DNA of 64,000 bases from Blastocatellia bacterium (GTDB taxonomy: Bacteria; Acidobacteriota; Blastocatellia; RBC074). The stretch lies in NCBI GenBank assembly GCA_038211695.1, contig JBBQVH010000022.1, positions 1,602 through 65,601 of the forward strand, written 5' to 3'. Numbering within the stretch: the first letter of the stretch is position 1; every line of letters begins with the position of its first letter. Both the position numbers and the translations under genes were made by a program. The notes under the pieces are model-generated. The model searched no databases, was not told the DNA's origin, and worked only from the letters and a program-made list of their open reading frames with translations. This document shows positions 1 through 64,000 of the stretch, piece by piece.

Positions 1-309
1 GGCAAGCGCATCTTGTCGAAAGCCACGGTGGAATTGATGACGCAGGTGCATACGGGCGAATTGAAAGCGGGCTTTTCGCCGGGCATCGGGTATGGGCTGG
101 GCTGGGCTGTGGTGCGGAACGTGGAAGGAATGTTCCGGCTGAATTCCATCGGCACTTATGGCCACGGCGGATTGTGGAAGACCTACGGCTTCATTGACCC
201 GAAGAAGGAACTGGTCGGCATCATTCTGATGCAGCGGCTCGACGGCGATGGCGATCTGGCGGATGAGCTCAGCGCATTTATGACGATGGCTTCGGCGGCG
301 GTGAATTGA
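1..309 (+). CDS. Serine hydrolase / beta-lactamase-family protein, C-terminal fragment (5' end outside window)
   Basis: Frame-1 ORF open from the window edge (track ORF 13..309). The C-terminal GTYGHGGLWKTYGFIDPKKELVGIILMQ resembles the HxG/KTG-box end of class-C beta-lactamase/PBP-like serine hydrolases. Confidence 0.6.
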   Translation, partial: GKRILSKATVELMTQVHTGELKAGFSPGIGYGLGWAVVRNVEGMFRLNSIGTYGHGGLWKTYGFIDPKKELVGIILMQRLDGDGDLADELSAFMTMASAAVN

Positions 310-318
310 CAAAAAACA

Positions 319-397
319 AACCACGGATGGACACAGATAAACACAGATTGAAAATTGTCTTAATCCTGTCTGTGTTCGTCCGTGTTCATCCGTGGTT
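319..397. terminator. Imperfect ~29-bp inverted repeat between convergent genes (possible bidirectional terminator / REP-like element)
   Basis: aaCCACGGATGGACACAGATAAACACAGA ... CTGTGTTCGTCCGTGTTCATCCGTGGtt. The arms pair with a few mismatches or wobbles. It sits between the stop at 309 and the stop at 403. Confidence 0.45.
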
Positions 398-402
398 GAG
401 AT

Positions 403-3400
403 TTACGTTTTCGGCACGAAGATGACCTGCGGATCGTCTTTGTGATCACTGTCCGCAATGACGTAGCGCAGAAAGTTTTTCATCATCCCGCCGCCATCTA
501 TCGCGAAGAAAGTAAGTTGATTACTAACGGCGTGAATGCGAATTGTAGATTGAGGCAGGGTGCCTTGTCTGATAAAGGTGACGGATTCTTCGTTGCGGGT
601 CGCATTATGCGAAGACCTCCAAGTGCCGGATTCAAGCGCCGGAGGAGTTTGAAACGCTCGATAGCCTTTCATTGTCCACGTGCCATCAGCATTGATTTGA
701 AATTCCATCGTGAAACCGGTTCGATCCCATTCATCGAGGTTGGCATGCACAATGCCCAATGAATTGACCGTGTACATGATCTTCCAGGTGCCGATCAGGT
801 TTTCAGGCGCAGATTGTTCATCGAGGCGAGCGTTGCCTTGTGGTGCGGGGTCGTGCCAGCAGAGGCGGGAATTACTGTCCGGATCGCAATGCACCGGATC
901 GTAGGAACGCCCATCATCGCCATATCCGCTGAAGCGGTGATCTGCCAGCATGGAATCAGCGGGCGGGCGTGTGCGAATCAGATCGTTTTGATCAATTCGC
1001 CCTTCTCCATCTTCGCCGGGCAGCGGGATGGTCGTGTCCCAATACGCGGCAAACGTGATGTTCCAATGCCAGCGGTTCGTGTTCAGATTCAGTGAGCGGG
1101 CAATTCCTGCGATCTTCCAATAGGGCGTCAACATCAGGGTATTGTTTGCTGCTGATGCCCGCCAAAGATTGAAGATCTCTTGCGCTGTCGCGCTTCCTTC
1201 CGCCACCAAAGCATCTTCGTCAATCGGCGCTGCCCCTCCCTGATACCCGTAATCACGGTTGCGTTCCGCTGGGCCGCGTCCTTGCCGGTCAGTTTTGCCT
1301 GTGTAATTCCAGACGGCCATTTCGCGCGTCAGAAAGTCACTGGCCTGAGCCAGCGTGATTGCCGCGCCCAGTGGGCTTCGCCCGGATTGAAGCCGGTATT
1401 GATTGATCAGCTCCAGCAGCTTCTGCTCTTCCGTATCCAGCGGGACTGCTGTTGCCGAAGTTGCAGGAACGTCTGTGGGGATTGGTTTCGGTGTGGGCGT
1501 GGGCGTGGGTGTTGGAGTTGGAGTTGGAGTCGCGGGCGGTTTCGGTGTGGGCGTAGGAGTCGGTATTGGTGTCGGTGTCGGCGCCGGGACGGGAGTCGGA
1601 GTGGGTGTTGGGGGAGGGAAGGAGTTGCCGCCGGACAATGTAATCAGCACGAACGCGTTGAATTCGGGACTGGTGGTGGAACCGGTCATTGGCAGTATTA
1701 ACGGCGTGTTGTTGTATACGCCTGACACCAAAGGCGCGCCATAGAAATTCTGCGGGCTGCGAACTTCGTACCGGTCACCCGAGCGCAAAATGTTCGAGAC
1801 ATTCACTGCGACCTGACTGGCCAAATCCCAATTGTACACAGCGATGTTGGCTCGCCCCGGCTCATATAGGTTGGGGCGGACGAAAACGCGGTTACCGGTC
1901 GGGTGACTGATCACCTGACTGTTACGATCTTGTGCGCTGATCTGTTGCCATTGAGGGAAATCGCAGTTACAGGCTTTCTGTTCGTCTCGGTAGCGAAAGG
2001 GGTACGGGCTGCCTTGGGAAAAATACTTATTGTTGTCTATCAGATAGTTGGCCGCAGTGCGTCCGCTGGCGGGGACAATAACCAACAAGTCACCATTCGA
2101 AATAAAGGTGTTGCCGGTTAACGTCAGACTATCCCAGTTGGAAATAAATCCCATTGCGGTAACTCCGCCAACGAAATAGTTATCACGAACGATGATGTCG
2201 TTATTACGGCTGGACGTATAACCGAGTTGGAAGCTGTTACCCCGCGCGCTGGGCGGATGGTAGGTGTAGTTACTGAGCCAGGTAATACCCGTGGATGGTG
2301 TAATTCCACTGCCGACAAACATATTGTCCAGGCGATCGTATTCCGAGCGCGGCACCGCCGGAGAGCCATTGTTGAACGAAATGTTCCCCTCAAAATAAAA
2401 CCCGGACACGTTGCCGTGTTCGGTGAAGGCTTTCATCCCGGTCGCATAATTGTCGAACGAGATGACGTCAACGATCCGTTTCGTGCCCGTCAGATTTTGC
2501 GAATAGAGTCCGTGCCCATTGCCGCGAAAATCGGTCGGGCCTTCCCATCCATTGTGATATGTGATGACGCCATAAATTTCGGAATTTTCCGATGGCTGCC
2601 AGAACCCGATGCCGTCACCGCAATCGTGGATGATCAAGTTGATCAATCTGACGTGATCACCGAAGACATTCAGCCCTGTCGGACGCGTGGTCGTGCGGTC
2701 GGGATTCGTGTTGGTGATTTCAAAACTGATGTAGTAGGTCCACGCGCCTTCGATGCGCATGCCGCCAATAATCGTGGCGCGCTCGCCCGGTTGTTGGCGC
2801 AGCATGATCGGCGCGTTGGGCGTGCCGGTTAGCTTGCTGATGAAGGGCGGCGCGTCCGTGCCCGATAGTTTGGCATTCGGCACGCTGTAGGTGCCGCCGC
2901 GCAGCCAGATGGCGTCGCCAGGACGCGCCGGACCAGTCGCCGACAGAGCCGTCACCAGATCAATCGGGCGCTCAAGGCTGCCATCATTTGCCGAACTGCC
3001 GTTGGGCGCAACGTATAGATTCCGTAACGGTACCGGCAGCGGAATCGGCGTTGGCACTGGTGTTGGCGTCGGTGTCGGTGTCGCAACAGGCGTTGGAGTC
3101 GGTGTGGGTGTCGGCGTCGCAACAGGAGTTGGAGTTGGAGTCGGTGTTGGAGTCGCCGATGGATCTATCGGTGTTGTCACGGTCACCGTGTTGGACGGCG
3201 GTGAGATCAGATTGCTGCCGCTGAGCACAAGCCGAATCTGGTAATTGTAAATTGAATTGGCGGTTACAGTCCGATCAATGTAACTGGTGGTTGTGACTGG
3301 AACGTTGGTAACGACTTGAAATAATTGTGAAGAGCTGCCAGAAGAACGTAAGACGCGAACTGCCGTAATCGAACTGGAAGAATTGATGCGCCAGTTTAAT

Positions 3401-3603
3401 TGCACCTGTGTTGGGGCAATGGGAGTCGCGCTCAAAGTCACTGGGTTCGAGCTTTGGGCTGAAGTGCGCTTGAGCGCGAATAAGCCACTGATCAATAAAA
3501 CCAGAAGCAACGTGACTGCCGAAAAGCGCCACGATTCAAATGTAAGTTTTGGGAAATGCCGATTGTTCAACTCTCGATTGTTGGGTAGTGCTTGATACTG
3601 CAT
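403..3603 (-). CDS. Secreted/anchored multidomain protein (FN3-like + parallel beta-helix-like + CAP/SCP(YkwD)-like domain, Pro-Thr linkers)
   Basis: 1066-aa ORF with an N-terminal hydrophobic anchor (AVTLLLVLLISGLFAL), two PTPTPTP linkers and a central beta-helix-like repeat region. It also has a CAP/SCP-like stretch (LLELINQYRLQSGRSPL ... NLWRASAANNTLMLTPYWKIAGIA). Confidence 0.7.
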   Translation of the reverse strand: MQYQALPNNRELNNRHFPKLTFESWRFSAVTLLLVLLISGLFALKRTSAQSSNPVTLSATPIAPTQVQLNWRINSSSSITAVRVLRSSGSSSQLFQVVTNVPVTTTSYIDRTVTANSIYNYQIRLVLSGSNLISPPSNTVTVTTPIDPSATPTPTPTPTPVATPTPTPTPTPVATPTPTPTPVPTPIPLPVPLRNLYVAPNGSSANDGSLERPIDLVTALSATGPARPGDAIWLRGGTYSVPNAKLSGTDAPPFISKLTGTPNAPIMLRQQPGERATIIGGMRIEGAWTYYISFEITNTNPDRTTTRPTGLNVFGDHVRLINLIIHDCGDGIGFWQPSENSEIYGVITYHNGWEGPTDFRGNGHGLYSQNLTGTKRIVDVISFDNYATGMKAFTEHGNVSGFYFEGNISFNNGSPAVPRSEYDRLDNMFVGSGITPSTGITWLSNYTYHPPSARGNSFQLGYTSSRNNDIIVRDNYFVGGVTAMGFISNWDSLTLTGNTFISNGDLLVIVPASGRTAANYLIDNNKYFSQGSPYPFRYRDEQKACNCDFPQWQQISAQDRNSQVISHPTGNRVFVRPNLYEPGRANIAVYNWDLASQVAVNVSNILRSGDRYEVRSPQNFYGAPLVSGVYNNTPLILPMTGSTTSPEFNAFVLITLSGGNSFPPPTPTPTPVPAPTPTPIPTPTPTPKPPATPTPTPTPTPTPTPKPIPTDVPATSATAVPLDTEEQKLLELINQYRLQSGRSPLGAAITLAQASDFLTREMAVWNYTGKTDRQGRGPAERNRDYGYQGGAAPIDEDALVAEGSATAQEIFNLWRASAANNTLMLTPYWKIAGIARSLNLNTNRWHWNITFAAYWDTTIPLPGEDGEGRIDQNDLIRTRPPADSMLADHRFSGYGDDGRSYDPVHCDPDSNSRLCWHDPAPQGNARLDEQSAPENLIGTWKIMYTVNSLGIVHANLDEWDRTGFTMEFQINADGTWTMKGYRAFQTPPALESGTWRSSHNATRNEESVTFIRQGTLPQSTIRIHAVSNQLTFFAIDGGGMMKNFLRYVIADSDHKDDPQVIFVPKT

Positions 3604-4090
3604 AAAATATTGCTTGGGTAATATCTGTTGTTATGTCCGCAGTCTTCCTGCCGGACAAGCCGCATTTGTCTGAAGCAGGCGAATGGCACAAGGCCACGGC
3701 TTTTCCCGGCGCAAAGAAAGAACTGTCTTCATTAGCGAAAAAAGCCAATTTAGGGAATCAGCGGATTTGGGGTTTTGAAAGTGCGGGACACACTACAAGG
3801 CGCAACCTTTTTCAGGATTGCTCACGCTAAGGGGCACGGAAGAAATTGATTGTCAGGACAGGGGGCGATTGCGATGGCCGTCAGTGTTGACCATTTAATA
3901 TCGGACTACATTTGGGAAACAACGGAGTTTTATTGATCAAGCGTGACGATGATGTACGGGGAATTGTGAAGGATCATCGACGCGCGAAAGTGTAGCCCAC
4001 GGGTGCTGAAACGGTCAACGACTTTCTCATGATCATCAGGTGAGAGCGTAGGAATTGGGCAGATCAGAATGGCGGGATGATGGGGAGGGG

Positions 4091-5143
4091 TCAATTCCCC
4101 TGCTGTGGCGAAGGGCCGCGCGTGATGGTTCTGAAATTTTCGCGCGCCCCACGCCGCAACAGAATGAAGTCTATGCACCCGCGCAGAAAACCATATCCAT
4201 ACCCCAGGTGATAACAGCCGAAGATGAACGGCAGAATAGGCAGGAATTTGAGGTGCTGTGGGCGGCGTCCAGTCAACAAGGTTGCTGCCAGGTTGGCCAA
4301 TAGATAGGACGCCATGTGAATTACTAGAAGCCAGGCAATCAGGTGACTGAAGGGCGAAAGCGCGAGCAGCAGAAACAGGCTGGCCAGCCAGACGCCAGGG
4401 ATCAAGTGCCGCCACGAGGCGGGGATTTTGTGCTTTTGGATGACACGCACTTTCCAATATCCGTATTGCGAATATTGCCGCCATAGCGCCGCCAGCGAAG
4501 GGCGTGGTGAATACCAGGATTTGATTCGCGCAGATTGCCAGATGACGCCGCCCGAACGCGTAATGCGCAAACTTAATTCATCATCCTGGTTGCGCACGAA
4601 TTCTTCGTCAAACAATCCCAGTTCCATCAGCCTGTCTTTGCGCCAGCAACCGTAAATGACCGTGTCCACCGGCCCTTCGTAATTAAGATCGCGCGAACGC
4701 GCTCCGCCCGCTGAAAACGGAGAGTGCCACGCCAGCGCGATGGCTTCCTGCAAATAGCCATCGGCTTTGGTGCGCCATGCTCCACCCACGTTATCGGCAT
4801 TGGTTTCCGCCAGCACCGCAACGCACTGTTTGATGTAATCAGCAGCGTATTGCGTGTGCGCATCCATTCGCACAATCACCTCGCCCGTGGCCATCCGGAT
4901 AGCTTGATTCAACCCGGTCGGGACGATCCTGCCCGGGTTGTCCACAAAATGGATTGAAGCGTGGTGTTGGCAGTATTGCTGCAACACATCGCGCGTGCCG
5001 TCGTCGCTCATTCCATCTGCCACAATGATTTCCAGCCGCGCGGGCGGGTAATCGCTGGCCAGAATCGAATCCAGGCAGGGGCCGATGAACTGGCGTTCAT
5101 TGCGGCAGGGAATGATGACGGAAACCTGTGGCAGTGTGTTCAT
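4091..5143 (-). CDS. Glycosyltransferase family 2 (ExoA-like, with C-terminal TM helices)
   Basis: VSVIIPCRNERQFIGPCLDSIL ... ADGMSDDGT is a GT-A/GT2 signature. The C-terminus is hydrophobic. Confidence 0.85.
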   Translation of the reverse strand: MNTLPQVSVIIPCRNERQFIGPCLDSILASDYPPARLEIIVADGMSDDGTRDVLQQYCQHHASIHFVDNPGRIVPTGLNQAIRMATGEVIVRMDAHTQYAADYIKQCVAVLAETNADNVGGAWRTKADGYLQEAIALAWHSPFSAGGARSRDLNYEGPVDTVIYGCWRKDRLMELGLFDEEFVRNQDDELSLRITRSGGVIWQSARIKSWYSPRPSLAALWRQYSQYGYWKVRVIQKHKIPASWRHLIPGVWLASLFLLLALSPFSHLIAWLLVIHMASYLLANLAATLLTGRRPQHLKFLPILPFIFGCYHLGYGYGFLRGCIDFILLRRGARENFRTITRGPSPQQGN

Positions 5144-5154
5144 AACGTCTCGGC

Positions 5155-6159
5155 CTAAGCCCCTGCCTGTACCCCTGCCTGCGCTGTTGCCGCGCCAAGC
5201 TTGGCACGTTGTTCGGCGATTACAGTTTCCAGAATGCCGTCCAGCGTATACGTTGGTTTATACCCGATCAGGTGATGGATTTTGGTCAAATCCGGCACGC
5301 GGCGCATCATGTCCTCGAAGCCTTCTTCGTATGCTTCTTGATAAGGAACAAAGACAATTGGCGATTTCGATCCGGTCAATTCCTTGATTCGTTCGGCCAG
5401 TTGCAGAATGGTGACTTCCTGCTGGCTGCCGATGTTGTAAACCTCGCCGACGGCTTCCCGCGTGTTGGCCAGTTTAATCAGCGCATCCACCACGTTCGAA
5501 ACGTGCGTGAAGCAACGGCTTTGCGACCCGTCGCCGTAAACAGTGATCTCGCCATCGCTGAGCGCCTGCCGGACAAAATTGGGGATTACCATGCCGTATC
5601 GCCCTGTCTGGCGCGGGCCAACGGTGTTGAACAGCCGCACGATGACAGCCGGGACTTTCTTTTCTTTCCAGTATGCGATGGCCAGAAATTCATCAATCGC
5701 TTTGGAACAGGCATAGCTCCAGCGGCCCATGTGCGTCGGCCCCATAATCAAATCCTCGTCTTCGCGAAACGGAATGTTGACCCGCTTGCCATAAACTTCC
5801 GACGTGGAAGTGATCAGCACGCGCTTGCCTTTTTTAGCGGCAAGTTCCAGAACGATCTCAGTGCCGGCGATATTGGTTTCGATGGTGTTGACAGGGCTTT
5901 CGACGATCAAACGCACGCCGACGGCGGCGGCCAGGTGATAAACCACATCGCATAAATCAACCAGTTCGGCCATCAATTGGCGGTTGCGAATCGTATCAAT
6001 GTAATAGTGGAAGCGCGGATTGCTTTTCAGTGACCAGATATTTTCCATTGCGCCCGTTGAAAGGTCGTCAATGATGTAGACCTCGTCCCCATGTTCCAGA
6101 CACTTTTCCGCCAGATGCGAGCCGATGAATCCGGCACCGCCTGTAATCAAGATTTTCAT
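5155..6159 (-). CDS. NAD-dependent nucleotide-sugar epimerase/dehydratase (extended SDR)
   Basis: MKILITGGAGFIGSH Rossmann motif and catalytic YACSK (YxxxK). Confidence 0.9.
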   Translation of the reverse strand: MKILITGGAGFIGSHLAEKCLEHGDEVYIIDDLSTGAMENIWSLKSNPRFHYYIDTIRNRQLMAELVDLCDVVYHLAAAVGVRLIVESPVNTIETNIAGTEIVLELAAKKGKRVLITSTSEVYGKRVNIPFREDEDLIMGPTHMGRWSYACSKAIDEFLAIAYWKEKKVPAVIVRLFNTVGPRQTGRYGMVIPNFVRQALSDGEITVYGDGSQSRCFTHVSNVVDALIKLANTREAVGEVYNIGSQQEVTILQLAERIKELTGSKSPIVFVPYQEAYEEGFEDMMRRVPDLTKIHHLIGYKPTYTLDGILETVIAEQRAKLGAATAQAGVQAGA

Positions 6160-6229
6160 TCTTTATCCTCTCAGTGGTGTGTTTTCGGTCGTGATGGGGC
6201 ACCTTGCTAGGATAGCATTTGTTGTCAGT

Positions 6230-6868
6230 TTACTTCGGCTTCAACTGTTTGGTCATTTCGCCCTGCCAAACGCCCGCCTTGATCACCTTCTGCCAGCCCA
6301 AGCCCTCGTAAAATTGGATTGCTTGATGATTCGCGGTATTGACACTCAGGCTCATCTGTTCGAAGCCGCGATCTCTGGCGGCTCTTTCCGATTCGAGCAT
6401 CAGGATTTTGCCGACCCCCTGTCCTTGAAAATTCGGATTCACGGCAATGGCCAAAATGCCAAATGCCTTTTTTTTCGGCTGAGCGGGGAGGGGGGCTTGG
6501 GTGGGAGGCTTGGAAAACCGGCGCAGTACGCTCAGGCCATTTCGCAATTTATCTCTGAACAACGGATTACAGATCAACCAGGGATGCGTCGCCACACGCA
6601 AGGCCAGATAATTGCGATTCTTTTGCAGAAAGCCGGACAGAGCGCCGCGAAAGACGCCGCCGAAACAGAACCCCGCCATCTCGGTATTGCGAAACACCGC
6701 GAACGCGGAAACGTCGTGTGGCCCGCTGAGCTGCCATTGATAGTAGCGCCGAACCGCACCCTCGCCCAATGCCGTCAAGGCGCTGTCGTGAAAGGCCAGC
6801 AGATGAATTCGCGCTGCGGCGATCAGATCGTCTTTCTGCAATGCTCTGAGCTCGGTGGTCTGGGTCAT
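6230..6868 (-). CDS. GNAT-family N-acetyltransferase
   Basis: QGQGVGKILM acetyl-CoA binding motif and the FYEGLGW C-terminal strand. Confidence 0.8.
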   Translation of the reverse strand: MTQTTELRALQKDDLIAAARIHLLAFHDSALTALGEGAVRRYYQWQLSGPHDVSAFAVFRNTEMAGFCFGGVFRGALSGFLQKNRNYLALRVATHPWLICNPLFRDKLRNGLSVLRRFSKPPTQAPLPAQPKKKAFGILAIAVNPNFQGQGVGKILMLESERAARDRGFEQMSLSVNTANHQAIQFYEGLGWQKVIKAGVWQGEMTKQLKPK

Positions 6869-6915
6869 GTTTACGTCAGTGTTTTCTCAGTGTTTACTCA
6901 GTCGTGTGAGTTGCC

Positions 6916-8808
6916 TCAGACAGCGGCGGCTGGCGTCAGTGTGGCCTGCCGGTTTTGCAACTCCGAAAAGTAGGTCTGTTTCCAAACCGCGATCATCACC
7001 AACTGCTTAATCAATTCTCCGTGGCGATTGTCGCCGTTGAGAAATTCGCCAATGAGGGATTGCAGCTTCGGTTTGACAAAGGGGCCTGTCTTGATCGGAT
7101 CAAGGGATGGCAGCGTACTGACGATCTCGCGCAATTCCGGAACCTCGCGGAAATAGCGAAACCAGGGGACGCCAAAGCCCCATTTGCGGCCCTGCTGGAT
7201 GGCCGGCGTCAGGCGATGGCCAAGCGCTGCCCGCAGCAGGTGTTTGGTGTGCCGTCCGGAAATCAGTGTCGGCGTCGGCAGGGCCGCCATCATCTCGACC
7301 AGGCGATAGTCCAAAAAAGGCACCCGGCATTCAATGGATGCGCCCATCGTCATCCGGTCGTTCCGCTCCAGCAGCGACGCCAGGAAAGTGTGATGATCAT
7401 GGTACATCGCCTGTCGCATCGGTTCGTTGGGATACAACTGCCGTGCTTCTTCCAGCGCCTGTTGCCGATAGACGAATTGTTGATCGAGCGGACGATCCAA
7501 AAACTCCAGGTCTTCAGGGAGCAGTTCGCAGGCATTGAACAGGATAAAGTTTTCGATGGAACCCAGGTTCAGGAACCGGGCCAGTTTCTCCATCCGATGA
7601 TTCAGGCGCAGCGCCGGGCTGAGGAATGGCAAGATGGGACGAGCCATGTTCAGCAACCCGGGATGCCGTAACGGCTGATAGCGGATATAACCGCCCAACA
7701 TCTCATCCGCGCCTTCGCCTGACAGCAACACCGTCACTTTGGATTTGGCGTAAGCCGAAATTGCCAGCAGGTACAGATCGTTGCCGTGCGCCAGCGGTTC
7801 ATCGTTGAACCATGACGCCTGCTGCAATTGTTCCAGCAGGTTGTTTCCGGCAATGCGCAGTTCGTTGTAACTCATCTTCCACTTGGTCGCCAGTTCTTGC
7901 GCCAGCGGGCCTTCGTCGTAGTTCGCTTCATCGAATCGCACCGTGAACGTGGCGACATCCGAACCGGCCTGCGATGCCAGCGAAGCCGCGATGCTGCTGG
8001 AATCAAGCCCGCCGCTCAGCAACACGCCGACCGGCACATCGCTGATCCGCCGTAGGTCAACCGAATCATCAAACATTTCGCCGAACCAGGCGACGGCGTC
8101 TTTCGGCAACTCTTCGCGCCGCTCCCGCGCCCTTTCCGCCAGGTTCCACCAACGCGTGATCTTCAGTTCCCCTTCCCGCCAGGTCAGGTAATGGCCGGGC
8201 AGCAGGCGGTTGACGCCGAGAAAGGGCGTCTGTTCGCCGGCGACGTACCGGAACAGAAGCAGTTCTTCCCAGCTTCTCTCATCGAATTGCGCCGGCACGC
8301 CCGCGGCAAACAGAGCCTTCTCTTCCGACGCGAAGTAGAGTCCTTCGGGGCGCACGGCGTAATAGAATGGTTTGACGCCCAGGCGGTCGCGCGCGACGAA
8401 CAGGCTGCGCTCCTGCGCGTCCCACACTGCGAAGGCGAACATGCCGTTCAACCGATCCAGCATGCGCGGGCCTTCTTCGGCGTATAGGTAAAGCAGGACT
8501 TCGGTATCCGTGCCGGACCTGAACTCATGCCCGCGAGCTTCAAGCCATGGACGCAGTTCGCGGTAGTTATAGACCTCGCCGTTGTAGGCGATCCAATAGC
8601 GCCCGTCCGGCGTGGACATCGGCATGTGCCCCCGTTCCGAAAGGTCCAGGATCGCCAGCCGGCGGGAGCCTAACGCAATGCCGGGCGCCAGATAATGACC
8701 TGCGTCATCCGGCCCGCGGTGATGCAGCATGTCGCGCATTGCCAGCAGTTCATGTTCGCTACCGATTTGATTCGCATCGCGGAAAGCGATGCCGCAGAGA
8801 CCACACAT
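6916..8808 (-). CDS. Asparagine synthase (glutamine-hydrolysing) family amidotransferase, paralog 1
   Basis: The Ntn start MCGLCGI (Cys2 nucleophile) places the start at ATG 8808. The track start at 8847 lies inside a palindromic repeat. SGGLDSS PP-loop present. Confidence 0.9.
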   Translation of the reverse strand: MCGLCGIAFRDANQIGSEHELLAMRDMLHHRGPDDAGHYLAPGIALGSRRLAILDLSERGHMPMSTPDGRYWIAYNGEVYNYRELRPWLEARGHEFRSGTDTEVLLYLYAEEGPRMLDRLNGMFAFAVWDAQERSLFVARDRLGVKPFYYAVRPEGLYFASEEKALFAAGVPAQFDERSWEELLLFRYVAGEQTPFLGVNRLLPGHYLTWREGELKITRWWNLAERARERREELPKDAVAWFGEMFDDSVDLRRISDVPVGVLLSGGLDSSSIAASLASQAGSDVATFTVRFDEANYDEGPLAQELATKWKMSYNELRIAGNNLLEQLQQASWFNDEPLAHGNDLYLLAISAYAKSKVTVLLSGEGADEMLGGYIRYQPLRHPGLLNMARPILPFLSPALRLNHRMEKLARFLNLGSIENFILFNACELLPEDLEFLDRPLDQQFVYRQQALEEARQLYPNEPMRQAMYHDHHTFLASLLERNDRMTMGASIECRVPFLDYRLVEMMAALPTPTLISGRHTKHLLRAALGHRLTPAIQQGRKWGFGVPWFRYFREVPELREIVSTLPSLDPIKTGPFVKPKLQSLIGEFLNGDNRHGELIKQLVMIAVWKQTYFSELQNRQATLTPAAAV

Positions 8809-8841
8809 CAGTTTTTTTCCATTATAGACATCAAGAAAAAG

Positions 8842-8929
8842 GAGCATGGAGTTCAGCCTTTAGGCTGTCGGATTTCTTGACCGTACCTTTCCCGGAAACC
8901 GGACAGCCTAAAGGCTGAACTCCATGCTC
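8842..8929. repeat. REP-like palindrome (~29-nt perfect arms)
   Basis: GAGCATGGAGTTCAGCCTTTAGGCTGTC(G) ... (C)GACAGCCTAAAGGCTGAACTCCATGCTC. Confidence 0.8.
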
Positions 8930-9021
8930 GGCGCGCGACGGGTTGTTTGGCAGACGAAAAACATTTTCTTAAATGCTATAGAAAAGAGGGCGGCTTGGGT
9001 GACAGCCGGGGTTTCCTGAGT

Positions 9022-10059
9022 TTAGGGGAGAATACGTTGGAAGATTGCTTCCCATTTCAATTTCACCTGTTCCCAGGAAGATTGCTCGGCCAGGTTTCTG
9101 CCATTGACGGAAAGCCGTCCGGCTAAATCGGGGTCATTGAGCAGGGCAAGGATTGCTTCGACCATTCGCTCCTCGTCCTCGTCGGGGACCAGCAGCGCGG
9201 TTTGCCCGTTGGTCAACAGATCGGGGATGCCGCCGACTTCGGTGGCGACAACGGGCATGCCCATCGCGCAGGCTTCGACGACGGCGATGGGCATGTTATC
9301 AATGCGATTGGTGTTGATGAAGATGTCGGCTTGTTCGCCTTCGCGCACTTTGCCGGCCATATCCAGAAAGCCCGCGAAGCGCACGGCGTCGCCGACGCCC
9401 AGGGCTTCCGCCAGTTTTTGAGCCTCAATTTGAAGCCCTTTGTCCTGACCGGCCATCGCCAGTGTGGCATTGGGAATCCGTTCGCGCAGCCGCGCCAGCA
9501 CGCGCACGGCCATCAGCGGATTCCACGCTTCGTGGAAGCTGCGCATCCAGAACAGGTGAGGGCGTAATTGCCGCCGGTGACGATACGGGTAACGGGCCAG
9601 ACTGATGACGTTTGGAATGATCGTCGCGTTGAATCCGTATGGTTCGACGGCTTTGGCCAGATAGGGCGAAGGCGCGATGATCGCATCCGCGCGCGCCAGC
9701 ACCCGCCGCGCCCAGTTCGGGTACTTCCGCATAAATTCGGGCATCCCGCCGCCGTGCAAAAACATAATCATTCGCAATCCGAAGAGCTTGCCCAGGAAGC
9801 TGGCAATGTCTTCGACCACGAAGCTGGCGCCGGAATAGACGTGAACGATCAGGATGTCTATCTCCTTTCGCTTCCGAATGATTGTTGCGGCGATGTCAGC
9901 CAGACGGACATACCGGTTCGGATGCGAAGACGCGGTCGTCACTGGATAGCCGGACTGTTTGAAATGCCCCGAAATGATTTGGCCTTGCGTGACGACATGC
10001 CCCGGATTATGCCCGATCATTGGGCCGACAAAACAAAGACGTGGATAACGAGTGCTCAT
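9022..10059 (-). CDS. Glycosyltransferase family 4 (GT-B)
   Basis: C-terminal NRIDNMPIAVVEACAMGMPVVATEVGGIPDLL (EX7E-type region). Confidence 0.85.
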   Translation of the reverse strand: MSTRYPRLCFVGPMIGHNPGHVVTQGQIISGHFKQSGYPVTTASSHPNRYVRLADIAATIIRKRKEIDILIVHVYSGASFVVEDIASFLGKLFGLRMIMFLHGGGMPEFMRKYPNWARRVLARADAIIAPSPYLAKAVEPYGFNATIIPNVISLARYPYRHRRQLRPHLFWMRSFHEAWNPLMAVRVLARLRERIPNATLAMAGQDKGLQIEAQKLAEALGVGDAVRFAGFLDMAGKVREGEQADIFINTNRIDNMPIAVVEACAMGMPVVATEVGGIPDLLTNGQTALLVPDEDEERMVEAILALLNDPDLAGRLSVNGRNLAEQSSWEQVKLKWEAIFQRILP

Positions 10060-10092
10060 TGAATGAATGGTTTATGGTGGCGACCGAAGTCA

Positions 10093-12018
10093 TTACCAAC
10101 TCAAGTTGTTTTTCCTGAGCCAGAGTTCCAGCGAAAGAACAATCAAGATGCGTTGATACAAGCCTTCGCGGCTGATCTCGCTGGATTGTTTGGCTGTCAG
10201 GGGTTGTTTAAATTGTGTGACCCATCGCGCGACGACTTCCGGGTTCAGAATTCCCTGGATTCGCGCCTGCGCTGAAAGCAGGGTATCGGCCAGCATCTCG
10301 TGAAAGCGCGGCGTCGCCATGCGGTCAAGCGGGATGCGGAAGCCGAGTTTACGATGCGCGGCGACTTTCTCCGGCAACCATTGCCGCGCCAGTTCGCGCA
10401 GCACCAGCTTGCCCGTGCGCCCGTCGGTTTTCAGGCGATGCGGCAACGACAGGCCCAGTTCGACGACCTTCTCATCCAGCAACGGCACGCGGACTTCAAT
10501 GCTCGCAAGCATGCTCATCATATCCACCTTGCGCAGCATGTCGGAGGTCAGGTTGACGGTGAAATGGGTTTCGGTCAGGCGTTGCGATAAATCTTCAAGG
10601 CCGGTGAAATTCGCTGTGTGATGGCCGTTGAAGTGGCGGTAGACCTTCTGCAATTCGCGGGCGATTGCAGGTTGTGCCAGTTCCTGCTTCTGCTCCTCAT
10701 TCAGGTAGTTCGACAGCCCAGCCAGCAACACGGCTAATTCCTGATGGCCGGCCTGCGCCAACCGGATGGCTTTGATCAACTGGCGTCCGAAATCCCGCGT
10801 GTGCGGCATCAGCGCATCGCCGGCCATCAGCGCGGCGCGCTGCGCCAGCCGGGGCCATTTCATCAGGCTGGCAAATTTGTTGGCGCGCCAGAAACATCCG
10901 TATCCGCCGAAGGCTTCGTCGCCACCGTCGCCCGACAGGGCACAGATGATACCTTGTTCGCGGATCGCTTTTGAAACGAAGTAGGTCGGGATCAGACTGG
11001 AATCGGCGAACGGTTGATCGAAATGCAGCAGCAGGTCCCGCGTCAGTTCCGGCGTGACGGCAAAATCGTCAAGCGCGATGGTGTGATGCCGTGTGCCGTA
11101 ATGTTCAGACACGGCCAGCGCCATCGGCGTTTCGTCGTAGTCCTGGTCGGGGAAGCTGACATTGAAGGTCGTCGGGTGAGTCTGCGTCGTGCGGCAATAC
11201 GCCGCGACCACCAGCGACGAATCTATCCCCCCGCTCAACAATGCCGCCACCGGCACGTCGGCCACCGCCTGCGCCGCAACCGACGCACTCAATGATTGCG
11301 AAACATCGGCGGCGACGGCATCGAACGATTGTTCCACCGGTTTTGCCTGCAAGCGGTAATACTGGTGAAGCTGCACCTGGTCCGCGCTGGCCAGCAGCAG
11401 ATGCCCCGCCGGCAGTGCGCGGATTTCGGCGAATGCGGTTTGCGGTTCGGGAACGTAGCTGAGGCCCAGATAGTCGTAGCAGGCTTGTCGGTCAATCGTC
11501 GGCGCGAATCCGGGGATCGCCAGGATCGCTTTGATCTCGCTGGCGAAGACGAGCTGATCGCGGAGCGCGGCGTAATAAAGCGGCTTGATGCCGAACCGGT
11601 CGCGCGCCAGCAACAACTGCCGCCGCGTCTGATCGTAGATCGCAAAGGCGAACATCCCGCGCAACCGTTCAACCATCTCCGCGCCCAGCTCTTCGTAAAG
11701 ATGAACCAGCACTTCGGTGTCCGATGTGCCGCGAAACTGATGCCCGCGCGCCAACAGCCCGGCGCGCAGTTCGCGGTGGTTGTAGATTTCGCCGTTGAAG
11801 ATGACATAAACCGAATGATCTTCATTTGCCATCGGCTGATGGCCGGTCGGTGAAAGGTCCAGCAGCGCCAGACGGCGATGAACCAATTCACACTGCGCGT
11901 CGGCGAAATGGCCCTGTCCGTCGGGACCCCGATGTTCCAGCAGCGAGTCCGCGTCGGCGCGCCAGCCCGGATGTTCGGGCAAATGGATCGAATGAAATCT
12001 TCCGGCAATCCCACACAT
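10093..12018 (-). CDS. Asparagine synthase family amidotransferase, paralog 2
   Basis: MCGIAGRF Ntn start, SGGIDSS PP-loop, 641 aa. Confidence 0.9.
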   Translation of the reverse strand: MCGIAGRFHSIHLPEHPGWRADADSLLEHRGPDGQGHFADAQCELVHRRLALLDLSPTGHQPMANEDHSVYVIFNGEIYNHRELRAGLLARGHQFRGTSDTEVLVHLYEELGAEMVERLRGMFAFAIYDQTRRQLLLARDRFGIKPLYYAALRDQLVFASEIKAILAIPGFAPTIDRQACYDYLGLSYVPEPQTAFAEIRALPAGHLLLASADQVQLHQYYRLQAKPVEQSFDAVAADVSQSLSASVAAQAVADVPVAALLSGGIDSSLVVAAYCRTTQTHPTTFNVSFPDQDYDETPMALAVSEHYGTRHHTIALDDFAVTPELTRDLLLHFDQPFADSSLIPTYFVSKAIREQGIICALSGDGGDEAFGGYGCFWRANKFASLMKWPRLAQRAALMAGDALMPHTRDFGRQLIKAIRLAQAGHQELAVLLAGLSNYLNEEQKQELAQPAIARELQKVYRHFNGHHTANFTGLEDLSQRLTETHFTVNLTSDMLRKVDMMSMLASIEVRVPLLDEKVVELGLSLPHRLKTDGRTGKLVLRELARQWLPEKVAAHRKLGFRIPLDRMATPRFHEMLADTLLSAQARIQGILNPEVVARWVTQFKQPLTAKQSSEISREGLYQRILIVLSLELWLRKNNLSW

Positions 12019-12029
12019 GAGTTTTGAAT

Positions 12030-13490
12030 CTACCTGATGCCCGCGGCTTGGCGAGCAGGTTGGTTACGTGACAGCGCTTCGATCTCTTCGCGGGAGAGGT
12101 TGCAAATGACAGCTTGAAACTTGCCGGAAGCGCGTCGCGGAATGGCGTCCACCAGCACCACTTCTGTTCGCACCTTACCGACGTGCAGTTGCATATTGCT
12201 CTTCAATTTCTCGGTGTCCCGTTCGTTGTAACCTTCCGCTGGGACGACGTTGATAACGAACAAATCCAGCGCTTGCTGAACGACTTGTGCTTCGCGGATG
12301 CTGGTCACGCCTTTGAAAACCGTATCGAAGCGCAGCACCTGCCGCCCGTCCGGCGTGTAGCACATATCTTCGACGCGCCCGTCAATCGCTTCCAGAATCG
12401 GCATCTCGCGTCCGCAAGGGCAGGCTTGGTCAATCGCCCATCGCGCGGCGTCGCCGATGCGGTAGCGGATCAATGGTTGCAACATGTTTCGCAGGCCCGT
12501 GCAGACCACTTCGCCGATGACTCCTGGCGGGCAGGGTTGCCCGTCGTCATCCACGATCTCGATGATGCCCGCTTCCGGGCTGACGTGGTAACGGCCATGT
12601 TCGCATTGCGAAGCGAACATGCAGCATTCGACAGCGCCGTAACGATCGTACAGGCGGCACTGCCAGGCCGCTTCGATGTTTTCGCGAACCTGCGCCGTCA
12701 CCGTCTCCGAAGTCGTCAGGACGGCTTTGGCCGGGGCAGGGAAGTCGCCGGTCTGAAGCGCGTAGCGGGCGATGATATTCAGCGCGTTCGGATATCCCAT
12801 TACCGTCGCCGGTTGAAACCGGCGCAGAAATTCGATGTAGCTCGGCAGATTCCGCGGTGAAAGATGATAGATCGAGCCGTAGGCCAAATCCTCCGCCGGG
12901 CTGAAACGCCAGAACGGCGGGCGCGATTGATCGGGATGGCAGACTTTGCGCGCGCCGAACATGACGCGCCGATTCTGATGGCTGACGCCCGCCCAGCCCA
13001 GGCTTCTGACTTCGGGCAGCGCCAGCTCAAACGAATGCAAATCAAGCGTGTAGTAGATGTCGGTAGGCGTGCCGGTGCTTCCGCTCGACCGTTGCACGAT
13101 CACGCCTTTGGGCAATGAAGTTTGCGTCAGCAGGTCTTTGGCCCGCGTCCGCAAGGTTTGTTTTGACAGCAAGGGTAGCTTTGCCAGCGCCTCGCGCGGG
13201 GGCGTGGCCGGTGTGACGCCCGCTTCGGAAAAGACCTGATGGTAATAGATGGACCGGGCGGCGGCCTGCAATAACTCAGCGAGTTGTTGATCCTGATACT
13301 GGCGAAACTGCGCGGCAGTCCAGTGTTCGCGCGAAGCGAATTCGGCGACCTGCTCGTGAAACGAGGCGCTGAACCGCCGCCGGTACCACCACCAGCCATA
13401 TGCCGCGACGAACATCTGCTGAATGCTCACCGGACTTTTTAAATAAAGTGCGTCAACAAAACCAGCCATAGTTTTCAATCGCCATCTCAA
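12030..13490 (-). CDS. Phenylacetate-CoA ligase / CapK (F390-synthetase-like) adenylate-forming enzyme
   Basis: RSSGSTGTPTD AMP-binding motif and family-typical length. The track start is TTG at 13490 (TTGA overlap with the upstream stop). An ATG alternative is at 13469. Confidence 0.75.
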   Translation of the reverse strand: MRWRLKTMAGFVDALYLKSPVSIQQMFVAAYGWWWYRRRFSASFHEQVAEFASREHWTAAQFRQYQDQQLAELLQAAARSIYYHQVFSEAGVTPATPPREALAKLPLLSKQTLRTRAKDLLTQTSLPKGVIVQRSSGSTGTPTDIYYTLDLHSFELALPEVRSLGWAGVSHQNRRVMFGARKVCHPDQSRPPFWRFSPAEDLAYGSIYHLSPRNLPSYIEFLRRFQPATVMGYPNALNIIARYALQTGDFPAPAKAVLTTSETVTAQVRENIEAAWQCRLYDRYGAVECCMFASQCEHGRYHVSPEAGIIEIVDDDGQPCPPGVIGEVVCTGLRNMLQPLIRYRIGDAARWAIDQACPCGREMPILEAIDGRVEDMCYTPDGRQVLRFDTVFKGVTSIREAQVVQQALDLFVINVVPAEGYNERDTEKLKSNMQLHVGKVRTEVVLVDAIPRRASGKFQAVICNLSREEIEALSRNQPARQAAGIR

Positions 13491-14929
13491 TTGCCAAATG
13501 AGGGCCTTGCCGCGCCGGAGGATTGCGATCTGACAGGCGCCTGATGGTTAGACTCACCGTGTTCCTGGAAAAACAGGAAGGCCGCGGAAGAGAGTCCAAG
13601 CACGAATGACGGCGCAGCCAACCGCATTGCAGAGGCGAGCATAAAAATGAAAGCCCAGGCGATCAGCGAGACGACCAACGCCCGGGTTTGCATCGTTCTC
13701 GCCCGCCTGTAGTTCGCCACTGCGATGTAAAGAATGATCAACAGCGCGCCTAAACCGAACAGGCCATGTTCCGCCAGCAAGCGTGAAAATTCGGTATGCG
13801 CCGCGCCGCGCCGCGTGATGGCAGTTTCCCGTTCATTGATCGCCAGACCGGGGCCGATGCCGAAGATTGGATTTTCACCCCAGACCTTCAGATCGGCTTT
13901 CAGATATTCGCTGCGCCCTGTCGAAGTGGTGTTCTGGAACCTTTCAACAATGGCGCCGCCGGTGAAGCTGTCCAACTGCGGGAAGATGACGAAATAAGCC
14001 AGCGGGATGACGATGGCGCTGGCCATCAGGAGTTGAAATCTCGCTTTGCCATTGCGCACGAAAAACAGCGCCGCAACCAAGACGGCCGCAGCCGCGCTGT
14101 ATAGGCCGGTTCGTGAAAAGGTCAGGGCGCTTTGCGTTGCCAGCCCAACGATGATGGAGATCAGCAGAAGTTTTACGGAGGGGCTTCGACGCGCCATCAT
14201 CAGATAGAGAAACGCCGACAGGATTGCCAGGCCGAGCAATGCCGAAACCTGATTGGGGCCGAAGCCTCCGCTGGCGATCAGGTTCGATTCCCGGCGGAAG
14301 GTAATCGCGCTGGTCGTCAAAAGTTTGTAGGTTGCCAACGATGCGATTCCGGCGACCGGGGCAATGACAGCCAGCAGAATGCGGCTCAGTTGTTCTTCGT
14401 CCAGTTTGACCTGTGACAGAAACCAGACTGAAACCGCCAACGCAAATGGGCCGGATAGATTGAAGCTGAGATACGCCCGCATTGTGCCATTGTCCGTGTT
14501 GGCCATGGGTAAAACGATGGACGGCAGCAGCAGCGTGAAGTACACCAGCGCCAGCCACGAGCCGCGGAACAACCCGTTGCGCAGAATCGCCAACAGAAAG
14601 ACCGCCGTCAGCGCGTATTTGCCATATTCCCAAAATGTCGCGGCTTTCGTCATGCGCCACAGCACTTCGCTGCCGGCGATGTACGCGCCAATCATCACCA
14701 CGCGCTCCAGCCTGCCGCCCGCCAGCGCGAACCAGCAACCGATGGCCAGCGTCGCCAGGGCATGCCCCGTGGCGATAATGGGCGAAACGCTCATCAGCAG
14801 CGCTAGCAGGACGTGTAAAAGCAAAATACCCGCGATCGCGAAAAGTTTGCTTTGGAAAAGACCGGGAAGAACGCCAGGGAGGGCGCTACCGGGTCTGCGT
14901 TGAATATTTGCTGCCAGGTAAGGGTTCAT
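13487..14929 (-). CDS. O-antigen ligase/polymerase-family (Wzy-like) integral membrane protein
   Basis: About 10-12 hydrophobic helices. LTFSRTGLYSAAAAVL is typical of the Wzy_C family. Confidence 0.7.
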   Translation of the reverse strand: MNPYLAANIQRRPGSALPGVLPGLFQSKLFAIAGILLLHVLLALLMSVSPIIATGHALATLAIGCWFALAGGRLERVVMIGAYIAGSEVLWRMTKAATFWEYGKYALTAVFLLAILRNGLFRGSWLALVYFTLLLPSIVLPMANTDNGTMRAYLSFNLSGPFALAVSVWFLSQVKLDEEQLSRILLAVIAPVAGIASLATYKLLTTSAITFRRESNLIASGGFGPNQVSALLGLAILSAFLYLMMARRSPSVKLLLISIIVGLATQSALTFSRTGLYSAAAAVLVAALFFVRNGKARFQLLMASAIVIPLAYFVIFPQLDSFTGGAIVERFQNTTSTGRSEYLKADLKVWGENPIFGIGPGLAINERETAITRRGAAHTEFSRLLAEHGLFGLGALLIILYIAVANYRRARTMQTRALVVSLIAWAFIFMLASAMRLAAPSFVLGLSSAAFLFFQEHGESNHQAPVRSQSSGAARPSFGN

Positions 14930-16026
14930 GCGAGCGCCAATCGGTAAAGCTGCAAAAGGTAGTGTGGAAGCGTGGTCAGTGAATAGTTCGTTTCAATCGT
15001 CCTGCGCGCCGCGCCACCCATCTCCAAGCGAAGTTGAGGATCGGCGGTCAACCGTTTCAAATGCGCGGTCATTTGTTCAAGCAGTAAAGTTTCGTCCCCC
15101 ATCTCGGCCAGAAAACCGGTTTCTCCGTGTTGGACGATTTCAGGAACCCCGCCGACTTTCGCCGCTGCCACCGGCAGTCCGCAGGCCATCGCTTCCAGAA
15201 TGACGTTCGGAGTGCCTTCCCAATCAGACGTTAGGACGAGCACGTCCGATTCCGCGTAGATGCCTGCCATCTGATTGCTGCTGCCTCGGAATTCGACAAC
15301 TTCGGGCGAGAGTTTCATCGCTGCCGCCTGATTCTGCAATTGTTCGCGCTGCGGCCCGTCACCGACGATCAATCCTTTCACTGCCCTTGAATCCTGACAC
15401 AGGCGGGCGATGAGTTCGAGAAAGCGATCCAGGCGTTTTTCCTCCGACAACCTTCCGGCGGCCAGCAGGACGACCGGGCCTGTTTTGCGCTGCGGCTTCA
15501 GGGTGAAGACATCAGTGTCAACCACGTTGGGCAGCAGGAAGAGCCGTTCAGCGGCTACGCCGAATTCGATTGCCGTGTTGATGGCGGCGCGCGAATTGAC
15601 GGCCATTTGGCGCGGCGCTTTCAAACTGCATTTGCCGGTCAACGCGTGGGCTTGCACTTCGTTTGTCGTGGCGCTGCGCAGCGCGCCGATTTCCCGTTTG
15701 CCCGTCGCACGCGCCGCCGCGACTGCGTACAGGTTAGTATAAAAGTGCTGGCTTTGAATGATCTGTGGCGAACGGCGGCGAATCTCAGTCAGGATGCGCC
15801 ACGCGCGTTGCAACCGGCGGCCCTGCCCAACGCAGGTCACAGGCACGCCCAATGAGCGAATCGGTGCTTCCCAATATTCGTCACGCGTCAGGCTCAGCAG
15901 CCAGGGGCGCGCGCCGAGTTCACGTAGCGTTTTCAAAATGTAAAAGAGCTGTCGTTCCGCGCCGCCCTGTCCCAGCGTCCCGGCCAGGAAGCAGATGTTG
16001 AGCGCCGCCAGATCATTCACCGGCAC
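14926..16026 (-). CDS. Glycosyltransferase family 4
   Basis: LTSDWEGTPNVILEAMACGLPVAAAKVGGVPEIV. GTG start, overlapping the upstream gene by 14 nt. Confidence 0.85.
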   Translation of the reverse strand: MPVNDLAALNICFLAGTLGQGGAERQLFYILKTLRELGARPWLLSLTRDEYWEAPIRSLGVPVTCVGQGRRLQRAWRILTEIRRRSPQIIQSQHFYTNLYAVAAARATGKREIGALRSATTNEVQAHALTGKCSLKAPRQMAVNSRAAINTAIEFGVAAERLFLLPNVVDTDVFTLKPQRKTGPVVLLAAGRLSEEKRLDRFLELIARLCQDSRAVKGLIVGDGPQREQLQNQAAAMKLSPEVVEFRGSSNQMAGIYAESDVLVLTSDWEGTPNVILEAMACGLPVAAAKVGGVPEIVQHGETGFLAEMGDETLLLEQMTAHLKRLTADPQLRLEMGGAARRTIETNYSLTTLPHYLLQLYRLALA

Positions 16027-17185
16027 GCAGCTTCCCCCAGGCCGCCGTCAAGATGCGGCCAATGCGATCGCGCCAATTTTCCAACGAATACTTCCGCGCC
16101 GTTTCAACCGCGCATTTCGACATGGTTTGATAGACCGTTTTGTCGGCCAGGCATTGGCGCACGGCGTCGGCCACCGCCGCTGGCGAAACTTCGTCCATCA
16201 GCACACCCGCGCCAAGCCCGGCGAGTTTCGGCAGCGCGGAAACTCTGGTTGCGACGATCGGCAATCCGCAGGCGATGGCTTCCAGCGCGGCTTTGGGAAA
16301 GCCTTCGGACGCAGTCGGAAAGCAGAATAGGTCTGCCTGCTGCATCAATTCGATGACCTGGGAATGATTGACCTGACCGTGAAAGCGAACCCGTTCGCCC
16401 AGTCCCAGTCCGGCGGCCAAGGCTTTGAATTCTGCCAGCGCGCCGCCGTCGCCGACCACGTCGAACGCGATGCCGGGAAACTGCTCTTCCAGCAGGCGCA
16501 GGCTTTCGATCACCACGCCCGTTCCTTTTTGCTGTTCCTGCCGGCAGGCAATGAGCAGGCGCGGCGCGTCAGGCGCTTGACGCGGAAATTGATCCCGATT
16601 CGTGCCGCAACGGCGCAGTTGCAGTTCGGTCAGCGTGGTCGCGAAAATCCATTTCAGGGCCGGGTTGCGCTGCGATGGCGGTTCGGTCTGTTCGCCGGTC
16701 GCCAGACAGACAAACCTGCCGCCCGCGTACCTTTCCATAAACCAGCGCCAGAATCGTTCCGCCGCTGTCGTTGGTTCATTCCAGTTGCCGCAGTAACGAA
16801 CGAAGAGCGGTTTGCGCAACAGGAACGCCAGCATCATGCCGATGCTGCCAATGTCACCGGGAATCGGCGCGTGAATGGCGTCGGCCTTCAAAATTTCGCG
16901 CAGCAACGTCACGCTGTTGGCCAGCAGCCAGAAGGGAACTCTCAGCTTTCGCCGGAAGTCTTCGCCCCCCAGCATTGGCAGCGGCACGACCGACAGATTG
17001 TTGCCCGTCAGATGGCCTTCGCCTGTGGGCGTTTCGCCGTTCGCGCACAGGATCATCAACTTTGTTGCATCGAACAACTCCGAAAGCGCGCGCATTTGAA
17101 AAGGGAATCCGCCATTGCTGGCATACCCCGACGGCGAGGCGGGCTGCGGCCAGCAAATTTTGTAAGAGACGACCAGAAGTTTCAC
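16013..17185 (-). CDS. Glycosyltransferase family 4
   Basis: FCFPTASEGFPKAALEAIACGLPIVATRVSALPKL. GTG start. Confidence 0.8.
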   Translation of the reverse strand: MKLLVVSYKICWPQPASPSGYASNGGFPFQMRALSELFDATKLMILCANGETPTGEGHLTGNNLSVVPLPMLGGEDFRRKLRVPFWLLANSVTLLREILKADAIHAPIPGDIGSIGMMLAFLLRKPLFVRYCGNWNEPTTAAERFWRWFMERYAGGRFVCLATGEQTEPPSQRNPALKWIFATTLTELQLRRCGTNRDQFPRQAPDAPRLLIACRQEQQKGTGVVIESLRLLEEQFPGIAFDVVGDGGALAEFKALAAGLGLGERVRFHGQVNHSQVIELMQQADLFCFPTASEGFPKAALEAIACGLPIVATRVSALPKLAGLGAGVLMDEVSPAAVADAVRQCLADKTVYQTMSKCAVETARKYSLENWRDRIGRILTAAWGKLRAGE

Positions 17186-17210
17186 GTGATGTCTATGATT
17201 GAAATCGTGT

Positions 17211-18155
17211 TTAGTTCTTCGATGGAAGACCGCGCAGAATCGTCAGCACGCCTTCCAATCTGCCGCGCAATTCCAGCAGATCGGTTTGGCGGCGGCGGCG
17301 GACGGCCGACGCGGCGATGCGCAGAAACTCGAACAGTTGAAAGCGCCAGAAGCGATAGCGTTGCCCAATGCTCAATGGGCGCGCGATGTCGCGGAAAACG
17401 TAATAGTAGTTGACCACGCATTTGTAACCGATCTTGCGGCGATCCACGCGCCCGCCGGGCGCTTGCAACTCAAGGCAGCGCGCGTCGCCGCATTGCAGCA
17501 GCTTCCATTGCAGCCGCGCGCGCAACGCGAAGTGCGCATCCTCCAACACGCCATAATCGCGGAAGAAAAGATCGAAGCGCAAGCCGGAATCGAATACCTC
17601 GCGCCGCCAGACGGCGCAGGCCGTCGTCATAAAATCAACCTCGCGCGTGCCCGTGAACGGCGGCTGCAAGCTGTTGTTGATCGGATAGCCGTTCTCAAAA
17701 TCGTACCGCCCCGGCTCGTAGGTCGAAAACAGATTCAACCGGCGGTACCAGCGCCAGCGTTCCGATTCAGCAACGCCCGCATGAAAATTATTGCGATAAC
17801 CGACGATGCCGCCGATTTCGCCGGAGGCGTCTTTTTCAAAAACTTCCAGAATGCGCGCCAGGAAATCCGGTTCCAACCGGACATCGTCGTCAACCAGGGC
17901 GACGTACTGGCCGCGCGCCCGGTCAATGCCGAAGTTGCGCTGCACGGCGGTGCCGCGCTCCGAACGAAAGTAGCGGCATTCAAACGGCAGCGTGCCGATC
18001 ATTGGCGTGATGGACTCTTCGGTTGCGCGTTCTTCGGCGGGAGCGCCATCCACCAGAATCACTTCATCCGGCATCCGCGTTTGCCGCGACAGGTCGAGCA
18101 GTAAATCCCGCGCTTCCTGCGGACGGCGAAAGGTTGGGGTGACGACGGTCAGCAT
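17211..18155 (-). CDS. Glycosyltransferase family 2
   Basis: MLTVVTPTFRRPQE ... VALVDDDV. Start set at ATG 18155 (TGATG overlap with the upstream stop). The track start is 18194. Confidence 0.8.
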   Translation of the reverse strand: MLTVVTPTFRRPQEARDLLLDLSRQTRMPDEVILVDGAPAEERATEESITPMIGTLPFECRYFRSERGTAVQRNFGIDRARGQYVALVDDDVRLEPDFLARILEVFEKDASGEIGGIVGYRNNFHAGVAESERWRWYRRLNLFSTYEPGRYDFENGYPINNSLQPPFTGTREVDFMTTACAVWRREVFDSGLRFDLFFRDYGVLEDAHFALRARLQWKLLQCGDARCLELQAPGGRVDRRKIGYKCVVNYYYVFRDIARPLSIGQRYRFWRFQLFEFLRIAASAVRRRRQTDLLELRGRLEGVLTILRGLPSKN

Positions 18156-19579
18156 CAATTGCGTTGTCCTCTCGCGGCCAGATTCAACAGACATTCAACC
18201 ACGCGCCGGCCCGATTGCCCATCCAGCGTGTTGCCGAACATTTCGCGGATCAGCCGCTGGCGTGGTTCACGGTTGATGTCGGGATGGTTGAGCGTTTGTT
18301 CCAGCAGTGCGCGCATTTCATCTTCCGAGTGCGCCAGCAAGGTCGCGCGGCTTTCGACAATCGGTCGGTAATGATCGAAGAAGTAATAACGCGGAATGTC
18401 CACCGGACTGATGTCTATGCCAACAGGGTTGTAGCCGACATTGATGACGGGCTTATCGAACATGCACAGTTCCAGCGAAATCGTTGAACCGACGTTGACG
18501 CCCACGGCGGCGTGACGAATGGAATTCGCCATCATGTAAGCGTCCTCAATTTTCGGCGTCAGCCATTTTGCTTCCCAGGGGACTTCGGGGAACAGAACCT
18601 GCGGATACTGGCGCTTCAGTTCATCGAATCGCCCGGTCAAATCTTTCGGCGAAATGCGCACCATCAGTTGCGGGCGGGCCTCGCCGGGCATCTCTTCCAG
18701 CATCTTGATGATGCTTTCGACGATGCGCGGTTCGCCGGGCACGTGGTTCGGCATGCCCGTGCTGTAAAACACAATAGGCCGCGCCGGATCAGCGCTGATT
18801 CGCTGGCAAAACTCTTCACGCGTCCAGTGGTATTGCGGCTGAAAGTGCGTGTCGAATTGCGGCGTGCCCGTGACAAAGACGTTCTCAGGATTGATGTGCG
18901 GATAGATGCCGAGCAGTTGGTCGCGCAGGTGATCGTTCCAGACCAGATAGTAATCATACGGCAGCATGATCCGCCCCTGCGAAGTCAGGTTATCCCACGA
19001 AAAGATAAAGGTCGCCGTTGGAATGCCCAGCCATTGCGCGGCCTGCACCGATTGAATGGCGTTGATGCTGTGCGAATGCGAGGCGTTGAAGATCAGCGAC
19101 GGGCGCAGTTCGCGGTACAGGTTTAGATACTCATCTGTCGTGTTGAACTGGCGGCTGATCGTGCGTTCGATCTTCGACAAAAGCTGCACACCCGGCTGGC
19201 TGGCGAAAGGCAGCGCCGCCATCTTCTTGCTTTGCCGCTTGATCCATTTGCCCGGCGTCGTTGCTTCGGCGTCGCGCAGCCGCCAGCGTTCCTGCGCCGC
19301 GCCCGACCACAGCCAGCGCCCGTGCGACAGGTCCAGCACTTCTCGCAGAATGCGGACGCGCCATTTGTCCGTGTACGTCATCAGCGGCAGCACGCGCCGG
19401 AAGCGTTGGCGCATCATCTGTTCGACTTCCGGCGTTGGAAAAATAGAGAGCACTGTCAGTTCAGCGTTCGCCGCGATCTGGTCCAGCGCGCCGTTGTAGA
19501 CGAAGTTTCGAAACGTCTCGCCGCGCGGCAGGATGGCAACAATGTGAGATTGAATATGTGGTTGGTTGTTGCCAGTCAA
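18155..19579 (-). CDS. Uncharacterised GT-B-like transferase (TagF/KpsS-like features), paralog of 19576..21057
   Basis: 474-aa ORF. Shares IPT(A/L)(T/A)FI(F/T)SWDN, PQ(F/Y)D, DPARP(I/V)... blocks with the next gene. TTG start overlaps the upstream stop (TTGA). Confidence 0.5.
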   Translation of the reverse strand: MTGNNQPHIQSHIVAILPRGETFRNFVYNGALDQIAANAELTVLSIFPTPEVEQMMRQRFRRVLPLMTYTDKWRVRILREVLDLSHGRWLWSGAAQERWRLRDAEATTPGKWIKRQSKKMAALPFASQPGVQLLSKIERTISRQFNTTDEYLNLYRELRPSLIFNASHSHSINAIQSVQAAQWLGIPTATFIFSWDNLTSQGRIMLPYDYYLVWNDHLRDQLLGIYPHINPENVFVTGTPQFDTHFQPQYHWTREEFCQRISADPARPIVFYSTGMPNHVPGEPRIVESIIKMLEEMPGEARPQLMVRISPKDLTGRFDELKRQYPQVLFPEVPWEAKWLTPKIEDAYMMANSIRHAAVGVNVGSTISLELCMFDKPVINVGYNPVGIDISPVDIPRYYFFDHYRPIVESRATLLAHSEDEMRALLEQTLNHPDINREPRQRLIREMFGNTLDGQSGRRVVECLLNLAARGQRN

Positions 19580-21057
19580 AACCTTCTCCGCGCGGGCGAT
19601 TGATCAATCAGCATTTTGGCGGCCTCGGCCATGCGCCAGCCTGCCCGGTCATCAATTGGCCCGCAGACGCGTTCGACGATCCAGCGGCGCTTTTCACGAT
19701 GCAGTTCCGGTTGGCACAGATACGTTTCGGTGGCCCTCACCATCTCGTCCATGTTTTTGACCATCCACAATGCCCCCGATTCGGCAATCGGTTTGAAGTG
19801 GTTCCATTTGTGATTGGCGTCTTCGACCAGTTGGCGATTGGGGGTGCCGGGTTCGGGATCGAAATCCAGGTTGACAACCGGCCGGTCGAAGATCGCCGCG
19901 TCAATCGCCATCGTCGAAGACAGGTTGATGACGACGTCAGCATGGCGGACGGTGTTGACCCATTCAACGATGCTCTCTTCGTTCTGGAAAGGCGTCTTGC
20001 TCCAACTGCGATGCGGGCCTTGAATGACGACCTGCGGGTATTTGGCGCGGACCGGTTCCAGCGCCGTCAGCGCCGCTTCCAGCTTGGCCGGATGCGGGCG
20101 AATGATCAGTTGCGCTTGCGACAGCGCCGGGTGCGCGAACATCCGTTCGGCGAAATCCACCGCGCCGTAATCTTCGCGGAGCATGTTGGGCGAGCCGAGC
20201 GAATAGAGAATCACCGGACGGGCGGGATCAAGGCCGTACCCGCGCAGGAATTCTTCGCGCGACCGGCGGTACCGCGGCTGGAAGAAAACGTCGTATTGCG
20301 GCGAACCGGCGACGATCACCGGGCGGTTGCGGCTTTGCGGATAGAATTCATGAAGCTCGTCCTTCATCTGCTCCGACCAGACAACATAGGAATCGTACTG
20401 ATAGACCAGCCTGTGTTTGGTCGAAATGTTGTCCCACGAAGTAATGAAGGCCAGCGTCGGAATCTTCAACCGCTTGGCCGCCGCCGCCATAACCATATGC
20501 GGTTCGGTGAACGGATACATCGCCACGACCAGGTCGGGGCGTTCTTTCTCAAACCAGGCCAGCGTTGACGCCGGAACGCCGTATCGCACCAGCGCCTTTT
20601 CCAGCATCTTCTCGGCCCAGTTTTCCAGTCCCAGCGGCGACAGGCCCTTGGCGATGGCGCGGAGCATGTGCTCGCGCCGCGCGCTTTCGTTCGCTTTCCG
20701 GGTTTGCCAGAAGCTTTCGCGGCTGGCCGACAGTTTTTTATGATCCCACAAATAGGTTTCCAGGCGGCGCACCAAGGTCAGTTTGTACGGAAACGACTGC
20801 GCCAGCGAAAACGGCCTGAAGTATTTGCCGTAGGGGTGATGATGCGGAAAGGTCTGTTCGGAAACCGCATCGCTCAAAATCACCGGTTCGGCAAAGCTGG
20901 TCAGATGATCCAGAAACGAGCTGTACAGCAGAATGCGGTCGGTGGCGAACAGCGACGAAGCGCAGAGCACCTTCGGTTTGGGCTGGGACGCGACGGTTGG
21001 CGGCATGTCGGAATGGGAAGCAGTTTGAATCGTCTGGTTGGGTGCGCAATCAATCAT
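19576..21057 (-). CDS. Uncharacterised GT-B-like transferase (TagF/KpsS-like features), paralog of 18155..19579
   Basis: 493-aa ORF. VILYSLGSP and IIRPHPAK resemble the 'YAPT' and 'K-HP' blocks of TagF/Capsule_synth-type enzymes (from memory, unverified). Confidence 0.5.
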   Translation of the reverse strand: MIDCAPNQTIQTASHSDMPPTVASQPKPKVLCASSLFATDRILLYSSFLDHLTSFAEPVILSDAVSEQTFPHHHPYGKYFRPFSLAQSFPYKLTLVRRLETYLWDHKKLSASRESFWQTRKANESARREHMLRAIAKGLSPLGLENWAEKMLEKALVRYGVPASTLAWFEKERPDLVVAMYPFTEPHMVMAAAAKRLKIPTLAFITSWDNISTKHRLVYQYDSYVVWSEQMKDELHEFYPQSRNRPVIVAGSPQYDVFFQPRYRRSREEFLRGYGLDPARPVILYSLGSPNMLREDYGAVDFAERMFAHPALSQAQLIIRPHPAKLEAALTALEPVRAKYPQVVIQGPHRSWSKTPFQNEESIVEWVNTVRHADVVINLSSTMAIDAAIFDRPVVNLDFDPEPGTPNRQLVEDANHKWNHFKPIAESGALWMVKNMDEMVRATETYLCQPELHREKRRWIVERVCGPIDDRAGWRMAEAAKMLIDQSPARRRF

Positions 21058-21099
21058 TTTGAAATTCGATAAAAGGCCGCAGGCAAAGTCTTCTAACGT

Positions 21100-22071
21100 T
21101 CATTGCTGAACCGCGGGGCGCTGACAACGCGCCTCGACGCCATTGCCGCCGTATTCGGCCCAAATCTCTTTTGCGCCCAGACCTTCCAGCGTCGCGCGAA
21201 TCTGTCCGCGCGTGCGGAAGTGTTTGAACCAATCGGTCAGCGAATCGTGAGTGTCCAGCAGCGCCCATTCCCGTTGCAATTCGTCGGTCAATCCCGGAAA
21301 CGCCCGGTAATAACAAAGCACGGGCGAAACGCGGCTGAGCACCATTTGCGCCGGATGGAACGACCGCGCGGCTTTGTGCAGCGGCAGAAAGACATCCACC
21401 AGACGCTCCGTCCATTTCAGCCCCTGGTCCGGCGGCATCCGGCGTAGTACTTTCCGAAAGAGCCTCGCGGACTTCGTGTAATAGGAAAGGCTGTGCGTGT
21501 AATGATCAAAGATCAGCCAGCCACCGGGTTTGACTTGGTTATAGAGTGCGGCAATGGTTTCTTCAGGAGAGGGTGTGTGCTGCACCACGCCCAGACAGAG
21601 CACGACATCGAATTGTCGTGGCGCAAAAGGCAATTTCAAGATGTCGGCTTGGGCGATGCGGTGCGCACCATTTTGCGGGAAATTGTCCTGATTGGCTTCG
21701 ACGGCTTCGCTTAGATCAACCGACGTAACGCGCGCGCCGCGATCAAGCAGCACCTCAGTAAAGCGGCCCGCGCCGCAACCGGCTTCAAGAACGTATTTCC
21801 CTGGCAAGTGATCCCATAATTCATCGCCAAAGCATCTGGCCAGGCGATCCCTGGAAATCGGCACGCCTGAATGCGAGTCCAGTTGCGTCAACCGGTACCG
21901 GTTCCATTGCAGGCCGAAGGCCGCCGTGTAACTGGAATTCGGCACGAATCGGGGGATGCCTTTACGGCTTGCGTACGAACACCCGTCGGGGCAAACGAAA
22001 TCGCCATTTCGATCCACCAGTGTCTGCTGATGCGCTGGGCATACCCACGCGGGCCAGGGGGTCTCTGTCAC
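21100..22071 (-). CDS. Class I SAM-dependent methyltransferase with N-terminal Cys-rich (zinc-ribbon-like) segment
   Basis: Motif I VLEAGCGAGRFTEVL. N-terminal CPAH...CPDGC. GTG start. Confidence 0.85.
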   Translation of the reverse strand: MTETPWPAWVCPAHQQTLVDRNGDFVCPDGCSYASRKGIPRFVPNSSYTAAFGLQWNRYRLTQLDSHSGVPISRDRLARCFGDELWDHLPGKYVLEAGCGAGRFTEVLLDRGARVTSVDLSEAVEANQDNFPQNGAHRIAQADILKLPFAPRQFDVVLCLGVVQHTPSPEETIAALYNQVKPGGWLIFDHYTHSLSYYTKSARLFRKVLRRMPPDQGLKWTERLVDVFLPLHKAARSFHPAQMVLSRVSPVLCYYRAFPGLTDELQREWALLDTHDSLTDWFKHFRTRGQIRATLEGLGAKEIWAEYGGNGVEARCQRPAVQQ

Positions 22072-22177
22072 AGTTGCTCTTCTCCTCTCGAAAACCTGGG
22101 AGCGCGGGCGTCCCGCCCGCTGTAGATTGAAGCGCGAAGCATCCTTTTCCCTCTTTTGCGCAGGCCCTGTTCAGTAA

Positions 22178-23445
22178 TCATTGCGTTGCGGTCGGCACGA
22201 TCTGTGCGGAGGTGGAAGGCGTTGGCTGCAAGCGCCAGTCGACATCGGGGCTGAGCATGGCCTTTCCGTGATGTTTGAACTCGCCGTGGACTTCGACGAT
22301 GGCGCGTTCCGACATCACCCTGCCAGAAGACGAAGAAGACGAATCGGCATTCAGCACGATGAACTTGAAGTAAGCCGTATAGACGCCTGGCGCCATCCAC
22401 AGGGCGGGCAGGTCCAGTTCCAGCCGGTAAACGCCGTCAATCAGCTCCGCGCCGATGTCATTGCCGTTGATACGGCTGTGGACAACCGTGTTGCCGGTGA
22501 AATCTTCGATGATGAAATACATCGAAGGATTGCGAACCTGTTGCCCGGCCACCGGCAACGTCACTTTGAACGGTTCGCCCGAAACGATGGCGTTGCCCGC
22601 GCGGCTGTGAATCTGCACTTGCCCGACGACGAACGGCTTGGCACCGGCTTCAACGACGATGGGTTTTTCTTCGACCAGTTTCAGGTACCGGCCAATGCAT
22701 TCCGCCGAACCGCCTTGAAAAGCGACGTGTCCGGCGTCCAGCAAAATGCCGCTCTGACACAGTTCTTTCACCGCGCTCATGTTGTGGCTGACAAAAACCA
22801 CCGTGCGGCCCTCTCTGGCCACTTCGCTCATCTTGCCCAGACACTTCTTTTGAAACGCGGCGTCGCCGACGGCCAGCACCTCATCCACGAACAGAATCTC
22901 CGACTCCAGATTTGCGGCGACGGCGAAAGCCAGCCGCAGGTACATCCCCGATGAATAGCGTTTGACGGGCGTGTCAATAAACTTTTCGACTTCGGCGAAG
23001 GCGACAATCTCATCGAATTTGCGCGTGATCTCCTCCCGGTGCATGCCCAGAATCGCCCCATTCAAAAAGATGTTTTCGCGCCCGGTCAGTTCCTGGTGAA
23101 AGCCCGTGCCGACTTCCAACAGCGAACGCACGCGGCCCTGAATGTCAGCATATCCGGTGGTCGGTTCGGTAATGCGCGACAGGACTTTCAGCAGCGTGCT
23201 TTTGCCCGCGCCGTTGCGTCCGATGACACCGACGGCTTCGCCGCGTGGAACCTCAAACGAAACATCGCGCAGCGCCCAGAACGTCCCTGCCTCCGGCTTC
23301 GCCGCCTTCTTTCCGAAAGAACGAACGGCGCGCAATGGCGCTGCCAGAATATGCGCGATGGAATCGCGCATGGTTTTATAACTTTCCTGTTGTTGGCCGA
23401 TCTGGTACTGCTTGCCCAGTCCAACCACTTTGATCGCTGTGTTTG

Positions 23446-23449
<4 letters not shown>
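22178..23449 (-). CDS. wzt: Polysaccharide/O-antigen ABC exporter ATP-binding protein with C-terminal extension (Wzt-like)
   Basis: Walker A GRNGAGKST, signature YSSGM, Walker B ILFVDEVLAVGD, plus a ~190-aa beta-rich C-terminal domain. Start set at ATG 23449 (ATGA overlap with the upstream stop). The track start is 23512. Confidence 0.85.
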
Positions 23450-25209
<1,760 letters not shown>

Positions 25210-25227
25210 GGCGATTAAAAGTCGAAG

Positions 25228-25947
25228 TTAAATGTTTCCGGTTGGTTTGCCACTTGGTCTTTTGGATAAAAGCGTTTCTGCGAGTTGCCAATCTTCCGGC
25301 GTATCAATATTGGCGCTGTGAGCAGGGTCTAGCGGAAGGCCTTTGAAGCGGCTTCCATAAAAACTGTTGCCTTCTATCAAAACATTTCGCCGCACGACGT
25401 AAACAGAGCCTTCGCGGTGAAACGCTGGCGGCAGACTTTGGCGGCGCGGAATCGGCACGTCTTCACCGGTGCTCAATTTCAGCAAGCCGCTTTCGTCCTG
25501 GAAGTAAACCCAATGCGGATTGTATTCGGCAGGCACGGGCAAGATGGTGGCGACGGCGTCAGCGTCGCTCGATTCCAGCAGTTCGATGCAGGCGTCAATA
25601 TCTTCGCTGCGGCGCAGCGGATTGGTTGGTTGCAGCAGACACAATGCGTCGAAGTGCTCGCCCGCTTCTTCCAGCATTCGCACGGCGTGTTGCGCCACGG
25701 GTAAGGTTGGCGTTGAGTCCAGCGCCAATTCCGCCGGGCGCAGAAAGGGAACGTCCAATCCGCAGGCACGTCCGATGGCAGCGATCTCGTCATCGTCCGT
25801 GCTTAGAATCACGCGCGACAATCGTTTGCTGTTCAGGGCCGCTTCCGCCGTGTAAGCCAGCAGTGGTTTGCCGCACAGCAGCTTGATGTTTTTGCGCGGC
25901 ACGCCTTTCGATCCGCCGCGCGCTGGAATCAATCCTAAAACTCTCAT
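25228..25947 (-). CDS. neuA: Acylneuraminate (nonulosonate) cytidylyltransferase
   Basis: MRVLGLIPARGGSKGVPRKNIKLLCGKPLL N-terminal signature. ATG 25947 overlaps the upstream stop (ATGA). The Arg-rich 102-aa extension in the track ORF is discarded. Confidence 0.85.
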   Translation of the reverse strand: MRVLGLIPARGGSKGVPRKNIKLLCGKPLLAYTAEAALNSKRLSRVILSTDDDEIAAIGRACGLDVPFLRPAELALDSTPTLPVAQHAVRMLEEAGEHFDALCLLQPTNPLRRSEDIDACIELLESSDADAVATILPVPAEYNPHWVYFQDESGLLKLSTGEDVPIPRRQSLPPAFHREGSVYVVRRNVLIEGNSFYGSRFKGLPLDPAHSANIDTPEDWQLAETLLSKRPSGKPTGNI

Positions 25948-27155
25948 TTTGCCGCTGCCGCCGCTCCTTCTTCGTAAATGTAATTCAGCCGCTTCTGCAC
26001 ATAAGGTTTGAGCGTTACCAGACCGTCGGCGATGCGCTCGGAGACATACCCATCGCCGTACAGCTTGCTTGGCGCGTAACGTCCGTGTTCCAACTCCCGG
26101 CGAATGATCGAATGGATTTGGTCGGCCACGGGCGCGGTTTGCGTAACGTGAATGTCGGTTTCGCGGCCTTCCTGCCGGTTGCCGACCAGCACGACGGGCG
26201 TGCCGAAATAGCTGGCGTCGCGGACGAAGCTGCTGGAATTGCCGATGGCGCAAGCCGCGTTGGCCAGCACTTTCAGGTAATTTTCGGGACTCAGGTTGGT
26301 AATTGTCCGCAGCCAGTCGGGTTTGTGGTGATCGCGGAAGACGCGAATTGCTTTGCTGATGTGATCGGCACCCGCGTCAATGTTTGGCCACAGCAGCAGT
26401 GTCGGCCAAAGCTCTGGCCTAACTTCTGGATGCTGTAAACGGTTCAGCGCTTCCAGCATCGCTTCCATCTGCGCGCGCGCGCCACCGAATTCAGTGGTCG
26501 TTGGATGGAAGAGCACCAGCAAGTAAGGCTTCGTCACATCAATCGGCACGCCGCCGCCCACTGTATTGACGACTTCCGGCGCGAGCGTTCGATCCAGCAG
26601 CCGCGCGATGTCTGACGACGGGCAGCCAATAGCCAGTACGTTTTCCGGCTTCTCGCCCATGCGAATCAGGTATTCCGCCGAACGTTTGGTGCTGGGGAAA
26701 TGGAAGTGCGCATACTTTGAAATCGCATGCCGCGTGCTTTCGTCAATTGAACCGGAGACCTCGCCGCCTTGAATGTGCGCGATGCAGATGTTCATAAACG
26801 CTGCGGCCAGCGCGGCTCCCAATGCTTCGTAACGGTCGCCGATAATCAACACAACATCCGGTTTCAAGCGTTGGAATTCGCTGGCGAATTCGACCACGGC
26901 AAAGCCGACGGATTTGGCCATCGTCGCGGGCGTCGAACCTTCCAGTTCGATATAAATTTCGCCGTCCACGTTGAACCCGTCACGTTTGACGACGTTGACC
27001 GGCAGGTCAAAACGCTCCAGCACCATTGTGCCTGCGGCAACAATCTGCAATTCCAGTTCAGGGCGCGCGGCAATCGCGTGCATGACTGGTTTCAATCTTC
27101 CGTAATTGGCGCGGTCAACCAACACCACACAAATTTTTCGTCGGGGTTCACTCAT
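25944..27155 (-). CDS. neuC: UDP-N-acetylglucosamine 2-epimerase (hydrolysing), NeuC-like
   Basis: GDRYEALGAALAAAFMNICIAHIQGGEVSGSIDESTRHAISKYAHFHF. ATG 27155 is preceded by GAGGAG at 6 nt. The track start (TTG 27197) is less likely. Confidence 0.85.
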   Translation of the reverse strand: MSEPRRKICVVLVDRANYGRLKPVMHAIAARPELELQIVAAGTMVLERFDLPVNVVKRDGFNVDGEIYIELEGSTPATMAKSVGFAVVEFASEFQRLKPDVVLIIGDRYEALGAALAAAFMNICIAHIQGGEVSGSIDESTRHAISKYAHFHFPSTKRSAEYLIRMGEKPENVLAIGCPSSDIARLLDRTLAPEVVNTVGGGVPIDVTKPYLLVLFHPTTTEFGGARAQMEAMLEALNRLQHPEVRPELWPTLLLWPNIDAGADHISKAIRVFRDHHKPDWLRTITNLSPENYLKVLANAACAIGNSSSFVRDASYFGTPVVLVGNRQEGRETDIHVTQTAPVADQIHSIIRRELEHGRYAPSKLYGDGYVSERIADGLVTLKPYVQKRLNYIYEEGAAAAAK

Positions 27156-27172
27156 CCGGTTCTCCTCGTCAT

Positions 27173-28135
27173 TCAAAATGCTGTCGCGTCCTTGCAATCA
27201 ATCCGGCGAATGGCAAACACGTCATCACCTACAGCGGTCGCGCCAACTTCGGTTGCAAACGAACAAGCGAAGCCAAGCCGTTGAAGTTCGCGCACCGTCG
27301 TTGCGTTGAAAGTATGCTGCTTGCCATATGGGTAAGTGAACGGCCACCGCGTTTGCGCATTCAGATTTTGCCGGATCAGCCGATGACACAAGGTTAGGTC
27401 GTCCGTCTGCGCATCATCCGTCATCGTCGCCAGCGCCTGATGTCGGTGCGAGTGGCCGCCGATTACCATTCCCGCATTTTGCATCTGCCGCGCTTCATCC
27501 CAACTCAGGTAAAGCTCGCGCGCAAACTCCGCTTCGTCACCGAGCCGTTCAACAAAAATCTCGCGCACGATTTCATCACGCAGCGCCGCATCGAGTTTGA
27601 AGTTGAACAGAAACTTGAATGCTGCGATTGCCGGCTCATCCCAGCGATAGGTGTGACGAACTTGCTCGGCGTTCATCTCCGCGATGCTTGGCAGCTCGTC
27701 GATTGTCGGAGCATCCGGCGCTTTATCACGCAGGCGTTGCATAAAAGCTTGTTGATATTCGTTGAATTCGAGCGCGGCCATCAGGAAATGATTCATATGC
27801 ACCGGTGCAACGCGATGTTCTTCCAGCGCGGAGGTGATAACGAAAAACAGTCCTTCGATTTTGCGCTCGACCAGGATCGGCATGACTTCGGCGAAGTGTT
27901 CTTTCAATCCGTCGTCAAACGTCAGCAGGCACAGATCGCGTTTTGGCCTGTAATCGCCGTGCAGGAATGCCAGCGCCGTTTCGAGCGTCGCCATTTCATA
28001 CTGTTCAGCCAACATCGCCACTTGCGTGCGAAACTCATCCGTCAGCATGCCTTTGATGCGCGGGAACCGCGTGCGCGGCAGGTCGCGCACGTAGTGATAC
28101 ATGACGGTGTGTAACTGATGGTTTGCGGAATTCAT
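27173..28135 (-). CDS. Polysaccharide deacetylase (NodB-homology) family protein
   Basis: MYHYV ... LLTFDDGLKEHF motif. ATG 28135 is preferred over the TTG track start at 28165. Confidence 0.75.
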   Translation of the reverse strand: MNSANHQLHTVMYHYVRDLPRTRFPRIKGMLTDEFRTQVAMLAEQYEMATLETALAFLHGDYRPKRDLCLLTFDDGLKEHFAEVMPILVERKIEGLFFVITSALEEHRVAPVHMNHFLMAALEFNEYQQAFMQRLRDKAPDAPTIDELPSIAEMNAEQVRHTYRWDEPAIAAFKFLFNFKLDAALRDEIVREIFVERLGDEAEFARELYLSWDEARQMQNAGMVIGGHSHRHQALATMTDDAQTDDLTLCHRLIRQNLNAQTRWPFTYPYGKQHTFNATTVRELQRLGFACSFATEVGATAVGDDVFAIRRIDCKDATAF

Positions 28136-28170
28136 AAAGCTAGGACTTATGCAAAAGCGGATCAAATGTG

Positions 28171-28233
28171 GCGCGAGTTGCCTACTCGCGCAGCCAATTC
28201 ATTACAGAACGGTGCGAGTAAACAACTCGCACC
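28171..28233. repeat. Two tandem short perfect hairpins in an intra-operon spacer
   Basis: GCGCGAGT-tgcct-ACTCGCGC (28171-28191) and GGTGCGAGT-aaaca-ACTCGCACC (28211-28233). Confidence 0.7.
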
Positions 28234-28258
28234 ACACTTTGCGTAAGTCCTGAAAGCG

Positions 28259-29380
28259 TTAGTTTGGGCGATCCTGATCGGCGTCCGACTTCGTCCAGTA
28301 CCAGTTGCAATCCGGGCTGGCAGTGCAGGCGGGCCTATCGCCCGCGATAAACATCGAACTCATAATCGCCGCGCTCTTGCCATCCAGCGGTTGGAATCGC
28401 GCCGGAATCGCAGCACCGTCTGCGTGCGATTCCATAGGCAGGAAATTGTTTTCGCTCAGCCAGTGGCGCGTTTCGCCGTGATACCCGTAAAAGTCCGCGC
28501 CAACCGCATCGGCTTCGAGCAGTTGTTGAAAAAAGGCCGTCAGCAATTCGCGGGCGTTGTCACGCGATGCCGGAAGGAATTCAACCATGCGGCCAACGCG
28601 ATCAAAAAACTCTTCGCCTGCTTCGGTTTTGCGGCGAATCGTCTCCAGCCGCCAGACCAGCAAACCATCGTCGAGCGTAACGAAGCGATAATCGAAGCGC
28701 GGATGCTGACGATAGCGCCAGTTCAAATACGCCGCGTTGCGGGCCGCGCCGATGGTTGTCCGGGCGATGCGTGGCCAGCAGGTTTGATCCCATTCATCAG
28801 GCAAATCATTGATCGCTTCGGTGGATGTTTCGTTGATCGCGGGCAATGTGAATGCCGCGGCCAATGCCAGCGCCCGTTCGCGCGGCCAATCGGGATGTGT
28901 CAGATGAATCAACTCCGCCATTCGATCCACGGCGTGCGGCAGCGTCACAACGTGGCGCGGAATGTTTTCCAGCAAGCGCCAGCGCAACACTTGATAGATG
29001 GGCGCGGTCTTCGGGTTAATGCCGAAGGCAATGGTCGCCTGGTATGGCGCGCGCCGCATGGTGTTCAAAAGCTGCACGGCCAATGATCCGCGCCGGTTGT
29101 CCGGCTTGAGCATGTACTGCGCCAGCCACAGCGCGGGCGCAGTTTGTCCAAACTGATTCAGTTCGAATGGAATGCTGCCCAGAATGCCGATGACTTCGCC
29201 GCTCTCTTCGGCCAGCGCGAATGAATATCCGTCGCGATCCCACAAATCGCTGCGTCCATACGTCCAATCGAACAGCTTCCGGTCGCGCACGTAGATGTGA
29301 TCCGCCGCCCAGTAATCAGCCAGAAAGCGGCTGATGCGCGGATATTCATCAAAGCTGGCGTAACGCAGTTCAACAGGCAT
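28259..29380 (-). CDS. Hypothetical protein (possible acyltransferase-fold, function unknown)
   Basis: 373-aa ORF with an ATG start 4 nt after the ACP stop, inside the acyl/nonulosonate module. I can name no diagnostic motif. Confidence 0.6.
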   Translation of the reverse strand: MPVELRYASFDEYPRISRFLADYWAADHIYVRDRKLFDWTYGRSDLWDRDGYSFALAEESGEVIGILGSIPFELNQFGQTAPALWLAQYMLKPDNRRGSLAVQLLNTMRRAPYQATIAFGINPKTAPIYQVLRWRLLENIPRHVVTLPHAVDRMAELIHLTHPDWPRERALALAAAFTLPAINETSTEAINDLPDEWDQTCWPRIARTTIGAARNAAYLNWRYRQHPRFDYRFVTLDDGLLVWRLETIRRKTEAGEEFFDRVGRMVEFLPASRDNARELLTAFFQQLLEADAVGADFYGYHGETRHWLSENNFLPMESHADGAAIPARFQPLDGKSAAIMSSMFIAGDRPACTASPDCNWYWTKSDADQDRPN

Positions 29381-29383
29381 TGC

Positions 29384-29638
29384 TTAGATAGTGGGAATCG
29401 CCGCCAGCTTCTCTTCGATCAGGTCAACGATCAGTTCGACTGAAAGCATTTGTTCAATCTCTTCCGGTGAGAACTGCAAGTCGAACTCTTTTTCCAACGC
29501 CAGCACGACGTTCAAATGTTGCAGTGAATCCCAGCCTTCAATGTTGTCTGGTGACGATGAAGTGGAGATTTGATCGGGCGAGAGACTGAAAACGTCCGCC
29601 ACAATGTCGCGGACGCGTTCAAACAGTAAGCTGTTCAA
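29384..29638 (-). CDS. Acyl carrier protein
   Basis: GWDSLQHLNVVLALEKEF contains the DSL phosphopantetheine-attachment serine. About 84 aa if the in-frame TTG 29638 is the start (the track ORF extends to 29701 and overlaps the FkbH-like gene). Confidence 0.8.
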   Translation of the reverse strand: MNSLLFERVRDIVADVFSLSPDQISTSSSPDNIEGWDSLQHLNVVLALEKEFDLQFSPEEIEQMLSVELIVDLIEEKLAAIPTI

Positions 29639-31583
29639 GATGCAATGACTCCTTATTCGTTTGGGCGCTGACTTGCAGTTTGATCCATTCAGGACAGGCA
29701 AGCTGTGATTGCTGAAGCTGAAGGTCTACCGAATACAATTTGCCGTCGCCGGTCTCTTCAATAACTTGAAAAGCGTGATCGCGGTAGAAGCTGTTTGCCG
29801 GTGCGTTCTTCTTGGTCGGCAGAAACCAGCCTTGCAATTGCCGCGCGCCGTTGTCTCGCGCTTCTTCAGCAAGAAAGCTGAGCAGCGCAGTTTCGACCGT
29901 GCGGCCAATGACGCGGCAGCTCAACAGAAACGCGTCAATTTCCCAAACGTTGCGCTCGGCTTTCGCAATCATCACGCCAACCAGGCCGTGATCGCCGAAG
30001 CGGTCTTTCACGCTGGCGGTATAAACGCGCCATTCGCTGTTGCCTGCGATCTCGGCGATTCGCTGCTCGCTGTAACGCCGCGTGGTCAAGTTGAACTGAT
30101 TGGTCTTCTGCGTCAGTTGCGCCGTGCGAGCCAGCGTCATCGGCGTAACCGGTTCAATCATGACTTCCTGTTCCAGCGAACGGTAAAAGTCTTCGATGGA
30201 AGTGGCACCGATTTGCAGTTCGGCGCGCTGGCGCTGTTCGGCGTAATGGCGTCCACGTTCGCGGTCTTCGGCGGAAAGCGTCAGTCGTTCAAACACGGCG
30301 CAGTTGCGCAAGGTTGCGGCATAATCTTTTGAATCTTTCGGCAATTCAATGACGGTGACTTCGGGCAGTTCCTGCCGCGCGCGCGCGCATTCCGCCGGGT
30401 TGTCGTCAATGAAAGCAATCGCATCCAAACCGATGTTCAGTTCCGTGGCGATCTCGCGCAGATTTTGCGCCTTGTCCTGCCAGTTGATGCGTAGCGCGGC
30501 GAAATGGGCAGGGCGCAGAATCATTCCCGGATGCGTTTCGATGGCGGTCAGCGCGTCGGCTTCGTTGTTCTTGCTGTTGACGGCCAGGATGATGCCGCGC
30601 CGGTGCAGGTCCAGCATCGCCCGTTGCAGCGATTGAAAGTCCGCGCCGGGATATTCAGCGCCCAACTTGATGCCTTCCATTCCGTCTTCGCCGATGACGC
30701 CGCCCCACAGCGTGTTGTCCAAATCCGTGACCAACGCTTTGCAAATTCTGCCGGTCAGCGGGTGCAGGAAGCGCAGCCATTCGCCAGTCAATTCGGTGAA
30801 GGCGTCCACAGTCATCGGCAATCGCATCGTTAACCAGCGGCGTTCGTCGTGCCAGCGCGAGCGCCCGAAGCGCGCCACCACCGCGTCGTAATCCAGAAAG
30901 TAGACGCCGCGATGTTCGCCCGCCAGCCGCTGCAATTCGCGGTTGATGGTTTGAATGGCCGTGGCTTGGCTGTGCGCGGTTTGTGAATCCAGCGCACCTT
31001 GCGCAGGGAAGAGAGGTGTCTCCAACCCGTGAAGGATCAGATGCGCCTGACTGTTTTTGCCGAAGGCTTCAATCCAGTCATTGAAACTTGCAGTGATGCG
31101 GTTGACTTCGGCGTTGACGTCGTCAGGTGAAAGCGAGGTGAACGAATGCCAAAGCTCCGGCGCGATGTCGCGCGTTTGAATCGCCAGTACCACAACGTCC
31201 GGCGAGAAACGATAAAGCTTGCTGTCGGGATTGAAAATCTCCTGCGGGTAGGCATTGAAATCGCCAACCTGCACGGTCAGATCAATGCCGCTGGCAAAGG
31301 CCCCGGCGCGCAGCAGCAGCGCCAACGGTTCCACCGTGAACGAACGCAGAATCGCCAACCGGCACAGCGTCATCGGCAATCGCTCGCGCAGCCTTTCGAA
31401 CCGCGCGATCACGAAGTTGGCCGTCGCGGGGGAAGGCTGCTGTTGCCACAACGCAATCAGCGCATCGCGCGCCGCAAACCATTCTTCGCGAGTGATGTAG
31501 TTTTCAATCTGTTGCCGTTGGTTTCGCGGATCAGGCATTTTGAGGTTTGAGATTCGGAATTTGGGATTTGGCTTTTCGATCAC
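29619..31583 (-). CDS. FkbH-like HAD-superfamily (subfamily IIIC) protein with C-terminal GNAT-like region
   Basis: VTDLDNTLWGGVIGEDG (HAD motif I in an FkbH/IIIC context). The GTG start at 31583 overlaps the upstream stop. The alternative ATG 31538 would leave the heptamer tract non-coding. Confidence 0.8.
   Translation of the reverse strand: MIEKPNPKFRISNLKMPDPRNQRQQIENYITREEWFAARDALIALWQQQPSPATANFVIARFERLRERLPMTLCRLAILRSFTVEPLALLLRAGAFASGIDLTVQVGDFNAYPQEIFNPDSKLYRFSPDVVVLAIQTRDIAPELWHSFTSLSPDDVNAEVNRITASFNDWIEAFGKNSQAHLILHGLETPLFPAQGALDSQTAHSQATAIQTINRELQRLAGEHRGVYFLDYDAVVARFGRSRWHDERRWLTMRLPMTVDAFTELTGEWLRFLHPLTGRICKALVTDLDNTLWGGVIGEDGMEGIKLGAEYPGADFQSLQRAMLDLHRRGIILAVNSKNNEADALTAIETHPGMILRPAHFAALRINWQDKAQNLREIATELNIGLDAIAFIDDNPAECARARQELPEVTVIELPKDSKDYAATLRNCAVFERLTLSAEDRERGRHYAEQRQRAELQIGATSIEDFYRSLEQEVMIEPVTPMTLARTAQLTQKTNQFNLTTRRYSEQRIAEIAGNSEWRVYTASVKDRFGDHGLVGVMIAKAERNVWEIDAFLLSCRVIGRTVETALLSFLAEEARDNGARQLQGWFLPTKKNAPANSFYRDHAFQVIEETGDGKLYSVDLQLQQSQLACPEWIKLQVSAQTNKESLHLEQLTV
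31541..31575. repeat. Degenerate 7-nt tandem repeat (5 units, TGRGATT-like; decayed GCGGATT family)
   Basis: TGAGGTT TGAGATT CGGAATT TGGGATT TGGCTTT. Confidence 0.6.
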
Positions 31584-32788
31584 ATCGTCACGCCGCCGCA
31601 GACAGGAATGTCCGCGCCGGTAATGAAGTCCGCCGCATCAGAGCAAAGAAAGGCGACAGTGCGCGCGACGTCTTCGGGCGTGGCCAGACGGCGTAACGGA
31701 GTCTGCATCGCCTGTACTTTGCGCAGCCGTTCGGGCACGTCTGCGATCAGATCGGTTTCGGTCATGCCAGGAGAAACCAGATTGACGCGGATGCCTTTCG
31801 GCCCAAGTTCGACGGCCAGGGCGCGGGTGAATGCCTGAAGCGCGGCTTTGGCGGTGACGTAGCCGGCCAGATTTGCGGGCGGCGTGTTCCAGGCATAGAT
31901 CGAACCGATGTTGATGATCCGGCCTGATTGCGCTGCGAGCATTGCGGGCAAAGCGGCTTGCACGCAGTTGAAGGCGCCGCGCACCTGCGTGTCGAAATGC
32001 ATTTGCATCTCAGCCCATGAAGTTTCAGCAAACGGGCGCGCCTGAATCGCGCCGCTGGCGTTGTTGATCAGCACATCCACCGGCTTGCCAAAATGACTGG
32101 CCGCGCCATCCACCATTCGCTTGACGGCATCGGCGTCGGTCACGTCGGCTTGAATGGCGATGGCTTGGCCGCCGCCGGATTCGATGGCGCGCTGCACTTC
32201 ATTTGCGGCGGTTTCGTTTTTGATGAAGTTGATGACGACGCGGCAACCCGCCGCCGCCAGCCCGCGCGCGATGGCCGCGCCGATGCCGCGCGAACCACCG
32301 GTGACCAGGGCCACTCGTTCGCTGAGCGGCAGATCGCGAATCTGTTTTTTCTCTTCCAGTACCATAACGGTTCCCTCGCCTTCCAGGACGGTTTGGCCGT
32401 TTTGATTGACGGCGCTGACTTCAATGTTGAGCGTCCGCGTGCCTTCGGATTTATGCGTGACTTTCAGCGTGATCGAAATTTCGTCGCCGATGAAGACGGG
32501 TGAGCGCCAGCGGAAATTCTGCTGCGCCCACAGCGCACCCGGCCCCGGCAGATGCATTCCGACCAGCGTCGAAACGTAGCTGCCGATGATCATTCCGTGC
32601 GCGACGCGGCGCTGGAAGCTGGTGCGGCGCGCAAACTCCGCGTCCATATGCAGCGGATTGTAATCGCCCGAAAGTCTAGCGAAGGCATCCACGTCTTCGG
32701 CCAGAATCTTTTTGACCAGCCGGGCTTCGTCGCCAACGGTAATCTTGTCGAAGCTGGCGATCTGAATTGTCGGTTGCGCTGAAGTCAT
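31580..32788 (-). CDS. MaoC-like (hot-dog) dehydratase fused to short-chain dehydrogenase/reductase (FabG-like)
   Basis: N-terminal hot-dog segment (DYNPLHMD...) and C-terminal VALVTGGSRGIGAAIA Rossmann/SDR. ATG at 32788 (TTG alternative at 32797). Confidence 0.85.
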   Translation of the reverse strand: MTSAQPTIQIASFDKITVGDEARLVKKILAEDVDAFARLSGDYNPLHMDAEFARRTSFQRRVAHGMIIGSYVSTLVGMHLPGPGALWAQQNFRWRSPVFIGDEISITLKVTHKSEGTRTLNIEVSAVNQNGQTVLEGEGTVMVLEEKKQIRDLPLSERVALVTGGSRGIGAAIARGLAAAGCRVVINFIKNETAANEVQRAIESGGGQAIAIQADVTDADAVKRMVDGAASHFGKPVDVLINNASGAIQARPFAETSWAEMQMHFDTQVRGAFNCVQAALPAMLAAQSGRIINIGSIYAWNTPPANLAGYVTAKAALQAFTRALAVELGPKGIRVNLVSPGMTETDLIADVPERLRKVQAMQTPLRRLATPEDVARTVAFLCSDAADFITGADIPVCGGVTM

Positions 32789-32793
32789 TAGGT

Positions 32794-33849
32794 TCAAATC
32801 AGGTCGGATTCTTGCAGCAGGTGATCGGCGGCGACCGCGACGCGCAAGCGGCGGCCAAGCAATTCAGGCAGGCGCGCGGCGGGAATGCCTGTGCCGGGCT
32901 TTTTGAACGCCAGATCGCTTTCAGTCAGCTCCGCGCCAGCGGCCAATTCGCGGCGGGCGACAATGCTTTTGGTGAATAGTTGCCGCAGCGGATCGAGTTC
33001 CGCCGCCATCGCTTCCTTGTCAATCGGATGCGCCAGCGCTGTTTCAATGAAGCTCACACCGGCGACCAACTGCTTTAAGCCTTTGGTCGTGATTGAAGCA
33101 GGCACATCCGGGCCGAAGCATTCGCGCGAAAAGGTGACGTGGACTTCAATCAGGTTCGCGCCCAGCGTCGCCGCGCCAATCCCCGCGTAAATCGTCCCCG
33201 AATGATCGGACAAACCGACCGGGCATTGATAACGCTGGCGCAGTTGGGCGATGACGTTTAAGCCCAGCTTTTCCGGCGGGCACGGATACGCCGTCGTGCA
33301 TTGCAGAACGGCCACGGGCGCGCCGTTTTCGCGCACGCAATTGACCGCCGCATCCAGTTCATCCCATCCCGACATCCCGCTTGAAAGGATAACCAGTTTG
33401 CCCGTGCGCGCCATCTTTTCCAGCAGCGGCAGATTCGATGTTTCGCCCGCGCCAACCTTCCACGCGGGCACGCCGACACGTTCGAGCAAGTCCACCGCCT
33501 CAAACGAAAAGGCCGACGACAGAAATATCAAGCCACGTTCGCGCGCATGCTCGGCCAGCCCGTGCCATTGCTCTTCGGTGAACTCCATCCGCCGCCAGTA
33601 CTTGTAGCGGGTCGCATCTTGTTTACTGAATTTGATTCGCCAGGGTTCACCGGGCGTGCTTTCGGCGGCGGCAATGTGCGTTTGAAATTTGATGGCGTCC
33701 GCGCCCGCGTTCGCGACGGCGTCAATATAGGCGTGCGCCGTACCCAGGCTGCCATCGTGCGTTTGCGCGATCTCGGCAATGACGAGGCAATGATTCAGAA
33801 GGCGGTCAAAAATGTCTTGTTGTGCTGGCAAATCTTTTTCCTCAGCCAT
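32794..33849 (-). CDS. neuB: N-acylneuraminate (nonulosonate) synthase, NeuB family, with SAF domain
   Basis: IAEIAQTHDGSLGTAHAYIDAVANAGADAIKFQTH, plus a C-terminal SAF-like tail. Confidence 0.9.
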   Translation of the reverse strand: MAEEKDLPAQQDIFDRLLNHCLVIAEIAQTHDGSLGTAHAYIDAVANAGADAIKFQTHIAAAESTPGEPWRIKFSKQDATRYKYWRRMEFTEEQWHGLAEHARERGLIFLSSAFSFEAVDLLERVGVPAWKVGAGETSNLPLLEKMARTGKLVILSSGMSGWDELDAAVNCVRENGAPVAVLQCTTAYPCPPEKLGLNVIAQLRQRYQCPVGLSDHSGTIYAGIGAATLGANLIEVHVTFSRECFGPDVPASITTKGLKQLVAGVSFIETALAHPIDKEAMAAELDPLRQLFTKSIVARRELAAGAELTESDLAFKKPGTGIPAARLPELLGRRLRVAVAADHLLQESDLI

Positions 33850-34780
33850 GTCTGACGGCCAATGCCATTGCTTGGGCTTTGTCGGCGGGCAGGACGAGCG
33901 ATTGCGGACGCTTGAACTGCTCCGGCGCTTGCGAAGTCGGCGAGGTGAACATGCAGGTGTACATCAACCTGTCGTGAGTGCGCGCCAAACCGCCCTTGTG
34001 GTAACCAGCGGTATCGGCGAAGACGATCGTGCCTTTTTTGCCGATGCCGGCGACCCACCGTTCTCGCGGCACGATGGTGGCCATCTGATTGTCATTGGTG
34101 CGGCGGACGCCGTTTTCGACAAAGAACTCAGGCGTCCGGCGAATTGCGCCCTTGTGATGCGTGCCGGGCGCGTAGGTGAAAGGCCCCGCGCCTTCATCAA
34201 TGTCCATGAAGTAAACGAACAGTTTGAGAATCGAATGGTCTTCGCGATCACGATGCCAAAGCTGTGATTCACGGGCTTCGGTTTTGGTCGTCAGCGTGTG
34301 CCAGACGTTGTAATACCGCAGTTGTGTGTACATTCCGAAGTAGGCATTCGAGATTTGCAAAATTGGTTGCTGCAAAGCGAAGCGCGTATAAACGCCGTCA
34401 GGATCAAGGTGCGGCTGCTTTCCCAATAATTCGAAAAGGAAGGTCTTGTGGCTCGTGTTATAACTGTGGGCATTGGCGCGCTCAGTGGCGATTTGACCTG
34501 CCCAATCGTTCTCCAACTCATCAACCGCACGGCACAATTCATCAAAGCATGAAGTATTGCCGAAAAGCTTTTCGACCGAAGTGATCGCGATGCCGCTGTG
34601 GTTCAATTCATCAAGCACGCGATCAGCTTCGCCGTTGAGCGCCGGTTGAGCGTCCGGTTGATCGAATTGATAGGCCAGCGTTGATTTCAGATTGAATCCG
34701 TAACGCCATGTCGGCGTGAAGTGCCTGCCCGCGTAGGCGATCTTGCGTCGAATCAATTTGGGATAGCTTGATAATTCCAT
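33842..34780 (-). CDS. Phytanoyl-CoA dioxygenase (PhyH)-like Fe(II)/2-oxoglutarate oxygenase
   Basis: QLWHRDREDH ... GPFTYAPGTHHKG (HxD...H facial-triad pattern). Confidence 0.65.
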   Translation of the reverse strand: MELSSYPKLIRRKIAYAGRHFTPTWRYGFNLKSTLAYQFDQPDAQPALNGEADRVLDELNHSGIAITSVEKLFGNTSCFDELCRAVDELENDWAGQIATERANAHSYNTSHKTFLFELLGKQPHLDPDGVYTRFALQQPILQISNAYFGMYTQLRYYNVWHTLTTKTEARESQLWHRDREDHSILKLFVYFMDIDEGAGPFTYAPGTHHKGAIRRTPEFFVENGVRRTNDNQMATIVPRERWVAGIGKKGTIVFADTAGYHKGGLARTHDRLMYTCMFTSPTSQAPEQFKRPQSLVLPADKAQAMALAVRHG

Positions 34781-34804
34781 CGTGCGAGACCTTTGAAGAG
34801 ATTG

Positions 34805-35734
34805 CTAGACGATGTCCGCGAAGGTTTTTTCCATCCGGCGAAAGTAAAACGCGCCGCCCGCCAAAATCAATACGGAGACGAGAGAAGAAACAATCAGTAA
34901 TTTGCCTGGGGCCGAATTCGTGCCGAGCAATGCCCAACGAAACCCTTCGACCACGCCCGCCATTGGATTCAAGCCATAGACCGTGCGCCAGGGTTCGCGG
35001 ATGGCACTGCTGGGATAAGCGATCGGCGTAGCCAGCATCCAGAACTGAGCCAAAAACGGTACGACGTAACGCACGTCACGGTACTGCACATTCAGCGCTG
35101 ACAGCCACAAGCCCACGCCGAGCGATGCGACAATCGTCAGCAATAAGAAAAACGGCAGATAGATAATTTGCCATGACGGAACGATGCCGTAATAGAGCAT
35201 CATCAACATCAGCAGCCCGAATGCCAGCAGCACATCAATGATGCCCGAAAACACCGTTGCCAGTGGGATCGTCAAGCGCGGGAAGTAGACCTTGGTGATC
35301 AGATTGGAACTGCCGACCAGACTGTTGGAGGATTGCGTCAAGCCGTTGGCAAAAAACGTCCACGGTACGAGCGCAGCAAAACAGAAGATCGGGCGTGGCA
35401 GGCCGTCCGATGAAATTTTCCCCAGGCTGCTGATAAAGGTGAAAACCAGCATGGTTAGAAATGGCTGCAAGATCGCCCAGACCACGCCCAAGGCGGTCTG
35501 TTTGTAGCGTACCTTGATGTCGCGCCAGGTCAGAAAGTAGAGCAGTTCGCGGTATTCCCACAGTTCGCGCAGTCTGAGGGAAACCCAGCCGCGCGATGGT
35601 TCGATGCGATGTATGGGAAGCTCTTCCATTGAATTGATAACCTTGTGTGTGGCGACCTTGCGGTCGGCTTGAAGCTCGGCCTGAAGCCCTGATTGAGTGG
35701 AAACGGATGTTTTGACTTCGCTGATTGAGTTCAC
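34805..35734 (-). CDS. wzm: ABC-2 type polysaccharide export permease (Wzm-like)
   Basis: LWEYRELLYFLTWRDIKVRYKQTALGVVWAILQPFL signature and 6 TM segments. The GTG track start is 35734. ATG 35629 would give a typical 274 aa. Confidence 0.85.
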   Translation of the reverse strand: MNSISEVKTSVSTQSGLQAELQADRKVATHKVINSMEELPIHRIEPSRGWVSLRLRELWEYRELLYFLTWRDIKVRYKQTALGVVWAILQPFLTMLVFTFISSLGKISSDGLPRPIFCFAALVPWTFFANGLTQSSNSLVGSSNLITKVYFPRLTIPLATVFSGIIDVLLAFGLLMLMMLYYGIVPSWQIIYLPFFLLLTIVASLGVGLWLSALNVQYRDVRYVVPFLAQFWMLATPIAYPSSAIREPWRTVYGLNPMAGVVEGFRWALLGTNSAPGKLLIVSSLVSVLILAGGAFYFRRMEKTFADIV

Positions 35735-36244
35735 AGGAATAAATGATGTCTGGCGTGTCGCGTCACAAATGCCCCGGATATTAAAGACACTTCGGCGCGT
35801 AGCAACCAGACCGTAAAGGAAACCTCATGTCGAGGCAGCATTAGGTTATCAAGCGGTTATCAAGATCACGGCTTGGCGCCGATTCAGGACATTGCAAAAT
35901 TACAACGGTAAAGAAAGCCGCCACGCCAACCAAATAGCACCAGTAGCAAAAGATAATTTTACGGATTTGGTTTTCCGTCAAGGCGGTCAAATCCTGCAAG
36001 GCAATTATCGAACTCGCAAATCATCATAAGAGAGACTAACTGAAACGTCAGGTGGGGGTGGAAGCGGGTCGTGATTCTCGGGTGGCCGGTGAGAATCAGG
36101 TTTGATCGGGGCGTCGTGGCAGGCCGTAGAGCTTGCTCGCCACGAGTCGGCATTATACATGCCGACCTTCTTCTGTAAACAAGTTTTTTAATCTTTGCGG
36201 ATTGCCACGGCATCATCTCATTGTTCGTACAAAACAAGTGAGGG

Positions 36245-36305
36245 CGCAAAAACACAGAGGCCCTGCGAGAGATGTATCTCTCGCAGGGCCTCTGTGTTTT
36301 TGCGC
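36245..36305 (-). terminator. Perfect 61-nt palindrome, intrinsic (bidirectional) terminator after the 36317..39868 gene
   Basis: GCGCAAAAACACAGAGGCCCTGCGAGAGAT-gt-ATCTCTCGCAGGGCCTCTGTGTTTTTGCGC. GC-rich stem flanked by an A-run and a T-run, 12 nt past the stop. Confidence 0.85.
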
Positions 36306-36316
36306 TGTTTTAGGCG

Positions 36317-39300
36317 TTATTGCGACACGTAGTTGCTACGCGACAGTTTGGCGCTTGTGCCATTTGGATTGGTCACGACAGCATCGCGATTGCCAAACGG
36401 GGTCTTTTGCGTCGTTTTGGCGTTCAGCATAATGGTGTCTTCCTCAATGCTGACAACGGTGACGGTGATTTGTGATCCGCCCTGGCAGAAGGAAGTGCAA
36501 TCAAAGCGCACCTGCGTCCCCTGAGTGAAACCAGTGCCTGTGACAGTCATCGTGATCGTGTTAAATGTCGAAAGCTTGGCCGGGCTGGCGCTGATGATGG
36601 TCAGCGGACGCGGCAGCACTTCGATGGATTGGGGCGCGGTCGTGCTGACTCCGCCTTTGCCGTCAGAGACGGTCAGCGTGATCGAGTGAATGCCGACCGG
36701 CAGCGTGGCGTTGACGATTGCGCCTTCTGCAATGACGGCATCGCCATCTTTCCAAACATAGCTCAGCGGGTCCAGGTCAGGGTCGCTGGATTGCGAACCG
36801 TTCAGTTGAACCGTTGCGCCTTGCTTGCTGGTGGCTTGAGCAGTTGCATCCAACGGCGCCATTCGGGCGGTTGGCGCATTATTGGTGTTGCCGCCGCCGC
36901 CGCCGCCGCCGCCATCACCCGGGCCAGGGCCGCCGCCAGGGCCATTACCACTGCCCGTGTCGTCATTTTCGACATCGCTGAGTTGAATGCGGAAGTACAG
37001 GGTGTAATACGAACCACCTTTACCATCCGTCGCGACAATGCGGACGTTGGTTGCCACAGCCTGATCGCCTTGATGCGGCGTCAGGATCAGCTTCGCCTGA
37101 CGCGCGACCGGGTCAATTGCGTCCAGCCGCGCGTAGGCGGGCGCGCCTTGCAGCGCGAAGATGACAGGGTCGTTGTCAGCGTCCGTCGCCTGCAGCGTAA
37201 TCTCGCGCTGTTTATCCACGATCACGTATTGATCGTTCAGATTGGCCGTGACGGGCAGTTTATTGCCTGCCGTGCCGCCCGTCTGCGGGAAGTTGCCACC
37301 GCCTTTTTTGACCTCAACCTCCATCGTCGCCTTTGTTTCGTTGCCTGCGTTGTCACGCGCGGTGAAGATGACCGTGGTTTTGCCAATCGGGAAAAGGTAG
37401 CTTGGCAACACCGAAGATTTGACTGGCACGTTGCCGTCCACAGCGTCGTAGGCCACGGGCAGCGGATACGTCACTGTTGAGCCAACGTTCGATGCCGTGG
37501 TCTTGCTGATTTTCGAAGGGATGCCGCTCATCACCGGCGCTGTCGAATCGAAGACTTCCATCAGCGTGAACCTGGGTTCACTCGATAGCGCACTGCCATC
37601 TGTGACGATCAGTTTTAGGGTATGAGAGCCAATGCCCAGACGGTAGTCCGAGATCGGAGCGCTCGAAATGAGCGTTTCGCCGTCGTACCACTTGTAGGTC
37701 AGCGGATCGCCCTCATCGGGATCGGTCGAACTGCGGCCATCCAGACGAACAATTGTGCCGGTAATGCCGCGCGCTTCAATGCCATAGTTGATCGTTTCAA
37801 AATTGGCCGTTGGCGCGTGGTTGTTCGGATTGGTGGACGCCGTTTTCAGCAGATAACTGTCCGTCGTCGCCAGAATGTGCAGCGTCACGCCGCCTTTCAA
37901 TCCACCCGTCCAATTCGAACTAACGGTTTGGGCGGTGAACGGAGTGTTCGGCAGGTTGGTTGCCCAAGCGAAGATCGGCGTGCCGGGCGTCAGCTTCATC
38001 CAGCCACGATGGCCTTTCAGAATCGTGCTGGTAATTGGTTGTGCGTTGATCGAAGGCTTCAAATTCCCGACCCGGACTTCCAATCCGCCGGCGGTTGCTG
38101 ACGCGGCTGCCAATAGTTCGTCAATGACCGTCGAGACCACAGAGCCGCGTGTGTTCACCGGATCAAGTATGTTCGCCGGGGGACGCGCGTAACCGAGCAT
38201 CGTCGTATTGTCCTGCTGACTGGGCAGACCAGCGATCGCCAGCGTCGCGGGCAGGCGGTCGTAGTTTTGGTCGTCGAACTTGAGATTTGAAGTTTGAACG
38301 TCCTCGTTGCGTGGCACTGTGCCGGGCGCGTTCTTGGCCACTGCCAGTGCGTTGTATCCGAAGGATGCGCCGTTTTGCTCTTTAACCCGCGCGCTGCCGA
38401 TCAGGAAGTTGAAATTGAGCGGCAGTGCGCGCGCGTCAATCGCCATCGCGAAGAGCCAGCCTTTCTGATTCGCCGCAAAATCCTGCGGATTGATTGTCGT
38501 CGTTTGATTCGGGAAGAGGCTGATGATCGTGTCGGTCATCAGCGTTGAGTCGGCCAGGCCGGTGAAAAAGACCCGCACGCGGACTTTCTGGGTCGGGTGC
38601 GTATTGGTGATGACAATCTGCGAATTGCCGAAGACTCCACTGGTGAAGCGTGAAAAGATGAGTGCGCTGCCCGCCTTCATCTCGCTGGCGCCAAGCGAAC
38701 CGGCAGGCGCATCCGGCAGATTCGAAGTCGCCACATTATTGGCCGGAATTGGCGGCGTGCTGATCGGCACATTCATGCTGAACGAATCCAATCGGCTGAG
38801 CACCTGCATATGGCGCGCGCTGTTATGTGCTTCGCCAAGGCCATCAGTGAGGCTGACGCCGAGCAGGGGAACAGGCGTGCCTTCGACTTGCGCGGCGAAA
38901 CTGCCCCAGCCTGCGCGCTCCGGTGTGATGAAACTGTTCAACGTAGGAACCGTCCAGATGTTGCTGACCTGAGCGTTTAAGCCACAGACTGTATCTACGA
39001 TTTGAGGAAATGGTCTGCCACTTTGATCATACGCAATCGCGGTCACCCTCAATGCCTGCGAAGCATTGCCGCCTAAATCCGCCAGAGGACTGAAAAGCGA
39101 GACATCCGTGCGAACGGCGCTCTGCGGTGTCGGACCAAGAGTCGGATCTTGATTCTGAATCTGATCCAGTGCAATCGCCTGCGGCAGCCGGTCATAATCC
39201 GTATCGTTAAACTTGATCGCCGCGCTGATCGCGCCTTCGGCCACAGTGACAGCACCCCCTGTGCGTTTGGCCACGCCGACCGCGTTGTAGCTCGCTTCGT

Positions 39301-39868
39301 GGCCATTGACGTCGCGCCCCGTGATAATGCTTGCGCTGCCGATGAGCCAGTTGAATTGCGTGGGAATCCCTTGCGAATTGACGGCGGTAACGATCATGTA
39401 GCCGGTCTTGCCCGGATCTTCCGTGCTGGCCAGCAGGGTGCGGGTCTGGTTGGCAGTCAAGTTCAGAAACGTGCTGTTGACCTGGCAATCGCGGACGAAG
39501 AACACGCGGACGGTGACGCCGTCGCGCGGATTGGTGTTGGTCAGCGAAATGATCGTGTTGACGCCACTCGGATTCGAATTGTTGCTGGTGTATTTCGGCA
39601 GGAAGAGCAGGCTTCCGGCCTTCGTGTTGCTCGCCGCGCTCTTTGGCGCGTTCGATCCAACCTGCGGAACGCCTGGCCCAACCGATGGCTGATCGTTTTG
39701 AATTGCGGTCAGCAGTGTAGAGGCCGCCGCCGGGCGCGCAATCATCAATGCTGTTAATGACGCGGCCACCAGTCCCAACGTCATCAGAAAAGCAGCAGCT
39801 TTGCGGGAAAAGATAAAGTGAGAGCGTGTGTATTTCATTGGTCTAAATCTGTGAGGGTTGAACTGCAT
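36317..39868 (-). CDS. Large secreted protein: duplicated unknown N-terminal module + PKD, HYR, Ig-like and C-terminal IPT/TIG-like domains
   Basis: 1183 aa with a signal peptide (AAFLMTLGLVAASLTALMIARPAAAS). PKD-like (DGRSSTDPDEGDPLTYKWYDG; NGSQSSDPDLDPLSYVWKDG). HYR-like (DSTAPVMSG...TVIFTARDNAGNETKATMEV). GAGGAG SD before ATG 39868. Confidence 0.8.
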   Translation of the reverse strand: MQFNPHRFRPMKYTRSHFIFSRKAAAFLMTLGLVAASLTALMIARPAAASTLLTAIQNDQPSVGPGVPQVGSNAPKSAASNTKAGSLLFLPKYTSNNSNPSGVNTIISLTNTNPRDGVTVRVFFVRDCQVNSTFLNLTANQTRTLLASTEDPGKTGYMIVTAVNSQGIPTQFNWLIGSASIITGRDVNGHEASYNAVGVAKRTGGAVTVAEGAISAAIKFNDTDYDRLPQAIALDQIQNQDPTLGPTPQSAVRTDVSLFSPLADLGGNASQALRVTAIAYDQSGRPFPQIVDTVCGLNAQVSNIWTVPTLNSFITPERAGWGSFAAQVEGTPVPLLGVSLTDGLGEAHNSARHMQVLSRLDSFSMNVPISTPPIPANNVATSNLPDAPAGSLGASEMKAGSALIFSRFTSGVFGNSQIVITNTHPTQKVRVRVFFTGLADSTLMTDTIISLFPNQTTTINPQDFAANQKGWLFAMAIDARALPLNFNFLIGSARVKEQNGASFGYNALAVAKNAPGTVPRNEDVQTSNLKFDDQNYDRLPATLAIAGLPSQQDNTTMLGYARPPANILDPVNTRGSVVSTVIDELLAAASATAGGLEVRVGNLKPSINAQPITSTILKGHRGWMKLTPGTPIFAWATNLPNTPFTAQTVSSNWTGGLKGGVTLHILATTDSYLLKTASTNPNNHAPTANFETINYGIEARGITGTIVRLDGRSSTDPDEGDPLTYKWYDGETLISSAPISDYRLGIGSHTLKLIVTDGSALSSEPRFTLMEVFDSTAPVMSGIPSKISKTTASNVGSTVTYPLPVAYDAVDGNVPVKSSVLPSYLFPIGKTTVIFTARDNAGNETKATMEVEVKKGGGNFPQTGGTAGNKLPVTANLNDQYVIVDKQREITLQATDADNDPVIFALQGAPAYARLDAIDPVARQAKLILTPHQGDQAVATNVRIVATDGKGGSYYTLYFRIQLSDVENDDTGSGNGPGGGPGPGDGGGGGGGGNTNNAPTARMAPLDATAQATSKQGATVQLNGSQSSDPDLDPLSYVWKDGDAVIAEGAIVNATLPVGIHSITLTVSDGKGGVSTTAPQSIEVLPRPLTIISASPAKLSTFNTITMTVTGTGFTQGTQVRFDCTSFCQGGSQITVTVVSIEEDTIMLNAKTTQKTPFGNRDAVVTNPNGTSAKLSRSNYVSQ
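36890..36913 (-). repeat. (GCC)8 trinucleotide tract encoding Gly8 in a Gly/Pro linker
   Basis: gccgccgccgccgccgccgccgcc on the + strand, equal to GGC x8 in the gene frame (…GDGGGGGGGGNTNN…). Confidence 0.9.
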
Positions 39869-40511
39869 AATAAAAATCTCCTCGTCAGCGATAAGCTCAA
39901 AGACGGCTCAAAGCAGGTGCCCGAAAAGAGACGTCAACTTTGGCGAATGAATGAATATTGAAATAAAGAGATAACGAGGGGTCGGGAATGGTTTTTTATG
40001 AAACGGCTGATCGCAGGTTCGACGCCGCACCGGTCCGAATGAACGTCTGCACCAACAGGTGCCAAGGTTAAACGATCAATCACCACGCCAATTGTCATCT
40101 ACGCCATCCCAGCAGGAATGGCCGCACGTTCGGCATCGTTTCTAATCGGGTGTGATCTGGTGATAGAGAATCACAAGGGCAAGCATAAATACTCAATAAA
40201 CAATATCTGGATAACACCCATTTTGGCCTACGCCTGAATGATCGGATGCAAATTTGAATTGAGATGCGCTTGATGCTGGGCAGGCGGTCAAGCTCGATTG
40301 GTTGATGTCCGCAGATCGGGGTACGGAAGAGTAGGTCAAGGTGCTGTTAGCGTTGTGGCAAATTGCCGTGAGGTCACGCTCAGCGGGGCGGAGAGTAGCA
40401 TAAGCCTTTAGGCGTCGCAAGATATTTTGCAGTCAGCGTTTCCAGGCTTTTCTGAGGCGTTAGATTAAATGCTGCGGACGGCTCCATCGCAGTGAGCAAG
40501 AGTGGGCGAAC

Positions 40512-40537
40512 AAAAAAAGGAGGCATTGGCTGCCCCC
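40512..40537 (-). terminator. Probable intrinsic terminator of htrA
   Basis: The minus strand reads GGGGGCA-gccaa-TGCCTCC followed by TTTTTTTG, about 50 nt past the stop. Confidence 0.55.
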
Positions 40538-40584
40538 TTTTGACCCTCATTTTGAACCGGGAGTTTGATGCTCCGGCCTTGTTA

Positions 40585-42171
40585 TTACTCTTCGTCCTTG
40601 ACCACGACATATCGTGGCCCATCAGAAGTCAGGATGCTGAGTAGCACGCTCTTCTTGTTGCCCAGCTTTTGCAGAGAGGAATTAAATTCATTGAGATTGG
40701 CAATTGGCTGCCGAGCGACTTCTTCGATGACCTGACGAGGCCGCAATCCGGCTGCCCAGGCATTGCTGCTTTGATCCACATCGGTGACCAAAACGCCACG
40801 CGCGCTTTCCGGCAGTTTCAGTTTCCCTGCCATCTCCGATGTCAGTGCTTCGACGCGGACCCCGGAAAGCAGGCCGCCAGCCGCACTTGAGTCGCTGCCG
40901 CCCGCGCCTGGTTCAGCATTTTTCGCCAGTGTATCGTTCTCAACAAGCTTGGCGGAGAGTTCCCGTTCCGTTCCTTCGCGCCAAACTTTGAATTTAACCG
41001 TCGTGCCGGGTGCGGTCTGCGAAACCAGGTTGCGGAACTGAGCGCTGGTTTCGATGCGTTGTCCCTGAAATTCAGTGATGATGTCGCCGCGCTTGACGCC
41101 AGCCTGATCGGCAGCCTTGCCGGGCGTGACTCGCTGGACGAATGCGCCTTTGCTGCCTTTGTAGCCGAAGGCGTCAGCGTAATCAGCCGTGACGGGCGTG
41201 ATTTCCACGCCAAGCATTCCGCGGTGAACCTTGCCGTTGCGCAGCAACTGATCCATCACATCGCGCGCCATCTTGGTCGGAATCGCAAAACCGATGCCGA
41301 TGCTGCCTCCGCTTTGCGACAGAATTTGCGATGGAATTCCGATCAATTCGCCGCGCAGATTGACCAGCGCGCCACCCGAATTACCGCGATTGATGGCGGC
41401 GTCGGTTTGCAGGAAGTCTTCAAATGAAGTTCGGTTGCCGGAAGCGCGGCGGCCTTTGGCGCTGATGATTCCCATCGTCACCGATTGGCCAACGCCGAGC
41501 GGGTTGCCAACTGCCAGCACGATGTCGCCGACTTCAACTTTGTCTGAATCGCCAAACGGCAGTGCGGGTAACCCGCTGGCATCAACCTTGATCAGGGCGA
41601 CATCGCTCGGTGGGTCGGTGCCGATGACCTTGGCTGTGAATTCGCGCCCGTCGGCCAACTCGACCTTGACTCTGTCCGCGCCGTCAACGACGTGGTTGTT
41701 GGTCAGGATATAGCCTTCAGGGCTGACAATCACGCCTGACCCCGTACCAAGAGCCTGCAATGGCCCTTTGCCCTGCGGTTGTTGCTGGCGCGGCGCCACG
41801 CGTGGGCGGCGCGGTGTTCCTTCATCGTCTTGATCCGGGGTGCCAAACAGGTCGCCGAAGGGATCAAAAGAGAAAGGCATTTGTTGTTGTCTGCGGCCTT
41901 CGACGTTGATCACAACAACGGCGGGCGTGACCGCCTTGGCGATCGAAGAGAATCCGCCATTGAGCGTGACTTGCTGATTGATCTGCGGATCGGCCGAAAC
42001 GTAGATCGGGACTTTGTTTCCGCCTCCGCCCTTGAACCAGCCGCGTGAGGTCGCGGCGACACTAAACACGGCGCCGATGAGTAGAACCGCGACGCCAATA
42101 ATACCCATCAGTTTCCAATTGAAGCGCTGATGACGGCCAACGTTGATGACTTGATCGTATCCTGTTTCCAT
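40585..42171 (-). CDS. htrA: Periplasmic serine endoprotease, HtrA/DegP (Do) family with two PDZ domains
   Basis: Triad context TNNHVV, DVALIKV, GNSGGALVN. ATG 42171 is preceded by AAGGAG. The track start (TTG 42243) is less likely. Confidence 0.9.
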   Translation of the reverse strand: METGYDQVINVGRHQRFNWKLMGIIGVAVLLIGAVFSVAATSRGWFKGGGGNKVPIYVSADPQINQQVTLNGGFSSIAKAVTPAVVVINVEGRRQQQMPFSFDPFGDLFGTPDQDDEGTPRRPRVAPRQQQPQGKGPLQALGTGSGVIVSPEGYILTNNHVVDGADRVKVELADGREFTAKVIGTDPPSDVALIKVDASGLPALPFGDSDKVEVGDIVLAVGNPLGVGQSVTMGIISAKGRRASGNRTSFEDFLQTDAAINRGNSGGALVNLRGELIGIPSQILSQSGGSIGIGFAIPTKMARDVMDQLLRNGKVHRGMLGVEITPVTADYADAFGYKGSKGAFVQRVTPGKAADQAGVKRGDIITEFQGQRIETSAQFRNLVSQTAPGTTVKFKVWREGTERELSAKLVENDTLAKNAEPGAGGSDSSAAGGLLSGVRVEALTSEMAGKLKLPESARGVLVTDVDQSSNAWAAGLRPRQVIEEVARQPIANLNEFNSSLQKLGNKKSVLLSILTSDGPRYVVVKDEE

Positions 42172-43238
42172 ACCTCTCACTCCTTTGATCGTGCTGGTAG
42201 ATCGTGCTGGAACTTCTAAGCTTTGCTGCTTGCGATGGCGCAAGCGCAGGGAGAAAACTTACGGTTGCGGTAAGCGAAAATATCTTAGCAATGGCTTGGC
42301 CCCTTTTCAAGAATGTGCATCAGAAGGCCATGAACAGGCATTGGCGCGATTTCCGCCAAAGACTCAAGCCTCTTCGTTAAACAGCGACGGTGCGACAAAT
42401 TACCGCTTGACGGACTTTAGCACGTTGGCTAAGATGCGTCGCGGATAAGGTGTAACGAATCAGAAACGGCAACACCCGATTCTCCTCACTGGTGATGATT
42501 TTAGTTGCTTCTCAATTGCCGTGCCTCACAATTCTTAAAAGATCAATGGTTCAAAGCTAATATCTGCCAAGTCTGATGACGACAAAATTGATGCCCCAAG
42601 GTCTGTGTTGAGAACCTGCGAGTGAGAGTCGAAGAGAGTGTATTGAGGAATTAACGAAAGGATGAGTTCGCCCAACGCCATTCATCATGTGCCCGCCAAT
42701 CCATCTCCCTTGTGCTCCATTCGTAGGCTTACTTATTTTGAAAAGCTTGTTGATCTGTCACGGCAGGATTTGAAAAACAAGCAATCATCTTCCCCTGATC
42801 TGTTTACTTCGACTCAATTGCCTGTCGTGGGTCTGGTGCCCCAAGTTCATAATTCAGGTGCTCCAACAAACATAATCTTTTCGCATTTAAATAGGATCAG
42901 CGCGTGAAAGCGTGTCTTGATTAAGTCAGCGTCGTAGTGTGAGATCACACGCTCAAGAGGCCTTTGTCTGGCCTTGTTGTTTGAGTTGTTGAGATGTGGA
43001 ATGCGTGATCCCGTGTGATGGCCGTTGGCCAATGTGATGTCGCACGGGCAGTGACTGAGGCTTTCAGCTTACGGCTGAAGCTTAGGTCCAATGCCTTCTG
43101 GAATCGGGCAGAGTCTGAGGTTTGGCTCGGGTTTGCCCAAGGTTAGATTGATAGATCATTTTTAGTGGCTAGCCGCGGGGCCTTACGAAGCCGTGCGGCA
43201 ATATCTTCGGCGCCATGGAAAAAGGAGTCTGAAAAACA

Positions 43239-46200
43239 ATGGCTGGTCGCGAATATCTTCTCAGGTTGTGCCGCTTGGCTTCACGCCGGGCGGTAGTCAT
43301 TGCGCTTGTCGCTGTGTGTTTGGCCAGTGCTAGCCTTATTAGCTGGTGGCAGGCATCAGCAGAGCGCTCACTGAATTCATCTGCAGCAACTATATCCCCA
43401 AAGGGAAATGCCGCAACTGCTGGCTCGCTGGTCTCACTAAGCGGTCTCAAATTCGCCCAGGGCGATGGCGCGCAAGGCGCTATGCTCGGTGAGTTCGAAG
43501 GCTACTTCGATGCCAAGACCCGCAGTTTCTCATTGCAGCCCAAGGGCGAGCGGGCGGGCACAGGCAATCGCCAGGCGTTCCGCAGCGATCCGGGTGGTGA
43601 CGTGCCGGTCGGGCCGTCAGGCTTTAGTTTCCGCGTGGTCAGAAGCGATTTCGTCAATACGCCTGACAATCCCGCAACGGTCGTCGGTGAAATTGAACTG
43701 ACGAACAACACAAGCGGCATCCTGTACAACACGCGCGTTGTCTTTACGTCGTTCAAGCTCAGTAATGCTGGTGGCGCGGATGCGGGGAATTTGCCGGGTG
43801 CCAATGGCTTTGCATATTTCAACGATGGCCAAGTCGCCTACAATAACAAGCTAAGCGTTTCTCGTGCTTACGGCGACATTGCGGCGGGCGGGAAGGTCAG
43901 TCAGGTCTGGTCTTTTGCAGTCGGAAACACTCCACCCAGCTTCTTTTTCGCATACAAAGTGATTGCGGACATTGGCGTCGCGGCTGAGAGCGTTGCTCCG
44001 GCGGCGGTGCAGGTGAATGCTTCCACGGGAACCAGCGTCATGATCAATGGCCGCGGATTTACCGGGACGCCAACGGTCCAGCTTGTAGGCGCTTCAACGG
44101 TTGCGCTAACGGGTGTGTCGGCGACGGCTACTGCGATCACGGCAACTGTTCCTGCGGGCACTGCCGCTGGCGCTTACAGCGTTCGTGTGATCAATCCTGG
44201 TGGGACGGCGGGTGGCGCAGGATCAAGCGTGCTGAATGGCAAATTGAAAGTGACGGGCGTGCCTGATGCAGGGCATACCGTTTCCGGCAACATCGCGGCC
44301 TTCGCCGATGCCGGGCCATATTTAGTTTCGGGCAGCGCGACGATCGGTTCGGCGGTGACGATTCCTGCCGGTGCGGTGATTTACGTTGCCGGTGGCGCTG
44401 CGATCACAGTCACCGGTGCTGGAAACATCACGGCAGATGGCGGAATTCCCGGAGTGTCTGCCACGAATCCAAATCAAATCGTGATTACATCTCAGCGTTC
44501 TCCGGGGGCGGCTTTGCCTGCGGCAGGAGCCTGGGGTGGAATCAATGCTACGTCGGTGGCTTCCTCGACGTTGACGATGAGGAACGTCGTGGTCGAATAC
44601 GGCGGCGCGTCGGGCAGCGCGGAAATCAACCTGACCGGTTCGGGGCGCACCCTGCGCTTTACGGACAGCATCGTTCGATCAAGCGCGGGCGCGGGCATTT
44701 CGGCGGCGGGCACGGGCGAGAGCCTGGTCGGCTTTGCGCGCAACCGGGTGGATAACAATGGCACGTCGGCCAGCGACCCGGCGGTGCTGGTCAGCGGTAA
44801 TGCTTCACTCGGTCTGTATGACATCAACAGCGCTAATGCTGCGACCAGCGTTGGCGATCCTTCCTATTTCTACTCATCCGCCAACGATTTCACCAACAAT
44901 CAAGTCAACGCAATTCAGATCGGAACCACTGCTGACGCAGCTTCAAACGATTTCACCAAATCGGGCGTGCTGGTCGGACAGGGGACGACACCGATCAGGA
45001 TTGCAGGCAGTTGCGCAAACCCGGCGATTGTCGGCGCGGTTCCTCCGGCCACTCCGGCGGAACTGACAATTGGCCCGTCAGCCACAATTCAGCTTGCGGC
45101 AGACCTCAACCTTCAAGCCGGTGATTATCCGTCGAATAAAGTCGGGTGTATCGCGGCCAACGGCTATGCCGGAGCCTACATCGGCCCCAAGCCAGGATCG
45201 GCGGCAGTCAACAAGCTGATCTCGTTCGACAAGATTCCGAGCGGCGGTAATTTCAGTGCAATCTTTTTCTCGCGCAACGCGATGGCCAACTGCATTCTGA
45301 ATTACGTCAGCGTGCAGAATGGCGGCGCGGCATCAGCATGCAGTAATGGCAACGGCGAAGTGATTACGGAAGTAATCGGCCTGAAGGTGACCAATTCGGT
45401 GATCACAGGCAGCGCGACAGGCGGTTTGCTGTCAATCGTCGGCGCAAAGGTGGATTCGCGCGGTTCAACGTTGAGCGGCAATGCCATTCCGATTATTGAT
45501 ACCATCGCCGGCGGTCTGCTGGGTGACGGTAACCTTGCCATACAATCCACCGTCTATTTGCCCATTGCGATTGCGACCGATCCCTTAGGCCGCGGCATTT
45601 ACGTGGCCGATTCAGCCGGAACCTTCCTGATCCGCTTCATCAATACGACGCGCAACACAGTGACGATTGGCGGGCAGAAAATTCCCGCCGGTGCGATCCG
45701 CACGGTCATTGGCGCTCCGAACGGCGACGGGGCTGACAACGTGCCCGGCACGACAGCAGACGTTGGCAGCTTGAGCGGTTTGGCGGTCAGCAAGGACGGC
45801 GATCTGGTCTACTGGATTGATCAGGGCGCTTCGGTCATTCGTGTCTACAACGCCTCTGCTTCGCCCAAAGCGGTTGCTGGGGGCAATCTTGCTCCTGGCA
45901 ATGTCACAACTGTGATCAGTATGGGACTTGGCTCCAGCGTCAATGCCCTGGCTGTGAATCCGGTGTCGGGTGAAATCTATGTTGCTGATGCGACAGCGGG
46001 CGTCAATCAGATCTTCAAGTTTGCTCCCACAGGCGGCGCTTTAACGCCGGTTGCAGGGAATGGCGCAAACACCAAATCTGATGATGCCTTCACGCCAGGC
46101 GCGGCAACCAGCAGTCCGCTGCTGCAACCCCGCGCGATTACATTCGATCCGCAAGGCAATCTTTACATCTCTGACACAGGCCACGCCCGCGTGATCAGAG

Positions 46201-47849
46201 TGGATGCGGGCGGCACCGCTTCACTGTTGGCGCAATTCCCGCCCAAGAGCGATCCGGCGGCGATGCCTTACGATAGTAATCCATTCGCCACAGGGCTGAC
46301 CTTCTTCAATGGCAAGCTCTACATTGCCAACGGCAACGCGCAGGACATCGCGCGGATTGACGCGCCGAATAATTTCACGACGATTGCCGGAACGATCAAA
46401 ACTTCCTGCGATTACACCTCTGACACCTGTGGCGATGGCGGGCCGATCGCTCAGGCTCTCTTTAACCTGGTCGGCAGCGTGTCGCAGCCGCCGCTGGTCG
46501 GGTTTTCATCCGACGGCAAAGGACTGTATGTCGCTGATCAAAGCTCGGGCAGCAAAGGCCGCGTCCGGTATCTGAATTTGAGCGCAATGGATACTGAAGT
46601 CGCGGGGATATTGGTGGCGGCCGGCAACATCAATACCATTGCCGGCGCGGGGCTGCCTTCGCCATTCAATGGTGGATTGGCGACCAGCGCCGCTTTCAAC
46701 AAGCCGAGTGGTGTTGGCGTGGACGGTAACGGGAATCTTTGGATTACCGACACGCTGACCAGCAAACTGCGCTTCGTGAATATGGGGACAACGACGATCA
46801 CGATTTTCGCAGGCACGACGGCAACTCAGGATGTGAAGCCGGGCGCGATCGCCGAAGTCAACAAGAACATCGGCGACGGCCCGAACGACGGCGCGCCGGT
46901 TAATTTCGCGGTCTTCGACACTCCGCAGGGATTGACCATCACCGCGCAGGGCATCTTTATAGCGGACTCAAAGTTCGGCGGCACGGTGGCGACCGGCAAC
47001 AAACCGCGTACCAGTTCGCTGCGCTTCATTAACACCACCAGCCAGACGATCACGTTTTATCCCAACGGCGCGACCAAGGTGAATGTTGCACCCGGCAACA
47101 TTGCCAGGATCGTCGGCGGCAGCACCGATCCGAATCTGCCAGGAGATGGCGCGAACCCGCTTGGGGCGAGATTGATCGGCGCGACTGACGTGGCGGTTCA
47201 TCCAACCACGGGTGACCTTTACATCGCCGAAGCCGGGCACGTTACCTTGTCGCGCATCCGCCGCGTGGATCGCAGCACGGGCGCGGTTTCGACCATCCTG
47301 ACGGGGGCAACGAACGATGCCTATCTTGGCGTGTCGTTTGACTCGGTTGGACGGCTGCTGGTCGCCAACGGCGGCTTCAAAACCGGCACTGGCGCGACGA
47401 CCAATCTGGGCAACAGTTCGATTTTGCGCGAGAAGGCTTCGGGACAGTGCGCGACCAACGCGACAAACTGCTTCGATACGATCTTGTCGGGTGGCACAGG
47501 CTCACTGCTGAAGAACCCACGTGATGTCGTCGAAGGCCGTGATGGCGCGTTGTATGTTACCAATGCCGGACCGTCCGAGGTGGGCAAGAGCGATAACAAG
47601 ATTCTGCGCATCGTGGTGTCGGGCACCACGGGCACAGCGTCAGTTTATGCCGGCACCATCCAGGGCTATAGCGGAGACGGGGGACCGGCGATCAACGCGC
47701 AACTCAACCTGGCGTCGGATGATTTCATCATCTCGACCTTCGGCACACCGGTGCTGACTTCGCGCGTGAATGTCACCATTACCATTGGGCTGAACGGAGA
47801 AATCATTTTCGCTGATGCGGCCAATAACGCGATCCGCCGGATTCGCTAA
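43239..47849 (+). CDS. Giant secreted protein: IPT/TIG-like + right-handed beta-helix-like region + multiple NHL/beta-propeller repeats
   Basis: 1536 aa with an N-terminal signal anchor. IPT-like segment (PAAVQVNASTGTSVMINGRGFTG...). Many NHL-type motifs (GIYVADS, LYISDTGHARVIRVD, LWITDT, LYIAEAGH, LYVTNAG). Confidence 0.8.
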   Translation: MAGREYLLRLCRLASRRAVVIALVAVCLASASLISWWQASAERSLNSSAATISPKGNAATAGSLVSLSGLKFAQGDGAQGAMLGEFEGYFDAKTRSFSLQPKGERAGTGNRQAFRSDPGGDVPVGPSGFSFRVVRSDFVNTPDNPATVVGEIELTNNTSGILYNTRVVFTSFKLSNAGGADAGNLPGANGFAYFNDGQVAYNNKLSVSRAYGDIAAGGKVSQVWSFAVGNTPPSFFFAYKVIADIGVAAESVAPAAVQVNASTGTSVMINGRGFTGTPTVQLVGASTVALTGVSATATAITATVPAGTAAGAYSVRVINPGGTAGGAGSSVLNGKLKVTGVPDAGHTVSGNIAAFADAGPYLVSGSATIGSAVTIPAGAVIYVAGGAAITVTGAGNITADGGIPGVSATNPNQIVITSQRSPGAALPAAGAWGGINATSVASSTLTMRNVVVEYGGASGSAEINLTGSGRTLRFTDSIVRSSAGAGISAAGTGESLVGFARNRVDNNGTSASDPAVLVSGNASLGLYDINSANAATSVGDPSYFYSSANDFTNNQVNAIQIGTTADAASNDFTKSGVLVGQGTTPIRIAGSCANPAIVGAVPPATPAELTIGPSATIQLAADLNLQAGDYPSNKVGCIAANGYAGAYIGPKPGSAAVNKLISFDKIPSGGNFSAIFFSRNAMANCILNYVSVQNGGAASACSNGNGEVITEVIGLKVTNSVITGSATGGLLSIVGAKVDSRGSTLSGNAIPIIDTIAGGLLGDGNLAIQSTVYLPIAIATDPLGRGIYVADSAGTFLIRFINTTRNTVTIGGQKIPAGAIRTVIGAPNGDGADNVPGTTADVGSLSGLAVSKDGDLVYWIDQGASVIRVYNASASPKAVAGGNLAPGNVTTVISMGLGSSVNALAVNPVSGEIYVADATAGVNQIFKFAPTGGALTPVAGNGANTKSDDAFTPGAATSSPLLQPRAITFDPQGNLYISDTGHARVIRVDAGGTASLLAQFPPKSDPAAMPYDSNPFATGLTFFNGKLYIANGNAQDIARIDAPNNFTTIAGTIKTSCDYTSDTCGDGGPIAQALFNLVGSVSQPPLVGFSSDGKGLYVADQSSGSKGRVRYLNLSAMDTEVAGILVAAGNINTIAGAGLPSPFNGGLATSAAFNKPSGVGVDGNGNLWITDTLTSKLRFVNMGTTTITIFAGTTATQDVKPGAIAEVNKNIGDGPNDGAPVNFAVFDTPQGLTITAQGIFIADSKFGGTVATGNKPRTSSLRFINTTSQTITFYPNGATKVNVAPGNIARIVGGSTDPNLPGDGANPLGARLIGATDVAVHPTTGDLYIAEAGHVTLSRIRRVDRSTGAVSTILTGATNDAYLGVSFDSVGRLLVANGGFKTGTGATTNLGNSSILREKASGQCATNATNCFDTILSGGTGSLLKNPRDVVEGRDGALYVTNAGPSEVGKSDNKILRIVVSGTTGTASVYAGTIQGYSGDGGPAINAQLNLASDDFIISTFGTPVLTSRVNVTITIGLNGEIIFADAANNAIRRIR

Positions 47850-47869
47850 CGCTTGCGCAATGACAACCT

Positions 47870-47902
47870 GGGAGCGCGGATGGGTTTTACCTCCGCGTTC
47901 CC
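47870..47902 (+). repeat. Stem-loop after the giant gene (REP-like; possible terminator, no U-run)
   Basis: GGGAGCGCGGA-tgggttttacc-TCCGCGTTCCC (11 bp including one G-U). Confidence 0.4.
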
Positions 47903-47956
47903 GGCAAGCAGGAATTGCCAAAGAATATAGCCAAATAAATTGGAGGCAGTGATTTT

Positions 47957-48946
47957 ATGAAGTTATTCAGTAAGGCAAGAGGTCAGGCAACCAGGACGGC
48001 GGCTCGCGGCGCTGCCAGTGGAGTTGCCATCCTGATCGCTACCGTGCTCTGTGCTCTGGCCACGTCTGTCGTGGCATTTGGACAGGAAGCCAGGGGCGAC
48101 GAGAACTACGCGATCTTCGTATCGCAGCGCAACGGCGCCGCGGAACTTTATCTGATTGATCTTGGCACACACCAGGTCAGCCAATTGACCAACACCGGGC
48201 GAGGGCATTTGACGCCCTCCATCGCCGCCAATCGAGCCATTGTTTTCGCTTCGCGCGAAGGCTCGAATTACGAACTGTTCAGCGGATCCCTGGGCACTGC
48301 ATGGCGCACTCGCCGTCCGGTGATTACTGGGCTGAACCGGCTGACCATCAACACTTCCGACGAAACCGGAACCAGCATCACGCGCGAAGGCGATACGATG
48401 GCCTTCGTTTCGGGCAACGGTATTGAACTGATGACCGCCGGTGGCGGATCGCGTCAACTGGCCATCCCGGCAGGCGAGGAATCGAATGACTTTGCTCCGT
48501 CAATTTCGCCGGATGGCGCGCGCATCGCGTTTGTTTCGAATCGCGCGGGCGGCTACGACCTCTGGCTATACACCAAATCCACGGGGGATATTCGCCAGTT
48601 GACGCGCAGCGCCAAGGCGGGTGGCGGTGTCAGTTGGAGTGCGGATGGACGGCAGATCGTCTTCAACACAACGGCCACTGACAACGAAGCCAGCGGCGTC
48701 GCAATGGCGGATGCCGAAACCGGCGCCTTCCGTGTGTTGACCAATCAGGGCGACTTCAATGGTTCGCTATCGGCTCGCGGCAACCGGATGCTGTTTACCT
48801 CGACGCGTGACGGCGACGCGGAACTTTATCTGCTCAACGTCGGCAGCGGTTCGGTCGAACGCCTGACCATCAGCCCGGGGGCGGATGATGGAGCGGTCTT
48901 CGTGGCGGAACCGATTCGGCCAAGCCCGCCATCGCGCAGGCCATAA
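47957..48946 (+). CDS. TolB-like PD40/WD40-like beta-propeller repeat protein (secreted)
   Basis: Signal peptide present. PD40 motifs ELYLIDL..., PSISPDGARIAFVSNRAGGYDLWLY, FTSTRDGDAELYLLN. GGAGG SD. Confidence 0.8.
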   Translation: MKLFSKARGQATRTAARGAASGVAILIATVLCALATSVVAFGQEARGDENYAIFVSQRNGAAELYLIDLGTHQVSQLTNTGRGHLTPSIAANRAIVFASREGSNYELFSGSLGTAWRTRRPVITGLNRLTINTSDETGTSITREGDTMAFVSGNGIELMTAGGGSRQLAIPAGEESNDFAPSISPDGARIAFVSNRAGGYDLWLYTKSTGDIRQLTRSAKAGGGVSWSADGRQIVFNTTATDNEASGVAMADAETGAFRVLTNQGDFNGSLSARGNRMLFTSTRDGDAELYLLNVGSGSVERLTISPGADDGAVFVAEPIRPSPPSRRP

Positions 48947-49036
48947 ATTGACAATCGCTGGGCTGAGAAACAAATAAGCTGTGCGCTTTGACGACGGCCC
49001 AAATAAGTCTTTGGAAAGGACGCAAGGAAAATTCCC

Positions 49037-49480
49037 ATGCAGATGCAGACCAGTTCCCCGAAAATCGTGACGAAAGAGCAGGCTTCATTTACCGAACTGC
49101 TCGATAACCAAGAAGGCATCATTCTCGATCTTGAGAACCTTCATTACTACACCTTGAATGCGGCAGCGGTCTTCCTGTGGAAGCAGATGCGGTCAGGTTC
49201 GGCCAACACGGCGGAATCACTGAGCGCGGCGTTGGCGACAGCGTTCAACATCAACAGCGATCTGGCGGAGCTGGATTCGCGCGCATTCCTCGACGAACTC
49301 GAAGGCAATGCGTTGGTCTTCCACTCCGAGTTTGACGTGACAGTGATCAACCGGGCGCTGGCCGCCGCAAACGGCGAACTGCCCGCCTACGAACCACCGC
49401 AACTGAAACTGTCGAATTCACTGACGCAGGTTACGCTGTCGGGTTCTTCGACCATCGCAGTCGCGGCCATCGGCGGCTAA
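49037..49480 (+). CDS. PqqD-family protein (RiPP-recognition-element-like) with ~50-aa C-terminal extension
   Basis: EGIILDLENLHYYTLNAAAVFLWKQM ... AELDSRAFLDELEGNALV matches the PqqD/RRE winged-helix pattern. Confidence 0.75.
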   Translation: MQMQTSSPKIVTKEQASFTELLDNQEGIILDLENLHYYTLNAAAVFLWKQMRSGSANTAESLSAALATAFNINSDLAELDSRAFLDELEGNALVFHSEFDVTVINRALAAANGELPAYEPPQLKLSNSLTQVTLSGSSTIAVAAIGG

Positions 49481-49484
49481 ACAG

Positions 49485-49516
49485 ATTGCGGATTGCGGAT
49501 TGCGGATTGCGGATTC
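49485..49516. repeat. (GCGGATT)n heptamer tract, left arm of a 32-nt perfect inverted repeat
   Basis: ATTGCGGATTGCGGATTGCGGATTGCGGATTC, lying between the PqqD stop and the kinase-like start. Confidence 0.9.
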
Positions 49517-49560
49517 AAACCGTATATCCGCAATCCCTGCTCCACTCTTTGCACTCCTTT

Positions 49561-50634
49561 ATGCCTGCCGTTACGCTGGCGATTTGTGGCAATCAACTTT
49601 CCATTTCGGCGCGTGCGCCTCGCCTGATTCGCCTCTTCGCCGACTACTTTCGCTACTACAATCCCCAGATCATTTCCTCCACTGACACGCCGAATCCTTT
49701 GGCGGACAATCCACCTGCGCTCCAAATCGAACTGAAGATGCGCGATGCGTTACCGCCGCGCGAACGATTGATCCCGCCGTCGGCAGAACTCTTTTCGCAA
49801 ACGGGTATTGTCAGCTTGTGGCGGGAGACAGGGCGAAAAGAATCCGCAATCCGCAATCCGCAATCCGCAATTGCAGAAGTTGAGGGGAGGTTTTTCTTTC
49901 ACCTCGGGGTAGCGGCGTTTCGTGTGGATGTTGAAACTGGCCGCGCCATTGGCCTGGTCACGCCGCAGGCCATGGAATACCCGCACATTCTGGCCAATAC
50001 CTACACGCTGTTTGCGCTGTTGTTGATGCTGCGCACGCGGCGGCTCTATCACCTTCACGCGGCAGCCATCGTTTCGCCGGATGACAAGCTGTGGCTGATC
50101 TGTGGCGCGCAGCGGGCAGGGAAGACGACCTTAACGACAGCGTTGGGATTGGCGGGCTGGCGACCCATTTCGGATGATTCGCTATTGATCGGCAGAGATG
50201 AAGAATCCGCCTGGCTGACGCCGTTCAAAAAGTATTTTCACATCGGCGATGAACTGCTGCGTCGCTGGCCTCAGTTAGAAGGCATCCAGCGTCATCACCA
50301 ATATCTTGACCGCACCTGCACGGGCGGGCTGGAGTTTTTTGGCACGCGCGAATTGGCCGAAACGAAATTCCGCCGCATTGATCACATTGTCCTGCCGCAG
50401 ATCGTCAATGAACAAGTGAGTCGTGTGGAACCTTTGGCGCGCAGTGAAGCCATGCTGCGATTGGCCGAACAGAGCATGTTCTTTCAGCTTTGGCGCGACC
50501 ACACCGCCCGGCAATGGCAGTGGCTGAATGAATTGGCAGCAAACGCTAAGTGTCATCGTTTATTTTCAGGGGCTGACGCCTTGGCGGACCCGCACACCGC
50601 CGCGCGAATTCTGGACAGGCAGAGTGGAGATTGA
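49561..50634 (+). CDS. HPr-kinase-like (HprK-related) P-loop protein
   Basis: LHAAAIVSPDDKLWLICGAQRAGKTTLTTALGLAGWRPISDDS matches the HprK C-terminal pattern H-x..G-x-x-G-x-GK[ST]...DD. Start set at ATG 49561, because the track start at 49486 lies inside the heptamer tract. Confidence 0.7.
   Translation: MPAVTLAICGNQLSISARAPRLIRLFADYFRYYNPQIISSTDTPNPLADNPPALQIELKMRDALPPRERLIPPSAELFSQTGIVSLWRETGRKESAIRNPQSAIAEVEGRFFFHLGVAAFRVDVETGRAIGLVTPQAMEYPHILANTYTLFALLLMLRTRRLYHLHAAAIVSPDDKLWLICGAQRAGKTTLTTALGLAGWRPISDDSLLIGRDEESAWLTPFKKYFHIGDELLRRWPQLEGIQRHHQYLDRTCTGGLEFFGTRELAETKFRRIDHIVLPQIVNEQVSRVEPLARSEAMLRLAEQSMFFQLWRDHTARQWQWLNELAANAKCHRLFSGADALADPHTAARILDRQSGD
49840..49871. repeat. (AATCCGC)n heptamer tract, right arm of the inverted repeat, in-frame inside the HprK-like gene
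   Basis: GAATCCGCAATCCGCAATCCGCAATCCGCAAT is the exact reverse complement of 49485-49516. It encodes ...ESAIRNPQSAI... Confidence 0.9.
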
Positions 50635-50681
50635 GAGCTGTCCTGACAATCATTCTGTCTCCTTCCTAATCGCCGAATTGC

Positions 50682-50710
50682 TTGACACCCTTCAAGCGCA
50701 CTCACAGAAT
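50682..50710 (+). promoter_or_regulatory. Candidate sigma-70-type promoter of the ECF-sigma/kinase operon
   Basis: TTGACA, 17 nt, CAGAAT, about 70 nt upstream of ATG 50782. Confidence 0.4.
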
Positions 50711-50781
50711 CACGGCTCAAATTTTTCCATCCCCACTTTTGCTCGCAATTTAAGAAGGCAGTCTTTGCCGAAACCACCAGT

Positions 50782-51348
50782 ATGCCGACATCACCGAACA
50801 AGGACGTAACACAACTGCTGGCTGATTGGAGAAAAGGCGATCAGGTGGCATTGGATCAACTGGTTCCGCTCATCTACCAGGAGCTTCATAAAATCGCGGG
50901 CGGTTATCTCAGCCGCGAACGATCCGGCCACACGATCCAGCCAACGGCGCTGATTCACGAAGCCTATCTGCGGCTGGCGGCGCAGCAGATGCCCGAATGG
51001 CAGAACCGCAAACATTTCTTCGGCGTGGCTGCACAATTGATGCGGCAGATTCTGGTTGAACACGCGCGCGCCCACGCGAGCGCCAAACGCGGTGCGGGCG
51101 AACAGAACCTGCCGCTGGATGAAGCGCTGGCCTATTCCACAGAGCGTCCCGGTGATCTGGTTGCGCTCGACGACGCGCTCAATAGCCTTGCGGCCTTCGA
51201 CGAGCGTAAAAGCCGGATGGTCGAGTTGCGCTTTTTCGGCGGCTTGTCGCTGGAAGAGACCGCCGAAGTGATGGGCGTTTCCATTCCCACCGTCGTGCGC
51301 GAAATGCGGCTGGCGCAAGCCTGGCTGCACAGAGAAATGGCCAAATGA
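50782..51348 (+). CDS. ECF-type RNA polymerase sigma factor (kinase-associated subgroup)
   Basis: LLADWRKGDQVALDQLVPLIYQELHKIAGGYL...ALIHEAYLRL (region 2) and LSLEETAEVMGVSIPTVVREMRLA (region 4 HTH). ATGA overlap with the kinase gene. Confidence 0.9.
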   Translation: MPTSPNKDVTQLLADWRKGDQVALDQLVPLIYQELHKIAGGYLSRERSGHTIQPTALIHEAYLRLAAQQMPEWQNRKHFFGVAAQLMRQILVEHARAHASAKRGAGEQNLPLDEALAYSTERPGDLVALDDALNSLAAFDERKSRMVELRFFGGLSLEETAEVMGVSIPTVVREMRLAQAWLHREMAK

Positions 51349-54300
51349 CCCCAGCTAACATGACCCCTGAACGCTGGCAAAAAGTTGAAGAGGTTTTTGA
51401 AACGGCGATCGAGCTTCCGGCCGAAGAGCGCGAAGCCTTTCTGACGCAAGTCTGCGGCGAAGACGACGACTTGCGCACCGAGATCGCTTCGCTGCTGGAG
51501 AACGAAGCCGAAGAGACGTTCTTTCAGTCGGCGGTTAAAGATGGCGCGCAAACCTTCGCCCACGCCGCCGTCGAAGAGATCATCGGCCAGCGCATCGGCG
51601 CTTACCGCATCACCGGTCTGGTTGGGCAGGGCGGGATGGGCGCTGTTTATCGGGCCGTCCGCGACGACGATCAGTTCAATCAACAAGTCGCCATCAAGAT
51701 CATCAAGCGCGGAATGGACACGGGGCTGGTGCTGCGCCGTTTCTGGCGCGAGCGGCAAATCCTGGCCAGCCTGAACCACCAGAACATTGCGCGATTGCTG
51801 GATGGCGGGACGACTCCGGACGGGCGGCCTTACTTTGCCATGGAGTTCATCGAAGGCCAGCCGATCAGCGATTACTGCGAAGCCCGCGAGCTTTCAATTC
51901 CCGACCGATTGAAACTCTTTCGTCAGGTGTGCGCCGCCGTTCAATTCGCTCATCAAAATCTGATCGTCCACCGCGACATCAAACCGGCCAATATTCTGGT
52001 CACTGAAGACGGCACGCCGAAGCTGCTGGATTTTGGCATCGCCAAACTGCTGGCGTCCGACACGGGCCAGGCTTCGACGCGTACCGTCACCGGAATGCGC
52101 CTGATGACGCCCGATTACGCCAGCCCCGAACAGGTGCGCGGCGGAACGATTACGACGGCTTCGGATATTTACAGTCTGGGCACTGTGCTTTACGAACTGT
52201 TGACCGGCCAGCATGCGCATCAATTCAAAACCTACTCGCCTGTCGAAATCGAAGAAACCGTTTGTCTGACGGAAGCCGAAAAGCCCAGCGAAGCTGCGGC
52301 GCGCGCTGAAGGCGGGCACTCGCGCTGGCGCAAGCAATTGGCCGGTGACGTGGACAACATCGTGCTGATGGCCTTGCGCAAGGAACCTGAGCGCCGCTAC
52401 CAATCGGTTGAACAATTTTCCGAAGACATTCGCCGCCACCTGGAAGGTTTGCCGGTCATCGCGCGCAAAGACACGGTCGGTTACCGCACGGGCAAATTCG
52501 CGCGGCGGAACAAACTGGGGATTGCGGCGGTGGCGCTGGTCATGCTGAGCCTGATCGCGGGCCTGATTGCCACGCTGCATCAGACGCGCATTGCCCGCGC
52601 CGAAAGCGCCCGTGCGGAAGGCGAGCGTGCCCGCGCCGAAGCCAATCTGGTAGAAGCCAGAGCGCAAAAAACAGAAGCCGAATCGCAGCGAGCCGAAGCC
52701 CTGCGGCAACGCAGCGAAGCCGATGTTCAGCGCGCATTGGCTGAAGAGCAGCGCGCCGAAGCCCAGGCCCAAACCGTCGAAGCCATGCGCCAACGCGCCC
52801 TGGCCGAAGCCGAGCGCGCCAAAGCCGAAAACCGATTCGGCCAGGTTCGCAAACTGGCCAACACTTTCCTTTTCGATTTCCACGACAAGATTCGCGATCT
52901 GCCCGGTTCGACTCCGGCGCGCGAACTGGTGGTCAAGACCGCGCTCGAATACCTGGACGGTCTGGCACGGGAATCGGCGGGCGACACGGCCCTGCAGTGG
53001 GAACTGGCGACAGCTTATGAAAAAGTCGCCGATGTGCAGGGCAATCCGAATCAGGCCAATCTGGGCCAGACGGCGGCGGCGCTGGAAAGCTATCGCAAGA
53101 CAACGGAGATTGCGGAAAAATTGTTGGCGCGCGATCCGGCCAACGAAAAATTCCTGCGCATGCTGGCTTCGGTTTACAGCAAAGTCGGCCCGATCGAATT
53201 GCGTGGCGGCAAGACCGCGCTGGCCAGACAGACGGCGCAGAAAGGCATCGGCATCGCCGAGCGATTGTTGGCGGTCAGGCCCGCGGACGACGAAGTTTTT
53301 GCGCTGATCATCGTGGGGTACGCCAACATTGGCGCAACGGATCAATTGACCGGCGACATTCCGGGCGCGATGCAAACCGCCCGCCAACGTCTGGCCATCG
53401 CCAACCGCTGGATGGCTGAACGTCCCGGCCCGCGCGCGCGCGCCAGCCTGGCAACCAGCCAGGGCGAGATTGCGGATATTTCGAACCATATGGGAGATTT
53501 GCCCGCCGCATTGGAGCTTTTTCGCCAGGCGCTTGCCTTCTATCTGGTAGCCGTCGAAGAGCAGCCCAATAATGCCCAGGTGCGACGGCAATTGGTTGCG
53601 ATTTATGGAAGGTTGGCCAGTGTGCTGGGCGATCCCAGGGGCATCAATCTGGGAGACACAGCGGCGGCGATCGAACACCAGCGCAAAGCATTGGCGATTG
53701 CGGAGGAGTTGGCGGCGGCGGATCCGAAGAACGTGCGCGCGCGCAACGAGCTGAATTTTCAATACCGCGATCTTGGTTTGCTGCTCGGCGAAACCAATCC
53801 GGCAGAAGCGATAAAGCTTTTTGATCAGGCATTCACCGTCATGAAAGCCACGGCTCCGGCGGGCAGGCCGGTCTCGCGCGAATACGAAGCGATGTACCAC
53901 GCGGAGGTCGCCCAACCCTGGCTCAAGATGGGAAACCGTGCTGCCGCCCGCCAGCACGCCGACCAGGCGGGCGAACTCCTGCGGGCGATTCCTATTCAAA
54001 ACCGCATGTTCACCACTGAGATTGCCGACAAACTCCATCTGGCAATCGGCGATGTGTTATTGGAGACCGGCGATGTGGCGGGGGCGTTGGAAAATTATCG
54101 CCAGGCCCTGTCCTTTGCCGAAGGCGACGTGGCAGCCAGTCCCTTCGATATGGAAAAACGATACGGCCTTGCCTTCTGCCACGAAAAGCTTGGCAAGTAT
54201 CACGTCACGCTGGCCGCGCAAGCCGGTCTGGCCGCCGGTCAACAGACCGAACATTGGCGCGAAGCGCGCGCCCACCATCAGAAAGCCACGCAGGTCTGGA

Positions 54301-54413
54301 ACGAATGGAGCCGATGGGGCAAATCGAGCGCCTTCGATGTCAAAAGAAAAGAACAGACCGCGCGTGCCCTGGCCGAATGCGACGCCGCGCTGGCAAAGCT
54401 GGGAGCGCGATGA
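51345..54413 (+). CDS. Membrane Ser/Thr protein kinase with coiled-coil and TPR-rich extracytoplasmic region
   Basis: GQGGMGAVYRA, VAIKII, HRDIKPANIL, DFGIAK, SPEQ. One TM helix (IAAVALVMLSLIAGLIATL), an RAEA-rich coiled coil, then TPR-like repeats. Confidence 0.9.
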   Translation: MTPANMTPERWQKVEEVFETAIELPAEEREAFLTQVCGEDDDLRTEIASLLENEAEETFFQSAVKDGAQTFAHAAVEEIIGQRIGAYRITGLVGQGGMGAVYRAVRDDDQFNQQVAIKIIKRGMDTGLVLRRFWRERQILASLNHQNIARLLDGGTTPDGRPYFAMEFIEGQPISDYCEARELSIPDRLKLFRQVCAAVQFAHQNLIVHRDIKPANILVTEDGTPKLLDFGIAKLLASDTGQASTRTVTGMRLMTPDYASPEQVRGGTITTASDIYSLGTVLYELLTGQHAHQFKTYSPVEIEETVCLTEAEKPSEAAARAEGGHSRWRKQLAGDVDNIVLMALRKEPERRYQSVEQFSEDIRRHLEGLPVIARKDTVGYRTGKFARRNKLGIAAVALVMLSLIAGLIATLHQTRIARAESARAEGERARAEANLVEARAQKTEAESQRAEALRQRSEADVQRALAEEQRAEAQAQTVEAMRQRALAEAERAKAENRFGQVRKLANTFLFDFHDKIRDLPGSTPARELVVKTALEYLDGLARESAGDTALQWELATAYEKVADVQGNPNQANLGQTAAALESYRKTTEIAEKLLARDPANEKFLRMLASVYSKVGPIELRGGKTALARQTAQKGIGIAERLLAVRPADDEVFALIIVGYANIGATDQLTGDIPGAMQTARQRLAIANRWMAERPGPRARASLATSQGEIADISNHMGDLPAALELFRQALAFYLVAVEEQPNNAQVRRQLVAIYGRLASVLGDPRGINLGDTAAAIEHQRKALAIAEELAAADPKNVRARNELNFQYRDLGLLLGETNPAEAIKLFDQAFTVMKATAPAGRPVSREYEAMYHAEVAQPWLKMGNRAAARQHADQAGELLRAIPIQNRMFTTEIADKLHLAIGDVLLETGDVAGALENYRQALSFAEGDVAASPFDMEKRYGLAFCHEKLGKYHVTLAAQAGLAAGQQTEHWREARAHHQKATQVWNEWSRWGKSSAFDVKRKEQTARALAECDAALAKLGAR

Positions 54414-54483
54414 TTTTCCGCTCCCGCCCATGATTCCTGCCTTCGGCGGCCCCTGAAAAATATCGTAACAGCTCAGCCTTATT

Positions 54484-54668
54484 CGTCCTGTAGGGACGTT
54501 TGAATGTAGGCAGGTCGTTTACGGCCTGCTAATGAAGCGAAGGTATTCCCGTCCCATCGGGACGGTTGACACGGGAAGGCATTCAACCGTCCCGATAGGA
54601 CGGCGGTTTCTACGCTCTACTCGCAGGCCGTAAACGACCTGCCTAAGTTCAGGCCGTCCCGCTGGGAC
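54484..54668. repeat. Composite ~185-nt palindrome: two inverted ~90-nt REP-like units, each with CGTCC(C)-N3-4-GGGACG mini-hairpins and a 23-nt perfect arm
   Basis: 23-nt arms TAGGCAGGTCGTTTACGGCCTGC (54507-54529) / GCAGGCCGTAAACGACCTGCCTA (54623-54645). Mini-hairpins near 54484, 54549, 54587 and 54654. Confidence 0.8.
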
Positions 54669-54834
54669 GAAAAGTGGGTAATTACAAAAAATAAAAAAAT
54701 CTTCTGAGCCGTGATCAATTCGCCTCTTCTTTTTCGCCTGTCAGGTTGAAGGCGATGATGGCTGGCAGCGCAAGAGCGCAACGCGCGGCATTCATCGCCA
54801 ATCACAACGGCAACGAACGAGAAAAGGAAACACA

Positions 54835-55338
54835 ATGAAAATCAAAACAAACGTTAAAGCAGGCTTTCTGACTGGGAACCACAACCAGACGGTGTCGCGC
54901 GGCCTGAAGGTCAAGACCAGCGTCAAGGCCGGATTCAATCCCCAGCCCGACCCGCCGGGCCGCAGCAACCACAACCAGACAGTGTCGCGCGGCCTGAAGG
55001 TCAAGACCAGCGTCAAGGCCGGATTCAATCCCCAGCCCGACCCGCCGGGCCGCAGCAACCACAACCAGACGGTGTCGCGCGGCTTGAAGGTCAAGAGCAG
55101 CGTCAAAGCGGGCTTTCTCTGTGACAACCACAACCAGACGGTGTCGCGCGGCCTGAAGGTCAAGAGCAGCGTCAAGGCGGGATTCAACCCCCAGCCCGAC
55201 CCGCCGGGCCGCAGCAATCATAACCAGACGGTGTCGCGCGGTCTGAAGGTCAAGAGCAGCGTCAAGGCCGGATTCAATCCCCAGCCCGACCCGCCGGGCC
55301 GCAGCAACCACAACCAGACAGTGGCGCGCAGCTTGTAA
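54835..55338 (+). CDS. Cassette-repeat peptide/protein A (6 cassettes; KVKxSVKAGF - variable - NHNQTVSRG)
   Basis: 167-aa ORF. The in-frame 69/90-nt periodicity is conserved at protein level with genes B and C. No signal peptide. Cores are [15 protein letters not shown] (x4) and FLCD. Confidence 0.8.
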
Positions 55339-55540
55339 GGTCAAGACCTTCGTCAAGGCCGGGCTTATTGATCTGACTGACAGGTGGCAAAGATTGGCTC
55401 GGCGGACGAGAATGAAAAGAGGCATTAGCCCGTTCGCGTTCGCCGCGTCAGTGGTAGCCGTCTTGTCGGCCACGGTCTGGGCGGGGCCTCAATCGCCGGA
55501 CGCAAACATCACCAAAAGATCACCAAAACATCATGCCTGA
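55337..55540 (+). pseudogene. +1-frame continuation of gene A: orphaned terminal cassette ([13 protein letters not shown]...) followed by a signal-peptide-like 42-codon sORF
   Basis: Gene A ends AGC TTG TAA G where gene B has AGC CTG AAG G. Skipping T55336 restores [15 protein letters not shown]... An ATG at 55412 then gives MKRGISPFAFAASVVAVLSATVWA-GPQSP..., with stop at 55538-55540. Confidence 0.35.
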
Positions 55541-55686
55541 CGCTGGCCCAGTGCCTATACTCCGCATCGTTGACGGCGGCCTCAAACGAGGCAATCGCCG
55601 TGGCAATTGAAAAAATGATCGTCCGGCTGGCTGTGCGGAAAGCCATCAGCCAGCCGGATGCCAACAACGAGAGAGATTAATACGTC

Positions 55687-56274
55687 ATGAAAACCACGAA
55701 TAAGCAGCAAGTTTTGAAGGTCAAGACCAACGTTAAGGCTGGCGGCTTCCAACTCAACCACAACCAGACAGCGGCGCGCGGCCTGAAGGTCAAGAGCAGC
55801 GTCAAGGCTGGCGGTCTCACCAGTGCTAACCACAATCAGACGATGGCATGTGGCCTGAAGGTCAAGAGCAACGTCAAAGCTGGCGGTCTCGCATCCAACC
55901 ACAACCAGACGGTGGCGTGTGGCCTGAAGGTCAAGAGCAACGTCAAGGCGGGCAGTCTCACCAGCAACCACAACCAGACGGTGGCGCGTGGTCTGAAGGT
56001 TAAGAGCAACGTCAAAGCCGGCAGTCTTACCTCGAACCACAACCAGACGGTGGCGTGTGGCCTGAAGGTTAAGAGCAGCGTCAAGGCTGGCGGCATCATC
56101 GTTAACGACCGAAATCACAACCAGACGGTGGCGCGTGGCCTGAAGGTCAAAAGCAAGCTGAAGGCGGGCGAATATCCGCCCGACCCGTGTCGCACCCGCA
56201 ACCACAACCAGACGGTGGCGCGCAGCCTGAAGGTCAAGACCAACGTCAAGGCAGGGCTGATCGGGCTGTTGTAA
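55687..56274 (+). CDS. Cassette-repeat peptide/protein B (7 NHNQT cassettes + terminal [14 protein letters not shown])
   Basis: 195-aa ORF. Cores are GFQL, GLTSA, GLAS, SLTS (x2), GIIVNDR and [10 protein letters not shown]. The linker residue toggles between Arg and Cys. Confidence 0.8.
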
Positions 56275-56473
56275 TCACGGCTGACCGGACTGAAAGATTT
56301 TTTTGATCGAGATGATAGTTTTGACCGATCTTTTCCGCCTTATCAGGTGAGCGCCGAATGAGGCGCTTAACGAAATGGCAGCGAAGCGGTTTTTCACCAT
56401 TCCCTACAAGGCAGGGGCGGCGGTACTTCGCACGCCGTCCCCAACCGACGATCAAATCGTTATAGGAGAAATC

Positions 56474-57094
56474 ATGAAGGTCAAAACTCAAGTCAAAGCG
56501 GGCGGGATTACTTGGAATCACAACCAGACGACGGTGCGCGTCAAGACTGGCGTCAAAGCTGGCGGGATGAGGGTCAATCACAACCAGACGGCGGTGCGCG
56601 TGAAGACCAGCGTCAAAGCGGGCGGAATACAATTCAACCACAACCAGACGGCGAAAAGCTTGCGTATCAAGTCCGACGTTAAAGCGGGTGGCATTCAGTT
56701 CAACCACAACCAGACGGCGAAGAGCTTGCGCATCAAGTCCGGCGTCAAAGCAGGTGGGATAAGTTTGCAGCACAACCAAACGGCGAAAGGCTTACGCATC
56801 AAGTCCGGCGTCAAAGCTGGCGGCATGAAGGTGAATCACAACCAGACGGTGAAAAGCTTGCGTATCAAGTCCGGCGTCAAAGCCGGACCAGGTAATGGTG
56901 GTGGTGTATGGCTCAACCATAACCCAACAGTGAAGAGCGGCTTGAAGGTCAAGTCGAGCGTCAAGTCGGCCGGCCCTGGCGTCGTGCTTCAGCACAACCA
57001 GACGGTGAAGCTTGGCCTGAAGGTCAAGACCAGCGTCAAAGCGGGCGGAGCCAAGCTCAACCACAATCAGACCGTGGCTGGTGTAATCGCTTAA
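56474..57094 (+). CDS. Cassette-repeat peptide/protein C (9 cassettes; [KR][VI]KxxVKAGG - xxx - [NQ]HN[QP]T)
   Basis: Start set at ATG 56474, preceded by AGGAG with a 5-nt spacer (the track ORF starts at 56375). 206 aa. Cores after GG are ITW, MRV, IQF, IQF, ISL, MKV, (P)GNGGGVWL, PGVVL and AKL. Confidence 0.8.
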   Translation: MKVKTQVKAGGITWNHNQTTVRVKTGVKAGGMRVNHNQTAVRVKTSVKAGGIQFNHNQTAKSLRIKSDVKAGGIQFNHNQTAKSLRIKSGVKAGGISLQHNQTAKGLRIKSGVKAGGMKVNHNQTVKSLRIKSGVKAGPGNGGGVWLNHNPTVKSGLKVKSSVKSAGPGVVLQHNQTVKLGLKVKTSVKAGGAKLNHNQTVAGVIA

Positions 57095-57108
57095 TGGCGA
57101 TGATAATC

Positions 57109-57144
57109 CGCCGCCGAAATTTCCTGGAAAAATTTACGGCGGCG
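57109..57144 (+). other. Stem-loop 15 nt after gene C stop (possible attenuator/mRNA-stabilising hairpin; no U-run)
   Basis: CGCCGCCGAAATTT-cctggaa-AAATTT(A)CGGCGGCG: 14 bp with one bulge. Confidence 0.45.
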
Positions 57145-57192
57145 TGATCAATCCGGCGCGCCGTTATCGCATGTCAAGATGGGAGGGCGAGT

Positions 57193-58308
57193 ATGATCGC
57201 GGCTACCGAACAATCATCATCACAACCGCCGGCAGACCCTGCGGAACAAGCCGTCAGTTTGCACGAAGCGGGCGTCGAGGCTTATCACGCGGGGCACGGG
57301 CCGCGAGCCGAACGGCTGTTTCTGTCGGCGGTGGAATTGTTTGAAACGCACGACGGCGTTGATTCGCCGGACGTAGCGGCAGTGCTCAATGATCTGGGCG
57401 CGGTGGCCGAAGACCGCTGCGATTACGAAACGGCGCTGCGGCGGTTCCGCCGCGCGGCTGAGATCATTGAACCGCTCGGCGATGCGGATGACGAAGATTT
57501 ACGGCGGCTGTGGCTGCAATCGTGGAGCAATCTGGGACGGCTGACCCGCATTCAAGGCCGCTACGACGAGGCAAAGCAGATTTGCAAACGCGCGCTGGAT
57601 TACGCCCAAGCGACCTTCGGGGCTGAAAGTACGGAAGCCGCCGACGCGCTGAACAATCTGGGAATGGTCGGCAAGTTCGCGGGCTGGTTCGACGAAGCCG
57701 AAGGTTATTACCATCGCGCGGTGGCAATTCTGGAGCGCGAACACGGAGCCGATCACGTTTCACTGGCTTCGCTCTTTCACAACTTGGGCGGCCTGGAACA
57801 CGCGCGCGGACGTTTTGCCAAAGGCGAACCATACGCACGCCGCTCGGTTGAATTGCGCGAAAAGGCCGTGGGCAAGGATCATCCCGACGTGGCTGCGGAT
57901 GTGGCCGCGCTGGCCGCACTGCTTGACGGGCAGGGCAAGTATGAAGAGTCCGAACCGCTTTACCACCGCGCACTGGCCATCTTTCGCCGGGTGCACGGCG
58001 AAGAGCATTACGAAATCGCCGTCAATCTGAACAACCTGGCCGCGATTTATCAAGAGCAAGAACGATTCGCCGAATCAGAAGATCACTACCTGCGGGCGCT
58101 GGCCATCAAGGAAAAAATCTTCGACGCCGCGAACGTCGAAATCGCGCTGACGCTGAACAACCTGGCCGTGCTGTATCAGGCTCAGGGGCGTCATGACGAA
58201 GCCGCCGTGTTATTGCGTCGCGCGCTGGCGATCTTTGAACAAACACTTGGCGACGATCATCCGCATCTGGTCGCCTGCCGCGAAAATCTAGCTGGATTTG
58301 TACCGTAG
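57193..58308 (+). CDS. Stand-alone TPR protein (kinesin-light-chain-like TPR_10/12 repeats)
   Basis: About eight 42-aa repeats (…AAVLNDLGAVAEDRCDYETALRRFRRAAEI…, …ALTLNNLAVLYQAQGRHDEAAVLLRRALAIFE…). GGAGG SD. Confidence 0.85.
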   Translation: MIAATEQSSSQPPADPAEQAVSLHEAGVEAYHAGHGPRAERLFLSAVELFETHDGVDSPDVAAVLNDLGAVAEDRCDYETALRRFRRAAEIIEPLGDADDEDLRRLWLQSWSNLGRLTRIQGRYDEAKQICKRALDYAQATFGAESTEAADALNNLGMVGKFAGWFDEAEGYYHRAVAILEREHGADHVSLASLFHNLGGLEHARGRFAKGEPYARRSVELREKAVGKDHPDVAADVAALAALLDGQGKYEESEPLYHRALAIFRRVHGEEHYEIAVNLNNLAAIYQEQERFAESEDHYLRALAIKEKIFDAANVEIALTLNNLAVLYQAQGRHDEAAVLLRRALAIFEQTLGDDHPHLVACRENLAGFVP

Positions 58309-58401
58309 GCTGTCCAGCCTGCGGAGGTCTTGGCCGAGTGATCTCTGGTTTCCCAAAAGTTCTTCGCCGGAAGCATCCGCAGGCTGGACAGCCTACGGTA
58401 C
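58300..58401. repeat. 26-nt perfect inverted repeat (50-nt loop) spanning the TPR stop and the spacer before the HlyD-like gene
   Basis: GTACCGTAGGCTGTCCAGCCTGCGGA (58300-58325) / TCCGCAGGCTGGACAGCCTACGGTAC (58376-58401). Confidence 0.85.
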
Positions 58402-58423
58402 ATTGCCGAACAGGAGAAACGAT

Positions 58424-59578
58424 ATGCCCACCCCGTTCACACGCTGCACGCGCGCATTGAATGCCGACGGATTTAACCGGTCGGCCATCGCCATTTTGTT
58501 GGTGGCGGTTTTGCTGGGCGGTTGGCTGGCGTGGTTTGTACTGGCAAACGTGGCGTTGTATGAAACGACCGACACGGCGCGGCTGGAAGTGGATCGGGCA
58601 GTTCATCCAATCGAAGTTCTGATCGGCGGACGGGTGACGGCCACCAACCTGAAAGTCGGGCGCGAGGTGAAAGCCGGCGACGTGCTGGTCGAACTGGAAA
58701 CCGAATCGCAGCGGTTGCAGTTAGTCGAAGAACAAACCCGCATCGCCGCCCTCGCCGCGCAACTTGCCGCATTGCGTGGCCAATCCACCGCCGAACAACA
58801 AGTCCAAACCGAAACCAGAGGAGCCGCGCCAGTCGCGCTGGACGAATCGCGCGCCAAACTGGAAGAGGCCGAAGCCGGAGAGCGCGCCGCTGCCGACGAA
58901 GCTCGCCGTTACGAACAACTGCGCGCCGACGGTCTGATCGCCGAGATGGAAGTGATTCGCGCCAAATCCGAAGCCGAAAAGAAACAAGCCGCCGCCGCCG
59001 CCCTGCGCATCGCCATCAATCGCCAGAACAAAGATCAACGCGCAACGGACAGCACACAACAAGTCGCCATCGAAGAATTGAAGCGCGATGCCGCCGTCAT
59101 CGAAGGCGAGATCAAAACCCGCCAGACCATCATCGAACGGTTGCGGCACGAGATGACCCAACGTTTCATCGTCGCGCCGGCTTCGGGCAAACTCGGCGAA
59201 GTCGCCGAACTGCGCGCGGGCCAGGTTGTCCGCGAAGGCGACAAACTTGGCGTTGTGATTCCCGACGGCCAACTGAAAGCTGTCGCCGAATTCCCGCCCT
59301 CCGATTCGCTCGGACGCATTCGCAAAGGCCAACAAGCCAAACTGCGGCTGGATGGTTTTCCGTGGACGGAGTACGGCAAACTCGCCGTCGAAGTAATCAG
59401 CATCGCCAGTGAACCGCGCTCTGGCAAAGTTCGCGTTGAACTGTCGGTGCGCCCCGAATCAGCGCCGATGATCCCGCTGCAACACGGGCTGCCCGGCAAG
59501 CTGGAAGTCGAAGTCGAACGCATCTCGCCCGCCGCGTTGGTGCTGCGCAGCGTCGGCAAACTACTCGCCCAACGATGA
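58424..59578 (+). CDS. HlyD-family membrane-fusion/secretion protein
   Basis: N-terminal TM (AIAILLVAVLLGGWLAWFVL), a barrel-sandwich segment (VTATNLKVGREVKAGDVLVELE) and a long coiled coil. ATG 58424 is preceded by AGGAG. The track start at 58298 lies inside the palindrome. Confidence 0.85.
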   Translation: MPTPFTRCTRALNADGFNRSAIAILLVAVLLGGWLAWFVLANVALYETTDTARLEVDRAVHPIEVLIGGRVTATNLKVGREVKAGDVLVELETESQRLQLVEEQTRIAALAAQLAALRGQSTAEQQVQTETRGAAPVALDESRAKLEEAEAGERAAADEARRYEQLRADGLIAEMEVIRAKSEAEKKQAAAAALRIAINRQNKDQRATDSTQQVAIEELKRDAAVIEGEIKTRQTIIERLRHEMTQRFIVAPASGKLGEVAELRAGQVVREGDKLGVVIPDGQLKAVAEFPPSDSLGRIRKGQQAKLRLDGFPWTEYGKLAVEVISIASEPRSGKVRVELSVRPESAPMIPLQHGLPGKLEVEVERISPAALVLRSVGKLLAQR

Positions 59579-62481
59579 CCCCAAATAAAACCATAACCCG
59601 CCGCCGCCTGTTTGTGCCGGAAGTCGTGCAGACTTCGGCGATGGATTGCGGCCCGGCTGCGCTGAAATGTTTGCTTGAAGGCTTTGGCGTCGGGGTCAGC
59701 TACGGCCGTTTGCGCGAAGCCTGCCAGACGGATGTGGACGGCACTTCAATTGACACGCTGGAAACCGTCGCCGTGCAGTTGGGGCTGGAAGCCGAGCAGG
59801 TAATGTTGCCCGAAGATCATTTACTGCTGCCCGAATCCGCAGCCTTGCCCGCCATCGTTGTCGTGCGCACGCCGAACGGCTCGACGCATTTCGTCGTCGT
59901 CTGGCGGCGTCACGGGCGATTCGTTCAAGTGATGGACCCGGCCACGGGGCGTCGCTGGATGAGCTGTGATGAACTGCGCGCTGAGTTGTACAAACATTCG
60001 ATGGCGATTCCGGCTGAAAGCTGGCGCGAGTGGGCAGGGTCGGAAAGTTTCCTGAATGGGCTGCGGCGGCGGATGAGCGATCTGGGCGTACCGAACAAGG
60101 AACTGATCGAACAGGCATTGGCCGATGCCGGTTGGCGCACGCTGGCGGCGTTGGACGCGGCGACGCGAATGGTTGAATCAATCGTGCGTTCGGGCGGCAT
60201 CAATCGAGGCAGCCAGGCCGCGCACGTGCTGAAGACTTTTTTCAATCGTGCCATTGGTGCAGTACCGGCTGATACGGAACCGGGAGCGGTAGCGACCGGG
60301 TTATCCGTGATGGACGACACCGAAGACACCCGGTCGCTACCGCTCCCGGTTCCGCACCACGCTGACATCATCCCCGCCGGTTACTGGATGGCGCGTCCCG
60401 CCAAACCCGGCGAAGACGGCGAAGAACAAGTCACGATGACCGGCGCGGTGCTGGTGCAGGTGCGCGGGCGGCGGGCGAAAGTTGAGGCTGATGCAAGCGG
60501 CGTCTCCGCGCTACCGCCCGATCTGGTTGCCGCGCTGGAAGAGAAGCCAACTCATCCTGGCCGCGAGTTGTTCAATCTGCTGCGCGCCGATAGCCTGCTT
60601 GCGCCGCTGGCCGTGCTGGCCGCGCTGGCGCTGGCGGCGGGCGGCGTGCTGATTGAAGCCGTGCTCTTTCAAGGGCTGTTCAACTTCAGCCAGAAGCTGA
60701 ACCTGACCGAACAGCGGTTGGGCGCGATGGCGGCGCTCATCGTTTTCAGTTTGGCGCTGTTCTGTCTGGAACTGCCGATTGTCGCGGGGCTGCTGCGCGC
60801 GGGGCGGCTGATGGAAGCGCGGTTACGGCTGGCGTTTCTGGAAAAGATTCCGCGCCTGGGCGACCGCTATTTTCAAAGCCGGTTGATTTCGGATATGGCC
60901 GACCGCAGCCACAGCGTGCAGGCGCTGCGAATGCTGCCAACATTGGGCGGACAGTTCTTGCGATTCACTTTTGAATTGGCGCTCACCTGCGCGGGGATTA
61001 TCTGGCTTGACCCGCGCGGCGCTTGGGTGGCGGTGACGGTGGCGGTGATTGCGGTGGCGCTGCCGATGGCGATGCAGTCTCGATTGACCGAACGCGATCT
61101 GCGCGTCCGCAGTCACAACGGCGCGCTCAGCCGGTTTTATCTGGATGCGCTGCTGGGCCTGGTCGCCGTTCGCACGCACGGCGCGGCAATGTCGTTGCGG
61201 CGCGAACACGAAAGTCTGCTGGTCGAATGGATGCGCGCCAGCTTCGGATTGCTGCGAACGGCGCTGACCATCGAAGCCGTCGAGGCGCTGACGGGTTTTG
61301 GTCTGGCGGCGTGGCTGTTGTTCGATCATCTGTCGCGCGGCGGCGACGCGGGCAGCGCGTTGCTGCTGGTTTATTGGGCGCTCAACCTGCCCGCGCTCGG
61401 CCAAGAGATCGCGCTGATTGCGCAGCAATACCCGGCTCAGCGCAACGTCACGCTGCGTGCGCTGGAACCGTTGGGCGCGCCTGAAGACGGAGAGACGGAG
61501 GGACGGAGCGACAGAGGGAAAGAGAGACAGCGGGACAGCAAGACGGATTTGCATTCACCTCTCCGTCCCTCCGTCTCAACTAGCGTCGCGCTCAAATTTG
61601 AAAACGTCAGCGTGCTGGCCGGCGGCCATTTGATTCTCAACGGGATTGATTTGGAGATTGAAGCCGGAAGCCACGTGGCAATTGTCGGTTCGTCGGGCGC
61701 GGGCAAATCGTCGTTCGTTGGGTTGCTGCTCGGATGGCATCGCGCGGCGGGAGGGCGCGTGCTGGTTGATGGCGAAGATTTGAACGGCGCGCGGTTGGCG
61801 CAGTTGCGCGGCGAAACGGCTTGGGTTGATCCGGCGATTCAACTGTGGAATCGGTCGCTGATTGACAACCTGCGCTACGGATCAAATGAAGAATCCGCAA
61901 TCGGCACTCTGAAGAATGGGCCGCAATCCGCAATCGAAGGGGCTGATCTGCGCCGCGTGCTGGAAAAACTACCCGATGGTTTGCAGACCAAATTAGGCGA
62001 AGGCGGCGCGCTGGTGTCAGGCGGCGAAGGGCAGCGCGTGCGGCTGGGGCGAGCAATGCTGCGCGGCGATGCGCGGCTGGTGATTTTGGACGAACCGTTT
62101 CGCGGGTTGGATCGCGACAAGCGGCGAGCGTTGATGCTGCGGGCGCGCCAGATGTGGCAGGGCGCGACGCTGCTGTGCATCACGCACGATGTCGGCGAGA
62201 CGATGAACTTCGAGCGCGTGCTGGTGGTCGAAGGCGGCAAGATTGTTGAAGACGACAGCCCGCGTTCGCTGGCCGCTCAGCCTGATTCGCGCTACAGCCA
62301 GTTGTTGCAAGCCGAAGACGCCGTACGCGCGGGGTTGTGGGCGAATGACGAATGGCGGCGCGTGCGGATGGATGGCGGGCGAGTGATCGAAACTCGCGGG
62401 CGAACGGAGTTGAGCACTGGCGGTCAGATGGAAGCGCGAGTGACTGTTCTGACTGATGAAAGGAGGCGGCGCGCAGGATGA
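59575..62481 (+). CDS. Peptidase-C39-domain ABC exporter (PCAT: peptidase/permease/ATPase), unusually long (968 aa)
   Basis: C39 catalytic context QTSAMDCGPAAL ... STHFVVVW ... MDPA. Six-TM ABC membrane domain. Walker A GSSGAGKSS, signature VSGGEGQR, Walker B LVILDEP. ATGA overlap with the HlyD-like gene. Confidence 0.9.
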   Translation: MTPNKTITRRRLFVPEVVQTSAMDCGPAALKCLLEGFGVGVSYGRLREACQTDVDGTSIDTLETVAVQLGLEAEQVMLPEDHLLLPESAALPAIVVVRTPNGSTHFVVVWRRHGRFVQVMDPATGRRWMSCDELRAELYKHSMAIPAESWREWAGSESFLNGLRRRMSDLGVPNKELIEQALADAGWRTLAALDAATRMVESIVRSGGINRGSQAAHVLKTFFNRAIGAVPADTEPGAVATGLSVMDDTEDTRSLPLPVPHHADIIPAGYWMARPAKPGEDGEEQVTMTGAVLVQVRGRRAKVEADASGVSALPPDLVAALEEKPTHPGRELFNLLRADSLLAPLAVLAALALAAGGVLIEAVLFQGLFNFSQKLNLTEQRLGAMAALIVFSLALFCLELPIVAGLLRAGRLMEARLRLAFLEKIPRLGDRYFQSRLISDMADRSHSVQALRMLPTLGGQFLRFTFELALTCAGIIWLDPRGAWVAVTVAVIAVALPMAMQSRLTERDLRVRSHNGALSRFYLDALLGLVAVRTHGAAMSLRREHESLLVEWMRASFGLLRTALTIEAVEALTGFGLAAWLLFDHLSRGGDAGSALLLVYWALNLPALGQEIALIAQQYPAQRNVTLRALEPLGAPEDGETEGRSDRGKERQRDSKTDLHSPLRPSVSTSVALKFENVSVLAGGHLILNGIDLEIEAGSHVAIVGSSGAGKSSFVGLLLGWHRAAGGRVLVDGEDLNGARLAQLRGETAWVDPAIQLWNRSLIDNLRYGSNEESAIGTLKNGPQSAIEGADLRRVLEKLPDGLQTKLGEGGALVSGGEGQRVRLGRAMLRGDARLVILDEPFRGLDRDKRRALMLRARQMWQGATLLCITHDVGETMNFERVLVVEGGKIVEDDSPRSLAAQPDSRYSQLLQAEDAVRAGLWANDEWRRVRMDGGRVIETRGRTELSTGGQMEARVTVLTDERRRRAG
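60275..60354. repeat. 27-bp perfect hairpin element inserted in-frame in the PCAT gene (C39-TMD linker)
   Basis: (C)GGAACCGGGAGCGGTAGCGACCGGGT ... ACCCGGTCGCTACCGCTCCCGGTTCC(G). It encodes ...TEPGAVATGLSVMDDTEDTRSLPLPVP... Confidence 0.85.
61492..61577. repeat. 17-bp perfect inverted repeat element in-frame in the PCAT gene (TMD-NBD linker)
   Basis: GAGACGGAGGGACGGAG (61492-61508) / CTCCGTCCCTCCGTCTC (61561-61577). It encodes ...ETEGRSDRGKERQRDSKTDLHSPLRPSVS... Confidence 0.85.
61892..61936. repeat. Interrupted (AATCCGC) heptamer-family tract in-frame in the PCAT nucleotide-binding domain
   Basis: AATCCGCAATC ... CCGCAATCCGCAATCG. It encodes ESAIGTLKNGPQSAI, compare ESAIRNPQSAI in the HprK-like gene. 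Confidence 0.7.

Positions 62482-64000: not shown

Follow-up and report, generated by a model that had tools for sequence, protein, structure and literature searches.

A candidate five-gene N-acyl exchange cassette in a NeuC/NeuB/NeuA nonulosonate pathway of an Acidobacteriota-like bacterium

Introduction

Studies have shown that nonulosonates substituted with lactoyl and glyceryl groups occur in bacteria (PMC8157484), and the genes for N-glyceroyl groups were called unknown in 2017 (PMC5378307). Campylobacter jejuni 11168 produces 5-N-(2,3-di-O-methylglyceroyl) pseudaminic acid and carries the FkbH-domain gene Cj1302 in its flagellin-glycosylation locus, and one proposal assigns the removal of the N5-acetyl group to Cj1295 (PMC7099621, PMC3068675). 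In polyketide biosynthesis, two papers report bifunctional dehydratase-ketoreductase (DH-KR) proteins that convert glyceryl-S-ACP to lactyl-S-ACP on the way to FR901464 and lankacidin (PMC4765723, citing He et al. 2014; PMC6162330). The FR901464 producer is Burkholderia sp. FERM BP-3421 (PMC5640593). In this strain, the product of the PKS gene Bsp3421_RS01755 of plasmid p1 has the N-terminal order MaoC, adh_short, FkbH, PP-binding and KS.

Results

The window, which is the whole stretch of 64,000 nucleotides that was analysed, holds a surface-glycan cluster that depends on an ABC transporter and includes a NeuC/NeuB/NeuA pathway; the organism is Acidobacteriota-like, of a soil type. Its neu/acyl cluster is formed by nine minus-strand ORFs (34780-25228), with the Wzm and Wzt ABC-exporter genes on either side. 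The ORF coordinates, Pfam and NCBIfam agreed with the preliminary description on all nine genes, their positions, their order and their domains. The genes were as follows:

34805..35734, minus strand: Wzm, ABC-2 type permease of a polysaccharide ABC exporter (Pfam ABC2_membrane, E 1e-21)
33842..34780, minus strand: PhyH-family Fe(II)/2-oxoglutarate dioxygenase (Pfam PhyH, 25.4 bits, E 2e-5)
32794..33849, minus strand: NeuB-family nonulosonate synthase, PEP condensation (Pfam NeuB and SAF, E 4e-67)
31580..32797, minus strand: DH-KR, a MaoC-type dehydratase/SDR ketoreductase fusion (Pfam MaoC_dehydratas, E 2e-20; adh_short, E 1e-53)
29619..31583, minus strand: FkbH-like protein (FkbH_N; TIGR01686 FkbH domain, 318 bits, cutoff 147)
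29384..29638 (ORF 29384-29701), minus strand: ACP (Pfam PP-binding; NCBIfam ACP models)
28259..29380, minus strand: tandem double-GNAT protein of 373 aa (weak Acetyltransf_9 match, 23 bits, under the cutoff of 25)
27173..28165, minus strand: CE4 (NodB-type) metal-dependent de-N-acetylase (Pfam Polysacc_deac_1, E 2e-22)
25944..27155 (ORF 25944-27197), minus strand: NeuC, hydrolysing UDP-sugar 2-epimerase (Epimerase_2; TIGR03568, 341 bits, cutoff 236)
25228..25947 (ORF 25228-26253), minus strand: NeuA, CMP-nonulosonate synthetase (Pfam CTP_transf_3)
23446..25209, minus strand: AsnB-type glutamine amidotransferase (Pfam Asn_synthase and GATase_7; TIGR01536, 377 bits)
22178..23512, minus strand: Wzt, polysaccharide ABC exporter ATPase with a C-terminal extension (Pfam ABC_tran; NCBIfam TagH and galactan Wzt models)
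21100..22071, minus strand: SAM-dependent methyltransferase (Pfam Methyltransf_11, E 1e-21)
19576-21057 and 18155-19579, minus strand: two paralogous glycosyltransferases (NCBIfam NF046086, 52 and 45 bits, cutoff 200)

The likely true starts are ATG 27155 for NeuC, ATG 25947 for NeuA and TTG 29638 for the ACP. From this TTG, which is preceded by a Shine-Dalgarno-like AAGGAG, the ACP has 84 aa, and its first codons lie within the 3' end of the FkbH gene. FkbH starts at ATG 31538 or GTG 31583, and the candidate starts of the deacetylase are 28165, 28135 and 28102. The overlapping stop and start codons noticed earlier are genuine for PhyH/NeuB, FkbH/ACP and NeuC/NeuA, where the neuA ATG lies over the neuC stop codon; the NeuB/DH-KR and DH-KR/FkbH overlaps depend on the choice of start.

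The term cassette is used here for the five genes that lie between neuB and neuC, beginning with the MaoC-SDR fusion and ending with the deacetylase. All relatives sampled were metagenome-assembled genomes. Homologues of neuB and neuC flanked the GNAT-like gene in 40 of the 43 related loci whose flanks were long enough for comparison, and the full gene set was found in the same order in 22 of these 43, so the arrangement is not due to chance. Approximately 40 species carry the cassette between neuB and neuC; they are mostly Acidobacteriota of several classes, together with members of at least three other phyla. In the orthologous cluster L071, neuB, neuC and neuA are contiguous and all five cassette genes are absent, while NeuB, NeuC and NeuA share 76%, 78% and 70% identity with those of the window. 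This indicates that the cassette was gained or lost exactly at the neuB-neuC junction, and the acyl genes are an insertion in the neuB/neuC/neuA module, as had been described.

The gain or loss of the deacetylase tracks that of the acyl genes, and the GNAT and CE4 deacetylase pair formed a core that did not vary among the contexts seen, which supports the proposed logic of deacetylation followed by reacylation. FkbH was present and DH-KR absent in 7 relatives, and DH-KR was present and FkbH undetectable in 5. In locus L053, the same pair occurs with FabG and FabH and no neu genes; therefore, its acyl supply looks exchangeable.

The FkbH protein consists of FkbH_N, a HAD-IIIC phosphatase and a Cys-bearing C-terminal domain. 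It shares 33% identity over 498 aa (E 4e-68) with the FkbH domain of the FR901464 PKS, and both contain D-x-D-x-T and FLLSCRV(I/L)GRTVE. The DH-KR shares 30% identity over 325 aa (E 2e-20) with the N-terminal MaoC and SDR part of this PKS; its sequence shows the hydratase-2 motif FARLSGDYNPLHMDAEFA and a YxxxK motif (Y313, K317). Thus, the DH-KR fusion, FkbH and ACP of the window are a free-standing, collinear homologue of the FR901464 polyketide loading module, although the similarity of the DH-KR is modest and the window has a single MaoC domain where the dehydratase of the PKS has a double hot-dog. Conservation of catalytic motifs was assessed over 45-62 orthologues per protein. D287, D289, T291 and C556 of FkbH were invariant in 49 orthologues, and the W-D-S-L of the ACP, with Ser42, was invariant in 62. 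Y313 and K317 are intact within the lineage of the window, and the catalytic Tyr is Phe in most Bryobacterales/Terriglobia orthologues. The C-terminus of FkbH, previously described as GNAT-like and a candidate acyltransferase, is by its sequence a canonical Cys-bearing loading domain; we rejected it as the sugar acyltransferase, since its FLLSCRV(I/L)GRTVE motif is common to the PKS loading domain. Because DH-KR, FkbH and ACP match, in order, a module reported to turn glyceryl-ACP into lactyl-ACP, the acyl unit is probably lactyl rather than glyceroyl or hydroxybutyryl.

The HMM and structure searches proposed for 28259-29380 were run. The AlphaFold2 model of the 373-aa protein (pLDDT 85.7, pTM 0.87) matched Eis (3sxn), N-myristoyltransferases and 3n7z in Foldseek (E about 1e-10, TM 0.44-0.58), and the protein models as a tandem double-GNAT, as in Eis and N-myristoyltransferase. 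A total of 450 homologues were found, its C-terminal WYWTKSDxDQDRPN is invariant among orthologues, and its gene adjoins those of the ACP and the deacetylase in all relatives compared. GNAT enzymes normally use acyl-CoA; we infer the use of acyl-ACP from the adjacency of the genes. The earlier suggestion of an acyltransferase is plausible on this fold, and the protein is the likely N-acyltransferase, which would acylate the freed amine at the expense of the ACP-bound unit. The TFDD and HxHxH residues of the CE4 deacetylase (D84, D85, H238, H240, H242) were invariant in 50 orthologues. Inspection of its N-terminus by eye found no obvious signal-peptide-like hydrophobic stretch, and the enzyme is probably cytoplasmic. 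Since polymers or oligomers are the usual substrates of CE4 enzymes, the substrate assigned to this one is a guess.

NeuB scored 311 bits with TIGR03569 (cutoff 400) and 216 bits with the PseI model; its best PDB match was Neisseria meningitidis NeuB (183 bits, against 121 for PseI), in a comparison without a LegI reference. NeuC scored 238 bits with the human GNE epimerase domain and 169 bits with LegG. As a control, the divergent NeuC of L018 gave the reverse (LegG 215 bits, GNE 196 bits). The best PDB matches of NeuA were the CMP-Neu5Ac synthetases 6ifd, 9ftb and 1eyr. PglF is absent from the window, its SDR at 5155-6159 scored 179 bits with the LegB model (far under the cutoff of 475), and no dehydratase or aminotransferase was found in the clusters of the window, L066, L067 and L071. 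The reported absence of a DegT-type aminotransferase holds for the scanned window ORFs of at least 300 aa, a set that excluded the 968-aa ORF (59575-62481) and part of the antisense ORFs. The conclusion drawn from it, a Neu-type sugar, is weakened by the relatives, as at least 23 of the 43 carry, immediately before wzm, DegT together with a 640-aa PglF-type dehydratase and a small Bac_transf, and 10 more have PglF alone. No separate LbH-type N-acetyltransferase was seen in L065, the only DegT/PglF cluster whose genes were listed; acylation of a 4-amino sugar would fit these two observations. From the NeuC scores and the clusters that have no dehydratase or aminotransferase, we tentatively regard a Neu-type backbone (5-N-lactyl-neuraminic acid) as more likely than a Leg-type one.

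The oxygenase had been counted as part of the interruption. Its gene lies upstream of neuB and leaves the module uninterrupted, is present in L071 and in L070, which has no nearby neu genes, and is missing from most cassette-bearing relatives; it is an accessory of the Blastocatellia-type cluster outside the acyl cassette. H176, D178, H261 and R271 were invariant in 20 homologues, and the top Foldseek matches of its AlphaFold2 model (pLDDT 85) were proline hydroxylase H11, ColD, KanJ, EctD and SnoN. The AsnB-like gene after neuA is conserved even in L071 (orthologues 60-88% identical) and belongs to the surrounding cluster rather than to the cassette; our guess is that its product amidates a carboxylate. 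The wzm gene opens the cluster and keeps this position in relatives (57-86% identity), and the Wzt orthologue of L071 has a weak Wzt_C match. The methyltransferase (21100..22071) possibly terminates the chain or O-methylates a sugar or acyl group. The glycosyltransferase pair, with weak TIGR04396 and Glyphos_transf matches, are distant relatives of the BFO_1060 family, which takes its name from Tannerella forsythia; their homologues come after wzt in relatives, and they are candidate nonulosonate transferases or polymerases.

Discussion

In this study, we tentatively believe, with a probability of roughly 0.45, that the five genes form an N-acyl exchange cassette in the NeuC/NeuB/NeuA pathway, which would replace N-acetyl with lactyl to give a CMP-N-lactyl nonulosonate, more likely of Neu-type. 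FkbH is predicted to take and dephosphorylate 1,3-bisphosphoglycerate and to load the glyceryl unit through Cys556 onto the adjacent ACP. The MaoC half of DH-KR would then eliminate the 3-hydroxyl to give enolpyruvoyl- or pyruvoyl-ACP, and the SDR half would reduce the 2-keto group to give lactyl-ACP. The CE4 enzyme, probably in the cytoplasm, would remove N-acetyl from a pathway intermediate, most simply UDP-GlcNAc or ManNAc, or possibly from the finished sugar, and the double-GNAT would attach the lactyl group of the ACP to the amine exposed in this way. NeuC, NeuB and NeuA would convert the N-lactyl sugar to the CMP-activated nonulosonate, which the BFO_1060-like transferases would add to a glycan for export by Wzm/Wzt.

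The acyl exchange could be the same and the acyl group different: glyceroyl (DH-KR being inactive on glyceryl-ACP or otherwise employed), pyruvoyl or a hydroxyacyl unrelated to glycerate. Glyceroyl is the expected product in the 7 relatives with FkbH and without DH-KR, and the 5 with the reverse pattern, the Phe in place of the catalytic Tyr and the mere 30% identity to the characterised PKS DH-KR point the same way. In the window, however, the hydratase and YxxxK motifs are intact, the gene order is that of the lactyl-forming loading module, and the cluster has no ketosynthase to build a C4 unit, so we regard another acyl group as unlikely. A Leg-type sugar seems similarly improbable to us. 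PglF and DegT encoded elsewhere in the genome would make UDP-4-amino-4,6-dideoxy-GlcNAc, the double-GNAT would replace the missing PglD/LegH acetyltransferase and acylate the 4-amine from the ACP, and NeuC, NeuB and NeuA would act as LegG, LegI and LegF to yield 7-N-lactyl/glyceroyl legionaminic acid. N7 can carry such a group, as in the 7-N-glyceroyl pseudaminic acid of T. forsythia (PMC5378307), L018 and L047 have the same cassette beside a Leg-like NeuC/NeuA/NeuB set, and the DegT/PglF relatives and L065 fit as well. On the other side, a dehydratase and aminotransferase are missing from the clusters of the window, L066, L067 and the cassette-less L071, the NeuC of the window is nearer GNE than LegG by 69 bits, and the strictly co-inherited deacetylase would be left without a role. 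Moreover, where the membrane-anchored 640-aa PglF type stands beside a small Bac_transf, the typical role is primer-sugar synthesis rather than a Leg pathway.

The cassette may instead act on a GlcNAc or other amino-sugar residue of the same glycan, such as its primer sugar, or on the completed polymer, and operon packing alone would then account for its location between neuB and neuC. The classical polymer or oligomer substrates of CE4 enzymes would suit this idea, and the GNAT and CE4 pair occurs without neu genes in L051 and L057 as well as in L053. FkbH-ACP cassettes at 60% identity also lie in EPS clusters of the sulfotransferase/heparinase type that have no neu gene in the surrounding 10 kb, which means that FkbH as such is not nonulosonate-specific. 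Nevertheless, the wide distribution of the cassette at the neuB-neuC junction, its precise insertion or loss relative to L071 and the lack of an obvious signal peptide on the deacetylase all argue against it, and the cassettes of L001 and L003 are a different system, because their third gene has no detectable similarity to the GNAT of the window. We consider this possibility quite unlikely.

Taken together, the preliminary interpretation was supported in part: the insertion, the deacetylation-reacylation logic and the 373-aa candidate stood, and the acyl type, the role of the FkbH C-terminus, the place of the oxygenase and the lack of precedent did not. The enzyme logic had been thought undescribed, and our literature search found no published description of the cassette. 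Through N-lactyl exchange, it would give a first testable genetic basis for N-lactyl-type unusual bacterial sialic acids. Related logic has a precedent in C. jejuni, and in the NodB/NodA/NodF and LpxC/LpxD systems deacetylation is likewise followed by N-acylation from acyl-ACP.

Proposed function of the cassette

The five genes between neuB and neuC (the MaoC-SDR fusion, FkbH, ACP, the 373-aa double-GNAT protein and the CE4 deacetylase) may form a route to nonulosonic acids with glycerate-derived N-acyl groups, and it would be the first such route to be defined genetically. According to this joint reading, to which we give a probability of about one in three as a whole, an invariant core of CE4 deacetylase and double-GNAT protein would exchange the acyl group, and interchangeable units would supply the acyl-ACP: FkbH alone would supply glyceroyl, FkbH with the dehydratase-reductase (DH-KR) fusion would supply lactyl, and FabH with FabG would supply 3-hydroxybutyryl. 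The product in the lineage of the window would be 5-N-lactyl-neuraminic acid, a sialic acid that to our knowledge is not known from nature, on an ABC-exported glycan widespread in soil Acidobacteriota. We infer all of the mechanistic steps from homology and synteny.

The N-acyl groups of bacterial nonulosonic acids (glyceroyl, lactoyl, hydroxybutyryl) shape immune, phage and lectin recognition. For the most part, the genes behind these groups have yet to be identified, as one paper says outright for N-glyceroyl (PMC5378307). The locus offers a five-gene hypothesis for glycerate-derived N-acyl groups on nonulosonates, each step of which can be assayed by standard methods, and it points towards a sialic-acid-like surface polymer, conserved and uncharacterised, in Acidobacteriota. 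Little is known of the envelope chemistry of this phylum, which is abundant in soil. Should the enzymes behave as predicted, the enzymatic synthesis of N-acyl-modified sialic acids would become possible.

Gene organization of the cluster

One long co-directional polysaccharide cluster runs on the minus strand from 35734 to approximately 4091. The gene order and the domain observation of the preliminary description were confirmed by domain searches and start analysis.

Genes of the nonulosonate stretch and its bracketing exporter genes
34805-35734, minus strand: Wzm, one half of the polysaccharide ABC exporter, bracketing the stretch
33842-34780, minus strand: PhyH-family dioxygenase, first in transcription order of the stretch
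32794-33849, minus strand: NeuB
31580-32797, minus strand: MaoC-dehydratase/SDR fusion (DH-KR)
29619-31583, minus strand: FkbH-like protein with FkbH_N, HAD-IIIC and C-terminal domains
29384-29638, minus strand: ACP
28259-29380, minus strand: 373-aa protein with a sub-threshold GNAT match
27173-28165, minus strand: CE4 polysaccharide-deacetylase-family protein
25944-27155, minus strand: NeuC
25228-25947, minus strand: NeuA
22178-23512, minus strand: Wzt, the other half of the ABC exporter, bracketing the stretch

The downstream genes encode an AsnB-type amidotransferase, a methyltransferase, two paralogous transferases with weak BFO_1060-family matches, several GT2/GT4 enzymes, a Wzy_C-like membrane protein, an AMP-ligase-like protein and two further AsnB paralogues. 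Three AsnB-type glutamine amidotransferase paralogues (6916-8847, 10093-12018 and 23446-25209) thus occur in one glycan cluster, and each scored below the threshold of the XrtA/PEP-CTERM amidotransferase model. Their presence suggests that several carboxylates of the glycan are amidated. The AMP-ligase-like protein (12030-14929) and the methyltransferase (21100-22071) gave weak matches to the DVU_1553 and DVU_1556 family models, and the Wzy_C/O-antigen-ligase-like membrane protein lies within an otherwise ABC-transporter-type cluster. Beyond the glycan cluster (36317-39868, 43239-47849 and 50782-54413), large secreted-type proteins with PKD/HYR and NHL/TIG repeats, of 1183 and 1536 aa, are encoded, together with an ECF sigma factor and a Ser/Thr kinase-TPR protein, the stop codon of the sigma factor gene overlapping the kinase start.

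Conservation of the cassette

An alignment of the 373-aa protein was used to retrieve 61 related loci from species-representative genomes, all of them MAGs. Most were from Acidobacteriota (Bryobacterales, Terriglobia, Blastocatellia and Acidiferrales), and a few were from Binatia, Nitrospiraceae, Entotheonellaceae and Phycisphaerales. The named matches of the window proteins likewise indicate an Acidobacteriota (Blastocatellia-like) origin of the window. Gene content was determined by tblastn with the window proteins in the 43 loci that had enough flanking DNA. The GNAT gene was flanked by neuB and neuC homologues in 40 of these, and the full NeuB, DH-KR, FkbH, ACP, GNAT, CE4 and NeuC set was present in the order of the window in 22 of 43. 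FkbH without DH-KR, DH-KR without detectable FkbH, and neither of the two were found in 7, 5 and 1 of the 43 loci, respectively.

One cluster without the cassette, L071, is truly orthologous to that of the window. The identities of its Wzm, PhyH, NeuB, NeuC, NeuA and AsnB to those of the window were 69%, 66%, 76%, 78%, 70% and 68%, respectively. In L071, neuB, neuC and neuA are contiguous, and the whole five-gene cassette, DH-KR to deacetylase, is missing. For this reason, the earlier wording of an "interrupted" neu module is apt, and the deacetylase belongs to the inserted unit. Nature provides gene-content variants for comparison: without the cassette, with FkbH only, and with FkbH and DH-KR.

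The dioxygenase had also been counted among the interrupting elements, which does not hold, as its gene is upstream of neuB and is present in L071 without the cassette. The protein matched Pfam PhyH with 25.4 bits (cutoff 22), the residues H176, D178 and H261 of the H-x-D...H triad are invariant, and its Foldseek matches, all 2OG oxygenases, agree with a jelly-roll fold. In a further locus (L070), the gene is beside wzt and transferases, with no neu genes nearby. Membership in the acyl module, for example as an acyl hydroxylase, was rejected because clusters without the cassette have the gene and most cassette-bearing relatives do not. In L071 (9001-10731), the dioxygenase gene is immediately followed by that of a distant PhyH-like paralogue of 272 aa (24% identical).

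Acyl supply by FkbH, ACP and DH-KR

The FkbH-like protein scored 318 bits against TIGR01686 (cutoff 146.65) and 67 bits against the HAD-IIIC model (cutoff 35.75). Its DLDNT (residues 287-291) and LLSC556RVIGR motifs align with DCDNT and LLSCRVLGR of the FkbH domain of the FR901464 PKS. The catalytic Asp, Thr and Cys residues are invariant in 49 orthologues, and the catalytic Ser of the ACP is invariant in 62. The C-terminal Cys (C556) is presumably the acyl carrier, as in OzmB-type enzymes. The gene of the 84-aa ACP, which carries WDSL, overlaps the FkbH stop codon, and the adjacency of FkbH and ACP is found in almost all relatives. The only PDB match for FkbH was an uncharacterised Bacteroides fragilis protein (3slr).

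One of the matches of the FkbH-like protein in a tblastn search of a plasmid collection was a PKS gene, carried by plasmid p1 of Burkholderia sp. FERM BP-3421, the producer of FR901464 (PMC5640593). The N-terminus of this PKS consists of MaoC_dehydratas, adh_short, an FkbH region and PP-binding, followed by a ketosynthase. The DH-KR of the window aligned with it over both domains (BLASTP, 30% identity over 325 aa, E 2e-20), and the FkbH of the window aligned with the FkbH region (33% identity over 498 aa, E 4e-68) across DxDxT and the almost identical FLLSCRV(I/L)GRTVE. DH-KR pairs of the FR901464 and lankacidin type are reported to convert glyceryl-S-ACP to lactyl-S-ACP (PMC4765723, PMC6162330). 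The DH-KR of the window has the hydratase-2 motif GDYNPLH, and 44 of 45 orthologues retain D45/H50. By their homology and collinearity with the FR901464 PKS, DH-KR, FkbH and ACP are a free-standing version of the characterised lactyl-ACP module. Judged by the PKS homology and the catalytic residues, lactyl is the best acyl prediction for the window and glyceroyl is the best for the relatives with FkbH only. A polyketide-style starter-unit module would then be reused in glycan biosynthesis.

This prediction corrects the preliminary description, which had an ACP-bound C3 (or related hydroxyacyl) unit and named glyceroyl and hydroxybutyryl as N-acyl groups known from other bacteria. A 3-hydroxybutyryl group was rejected for the window, which has no ketosynthase, although the same reading does fit a Phycisphaerales MAG locus (L053). 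The preliminary description had also named a GNAT-like C-terminus of FkbH as a candidate sugar acyltransferase; this too was rejected, since the region is the conserved Cys-bearing part of FkbH that is common to the PKS loading module, that is, a normal loading domain.

The catalytic Tyr of the KR (Y313xxxK317) was kept only in the window and its Blastocatellia-type orthologues and was Phe in most others, namely the majority of those from Bryobacterales and Terriglobia (L012-L065). The Phe-bearing loci have a D-2-hydroxyacid dehydrogenase gene (PGDH/GhrB-like) directly 3' of neuA, and the window has no such gene. A possible role of this dehydrogenase is to perform the 2-keto reduction instead. 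The two features do not correlate perfectly: two loci (L018 and L047) have Phe without the dehydrogenase, and loci without DH-KR still have the dehydrogenase. A glyoxalase-type gene was considered for the DH-KR-less loci, and only one of them (L048) has it.

Related FkbH genes occur in other settings. Two EPS clusters with sulfotransferases, heparinase II/III-like proteins and AsnB, and no neu genes (L001:9554-13309 and L003:9467-14105), combine an FkbH 60% identical to that of the window and an ACP with a Glyoxalase_4/VOC protein and a different 370-aa protein, which is not detectably similar to the GNAT protein of the window. From their gene content, these are apparently a second, distinct FkbH-based glycan-acylation cassette. 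Sinorhizobium meliloti 2011 pSymB (622216-641937) encodes an FkbH-like protein with 32% identity at 89% coverage; such a protein is encoded on the pSymB of many S. meliloti strains, with a glyoxalase-like ORF upstream and a Wzt-like ATPase approximately 7 kb downstream.

Deacetylation and acyl transfer

The Pfam GNAT match of the 373-aa protein was below the cutoff (23 vs 25 bits). Its AF2 model (pLDDT 85.7) shows two GNAT domains in tandem, and Foldseek matched it to Eis, N-myristoyltransferases and the Bacillus anthracis acetyltransferase 3n7z with probability 1.0 and moderate TM values of 0.44-0.58. All of these are amine N-acyltransferases. The preliminary description had suggested such a structure search for this protein, and the predicted tandem GNAT fold supports it as a candidate acyltransferase. 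The family has at least 450 members, is well conserved and is always beside an ACP and a CE4 gene; from this constant adjacency to ACP and deacetylase, we infer that the protein would transfer an acyl group from acyl-ACP to an amine.

The deacetylase matched Polysacc_deac_1 (E 2e-22), and the residues D84, D85, H238 and H242 of its TFDD/His motifs are invariant in 50 orthologues. No signal peptide is evident, in keeping with a cytoplasmic, NodB-like role.

No neu genes are near the GNAT and CE4 pair of L053. There, a compact cassette (8223-12149) has the order FabG-like SDR, FabH-like ketosynthase (KAS III), GNAT homologue and CE4 deacetylase, which would be in keeping with an exchange for N-(3-hydroxybutyryl) on an amino sugar. 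Because the supply changes here and the pair is kept, GNAT and CE4 are the invariant core, with an exchangeable acyl-supply unit. Among the comparative arguments, this core speaks most strongly for a deacetylase that would make the amine for acylation by the GNAT protein.

Backbone of the sugar

The specificity of NeuB, NeuC and NeuA was assessed by bit-score comparison with solved structures, with L018, a Terriglobia/Paludibaculum locus, as the internal control. The NeuC of the window scored 341 bits against TIGR03568 (cutoff 236), a match that does not separate Neu from Leg because the Leg-like epimerase of L018 scored 392 bits. Against the epimerase domain of human GNE and Acinetobacter baumannii LegG, the NeuC of the window scored 238 and 169 bits, respectively, and this order was reversed for the divergent NeuC of L018 (196 and 215 bits, respectively). 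The NeuB of the window, a NeuB-family synthase, was nearest to Neisseria meningitidis NeuB (183 bits, vs 121 bits for PseI) in a comparison of Neu- and Pse-type synthases, and the nearest proteins to NeuA were CMP-Neu5Ac synthetases. No 4,6-dehydratase, aminotransferase or N-acetyltransferase was found in the window, in L071 or in two further loci (L066 and L067), all four of which contain only NeuC, NeuB and NeuA. NeuC, NeuB and NeuA alone make a complete pathway only for Neu5Ac. An SDR (5155-6159) was considered as LegB and was not supported (179 bits vs a cutoff of 475).

Against a Neu-type backbone, NeuB scored 310.7 bits on TIGR03569, below the cutoff of 399.65, and a DegT gene, a 640-aa PglF-type dehydratase gene and a small Bac_transf gene are directly upstream of wzm in 23 of the 43 relatives, with PglF alone at this position in 10 more. 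The three genes resemble a primer-sugar unit, yet they would equally provide the very 4-amino sugar required in a Leg pathway. No acetyltransferase was seen in L065, the sole DegT/PglF cluster with genes listed. The preliminary description had concluded a Neu-type sugar from the lack of DegT. No DegT-type aminotransferase was found among the large window ORFs scanned (a set that leaves out the 968-aa ORF 59575-62481), so that the observation stands, whereas the certainty of the Neu-type conclusion was overstated, given that relatives carry DegT and PglF. On these scores and gene contents, we lean towards a Neu-type backbone as the somewhat more probable one.

The same acyl cassette occurs with a different, Leg-like gene set in L018 (11183-16351) and L047, a second locus of this kind. 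Their NeuC is nearer to LegG, their NeuA has an N-terminal CBS pair, the identity to the window proteins is 33-38% and an extra GT2 gene is present; in L018, NeuB is also different.

Comparison with known systems

The component parts are all of known kinds: FkbH/ACP, lactyl-forming DH-KR, CE4, GNAT, NeuCBA and Wzm/Wzt. The loading module of the FR901464/spliceostatin PKS (DH*-KR*-FkbH/GAT-ACP), beside which the related lankacidin starter-unit enzymes can be listed, has the same domain set and order, with homology throughout (E 2e-20 and 4e-68) and common D-x-D-x-T and FLLSCRV(I/L)GRTVE motifs. However, the window encodes three separate proteins (DH-KR, FkbH and ACP) instead of megasynthase domains, its dehydratase is a single hot-dog domain, the identity is approximately 30%, and no ketosynthase follows, the acyl group presumably going to the GNAT protein and an amino sugar.

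The logic of deacetylation followed by acylation is that of NodB/NodA/NodF and LpxC/LpxD, in which de-N-acetylation precedes N-acylation from a dedicated or housekeeping acyl-ACP. NodB is a cytoplasmic CE4 enzyme, as predicted for the deacetylase of the window. NodA and LpxD, on the other hand, are not GNATs, their acyl groups are fatty and not C3, and the acceptors are chitooligosaccharide and UDP-3-O-acyl-GlcN.

In the methoxymalonyl-ACP pathway (FkbG-K) and tetronate FkbH/ACP pairs, FkbH loads glyceryl from 1,3-bisphosphoglycerate onto a discrete ACP (PMC7489565, PMC3679948), and the same loading is predicted by analogy for the FkbH of the window. These pathways differ in having FkbK/FkbI-type dehydrogenases and an O-methyltransferase, or tetronate-forming enzymes, and in delivering the product to a PKS and not to a sugar. 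A paper on chlorinated lactylates (PMC7923214) has no bearing on FkbH chemistry.

Lactoyl and glyceryl substituents have been listed on prokaryotic nonulosonates (PMC8157484). In overall architecture, the cluster resembles the Legionella pneumophila serogroup 1 LPS locus, which also combines wzm/wzt with neuA/neuB/neuC homologues and N-acyl modification genes (PMC3766260). There, however, PtmG/PtmH-like enzymes and Lag-1 introduce acetimidoyl, N-methyl and O-acetyl groups, the backbone is established as Leg (a polylegionaminic acid O-chain), and descriptions of the locus include no FkbH/ACP/GNAT/CE4 cassette. Tannerella forsythia has a natural nonulosonate with a glycerate-type N-acyl group, Pse5Am7Gra (7-N-glyceroyl pseudaminic acid), and the BFO_1060 family, to which the two transferases of the window match weakly, is named after this species; the backbone is Pse and the substitution is at N7. 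Its glyceroyl genes were unknown in 2017, and their genetic basis was called "a major challenge" (PMC5378307).

In the literature searched, no description of the whole gene combination and nothing relevant on nonulosonic acids of Acidobacteria was found, and for FkbH in a nonulosonic or pseudaminic context only the Campylobacter jejuni FlaGrab paper came up. The earlier remark that no description of this enzyme logic was known needs correction, as C. jejuni 11168 and the Nod and Lpx pathways provide precedents for the logic. The flagellin-glycosylation locus of C. jejuni NCTC 11168 is described as a nonulosonate locus with an FkbH-domain gene, Cj1302 (PMC7099621). Demonstrated roles for Cj1302 and the C. 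jejuni ACPs were not found in the literature. The locus belongs to a Pse/Leg system on flagellin instead of an ABC-exported glycan, its proposed deacetylase Cj1295 is aminopeptidase-like and not CE4, and no DH-KR is reported. This strain makes 5-N-(2,3-di-O-methylglyceroyl)-pseudaminic acid, which carries a glycerate-derived N-acyl group (PMC3068675; bioRxiv 10.64898/2026.04.20.719630), and it has been hypothesised that the N5-acetyl group is taken off before the new acyl group is added, with Cj1295 proposed to strip it (PMC3068675). By this analogy, we consider C. jejuni 11168 to be the nearest biological precedent of the cassette.

Follow-up and report, generated by a model that had tools for sequence, protein, structure and literature searches.

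Among described systems, the nearest comparison for the gene pair considered here is with the phosphorylated lasso peptide systems (PadeK/ThcoK/SyanK; BsfK with BsfB1), in which, as at this locus, a discrete B1-type PqqD/RRE protein adjoins an HprK-like kinase (PMC10368454, PMC8498205). Lasso leaders carry the motif YxxPxL at positions -17 to -12 (PMC10368454, PMC6784204). The lasso RRE BsfB1 strongly boosts BsfK phosphorylation of Ser3 in the precursor, whose YxxPxL also spans -17 to -12 (PMC10368454). Changing Y(-17), P(-14) and L(-12) of the precursor BsfA to Ala does not abolish phosphorylation, and the authors suggest instead that B1 may contact the kinase directly. Such a pairing also makes up the uncharacterized HPr-rel-A system (TIGR04352 with TIGR04353), and SynChlorMet ScmC/ScmD (TIGR04249/TIGR04248; Pfam ScmC, PF27840) is also an HprK-like plus PqqD-like pair. 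Our literature searches on HprK-related kinases or PqqD with HPr kinase outside lasso peptides, and on RRE-leader fusions, found only lasso papers.

The window, by which we mean the whole 64,000-nucleotide stretch of a Blastocatellia bacterium contig that was analyzed, contains a PqqD/RRE gene (49037-49480, 147 aa) followed by an HprK-like gene (49561..50634, 357 aa). The two are best explained as the last cistrons of a conserved four-gene Blastocatellia operon. Gene order is NHL/TIG exported protein, PD40 propeller, PqqD protein with a tail, and HprK-like kinase, all on the plus strand, as are the domain and motif features within them; the operon is conserved across soil Acidobacteria. The first gene (43239..47849) encodes a polypeptide of 1,536 aa that combines NHL beta-propeller repeats and a TIG domain with a signal/anchor at the N terminus (Pfam NHL, TEN_NHL and TIG). 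The product of the second (47957..48946) is a PD40/TolB-like beta-propeller of 329 aa that bears a signal peptide (Pfam PD40, 89.8 bits; TolB sub-threshold), and PDB sequence searches with both proteins returned generic propeller matches only. A divergent DegP/HtrA protease gene (40585..42243, minus strand; Trypsin_2 and PDZ domains) is a frequent neighbor. About 20 genomes keep the pair. The NHL gene lies upstream of it in 16 complete loci from genomes and on 3 metagenome contigs, the PD40 gene is kept in 19 genome loci, and a DegP/HtrA gene is near the operon in 13. Indeed, the NHL/TIG and PD40 genes precede the pair in every related locus with upstream sequence, and the divergent DegP gene is usual. 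Because the PqqD-HprK pairing recurs in all related loci, it is not a chance juxtaposition. The PADLOC defence models gave no match. The pair may have some role toward the co-transcribed envelope proteins. The sharing of one operon by a cytoplasmic pair and two exported propellers lacks a rationale, however, and this counts against the tail phosphorylation proposed below.

Ahead of the operon, a consensus scan located a promoter-like site, TTGACG-17-TAAGAT (42407..42435, plus strand), both hexamers of which are invariant across 8 aligned loci; it probably acts as the operon promoter. Between it and the NHL gene lies a conserved non-coding leader region (42436..42720, plus strand; DNA identity 72-80% to 5-7 loci), in which indel lengths do not keep to multiples of three and there is little support from covariation. 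A search of the 1-kb gap before the NHL gene for Rfam families and tRNAs gave no match, and a candidate uORF in the leader region was rejected, being frame-shifted in one related locus (L002).

The preliminary description had read 49037-49480 as a PqqD/RRE protein, and profile searches bear this out: residues 26-94 match Pfam PqqD (PF05402) at 45.7 bits, against a gathering score of 23.4. The AlphaFold model has a winged-helix RRE fold over residues 1-97 (49037..49327), for which the top Foldseek matches are the lasso B1-leader complexes 5v1v, 5v1u and 6jx3 (target TM 0.83-0.88). The lasso B1 RRE models NF033530 and NF033536 scored 24.8 and 23.2 bits, under their curated cut-offs of 70 and 80, and TIGR04353, the HPr-rel-A PqqD chaperone model (cut-off 35 bits), gave no match at E <= 0.01. 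From the modeled fold we propose that the PqqD protein is a lasso-B1-type RRE that carries its own leader-like tail. "Orphan", as this RRE was first labeled, is then misleading, as the leader-like peptide expected for such an RRE is fused to the RRE itself.

The tail of some 50 residues ending in STIAVAAIGG, picked out in the same account, does exist and is conserved among homologues. It begins with a variable linker (aa 98-113; 49328..49375) of poor conservation and low pLDDT. A leader-like segment follows (aa 114-134, LPAYEPPQLKLSNSLTQVTL; 49376..49438), with a conserved YxxPxL and a predicted short strand, and then an acceptor-like end holding the candidate phosphorylation sites (aa 135-147, SGSSTIAVAAIGG; 49439..49480 with the stop codon). 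The motif (49388-49405) reads Y118-E-P-P121-Q-L123, with LSGSSTIA after it. Across 57 aligned homologues Y118 and P121 are invariant and L123 nearly so (at least 90%), while S135, G136, S137 and T139 are each at least 90% conserved; the motif is present in 115 of the 120 members of the family. Numbered with Y118 as -17, S135 falls at +1 and S137 at +3, and position -2 is T133 in the window and Thr in most homologues (V, A, S or N in some). AlphaFold places a strand at residues 123-125, equivalent to -12 to -10, with pLDDT of about 65 in a tail model of moderate confidence. Conservation of the YxxPxL motif is matched by that of the 13 residues which follow the leader-like part (SGSSTIATAAI in the family). 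Codon differences in the tail, counted in the 12 closest loci, number 8-15 synonymous versus 1-5 non-synonymous; since synonymous changes outnumber amino-acid changes in close relatives, the tail is under protein-level selection. It is also the sole conserved ORF end with YxxPxL across 21 loci, in which neither a conserved small ORF nor any other YxxPxL-bearing ORF end was found as a separate precursor gene. An NCBIfam scan of the family tails, including the lasso-leader model NF033521 (lasso_leader_L3), gave no match, and the tail profile, run against PDB, produced a chance match only. On these sequence features, we propose that the tail is laid out like a lasso-type precursor: a YxxPxL leader motif, mostly Thr at -2, and a short Ser/Thr-rich segment.

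The ORF of the HprK-like protein runs from 49486 or 49561 to 50634, the longer version being 382 aa. The preliminary choice of the ATG at 49561 holds up, as all 16 aligned homologues begin MPAxxL there. As modeled by AlphaFold (pLDDT 93), the product is a P-loop protein of the HprK/PEPCK-type fold with intact catalytic residues. Its top PDB structure matches are PEP carboxykinases (E ~1e-6, probability 1.00), which make up all 50 of the matches listed, with no HPr kinase entry among them; HprK C-terminal domains belong to the PEP carboxykinase fold class. The catalytic motif is H166...G182-A-Q-R185-A-G187-K188-T189...D205-D206, with the P-loop at 50104-50127 and the Asp-Asp pair at 50173-50178. 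Recognition of an HprK C-terminal pattern in the preliminary description was sound (the His, P-loop and DD are intact), whereas the P-loop it spelled G-x-x-G-x-GKT is really G-x-x-R-x-GKT. Degeneracy of these residues, which it had raised as a ground for doubt, is not seen: H166, G182, G187, K188, D205 and D206 are invariant in 63 homologues. Seven of the eight positions agree with the validated BsfK lasso-kinase motif H-G-G-G-K-S-D-D, and lasso kinases and this protein have H...G..x.GK[ST]...DD in common. The middle Gly is Arg185 here, T189 is present and conserved, and the G166A mutant of BsfK is still active. The proposed analogy with lasso kinases thus stands, in that an RRE adjoins an HprK-like protein and the catalytic motif is common to both; by that analogy the protein is a putative Ser/Thr peptide kinase.

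Family models place the kinase less closely. It has no Pfam match, the HPr kinase/phosphorylase models (TIGR00679, Pfam Hpr_kinase_C) do not match it, and a PDB profile search with the kinase family gave nothing significant. The sole family match, over aa 186-359 of the 382-aa ORF, is to TIGR04352 (HprK_rel_A), and at 40.5 bits (E 1.7e-10) it stays below the cut-off of 200. HprK-related kinase B (TIGR04355, cut-off 200) scored 16.3 bits, and the GAK-system partners (ATP-grasp and CofD-like genes) are absent from the conserved block. The kinase-plus-PqqD-chaperone pairing that the preliminary description placed in family databases is real (TIGR04352/TIGR04353), with this pair far under both cut-offs; of the models it named, HprK_rel_A is the best, and neither the B model nor TIGR04353 is matched. 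That the tails lack an NF033521 match and that the kinase lies far under every curated family cut-off both count against phosphorylation of the tail by this kinase. Two unstranded heptamer arrays mark the region. One, (GATTGCG)n, lies between the PqqD and kinase genes (49484..49516) and forms the left arm of a 32-nt perfect inverted repeat. The other, the inverted (AATCCGC)n, lies inside the kinase gene (49840..49871) and encodes the low-confidence loop SAIRNPQSAI; residues 91-110 of the model have pLDDT of 58-65.

The reading we favor, at a probability of roughly 0.4, is that the kinase phosphorylates Ser/Thr residues in the chaperone's own tail, helped by the RRE as with lasso precursors and with neither a protease nor a cyclase. 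The tail would dock on the RRE, either in cis or on that of another molecule, and the RRE would present it to the partner kinase, or activate that kinase; Ser135, Ser137, Ser138 or Thr139 would then be phosphorylated. The precedent for such a step would be the boosting of BsfK by BsfB1. Having neither of these two processing enzymes (protease, cyclase) alongside, the pair would yield a small phosphoprotein, serving as a switch or carrier, and would release no lasso peptide.

Tails of this kind are widespread. In PqqD representatives of at least 115 aa, [YF]xxPx[LVIF] occurs after residue 80 in 58 of 71, versus 0 of 78 shorter ones, and tail-bearing relatives adjoin HprK-like kinases or are fused to them. 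Among these relatives the tails are of four types or more, and both tandem arrays and direct kinase fusions occur; two proteins (P0263 and P0300) have three PqqD-tail modules fused to an HprK-like domain. The "LSGE-end" class keeps the Y-to-LSG spacing of the present family; in L028 and L029 its genes stand two genes away from one for an HprK-like protein, and hhalign relates this kinase family to the L028 kinase with a probability of 95.8%. In the "DPIHDV...GWP" class the equivalent position lacks a conserved Ser/Thr, so tail phosphorylation is not universal in the superfamily.

Both classes would also suit a tail that is a built-in pseudo-leader, acting as a latch in the RRE groove or as a head-to-tail linker, with another protein or peptide as the kinase substrate, perhaps an operon product still awaiting export or one encoded elsewhere. 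"LSGE-end" tails stop three residues past the leader-like part, and "DPIHDV" tails lack the conserved Ser/Thr. The continued phosphorylation of the BsfA leader-motif mutants points the same way and counts against the tail as kinase substrate; it suggests that RRE-kinase contacts matter. The N-domain of the kinase also has an invariant Y32-Y33-x-P35 (63 homologues) beside a loop that is disordered in the model. We nevertheless consider a pseudo-leader unlikely, as the 13 residues after the leader-like part, which a pure latch would not need, are conserved like the motif, and the block holds no other conserved small ORF or YxxPxL-bearing protein.

It is less probable still that the P-loop protein is a PEPCK- or FomB-like small-molecule kinase or phosphotransferase, with PqqD as a scaffold or regulator unrelated to peptide modification. 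PEP carboxykinases are its best fold matches, a relative weakly matches FomB and PEPCK models, and no solved kinase is a significant sequence match. However, the P-loop protein consistently adjoins or is fused with peptide-binding RRE domains, and its catalytic motif agrees with those of experimentally validated peptide kinases.

The statement in the preliminary description that lasso core enzymes are lacking is correct: the window holds no lasso cyclase or B2 protease. Three AsnB/Asn-synthase homologues 24-42 kb upstream on the other strand, in a glycosyltransferase/EPS cluster, were rejected as cyclases for their MCG[IL] N termini, N-terminal Cys nucleophile and GATase domains. We regard as very improbable a genuine lasso pathway in which the B2 protease and cyclase are elsewhere in the genome and the tail is cut and cyclised. 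The lasso-type leader motif, mostly Thr at -2, Ser at +1 and the B1-like RRE fold would fit it; however, SGSSTIAVAAIGG contains no Asp or Glu at positions 7-9 or anywhere else, here or in the aligned homologues, and so offers no macrolactam acceptor, and B2 and C genes are absent from the window and from the 10-kb flanks of about 20 loci.

The substrates first suggested were the Ser/Thr-rich cassette proteins downstream (54835-57094), which the PqqD-kinase pair would present and phosphorylate. These lie 4.2 kb off on the same strand and have Ser/Thr-rich repeats. The idea fails, and we give it very little credence, because the pair is conserved elsewhere and never with cassettes: in about 20 genomes it stands beside the NHL protein, PD40 propeller and DegP instead. 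The expected co-occurrence is not found, the NHNQT and KVKxxVKAG motifs being absent from all 27 loci scanned, versus 20 and 23 occurrences in the window; three metagenome contigs outside that scan were judged by gene calls. A tblastn search for the cassettes gave no match. Two of the metagenome contigs have the same downstream ECF-sigma/Ser-Thr-kinase genes with a 108-aa ORF unlike the cassettes and a TcA/TcB-like protein instead, and the third has a convergent TPR gene directly after the pair. Moreover, the consensus scan gave a separate promoter-like site ahead of the sigma gene, and the cassette proteins lack YxxPxL and come with TPR, HlyD and C39-ABC genes for their own export. Finally, that the pair is a decaying lasso-cluster remnant with no current function, as the missing core enzymes might hint, is hardly credible: over 100 homologues, the most distant 37% identical, keep both genes intact, the catalytic residues are invariant, and the tail has an excess of synonymous over amino-acid changes.

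RREs are the main handle for RiPP genome mining, in which those called "orphan" are usually passed over. Should an RRE carry its own leader and acceptor in cis, a class of such apparent orphans, 58 of the 71 long PqqD representatives from one search, could be interpreted, and the substrate of the uncharacterized HprK-related A/ScmC-like kinase family would become directly testable. It would also be a natural example of cis leader presentation, which to our knowledge is otherwise only engineered. A broader proposal, tentative and on balance rather doubtful, is that RREs fused to their own leader and acceptor are a large undescribed module class working with HprK-type kinases, recruited in Blastocatellia as a phospho-switch or phospho-carrier tied to the envelope beta-propeller operon. 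RiPP machinery would then have been repurposed for a role other than a secreted natural product. For Acidobacteria, the analysis brings out a conserved, unstudied operon that links cytoplasmic phosphorylation machinery with large exported propeller proteins.

Set against the known systems, the locus has most in common with the lasso kinases. Lasso precursors and the PqqD tail are alike in YxxPxL, in Thr/Val/Ala at -2 and in a Ser early in the "core" (Ser3 of BsfA), and the RRE stimulation of the kinase seen in lasso systems (PMC10368454, PMC8498205) may, by analogy, operate here too. Unlike in lasso systems, the leader-like peptide is fused to the RRE C terminus rather than encoded by a separate gene; the "core" lacks an Asp/Glu acceptor; B2 protease, cyclase and ABC exporter are missing; and the operon partners are exported beta-propeller proteins. 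The HPr-rel-A system has the same kind of pairing, with TIGR04352 the best family match of the kinase; the relatives inspected (L028 and L029) have an extra S26-peptidase-like gene, glycosyltransferases and an NTP_transf_5 nucleotidyltransferase that are absent here. One homologue (P0103) has a precomputed match to PF27840. The pair itself is unlike ScmC/ScmD: its scores of 16.8 and 17.2 bits fall short of the cut-offs (125 and 100), and no radical-SAM partners are nearby. With HprK/P and HPr it has in common a P-loop kinase of PEPCK-like fold, the His and Asp-Asp catalytic residues and, presumably, a Ser of a small partner protein as target; unlike HprK/P, it has no HprK-model match, a different N-terminal domain and an RRE, not HPr, as partner. 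Borosins offer a further parallel: in these precursor-enzyme fusions a pathway protein bears, as its C-terminal tail, the peptide that becomes modified, as we propose here. There the fusion partner is the modifying enzyme, whereas here it is a recognition domain, and the chemistry differs.

The plus-strand ORF at 49037-49480 encodes a 147-aa protein that matches Pfam PqqD over residues 26 to 94 with 45.7 bits (gathering score 23.4), bearing out its identification as PqqD-like. In an AlphaFold model of the whole protein, it has the canonical fold of a RiPP recognition element (RRE; pLDDT 68 overall, 73 to 86 in the blocks spanning the domain, residues 21 to 90). The top Foldseek matches of this model in the PDB are TbiB1 with leader peptides (5v1v, 5v1u) and another complex of a discrete lasso RRE (B1) with its leader (6jx3), at target TM 0.83 to 0.88 and rmsd 1.3 to 1.8 Å; PqqD itself ranks below them. 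The ORF scores below threshold against lasso B1 HMMs and fails the curated cut-offs of TIGR04353 and ScmD. Directly 5' of its start codon, 26 to 28 nt (window 49005-49032) are 100% identical in five loci, where the coding regions are only about 80% identical.

The preliminary description gave this protein an unexplained tail of about 50 residues and called the RRE an orphan. The tail is indeed present and conserved, but the orphan label is wrong, because residues 114 to 145, fused to the RRE itself, hold a lasso-leader-like YxxPxL motif. Alignments of homologues from the related loci and 57 database homologues show a variable linker (residues 98 to 113), then residues 114 to 145, whose conservation equals that of the RRE (consensus LPAYEPPQLKLSNSLTQVTLSGSSTIATAAI), and a short variable Gly-rich end. 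Every aligned sequence keeps Y118 and P121, and conservation is 90% or higher at L123, S126-N127-S128, V132, S135-G136-S137 and T139. Of 120 family members, 115 have Y..P.[LVIM]; the others are truncated or have Phe at the last position. Selection on the tail operates at the protein level, since across the 27 tail codons compared, each of the 12 nearest loci departs from the window by 8 to 15 synonymous but only 1 to 5 non-synonymous differences.

Y-x-x-P-x-L is the conserved lasso-leader motif, at positions -17 to -12, that discrete B1 RREs bind, and the penultimate leader residue is mostly Thr and at times Ile, Val or Ala (PMC10368454, PMC6784204). With Y118 set as -17, T133 falls at -2, S135 at +1 and S137 at +3; position -2 is Thr in most homologues and V, A, S or N in some. 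The would-be core, SGSSTIAVAAIGG, contains neither Asp nor Glu, so no lasso macrolactam can form from the tail, and tails of this family do not match the NCBI lasso-leader model NF033521. A short β-strand predicted at residues 123 to 125 (-12 to -10; pLDDT about 65 in the AlphaFold model) fits, if only suggestively, a tail that adds a strand to the RRE sheet.

The HprK-like ORF on the same strand (49561-50634) is readable from TTG 49486; ATG 49561, as originally proposed, is the correct start of a 357-aa protein, because 16 of 16 aligned homologues begin MPAxxL there. A Pfam scan gave no match, and the protein misses the curated cut-offs of TIGR04352, TIGR04355 and ScmC: TIGR04352 (HprK_rel_A) reaches 40.5 bits (E = 1.7e-10; cut-off 200), traces of ScmC and HprK_rel_B are all sub-threshold, and no other family matches. 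Nothing significant was retrieved from PDB sequences with a profile of 63 kinase homologues. The AlphaFold model built on the 63-homologue alignment (pLDDT 93, pTM 0.90) finds PEP carboxykinases as its best PDB structure matches (E ~1e-6, probability 1.00), with no HPr kinase among the 50 matches listed. The PEP carboxykinase fold class includes HprK C-terminal domains.

The catalytic pattern reads H166, G182-A-Q-R185-A-G187-K188-T189 and D205-D206, with H166, G182, G187, K188, D205 and D206 invariant across 63 kinase sequences. The pattern first read as G-x-x-G-x-GKT is thus slightly off, with Arg185 in place of the middle Gly, and the catalytic motif is intact. Arg185 is the sole difference from the motif of BsfK, a validated lasso-precursor kinase (H148-G163-G166-G168-K169-S170-D186-D187), and BsfK with the middle Gly changed to Ala stays active (PMC10368454). 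Judged by these residues, the enzyme is not degenerate. The analogy drawn earlier with lasso kinases holds.

The kinase N-domain has an invariant Y32-Y33 and a near-invariant P35, giving a YxxP (window 49654-49668, kinase aa 32-36) that directly precedes a variable, low-confidence loop (aa 39-53) and could be a second RRE docking site. The start of the gene is bracketed by a perfect 32-nt inverted repeat (arms 49484-49516 and 49840-49871, 323 nt between them) made of heptamer arrays, (GATTGCG)4 and (AATCCGC)4, with no further copies in 64 kb. Read in frame, the second arm codes for the low-confidence loop SAIRNPQSAI. Heptamer arrays with other units occupy the same intergenic spot in two related loci (ACTCCCC in L007, AACTCAG in L032). 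The two arms might pair in the mRNA as a long-range stem spanning the start codon, or changes in repeat number might act as a switch.

A genome scan with the kinase alignment yielded 27 loci, of which 21 are close relatives; almost all come from Blastocatellia or Acidobacteriota MAGs. By tblastn of 13 window proteins against the loci and all-against-all clustering of all ORFs, one block is conserved: a minus-strand DegP/HtrA gene and, beyond a gap of roughly 1 kb, four plus-strand genes in the order NHL/TIG (~1,540 aa), a PD40/TolB-like propeller (~330 aa), PqqD and HprK-like. Sixteen genome loci, with kinase identities as low as 37%, and three metagenome contigs carry all four, and shorter contigs hold as much of the block as their length permits. 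The PqqD and HprK-like genes co-occur obligately here. Neither method found conserved genes beyond the block among the scanned loci, and the unit ends after the kinase gene, since a convergent 657-aa gene follows there in six loci. Ahead of the NHL gene (window 42407-42720), a promoter-like site, TTGACG-17-TAAGAT, is invariant; about 300 nt of conserved non-coding sequence follow, including two CCTCAC boxes and an ACGGCAA...TTGCCGT stem that is likewise invariant. This non-coding region has no Rfam match and weak covariation; it may act as a leader RNA through which the operon is controlled.

A profile search with a full-length PqqD-tail alignment against 1.84 billion cluster representatives returned 12 representatives of this family (E ≤ 1e-30) and a large halo of PqqD proteins beyond. 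Among the best 149, [YF]xxPx[LVIF] occurs after residue 80 in 58 of 71 proteins of at least 115 aa versus 0 of 78 shorter ones; its chance frequency is estimated at about 4% per 50-aa tail. Class A tails read YxxPxLxx[FY]xxL[ED]xL[ILV][LIV]SGE-COOH, with an invariant terminal Glu. Class B tails read YxxPxLxx[YF]xD[ML]QxLLLxDPIHDVxxxGWP, often with two or three PqqD-tail modules per protein; class C tails end GGG(S)HYWYPN; and class D comprises the tails of the window's own PqqD family. Spacing from Tyr to L-S-G is identical in classes A and D, and one class-A tail scores 16.9 bits against NF033521, just under the cut-off of 19. In eight representative proteins (P0258, P0259, P0262, P0263, P0266, P0268, P0278, P0300), PqqD domains are repeated in tandem, two or three per protein, and most of these domains have a YxxPxL-type tail after them; a clear DPIHDV...GWP ending is usually on one domain only.

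The link of HprK-like proteins to tail-bearing PqqD proteins recurs. P0263 and P0300 each join three PqqD-tail modules to an HprK-like domain that carries H...GSGKS...GDD. The class-A loci L028 (8001-12169) and L029 (7350-13782) encode, in this order, a PqqD-tail protein, an S26 signal-peptidase-like protein (~150 aa) and an HprK-like protein, then glycosyltransferases and an NTP_transf_5 nucleotidyltransferase; this kinase and nucleotidyltransferase resemble the tailoring pair of pseudomycoidin. By hhalign, the window's kinase family matches the L028 kinase (probability 95.8%, E = 8e-9) across the N-domain, P-loop and DD motif. Among more distant relatives from the genome scan, L027 has a tail-less PqqD adjoining the HprK-like gene, and L022, a Vicinamibacterales MAG, encodes a 748-aa protein (8294-10540) with a C-terminal HprK-like domain (TIGR04352, 53 bits). 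The rest of the L022 protein, by eye, resembles a tubulin-tyrosine ligase/ATP-grasp protein and then PqqD; only the HprK-like part has a family match. The literature searched yielded no description of RRE-leader fusions or of PqqD/HprK pairs outside lasso clusters, nor, apparently, any of tail-bearing PqqD proteins as a wider class.

HprK-like kinases phosphorylate Ser of linear lasso precursors (PMC8498205), and for the BsfA precursor the B1 RRE strongly raises phosphorylation of Ser3 by BsfK, the core peptide alone being no substrate (PMC10368454). In the pair described here, the RRE is B1-like, its tail resembles a lasso-type leader and leads directly into conserved Ser/Thr, the kinase motif is intact, and the two genes co-occur obligately. 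The best explanation, to which we assign a probability of roughly 0.4, is docking of the tail on the RRE, with phosphorylation of the tail within S135-T139 by the kinase. S135 would be the favoured acceptor, since the hydroxyl residue that classes A and D have in common is the Ser of L-S-G; the S137 position corresponds to Ser3 of BsfA. As the pair has no protease or cyclase, the pathway would end in a 15-kDa phosphoprotein that serves as a switch or carrier, rather than in a secreted peptide.

The main rival, which we consider less likely, makes the tail a pseudo-leader latch and places the kinase substrate elsewhere. The lack of conserved Ser/Thr in class B tails calls for caution about tail phosphorylation. 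Caution is also due because BsfA Y/P/L triple mutants are still phosphorylated, for which the authors suggest B1-kinase protein contacts instead (PMC10368454), because the kinase holds its own invariant Y32-Y33-x-P35 beside a disordered loop, and because tail phosphorylation leaves co-transcription with two exported propellers and the frequent DegP neighbor unaccounted for.

The earlier proposal that the Ser/Thr-rich cassette proteins downstream are the substrates is refuted by the criterion that it set itself: the pair is conserved elsewhere in a different neighborhood, and cassette signatures accompany it in none of the 27 loci scanned. The window's downstream genes, encoding an ECF sigma factor (TIGR02999 type, 224 bits), a Ser/Thr kinase with TPR repeats, three cassette proteins, a TPR protein, HlyD and a C39-ABC exporter, all lie outside the conserved block; a promoter-like TTGACA-17-CAGAAT (50682-50710) stands ahead of the sigma gene. 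The sigma and Ser/Thr kinase genes (50782-54413) are shared only with L005, L030 and L031. As a caveat to the refutation, L005, the closest relative (82%), ends within the Ser/Thr kinase gene and so covers no further downstream genes; the metagenome contig L030 continues with an unrelated 108-aa ORF and a TcA/TcB-like 1,497-aa protein, with no cassettes. In L032, another metagenome contig (77% identity), a convergent TPR gene directly follows the block. The motifs NH[NS][QP]T and [KR][VI]K[ST]x[VL]K[AS]G occur 20 and 23 times in the window and 0 times in the 27 loci scanned (L028-L032 lie outside the scan), and YxxPxL is absent from the cassette proteins. Their units end x(5-8)-NHNQT, and each has a KAGG resembling a double-glycine cleavage site; with the TPR protein, HlyD adaptor and C39-peptidase ABC exporter that follow (54835-62481), the three may represent multi-core peptides secreted by an export system of their own.

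The absence of core lasso enzymes, also reported earlier, is confirmed for the window. Pfam scans of the larger ORFs found no transglutaminase-like leader protease (B2), and across 1-40 kb and 62-64 kb they show a polysaccharide/sialic-acid-type cluster. Three paralogous minus-strand Asn-synthase homologues (6916-8847, 10093-12018, 23446-25209), embedded there among glycosyltransferase, Wzy and NeuB genes, were rejected as lasso cyclases (C): their strong GATase domains and MCG[IL] N-termini make them ordinary glutamine-dependent amidotransferases of the EPS-locus kind. To our knowledge, lasso cyclases lack the N-terminal nucleophile of such amidotransferases.

The finding is computational; it turns an apparent orphan RRE into a precise two-protein experiment and indicates a sizeable unrecognized architecture. 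The pair resembles phosphorylated-lasso pathways in its kinase and RRE. Unlike a lasso cluster, it lacks an acidic acceptor, B2 and C, and it is not one. An RRE acting with an HprK-type peptide kinase is already known; new are the cis-fused tail, leader-like and with acceptor residues, the lack, by loss or otherwise, of every core lasso enzyme, and the conserved operon with envelope β-propeller proteins.

What the first reader, a model, noticed from the sequence alone, without database searches (positions are those of the whole stretch)
49485..49871. A 32-nt perfect inverted repeat made of (GCGGATT)4 heptamers brackets the start of the HprK-like gene, and one arm is translated
- ATTGCGGATTGCGGATTGCGGATTGCGGATTC at 49485-49516 lies in the intergenic spacer just after the PqqD stop. 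Its exact reverse complement at 49840-49871 lies in-frame inside the kinase-like ORF and encodes ESAIRNPQSAI.
- The two arms are 323 nt apart.
- If they pair in the mRNA, they would enclose the RBS, the start codon and the first ~93 codons.
- The same heptamer family recurs in-frame in the PCAT gene (61892-61936, ESAIGTLKNGPQSAI). It also recurs in decayed form at 31541-31575, between or overlapping two EPS genes.
- A 7-nt unit is not a multiple of 3, so copy-number slippage inside a gene would shift the frame. This makes a potential phase-variation switch.
Basis: seen in the sequence. Interest (0 to 1): 0.6.

Follow-up and report, generated by a model that had tools for sequence, protein, structure and literature searches.

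The report
Two copies of a dispersed heptamer repeat
The perfect 32-base inverted repeat is real, but its arms are two independent copies of a roughly 32-base (GCGGATT)4 cassette scattered through this soil bacterium's genome; one builds a conserved hairpin between two genes, the other is translated as a floppy protein loop, so a dedicated switch is unlikely.

Summary
Observation confirmed. (GCGGATT)4.6 sits at 49484-49515, and its exact reverse complement at 49840-49871 encodes ESAIRNPQSAI in frame.

The regulatory "bracket" reading is not supported.
- The genome (Blastocatellia, Acidobacteriota) holds 137 perfect tracts of this heptamer. Lengths peak sharply at 31-35 nt, with fixed ends.
- By my own rough gene calls, about 64% of tracts lie inside genes. 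They are read mostly as NPQSAIR.
- Intergenic tracts form convergent hairpins that start 0-12 nt after a stop codon.

The upstream arm has a local partner (49526-49536; -31 kcal/mol). All 23 orthologous spacers fold into a strong hairpin at this place, although the arm sequences differ between species.

The genic arm lies in a hypervariable, low-confidence loop. Across orthologs its presence does not track the upstream arm type.

Slippage does occur. One ortholog is frameshifted by a 2-unit deletion exactly at the tract. But tracts are short, are also found beside atpG, and mostly keep about four units, so a contingency switch is unlikely.

The closest known relatives are the four-unit heptamer repeats of Xanthomonas and Nostoc.

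Unexplained extras:
- The identical cassette is amplified in several other phyla.
- It stays perfect while flanking third codon positions are only ~55% identical.
- It is swapped for other heptamers at one fixed site in an amidohydrolase gene.

The parts
49037..49480 (+). PqqD-like gene (147 aa). Its stop codon TAA (49478-49480) lies 3 nt before the tract.
   Evidence: Pfam PqqD E 8e-12; translation
49484..49515 (+). Upstream heptamer cassette GATT(GCGGATT)4. It is the 5' arm of the intercistronic hairpin.
   Evidence: fixed-phase family member
49526..49536 (+). Short local 3' arm ATCCGCAATCC that pairs with the upstream cassette
   Evidence: Local fold -31.3 kcal/mol, z -4.8. A hairpin sits at the same place in all 23 orthologous spacers.
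49561..50634 (+). Kinase-like gene (357 aa) with a P-loop GAQRAGKTT and a PEPCK/HprK-like fold
   Evidence: Weak TIGR04352 HprK_rel_A hit, E 1e-10, below the curated cut-off; AF2 pLDDT 89; Foldseek top hits are PEP carboxykinases, TMq about 0.5
49840..49872 (+). In-frame 33-nt cassette in AATCCGC orientation, encoding ESAIRNPQSAI (residues 94-104). It lies in the loop between strands 84-90 and 109-114.
   Evidence: hypervariable alignment columns; low pLDDT 50-58
61892..61936 (+). Two short same-orientation remnants of the family (AATCCGCAATC and CCGCAATCCGCAATC) inside the PCAT gene

Best explanation
The two arms are independent copies of a dispersed, fixed-phase cassette of about 31-33 nt, (G)ATT(GCGGATT)4(G). 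This cassette is abundant in this Blastocatellia genome and its relatives.

Copy 1 (49484-49515) is the 5' arm of an intercistronic stem-loop. The stem-loop fills the 80-nt spacer between the pqqD-like and the kinase-like gene. It starts 3 nt after the stop codon and pairs locally with 49526-49536.

Copy 2 (49840-49872) is an in-frame 11-codon insert. It is tolerated in a disordered, hypervariable surface loop of the kinase-like protein.

Their perfect complementarity follows simply from both being copies of the same cassette in opposite orientation.

Shown here: family membership, the local hairpin, its positional conservation across orthologs, the loop location of the insert, and the lack of co-variation between the two sites.

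Inferred, not shown: the hairpin acts on the RNA as an intercistronic element. Possible roles are 3'-end protection or partial termination for the upstream message, or masking of the kinase start region that is relieved by ribosomes terminating just upstream (translational coupling). Also inferred: the genic copy is a passenger at the protein level and only an occasional slippage hotspot at the DNA level.
For: Census of the whole genome:
- 137 perfect tracts of at least 14 nt.
- 79 of 115 period-7 repeats belong to this family, with lengths peaking at 31-35 nt.
- The ends are fixed in phase.

Pairs and position:
- Convergent pairs outnumber divergent ones about 20 to 1. Their loops are unrelated to one another.
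- Intergenic tracts lie between co-directional genes in 37 of 43 cases.
- The GCGGATT arm starts 0-12 nt after a stop codon in 16 cases. The opposite orientation does so in 0 cases.

This locus:
- The local hairpin folds at -31.3 kcal/mol, z -4.8.
- All 23 orthologous spacers fold at -27 to -63 kcal/mol, z -3.5 to -11, with differing arm sequences. The most distant ortholog (G022) has a GC-rich stem followed by a T run, by eye terminator-like.
- The genic tract sits in hypervariable columns. It is present in some orthologs and absent in the closest relative.
- It lies in a low-pLDDT loop.
- Upstream arm type and genic tract occur in all four combinations across orthologs.

Other genes:
- Real enzymes and domains (CHAT, PSD1, Fer4, Amidohydro_1 and others) carry in-frame tracts.
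- atpG has the tract 4 nt before its start codon.
Against: - Thermodynamically, the 421-nt minimum-energy fold does use the 33-bp long-range stem.
- In G000 the local 3' arm is only 11 nt, which leaves about 21 nt of the 5' arm free.
- Pairs of convergent tracts bracketing unique sequence are a general habit of this family: 20 pairs, 9 of them inside genes. The 325-nt pair could therefore come from the same unknown pair-making process rather than from coincidence.
- The proposed hairpin function (termination or coupling) is untested. No T-run terminator is detected here.
- Genic versus intergenic calls rest on my own ad hoc codon-score gene caller.
Confidence: 0.75

Rival explanations
1. Long-range RNA switch. 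The two arms pair in the mRNA and form a 32-bp duplex. This duplex sequesters the start region and the first 93 codons, or creates an RNase III site, and so regulates the kinase gene.
For: The duplex is perfect and dominates the minimum-energy fold of 49470-49890. In G000 the local partner is short, at 11 nt.
Against: There is no co-occurrence or covariation across orthologs. G015, G008 and G020 keep the genic tract with non-complementary upstream arms. G011, G005, G004 and G013 have the upstream arm without a genic tract. G014 has a perfect local 24-bp hairpin of its own. The local hairpin forms first during transcription, and translating ribosomes would open the coding arm.
Confidence: 0.1
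2. Contingency (phase-variation) locus. Slippage of the 7-nt unit inside the gene switches the kinase ON and OFF at an adaptive, high frequency.
For: The unit length is not a multiple of 3. The G020 ortholog is 14 nt (2 units) shorter than its sister G008 and is frameshifted exactly at the tract, while the rest of the gene is intact. G001 shows a 21-nt in-frame loss.
Against: The tract has only about 4.4 units, and 50 of 79 family tracts are 31-36 nt; arrays above 36 nt are almost absent. Tracts also sit in or beside housekeeping and diverse enzyme genes (atpG, amidohydrolase, Fer4, PBP). Across about 11 tract-bearing orthologs the length is mostly unchanged. The G020 case could be an error in the metagenome assembly.
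Confidence: 0.1
3. The two arms are one product of the unknown process that creates convergent tract pairs around unique sequence. In other words, the pair is a genuine unit, like the other 20 pairs, rather than two unrelated copies.
For: The bias is about 20 convergent to 1 divergent. Nine pairs lie wholly inside genes and bracket ancestral coding sequence, for example the PSD1 motif region.
Against: The other pairs have loops of 27-196 nt, whereas this one is 325 nt. The upstream arm already has its own partner. The two sites are occupied independently in orthologs.
Confidence: 0.05

Closest known systems
Dispersed heptameric repeats of Xanthomonas (GGGAATC) and Nostoc (GGGGAYT), Rehm et al. 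2015 (PMC4692102)
   Same: Both are tandem heptamers dispersed genome-wide (about 180 sets per genome there, 137 here). [quoted passage not shown] Both have many convergent inverted pairs (70 of 186 there). Both lie preferentially between co-directional ORFs and close to the stop codon of the upstream ORF. In both, a phase-variation role is judged unlikely because the associated genes are unremarkable.
   Different: The unit here has only GG runs, so the G-quadruplex rationale for four units does not obviously apply. About 64% of copies here are inside genes and translated, against 7-11% there. The tract is conserved, or swapped for another heptamer, at orthologous sites. The identical unit recurs in several phyla.
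TAACTGA heptamer direct repeats of Beggiatoaceae, Cyanobacteria and Bacteroidetes, MacGregor 2015 (PMC4679880); heptamer repeats near Nostoc start codons (bioRxiv 10.1101/2022.06.06.494920)
   Same: A specific heptamer repeated 2-6 times at more than 100 sites, often a few nucleotides upstream of start codons. The distribution across phyla is patchy and has no known transfer mechanism. Translational regulation has been proposed.
   Different: Those repeats are almost all intergenic direct repeats, with only one inverted set. Here inverted pairs and in-frame genic copies are common.
Rickettsia palindromic elements (RPE), in-frame selfish inserts; from my own knowledge (Ogata et al. 2000), not read here
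   Same: Small repeats inserted in frame into unrelated protein genes. They add peptide segments in tolerated surface positions.
   Different: RPEs are 100-150-bp elements conserved along their whole length. Here only the ~32-nt heptamer arms are shared, and the loops are unique.
REP/REPIN elements mobilised by RAYT transposases (PMC3116915 listed; not read)
   Same: Short extragenic palindromic repeats occurring as inverted doublets of fixed polarity.
   Different: The four Y1/RAYT-like genes of this genome are flanked by other palindromes, and no heptamer tract lies within 6 kb of any of them. REPs are extragenic and are not tandem heptamers.

Membership tests
Dispersed four-unit heptamer SSR families (Xanthomonas/Nostoc type) | Perfect or near-perfect tandem heptamers at about 100 or more dispersed sites | tested here: met
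   137 perfect tracts of at least 14 nt. 79 of 115 period-7 repeats belong to this family. Periods 5, 6 and 8 have only 16, 32 and 24 repeats.
Dispersed four-unit heptamer SSR families (Xanthomonas/Nostoc type) | Preference for four units | tested here: met
   50 of 79 tracts are 31-36 nt, with fixed ends (G)ATT(GCGGATT)4(G). The same holds for copies from other phyla (though those were selected to be at least 28 nt).
Dispersed four-unit heptamer SSR families (Xanthomonas/Nostoc type) | Frequent convergent inverted pairs, located near the stop codon of the upstream ORF between co-directional genes | tested here: met
   20 convergent pairs against about 1 divergent. 37 of 43 intergenic tracts lie between co-directional genes. 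16 arms start 0-12 nt after a stop codon.
Dispersed four-unit heptamer SSR families (Xanthomonas/Nostoc type) | Strong bias to non-coding DNA (about 90% intergenic) | tested here: not met
   88 of 137 tracts are genic by my gene caller. Ten cases were checked with Pfam, and in most the domains span or flank the tract.
Dispersed four-unit heptamer SSR families (Xanthomonas/Nostoc type) | G3 or longer runs able to form a G-quadruplex | tested here: not met
   The unit GCGGATT has only GG runs (sequence). Biophysical behaviour was not testable here.
SSR contingency (phase-variable) locus | Long repeat array and unit-number polymorphism giving ON/OFF frames | tested here: inconclusive
   The tract has only 4.4 units. 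One frameshifted ortholog (G020, -14 nt) and one in-frame 21-nt loss (G001) were found among about 11 tract-bearing orthologs. No population data were available.
SSR contingency (phase-variable) locus | Restriction to surface or host-interaction genes | tested here: not met
   Tracts lie in amidohydrolase, Fer4/CCG, PBP, CHAT and PSD1 genes, and beside atpG.
REP/REPIN-RAYT | The repeats flank a cognate Y1 (RAYT) transposase gene | tested here: not met
   Seven PF01797 matches were found. None has a heptamer tract within 6 kb except one weak match, where the tract is 4 kb away. The flanks of the four good copies carry other palindromes.
MITE or RPE-like palindromic element | The whole element, including its interior, is conserved between copies | tested here: not met
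   The loops of the 20 pairs share no similarity (blastn-short, E<1e-3).
Intrinsic terminator | GC-rich hairpin followed by a T run | tested here: not met
   No terminator-like site at 48900-50000. Only the distant ortholog G022 shows a GC-rich stem followed by a T run, as read by eye from the sequence.
HprK-related kinase A (TIGR04352), identity of the host gene | Score above the curated cut-off | tested here: not met
   40.7 bits against a cut-off of 200, covering residues 161-334 only. The fold is PEPCK/HprK-like.

The most novel reading that the evidence does not exclude
The ~31-33-nt heptamer cassettes are not passive microsatellites. They are actively written or maintained elements, produced by templated insertion or a gene-conversion-like process of unknown machinery.

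Five observations point this way:
- The identical (GCGGATT)4 cassette, with the same four-unit length, is amplified in Acidobacteriota, Chloroflexia (388 21-mer hits in one MAG), Bacteroidota and Planctomycetota. It also occurs in at least four further groups.
- It stays perfect at an orthologous site while neighbouring third codon positions are only ~55% identical.
- At one fixed site in a conserved amidohydrolase it is replaced wholesale by other heptamer families (AACTCCC, AAATCTC) or by a GC palindrome of equal length. This pattern is incongruent with the gene tree.
- Pairs have a fixed polarity.
- In genes the AATCCGC strand is strongly preferred as the sense strand.

The four-unit rule would then reflect the machinery, not G-quadruplex formation.
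Probability: 0.3. Interest if true: 0.75.

Novelty: new member of a known kind. Interest (0 to 1): 0.5.

Why it matters
For this locus, the result removes an attractive but unsupported regulatory story. It replaces that story with a testable one: a positionally conserved intercistronic hairpin plus a tolerated in-frame insert.

More broadly, the four-unit, convergent-pair heptamer repeat described in Xanthomonas and Nostoc also exists in soil Acidobacteria, and with the identical unit in several other phyla. Here it has no G3 tracts, which weakens the G-quadruplex explanation for the four-unit preference.

The family also invades coding regions in frame. It therefore adds NPQSAIR-type loops to many proteins, can mislead gene callers (four database homologs carry N-terminal extensions reading NPQSAIR-like peptide) and breaks assemblies.

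The nucleotide-level conservation and the cassette switching at fixed sites are not explained by ordinary slippage. They point to an unknown homogenising or writing process that is worth finding.

Tried and rejected
- **RAYT/REPIN origin.** The Y1 transposase genes are not associated with the tracts.
- **MITE with a conserved core.** The loops of the pairs are unrelated.
- **Known RNA family.** No Rfam match at E<=1 in 49000-50100.
- **Canonical terminator or promoter in the spacer.** No terminator found. The only promoter-like site lies inside the gene at 49682.
- **Covariation test of the long-range duplex across orthologs.** No co-occurrence.
- **Literature.** Searches for the unit and for the encoded peptides (NPQSAIRNPQ, IADCGLRIAD and others) found nothing relevant. 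The single hit to a 13-mer is an unrelated cavefish paper, and the peptide strings occur nowhere.
- **Ancestry of the genic tract in G000.** In the gene tree G000 is sister to the tract-less G013 and lies outside the main tract-bearing clade. Loss, regain and recombination could not be told apart.
- **First strict codon-score classification.** It was too noisy near variable loops. I replaced it with a simple self-trained gene caller.

Full report
**1. Observation**

The sequence is as described.
- GATT(GCGGATT)4 occupies 49484-49515.
- The 32-nt arm 49485-49516 has its exact reverse complement at 49840-49871, 323 nt downstream.
- TRF reports 4.6 and 4.4 perfect copies.
- The 14-mer occurs 7 times in the window against 0.16 expected.
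- The PqqD-like ORF (Pfam PqqD, E 8e-12) ends with TAA at 49478-49480.
- The kinase-like ORF starts at ATG 49561, and its residues 94-104 are ESAIRNPQSAI.

With it, the spacer folds on its own at -31.3 kcal/mol (z -4.8).

**2. A dispersed family, not a local device**

The window's genome is 7.84 Mb in 237 contigs, 55.5% GC. Homologs of the kinase-like protein are all from Blastocatellia/Acidobacteriota metagenome-assembled genomes (MAGs).

Abundance and shape:
- The genome contains 137 perfect tracts of at least 14 nt of this heptamer.
- Period-7 perfect repeats with at least 3 copies number 115. Periods 5, 6, 8 and 9 have 16, 32, 24 and 36.
- 79 of the 115 belong to this family. Their lengths peak at 31-35 nt, and only two exceed 36 nt.
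- The ends are in a fixed phase, (G)ATT(GCGGATT)4(G).

Pairs:
- Convergent pairs (GCGGATT...AATCCGC) with gaps of 27-325 nt number 20, against about one divergent pair.
- Their loops share no similarity, so this is not a MITE with a conserved core.

Position relative to genes, using a self-trained codon-score gene caller (5984 genes, 85% coding density; it reproduces the pqqD and kinase coordinates):
- 88 tracts are genic, 43 intergenic and 6 overlap gene ends. Random positions are 82% genic and 13% intergenic.
- Genic tracts are read as AATCCGC (NPQSAIR) 65 times and as GCGGATT (ADCGLRI) 23 times.
- Intergenic tracts lie between co-directional genes in 37 of 43 cases.
- The GCGGATT arm begins 0-12 nt after the upstream stop codon in 16 cases. 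The opposite orientation never does.
- The AATCCGC arm lies 2-30 nt before the next start codon.

A Pfam check of ten tract-bearing ORFs shows that, in most, real domains span or flank the tract. These include CHAT, PSD1/PSCyt, a 4Fe-4S dicluster, Amidohydro_1, DUF7948, DUF1501 and PBP transpeptidase plus SpoIID. atpG has a 36-nt tract ending 4 nt before its ATG.

**3. The upstream arm is part of a conserved local hairpin**

I fetched the orthologous pqqD-kinase loci from 24 related genomes.
- In all 23 usable spacers the sequence between the stop codon and the ATG folds into a strong hairpin. Energies are -27 to -63 kcal/mol, and z is -3.5 to -11 against shuffles.
- The arms differ between species. 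Most are the GCGGATT type. G008, G009, G020 and G003 have the GCGGAAT type. G015, G017 and G023 have purine-rich repeats. G024 has an AT-rich stem. G022 has a GC-rich stem followed by a T run, which by eye looks like a classical terminator.

So position and structure are conserved while sequence is not. That points to a role for the local stem-loop at the RNA or DNA level.

In G000 no T-run terminator is detected, and there is no Rfam match. My inference is that the hairpin acts as an intercistronic element. It could protect the 3' end of the upstream message or cause partial termination. Alternatively it could mask the kinase start region, with ribosomes terminating 3 nt upstream opening it. 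None of this is shown.

**4. The genic arm is an in-frame passenger in a variable loop**

- In an alignment of 28 homologs the tract falls in hypervariable columns. Several homologs carry SAIRNPQSAI there. The closest homolog (85% identical) and others do not.
- An AlphaFold model (mean pLDDT 89) places residues 94-104 in a low-confidence loop (pLDDT about 50-58) between strands 84-90 and 109-114.
- The fold is PEPCK/HprK-like. The NCBIfam HprK_rel_A hit is weak.

**5. Test of the bracket idea**

The 421-nt minimum-energy fold does use the 33-bp long-range stem, so pairing is possible in principle. Across orthologs, however, the two sites are occupied independently.
- G015, G008 and G020 keep an AATCCGC genic tract behind non-complementary upstream arms.
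- G011, G005, G004 and G013 have the GCGGATT hairpin but no genic tract.
- G014 has a perfect local hairpin as well as the genic tract.

There is therefore no evidence that the long-range pairing is selected.

**6. Test of the phase-variation idea**

Slippage does occur.
- The G020 ortholog is 14 nt (two units) shorter than its sister G008 and is frameshifted exactly at the tract, with the rest of the gene intact.
- G001 retains 10 nt, consistent with a 21-nt in-frame loss.

Against a contingency role:
- Tracts have only about four units.
- Longer arrays are nearly absent.
- Hosts include housekeeping and diverse enzyme genes.
- Most orthologs keep the same length.

The G020 case may also be an error in the metagenome assembly.

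**7. Comparison with known systems**

Rehm et al. 2015 (PMC4692102) described GGGAATC repeats in Xanthomonas and GGGGAYT repeats in Nostoc.
- They found about 180 sets per genome.
- 70-75 sets were in convergent pairs.
- The sets lay between co-directional ORFs, close to the upstream ORF.
- They found no link to phase variation.

This family matches all of those features. It differs in two ways: it lacks G3 runs, and it is mostly genic. MacGregor 2015 (PMC4679880) described TAACTGA repeats upstream of start codons with a patchy cross-phylum distribution. I found no paper naming the GCGGATT family or its peptides.

**8. Beyond the finding (unexplained)**

(a) Cross-phylum spread.
- The exact 28-mer (GCGGATT)4 occurs in more than 119 stretches from many groups. 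These are Acidobacteriota, Planctomycetota, Verrucomicrobiota, Bacteroidota, Gemmatimonadota, Chloroflexia, Binatia, Armatimonadota and others.
- Lengths again cluster at 31-34 nt, and convergent partners are common.
- A Chloroflexia MAG has 388 hits of the 21-mer, a Saprospiraceae MAG has 49 and a Planctomycetota MAG has 31.
- In 340 kb of the Chloroflexia genome, genic tracts are AATCCGC-sense 17 to 2.
- Among relatives, the 21-mer is in 20 of 21 same-genus genomes and in one other family of the class. It was not found in five other families searched.

(b) Nucleotide-level conservation.
- In the kinase loop, a 26-nt core of the tract is identical in five species.
- In those species the flanking conserved blocks are 69-76% identical, and third codon positions are about 55% identical.

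(c) Cassette switching.
- In a conserved amidohydrolase (orthologs 85-92% identical by amino acid), the same 11-codon site holds different sequences in different species.
- The alternatives are AATCCGC x4.4, AACTCCC x4.4, AAATCTC-type tracts, or a 36-nt GC palindrome.
- This pattern is incongruent with the gene tree. For example, G008 is sister to G014 at 96% support but carries a different cassette.
- AACTCCC is a second dispersed family. It is present in 12 of 21 same-genus genomes and absent from G000.

Ordinary slippage does not explain these three points. The four Y1/RAYT-like genes are not linked to the tracts.

**Caveats**

- Gene calls are my own rough ones.
- Most comparison genomes are MAGs.
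- G023 is unpublished. Three points rest on it: its purine-rich upstream hairpin, its count of 70 hits of the 21-mer, and the many contig-end hits.
- Related species are not independent samples.

Noticed in passing
G000:C161:14084-15406 (L044/L185) and orthologs L186-L198: A conserved amidohydrolase carries an 11-codon cassette at one fixed site. Its sequence differs wholesale between species: AATCCGC, AACTCCC or AAATCTC tandem heptamers, or a 36-nt GC palindrome. The pattern is incongruent with the gene tree.
   Followed up: partly
L021/L027 (G020:C87, ortholog of the kinase gene): The ortholog is frameshifted exactly at the heptamer tract by a 14-nt (2-unit) shortening relative to its sister G008. 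The rest of the gene is intact. This is either natural slippage or an assembly error.
   Followed up: partly
G000:C10:43586-43621 and atpG at C10:43632-44516 (L203): A 36-nt (AATCCGC)5 tract ends 4 nt before the atpG start codon.
   Followed up: partly
G000:C39:8548-11247 (L042): A single 899-aa ORF joins a PBP transpeptidase domain (63-341) to a SpoIID domain (410-495). A convergent heptamer pair lies exactly in the linker. This may be a gene fusion across a stop-free hairpin.
   Followed up: no
G000 contigs C15, C47, C96, C101, C147: Five DUF1553/PSD1 paralogs carry NPQSAIRNPQS at the same position. In three (C47, C96, C147) the displayed peptide shows it directly after an ATYRQSS-type motif. 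C96 also has a second, inverted tract, so the conserved motif is bracketed.
   Followed up: partly
L047, L097, L106 and other loci L046-L125; genomes G041-G045: The identical (GCGGATT)4 cassette is amplified in MAGs of other phyla: Chloroflexia (388 hits of the 21-mer), Saprospiraceae (49) and Planctomycetota (31).
   Followed up: partly
G000:C21:48977-49321, C45:39639-39980, C12:78222-78557, C2:74365-74712 (L029-L032): Four Y1 (IS200/RAYT-like) transposase genes are flanked by other REP-like palindromes, for example CGTCGCTACGCGACG and CTGAAGGACTGGGCT. These are a separate repeat system in the same genome.
   Followed up: no
window 31541-31575: A loose period-7 run (TTTGRGA-like, 73% matches). 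It is not demonstrably the GCGGATT family and may belong to another heptamer family such as AAATCTC, which has 8 tracts in the genome.
   Followed up: partly
L007 (G012) kinase loop; proteins P0006 and P0029: The same protein loop holds other simple repeats in other species: GGAGACG-like (ETGRQGYGETE), or tract remnants split by secondary inserts. The loop is a recurrent landing or expansion site.
   Followed up: no
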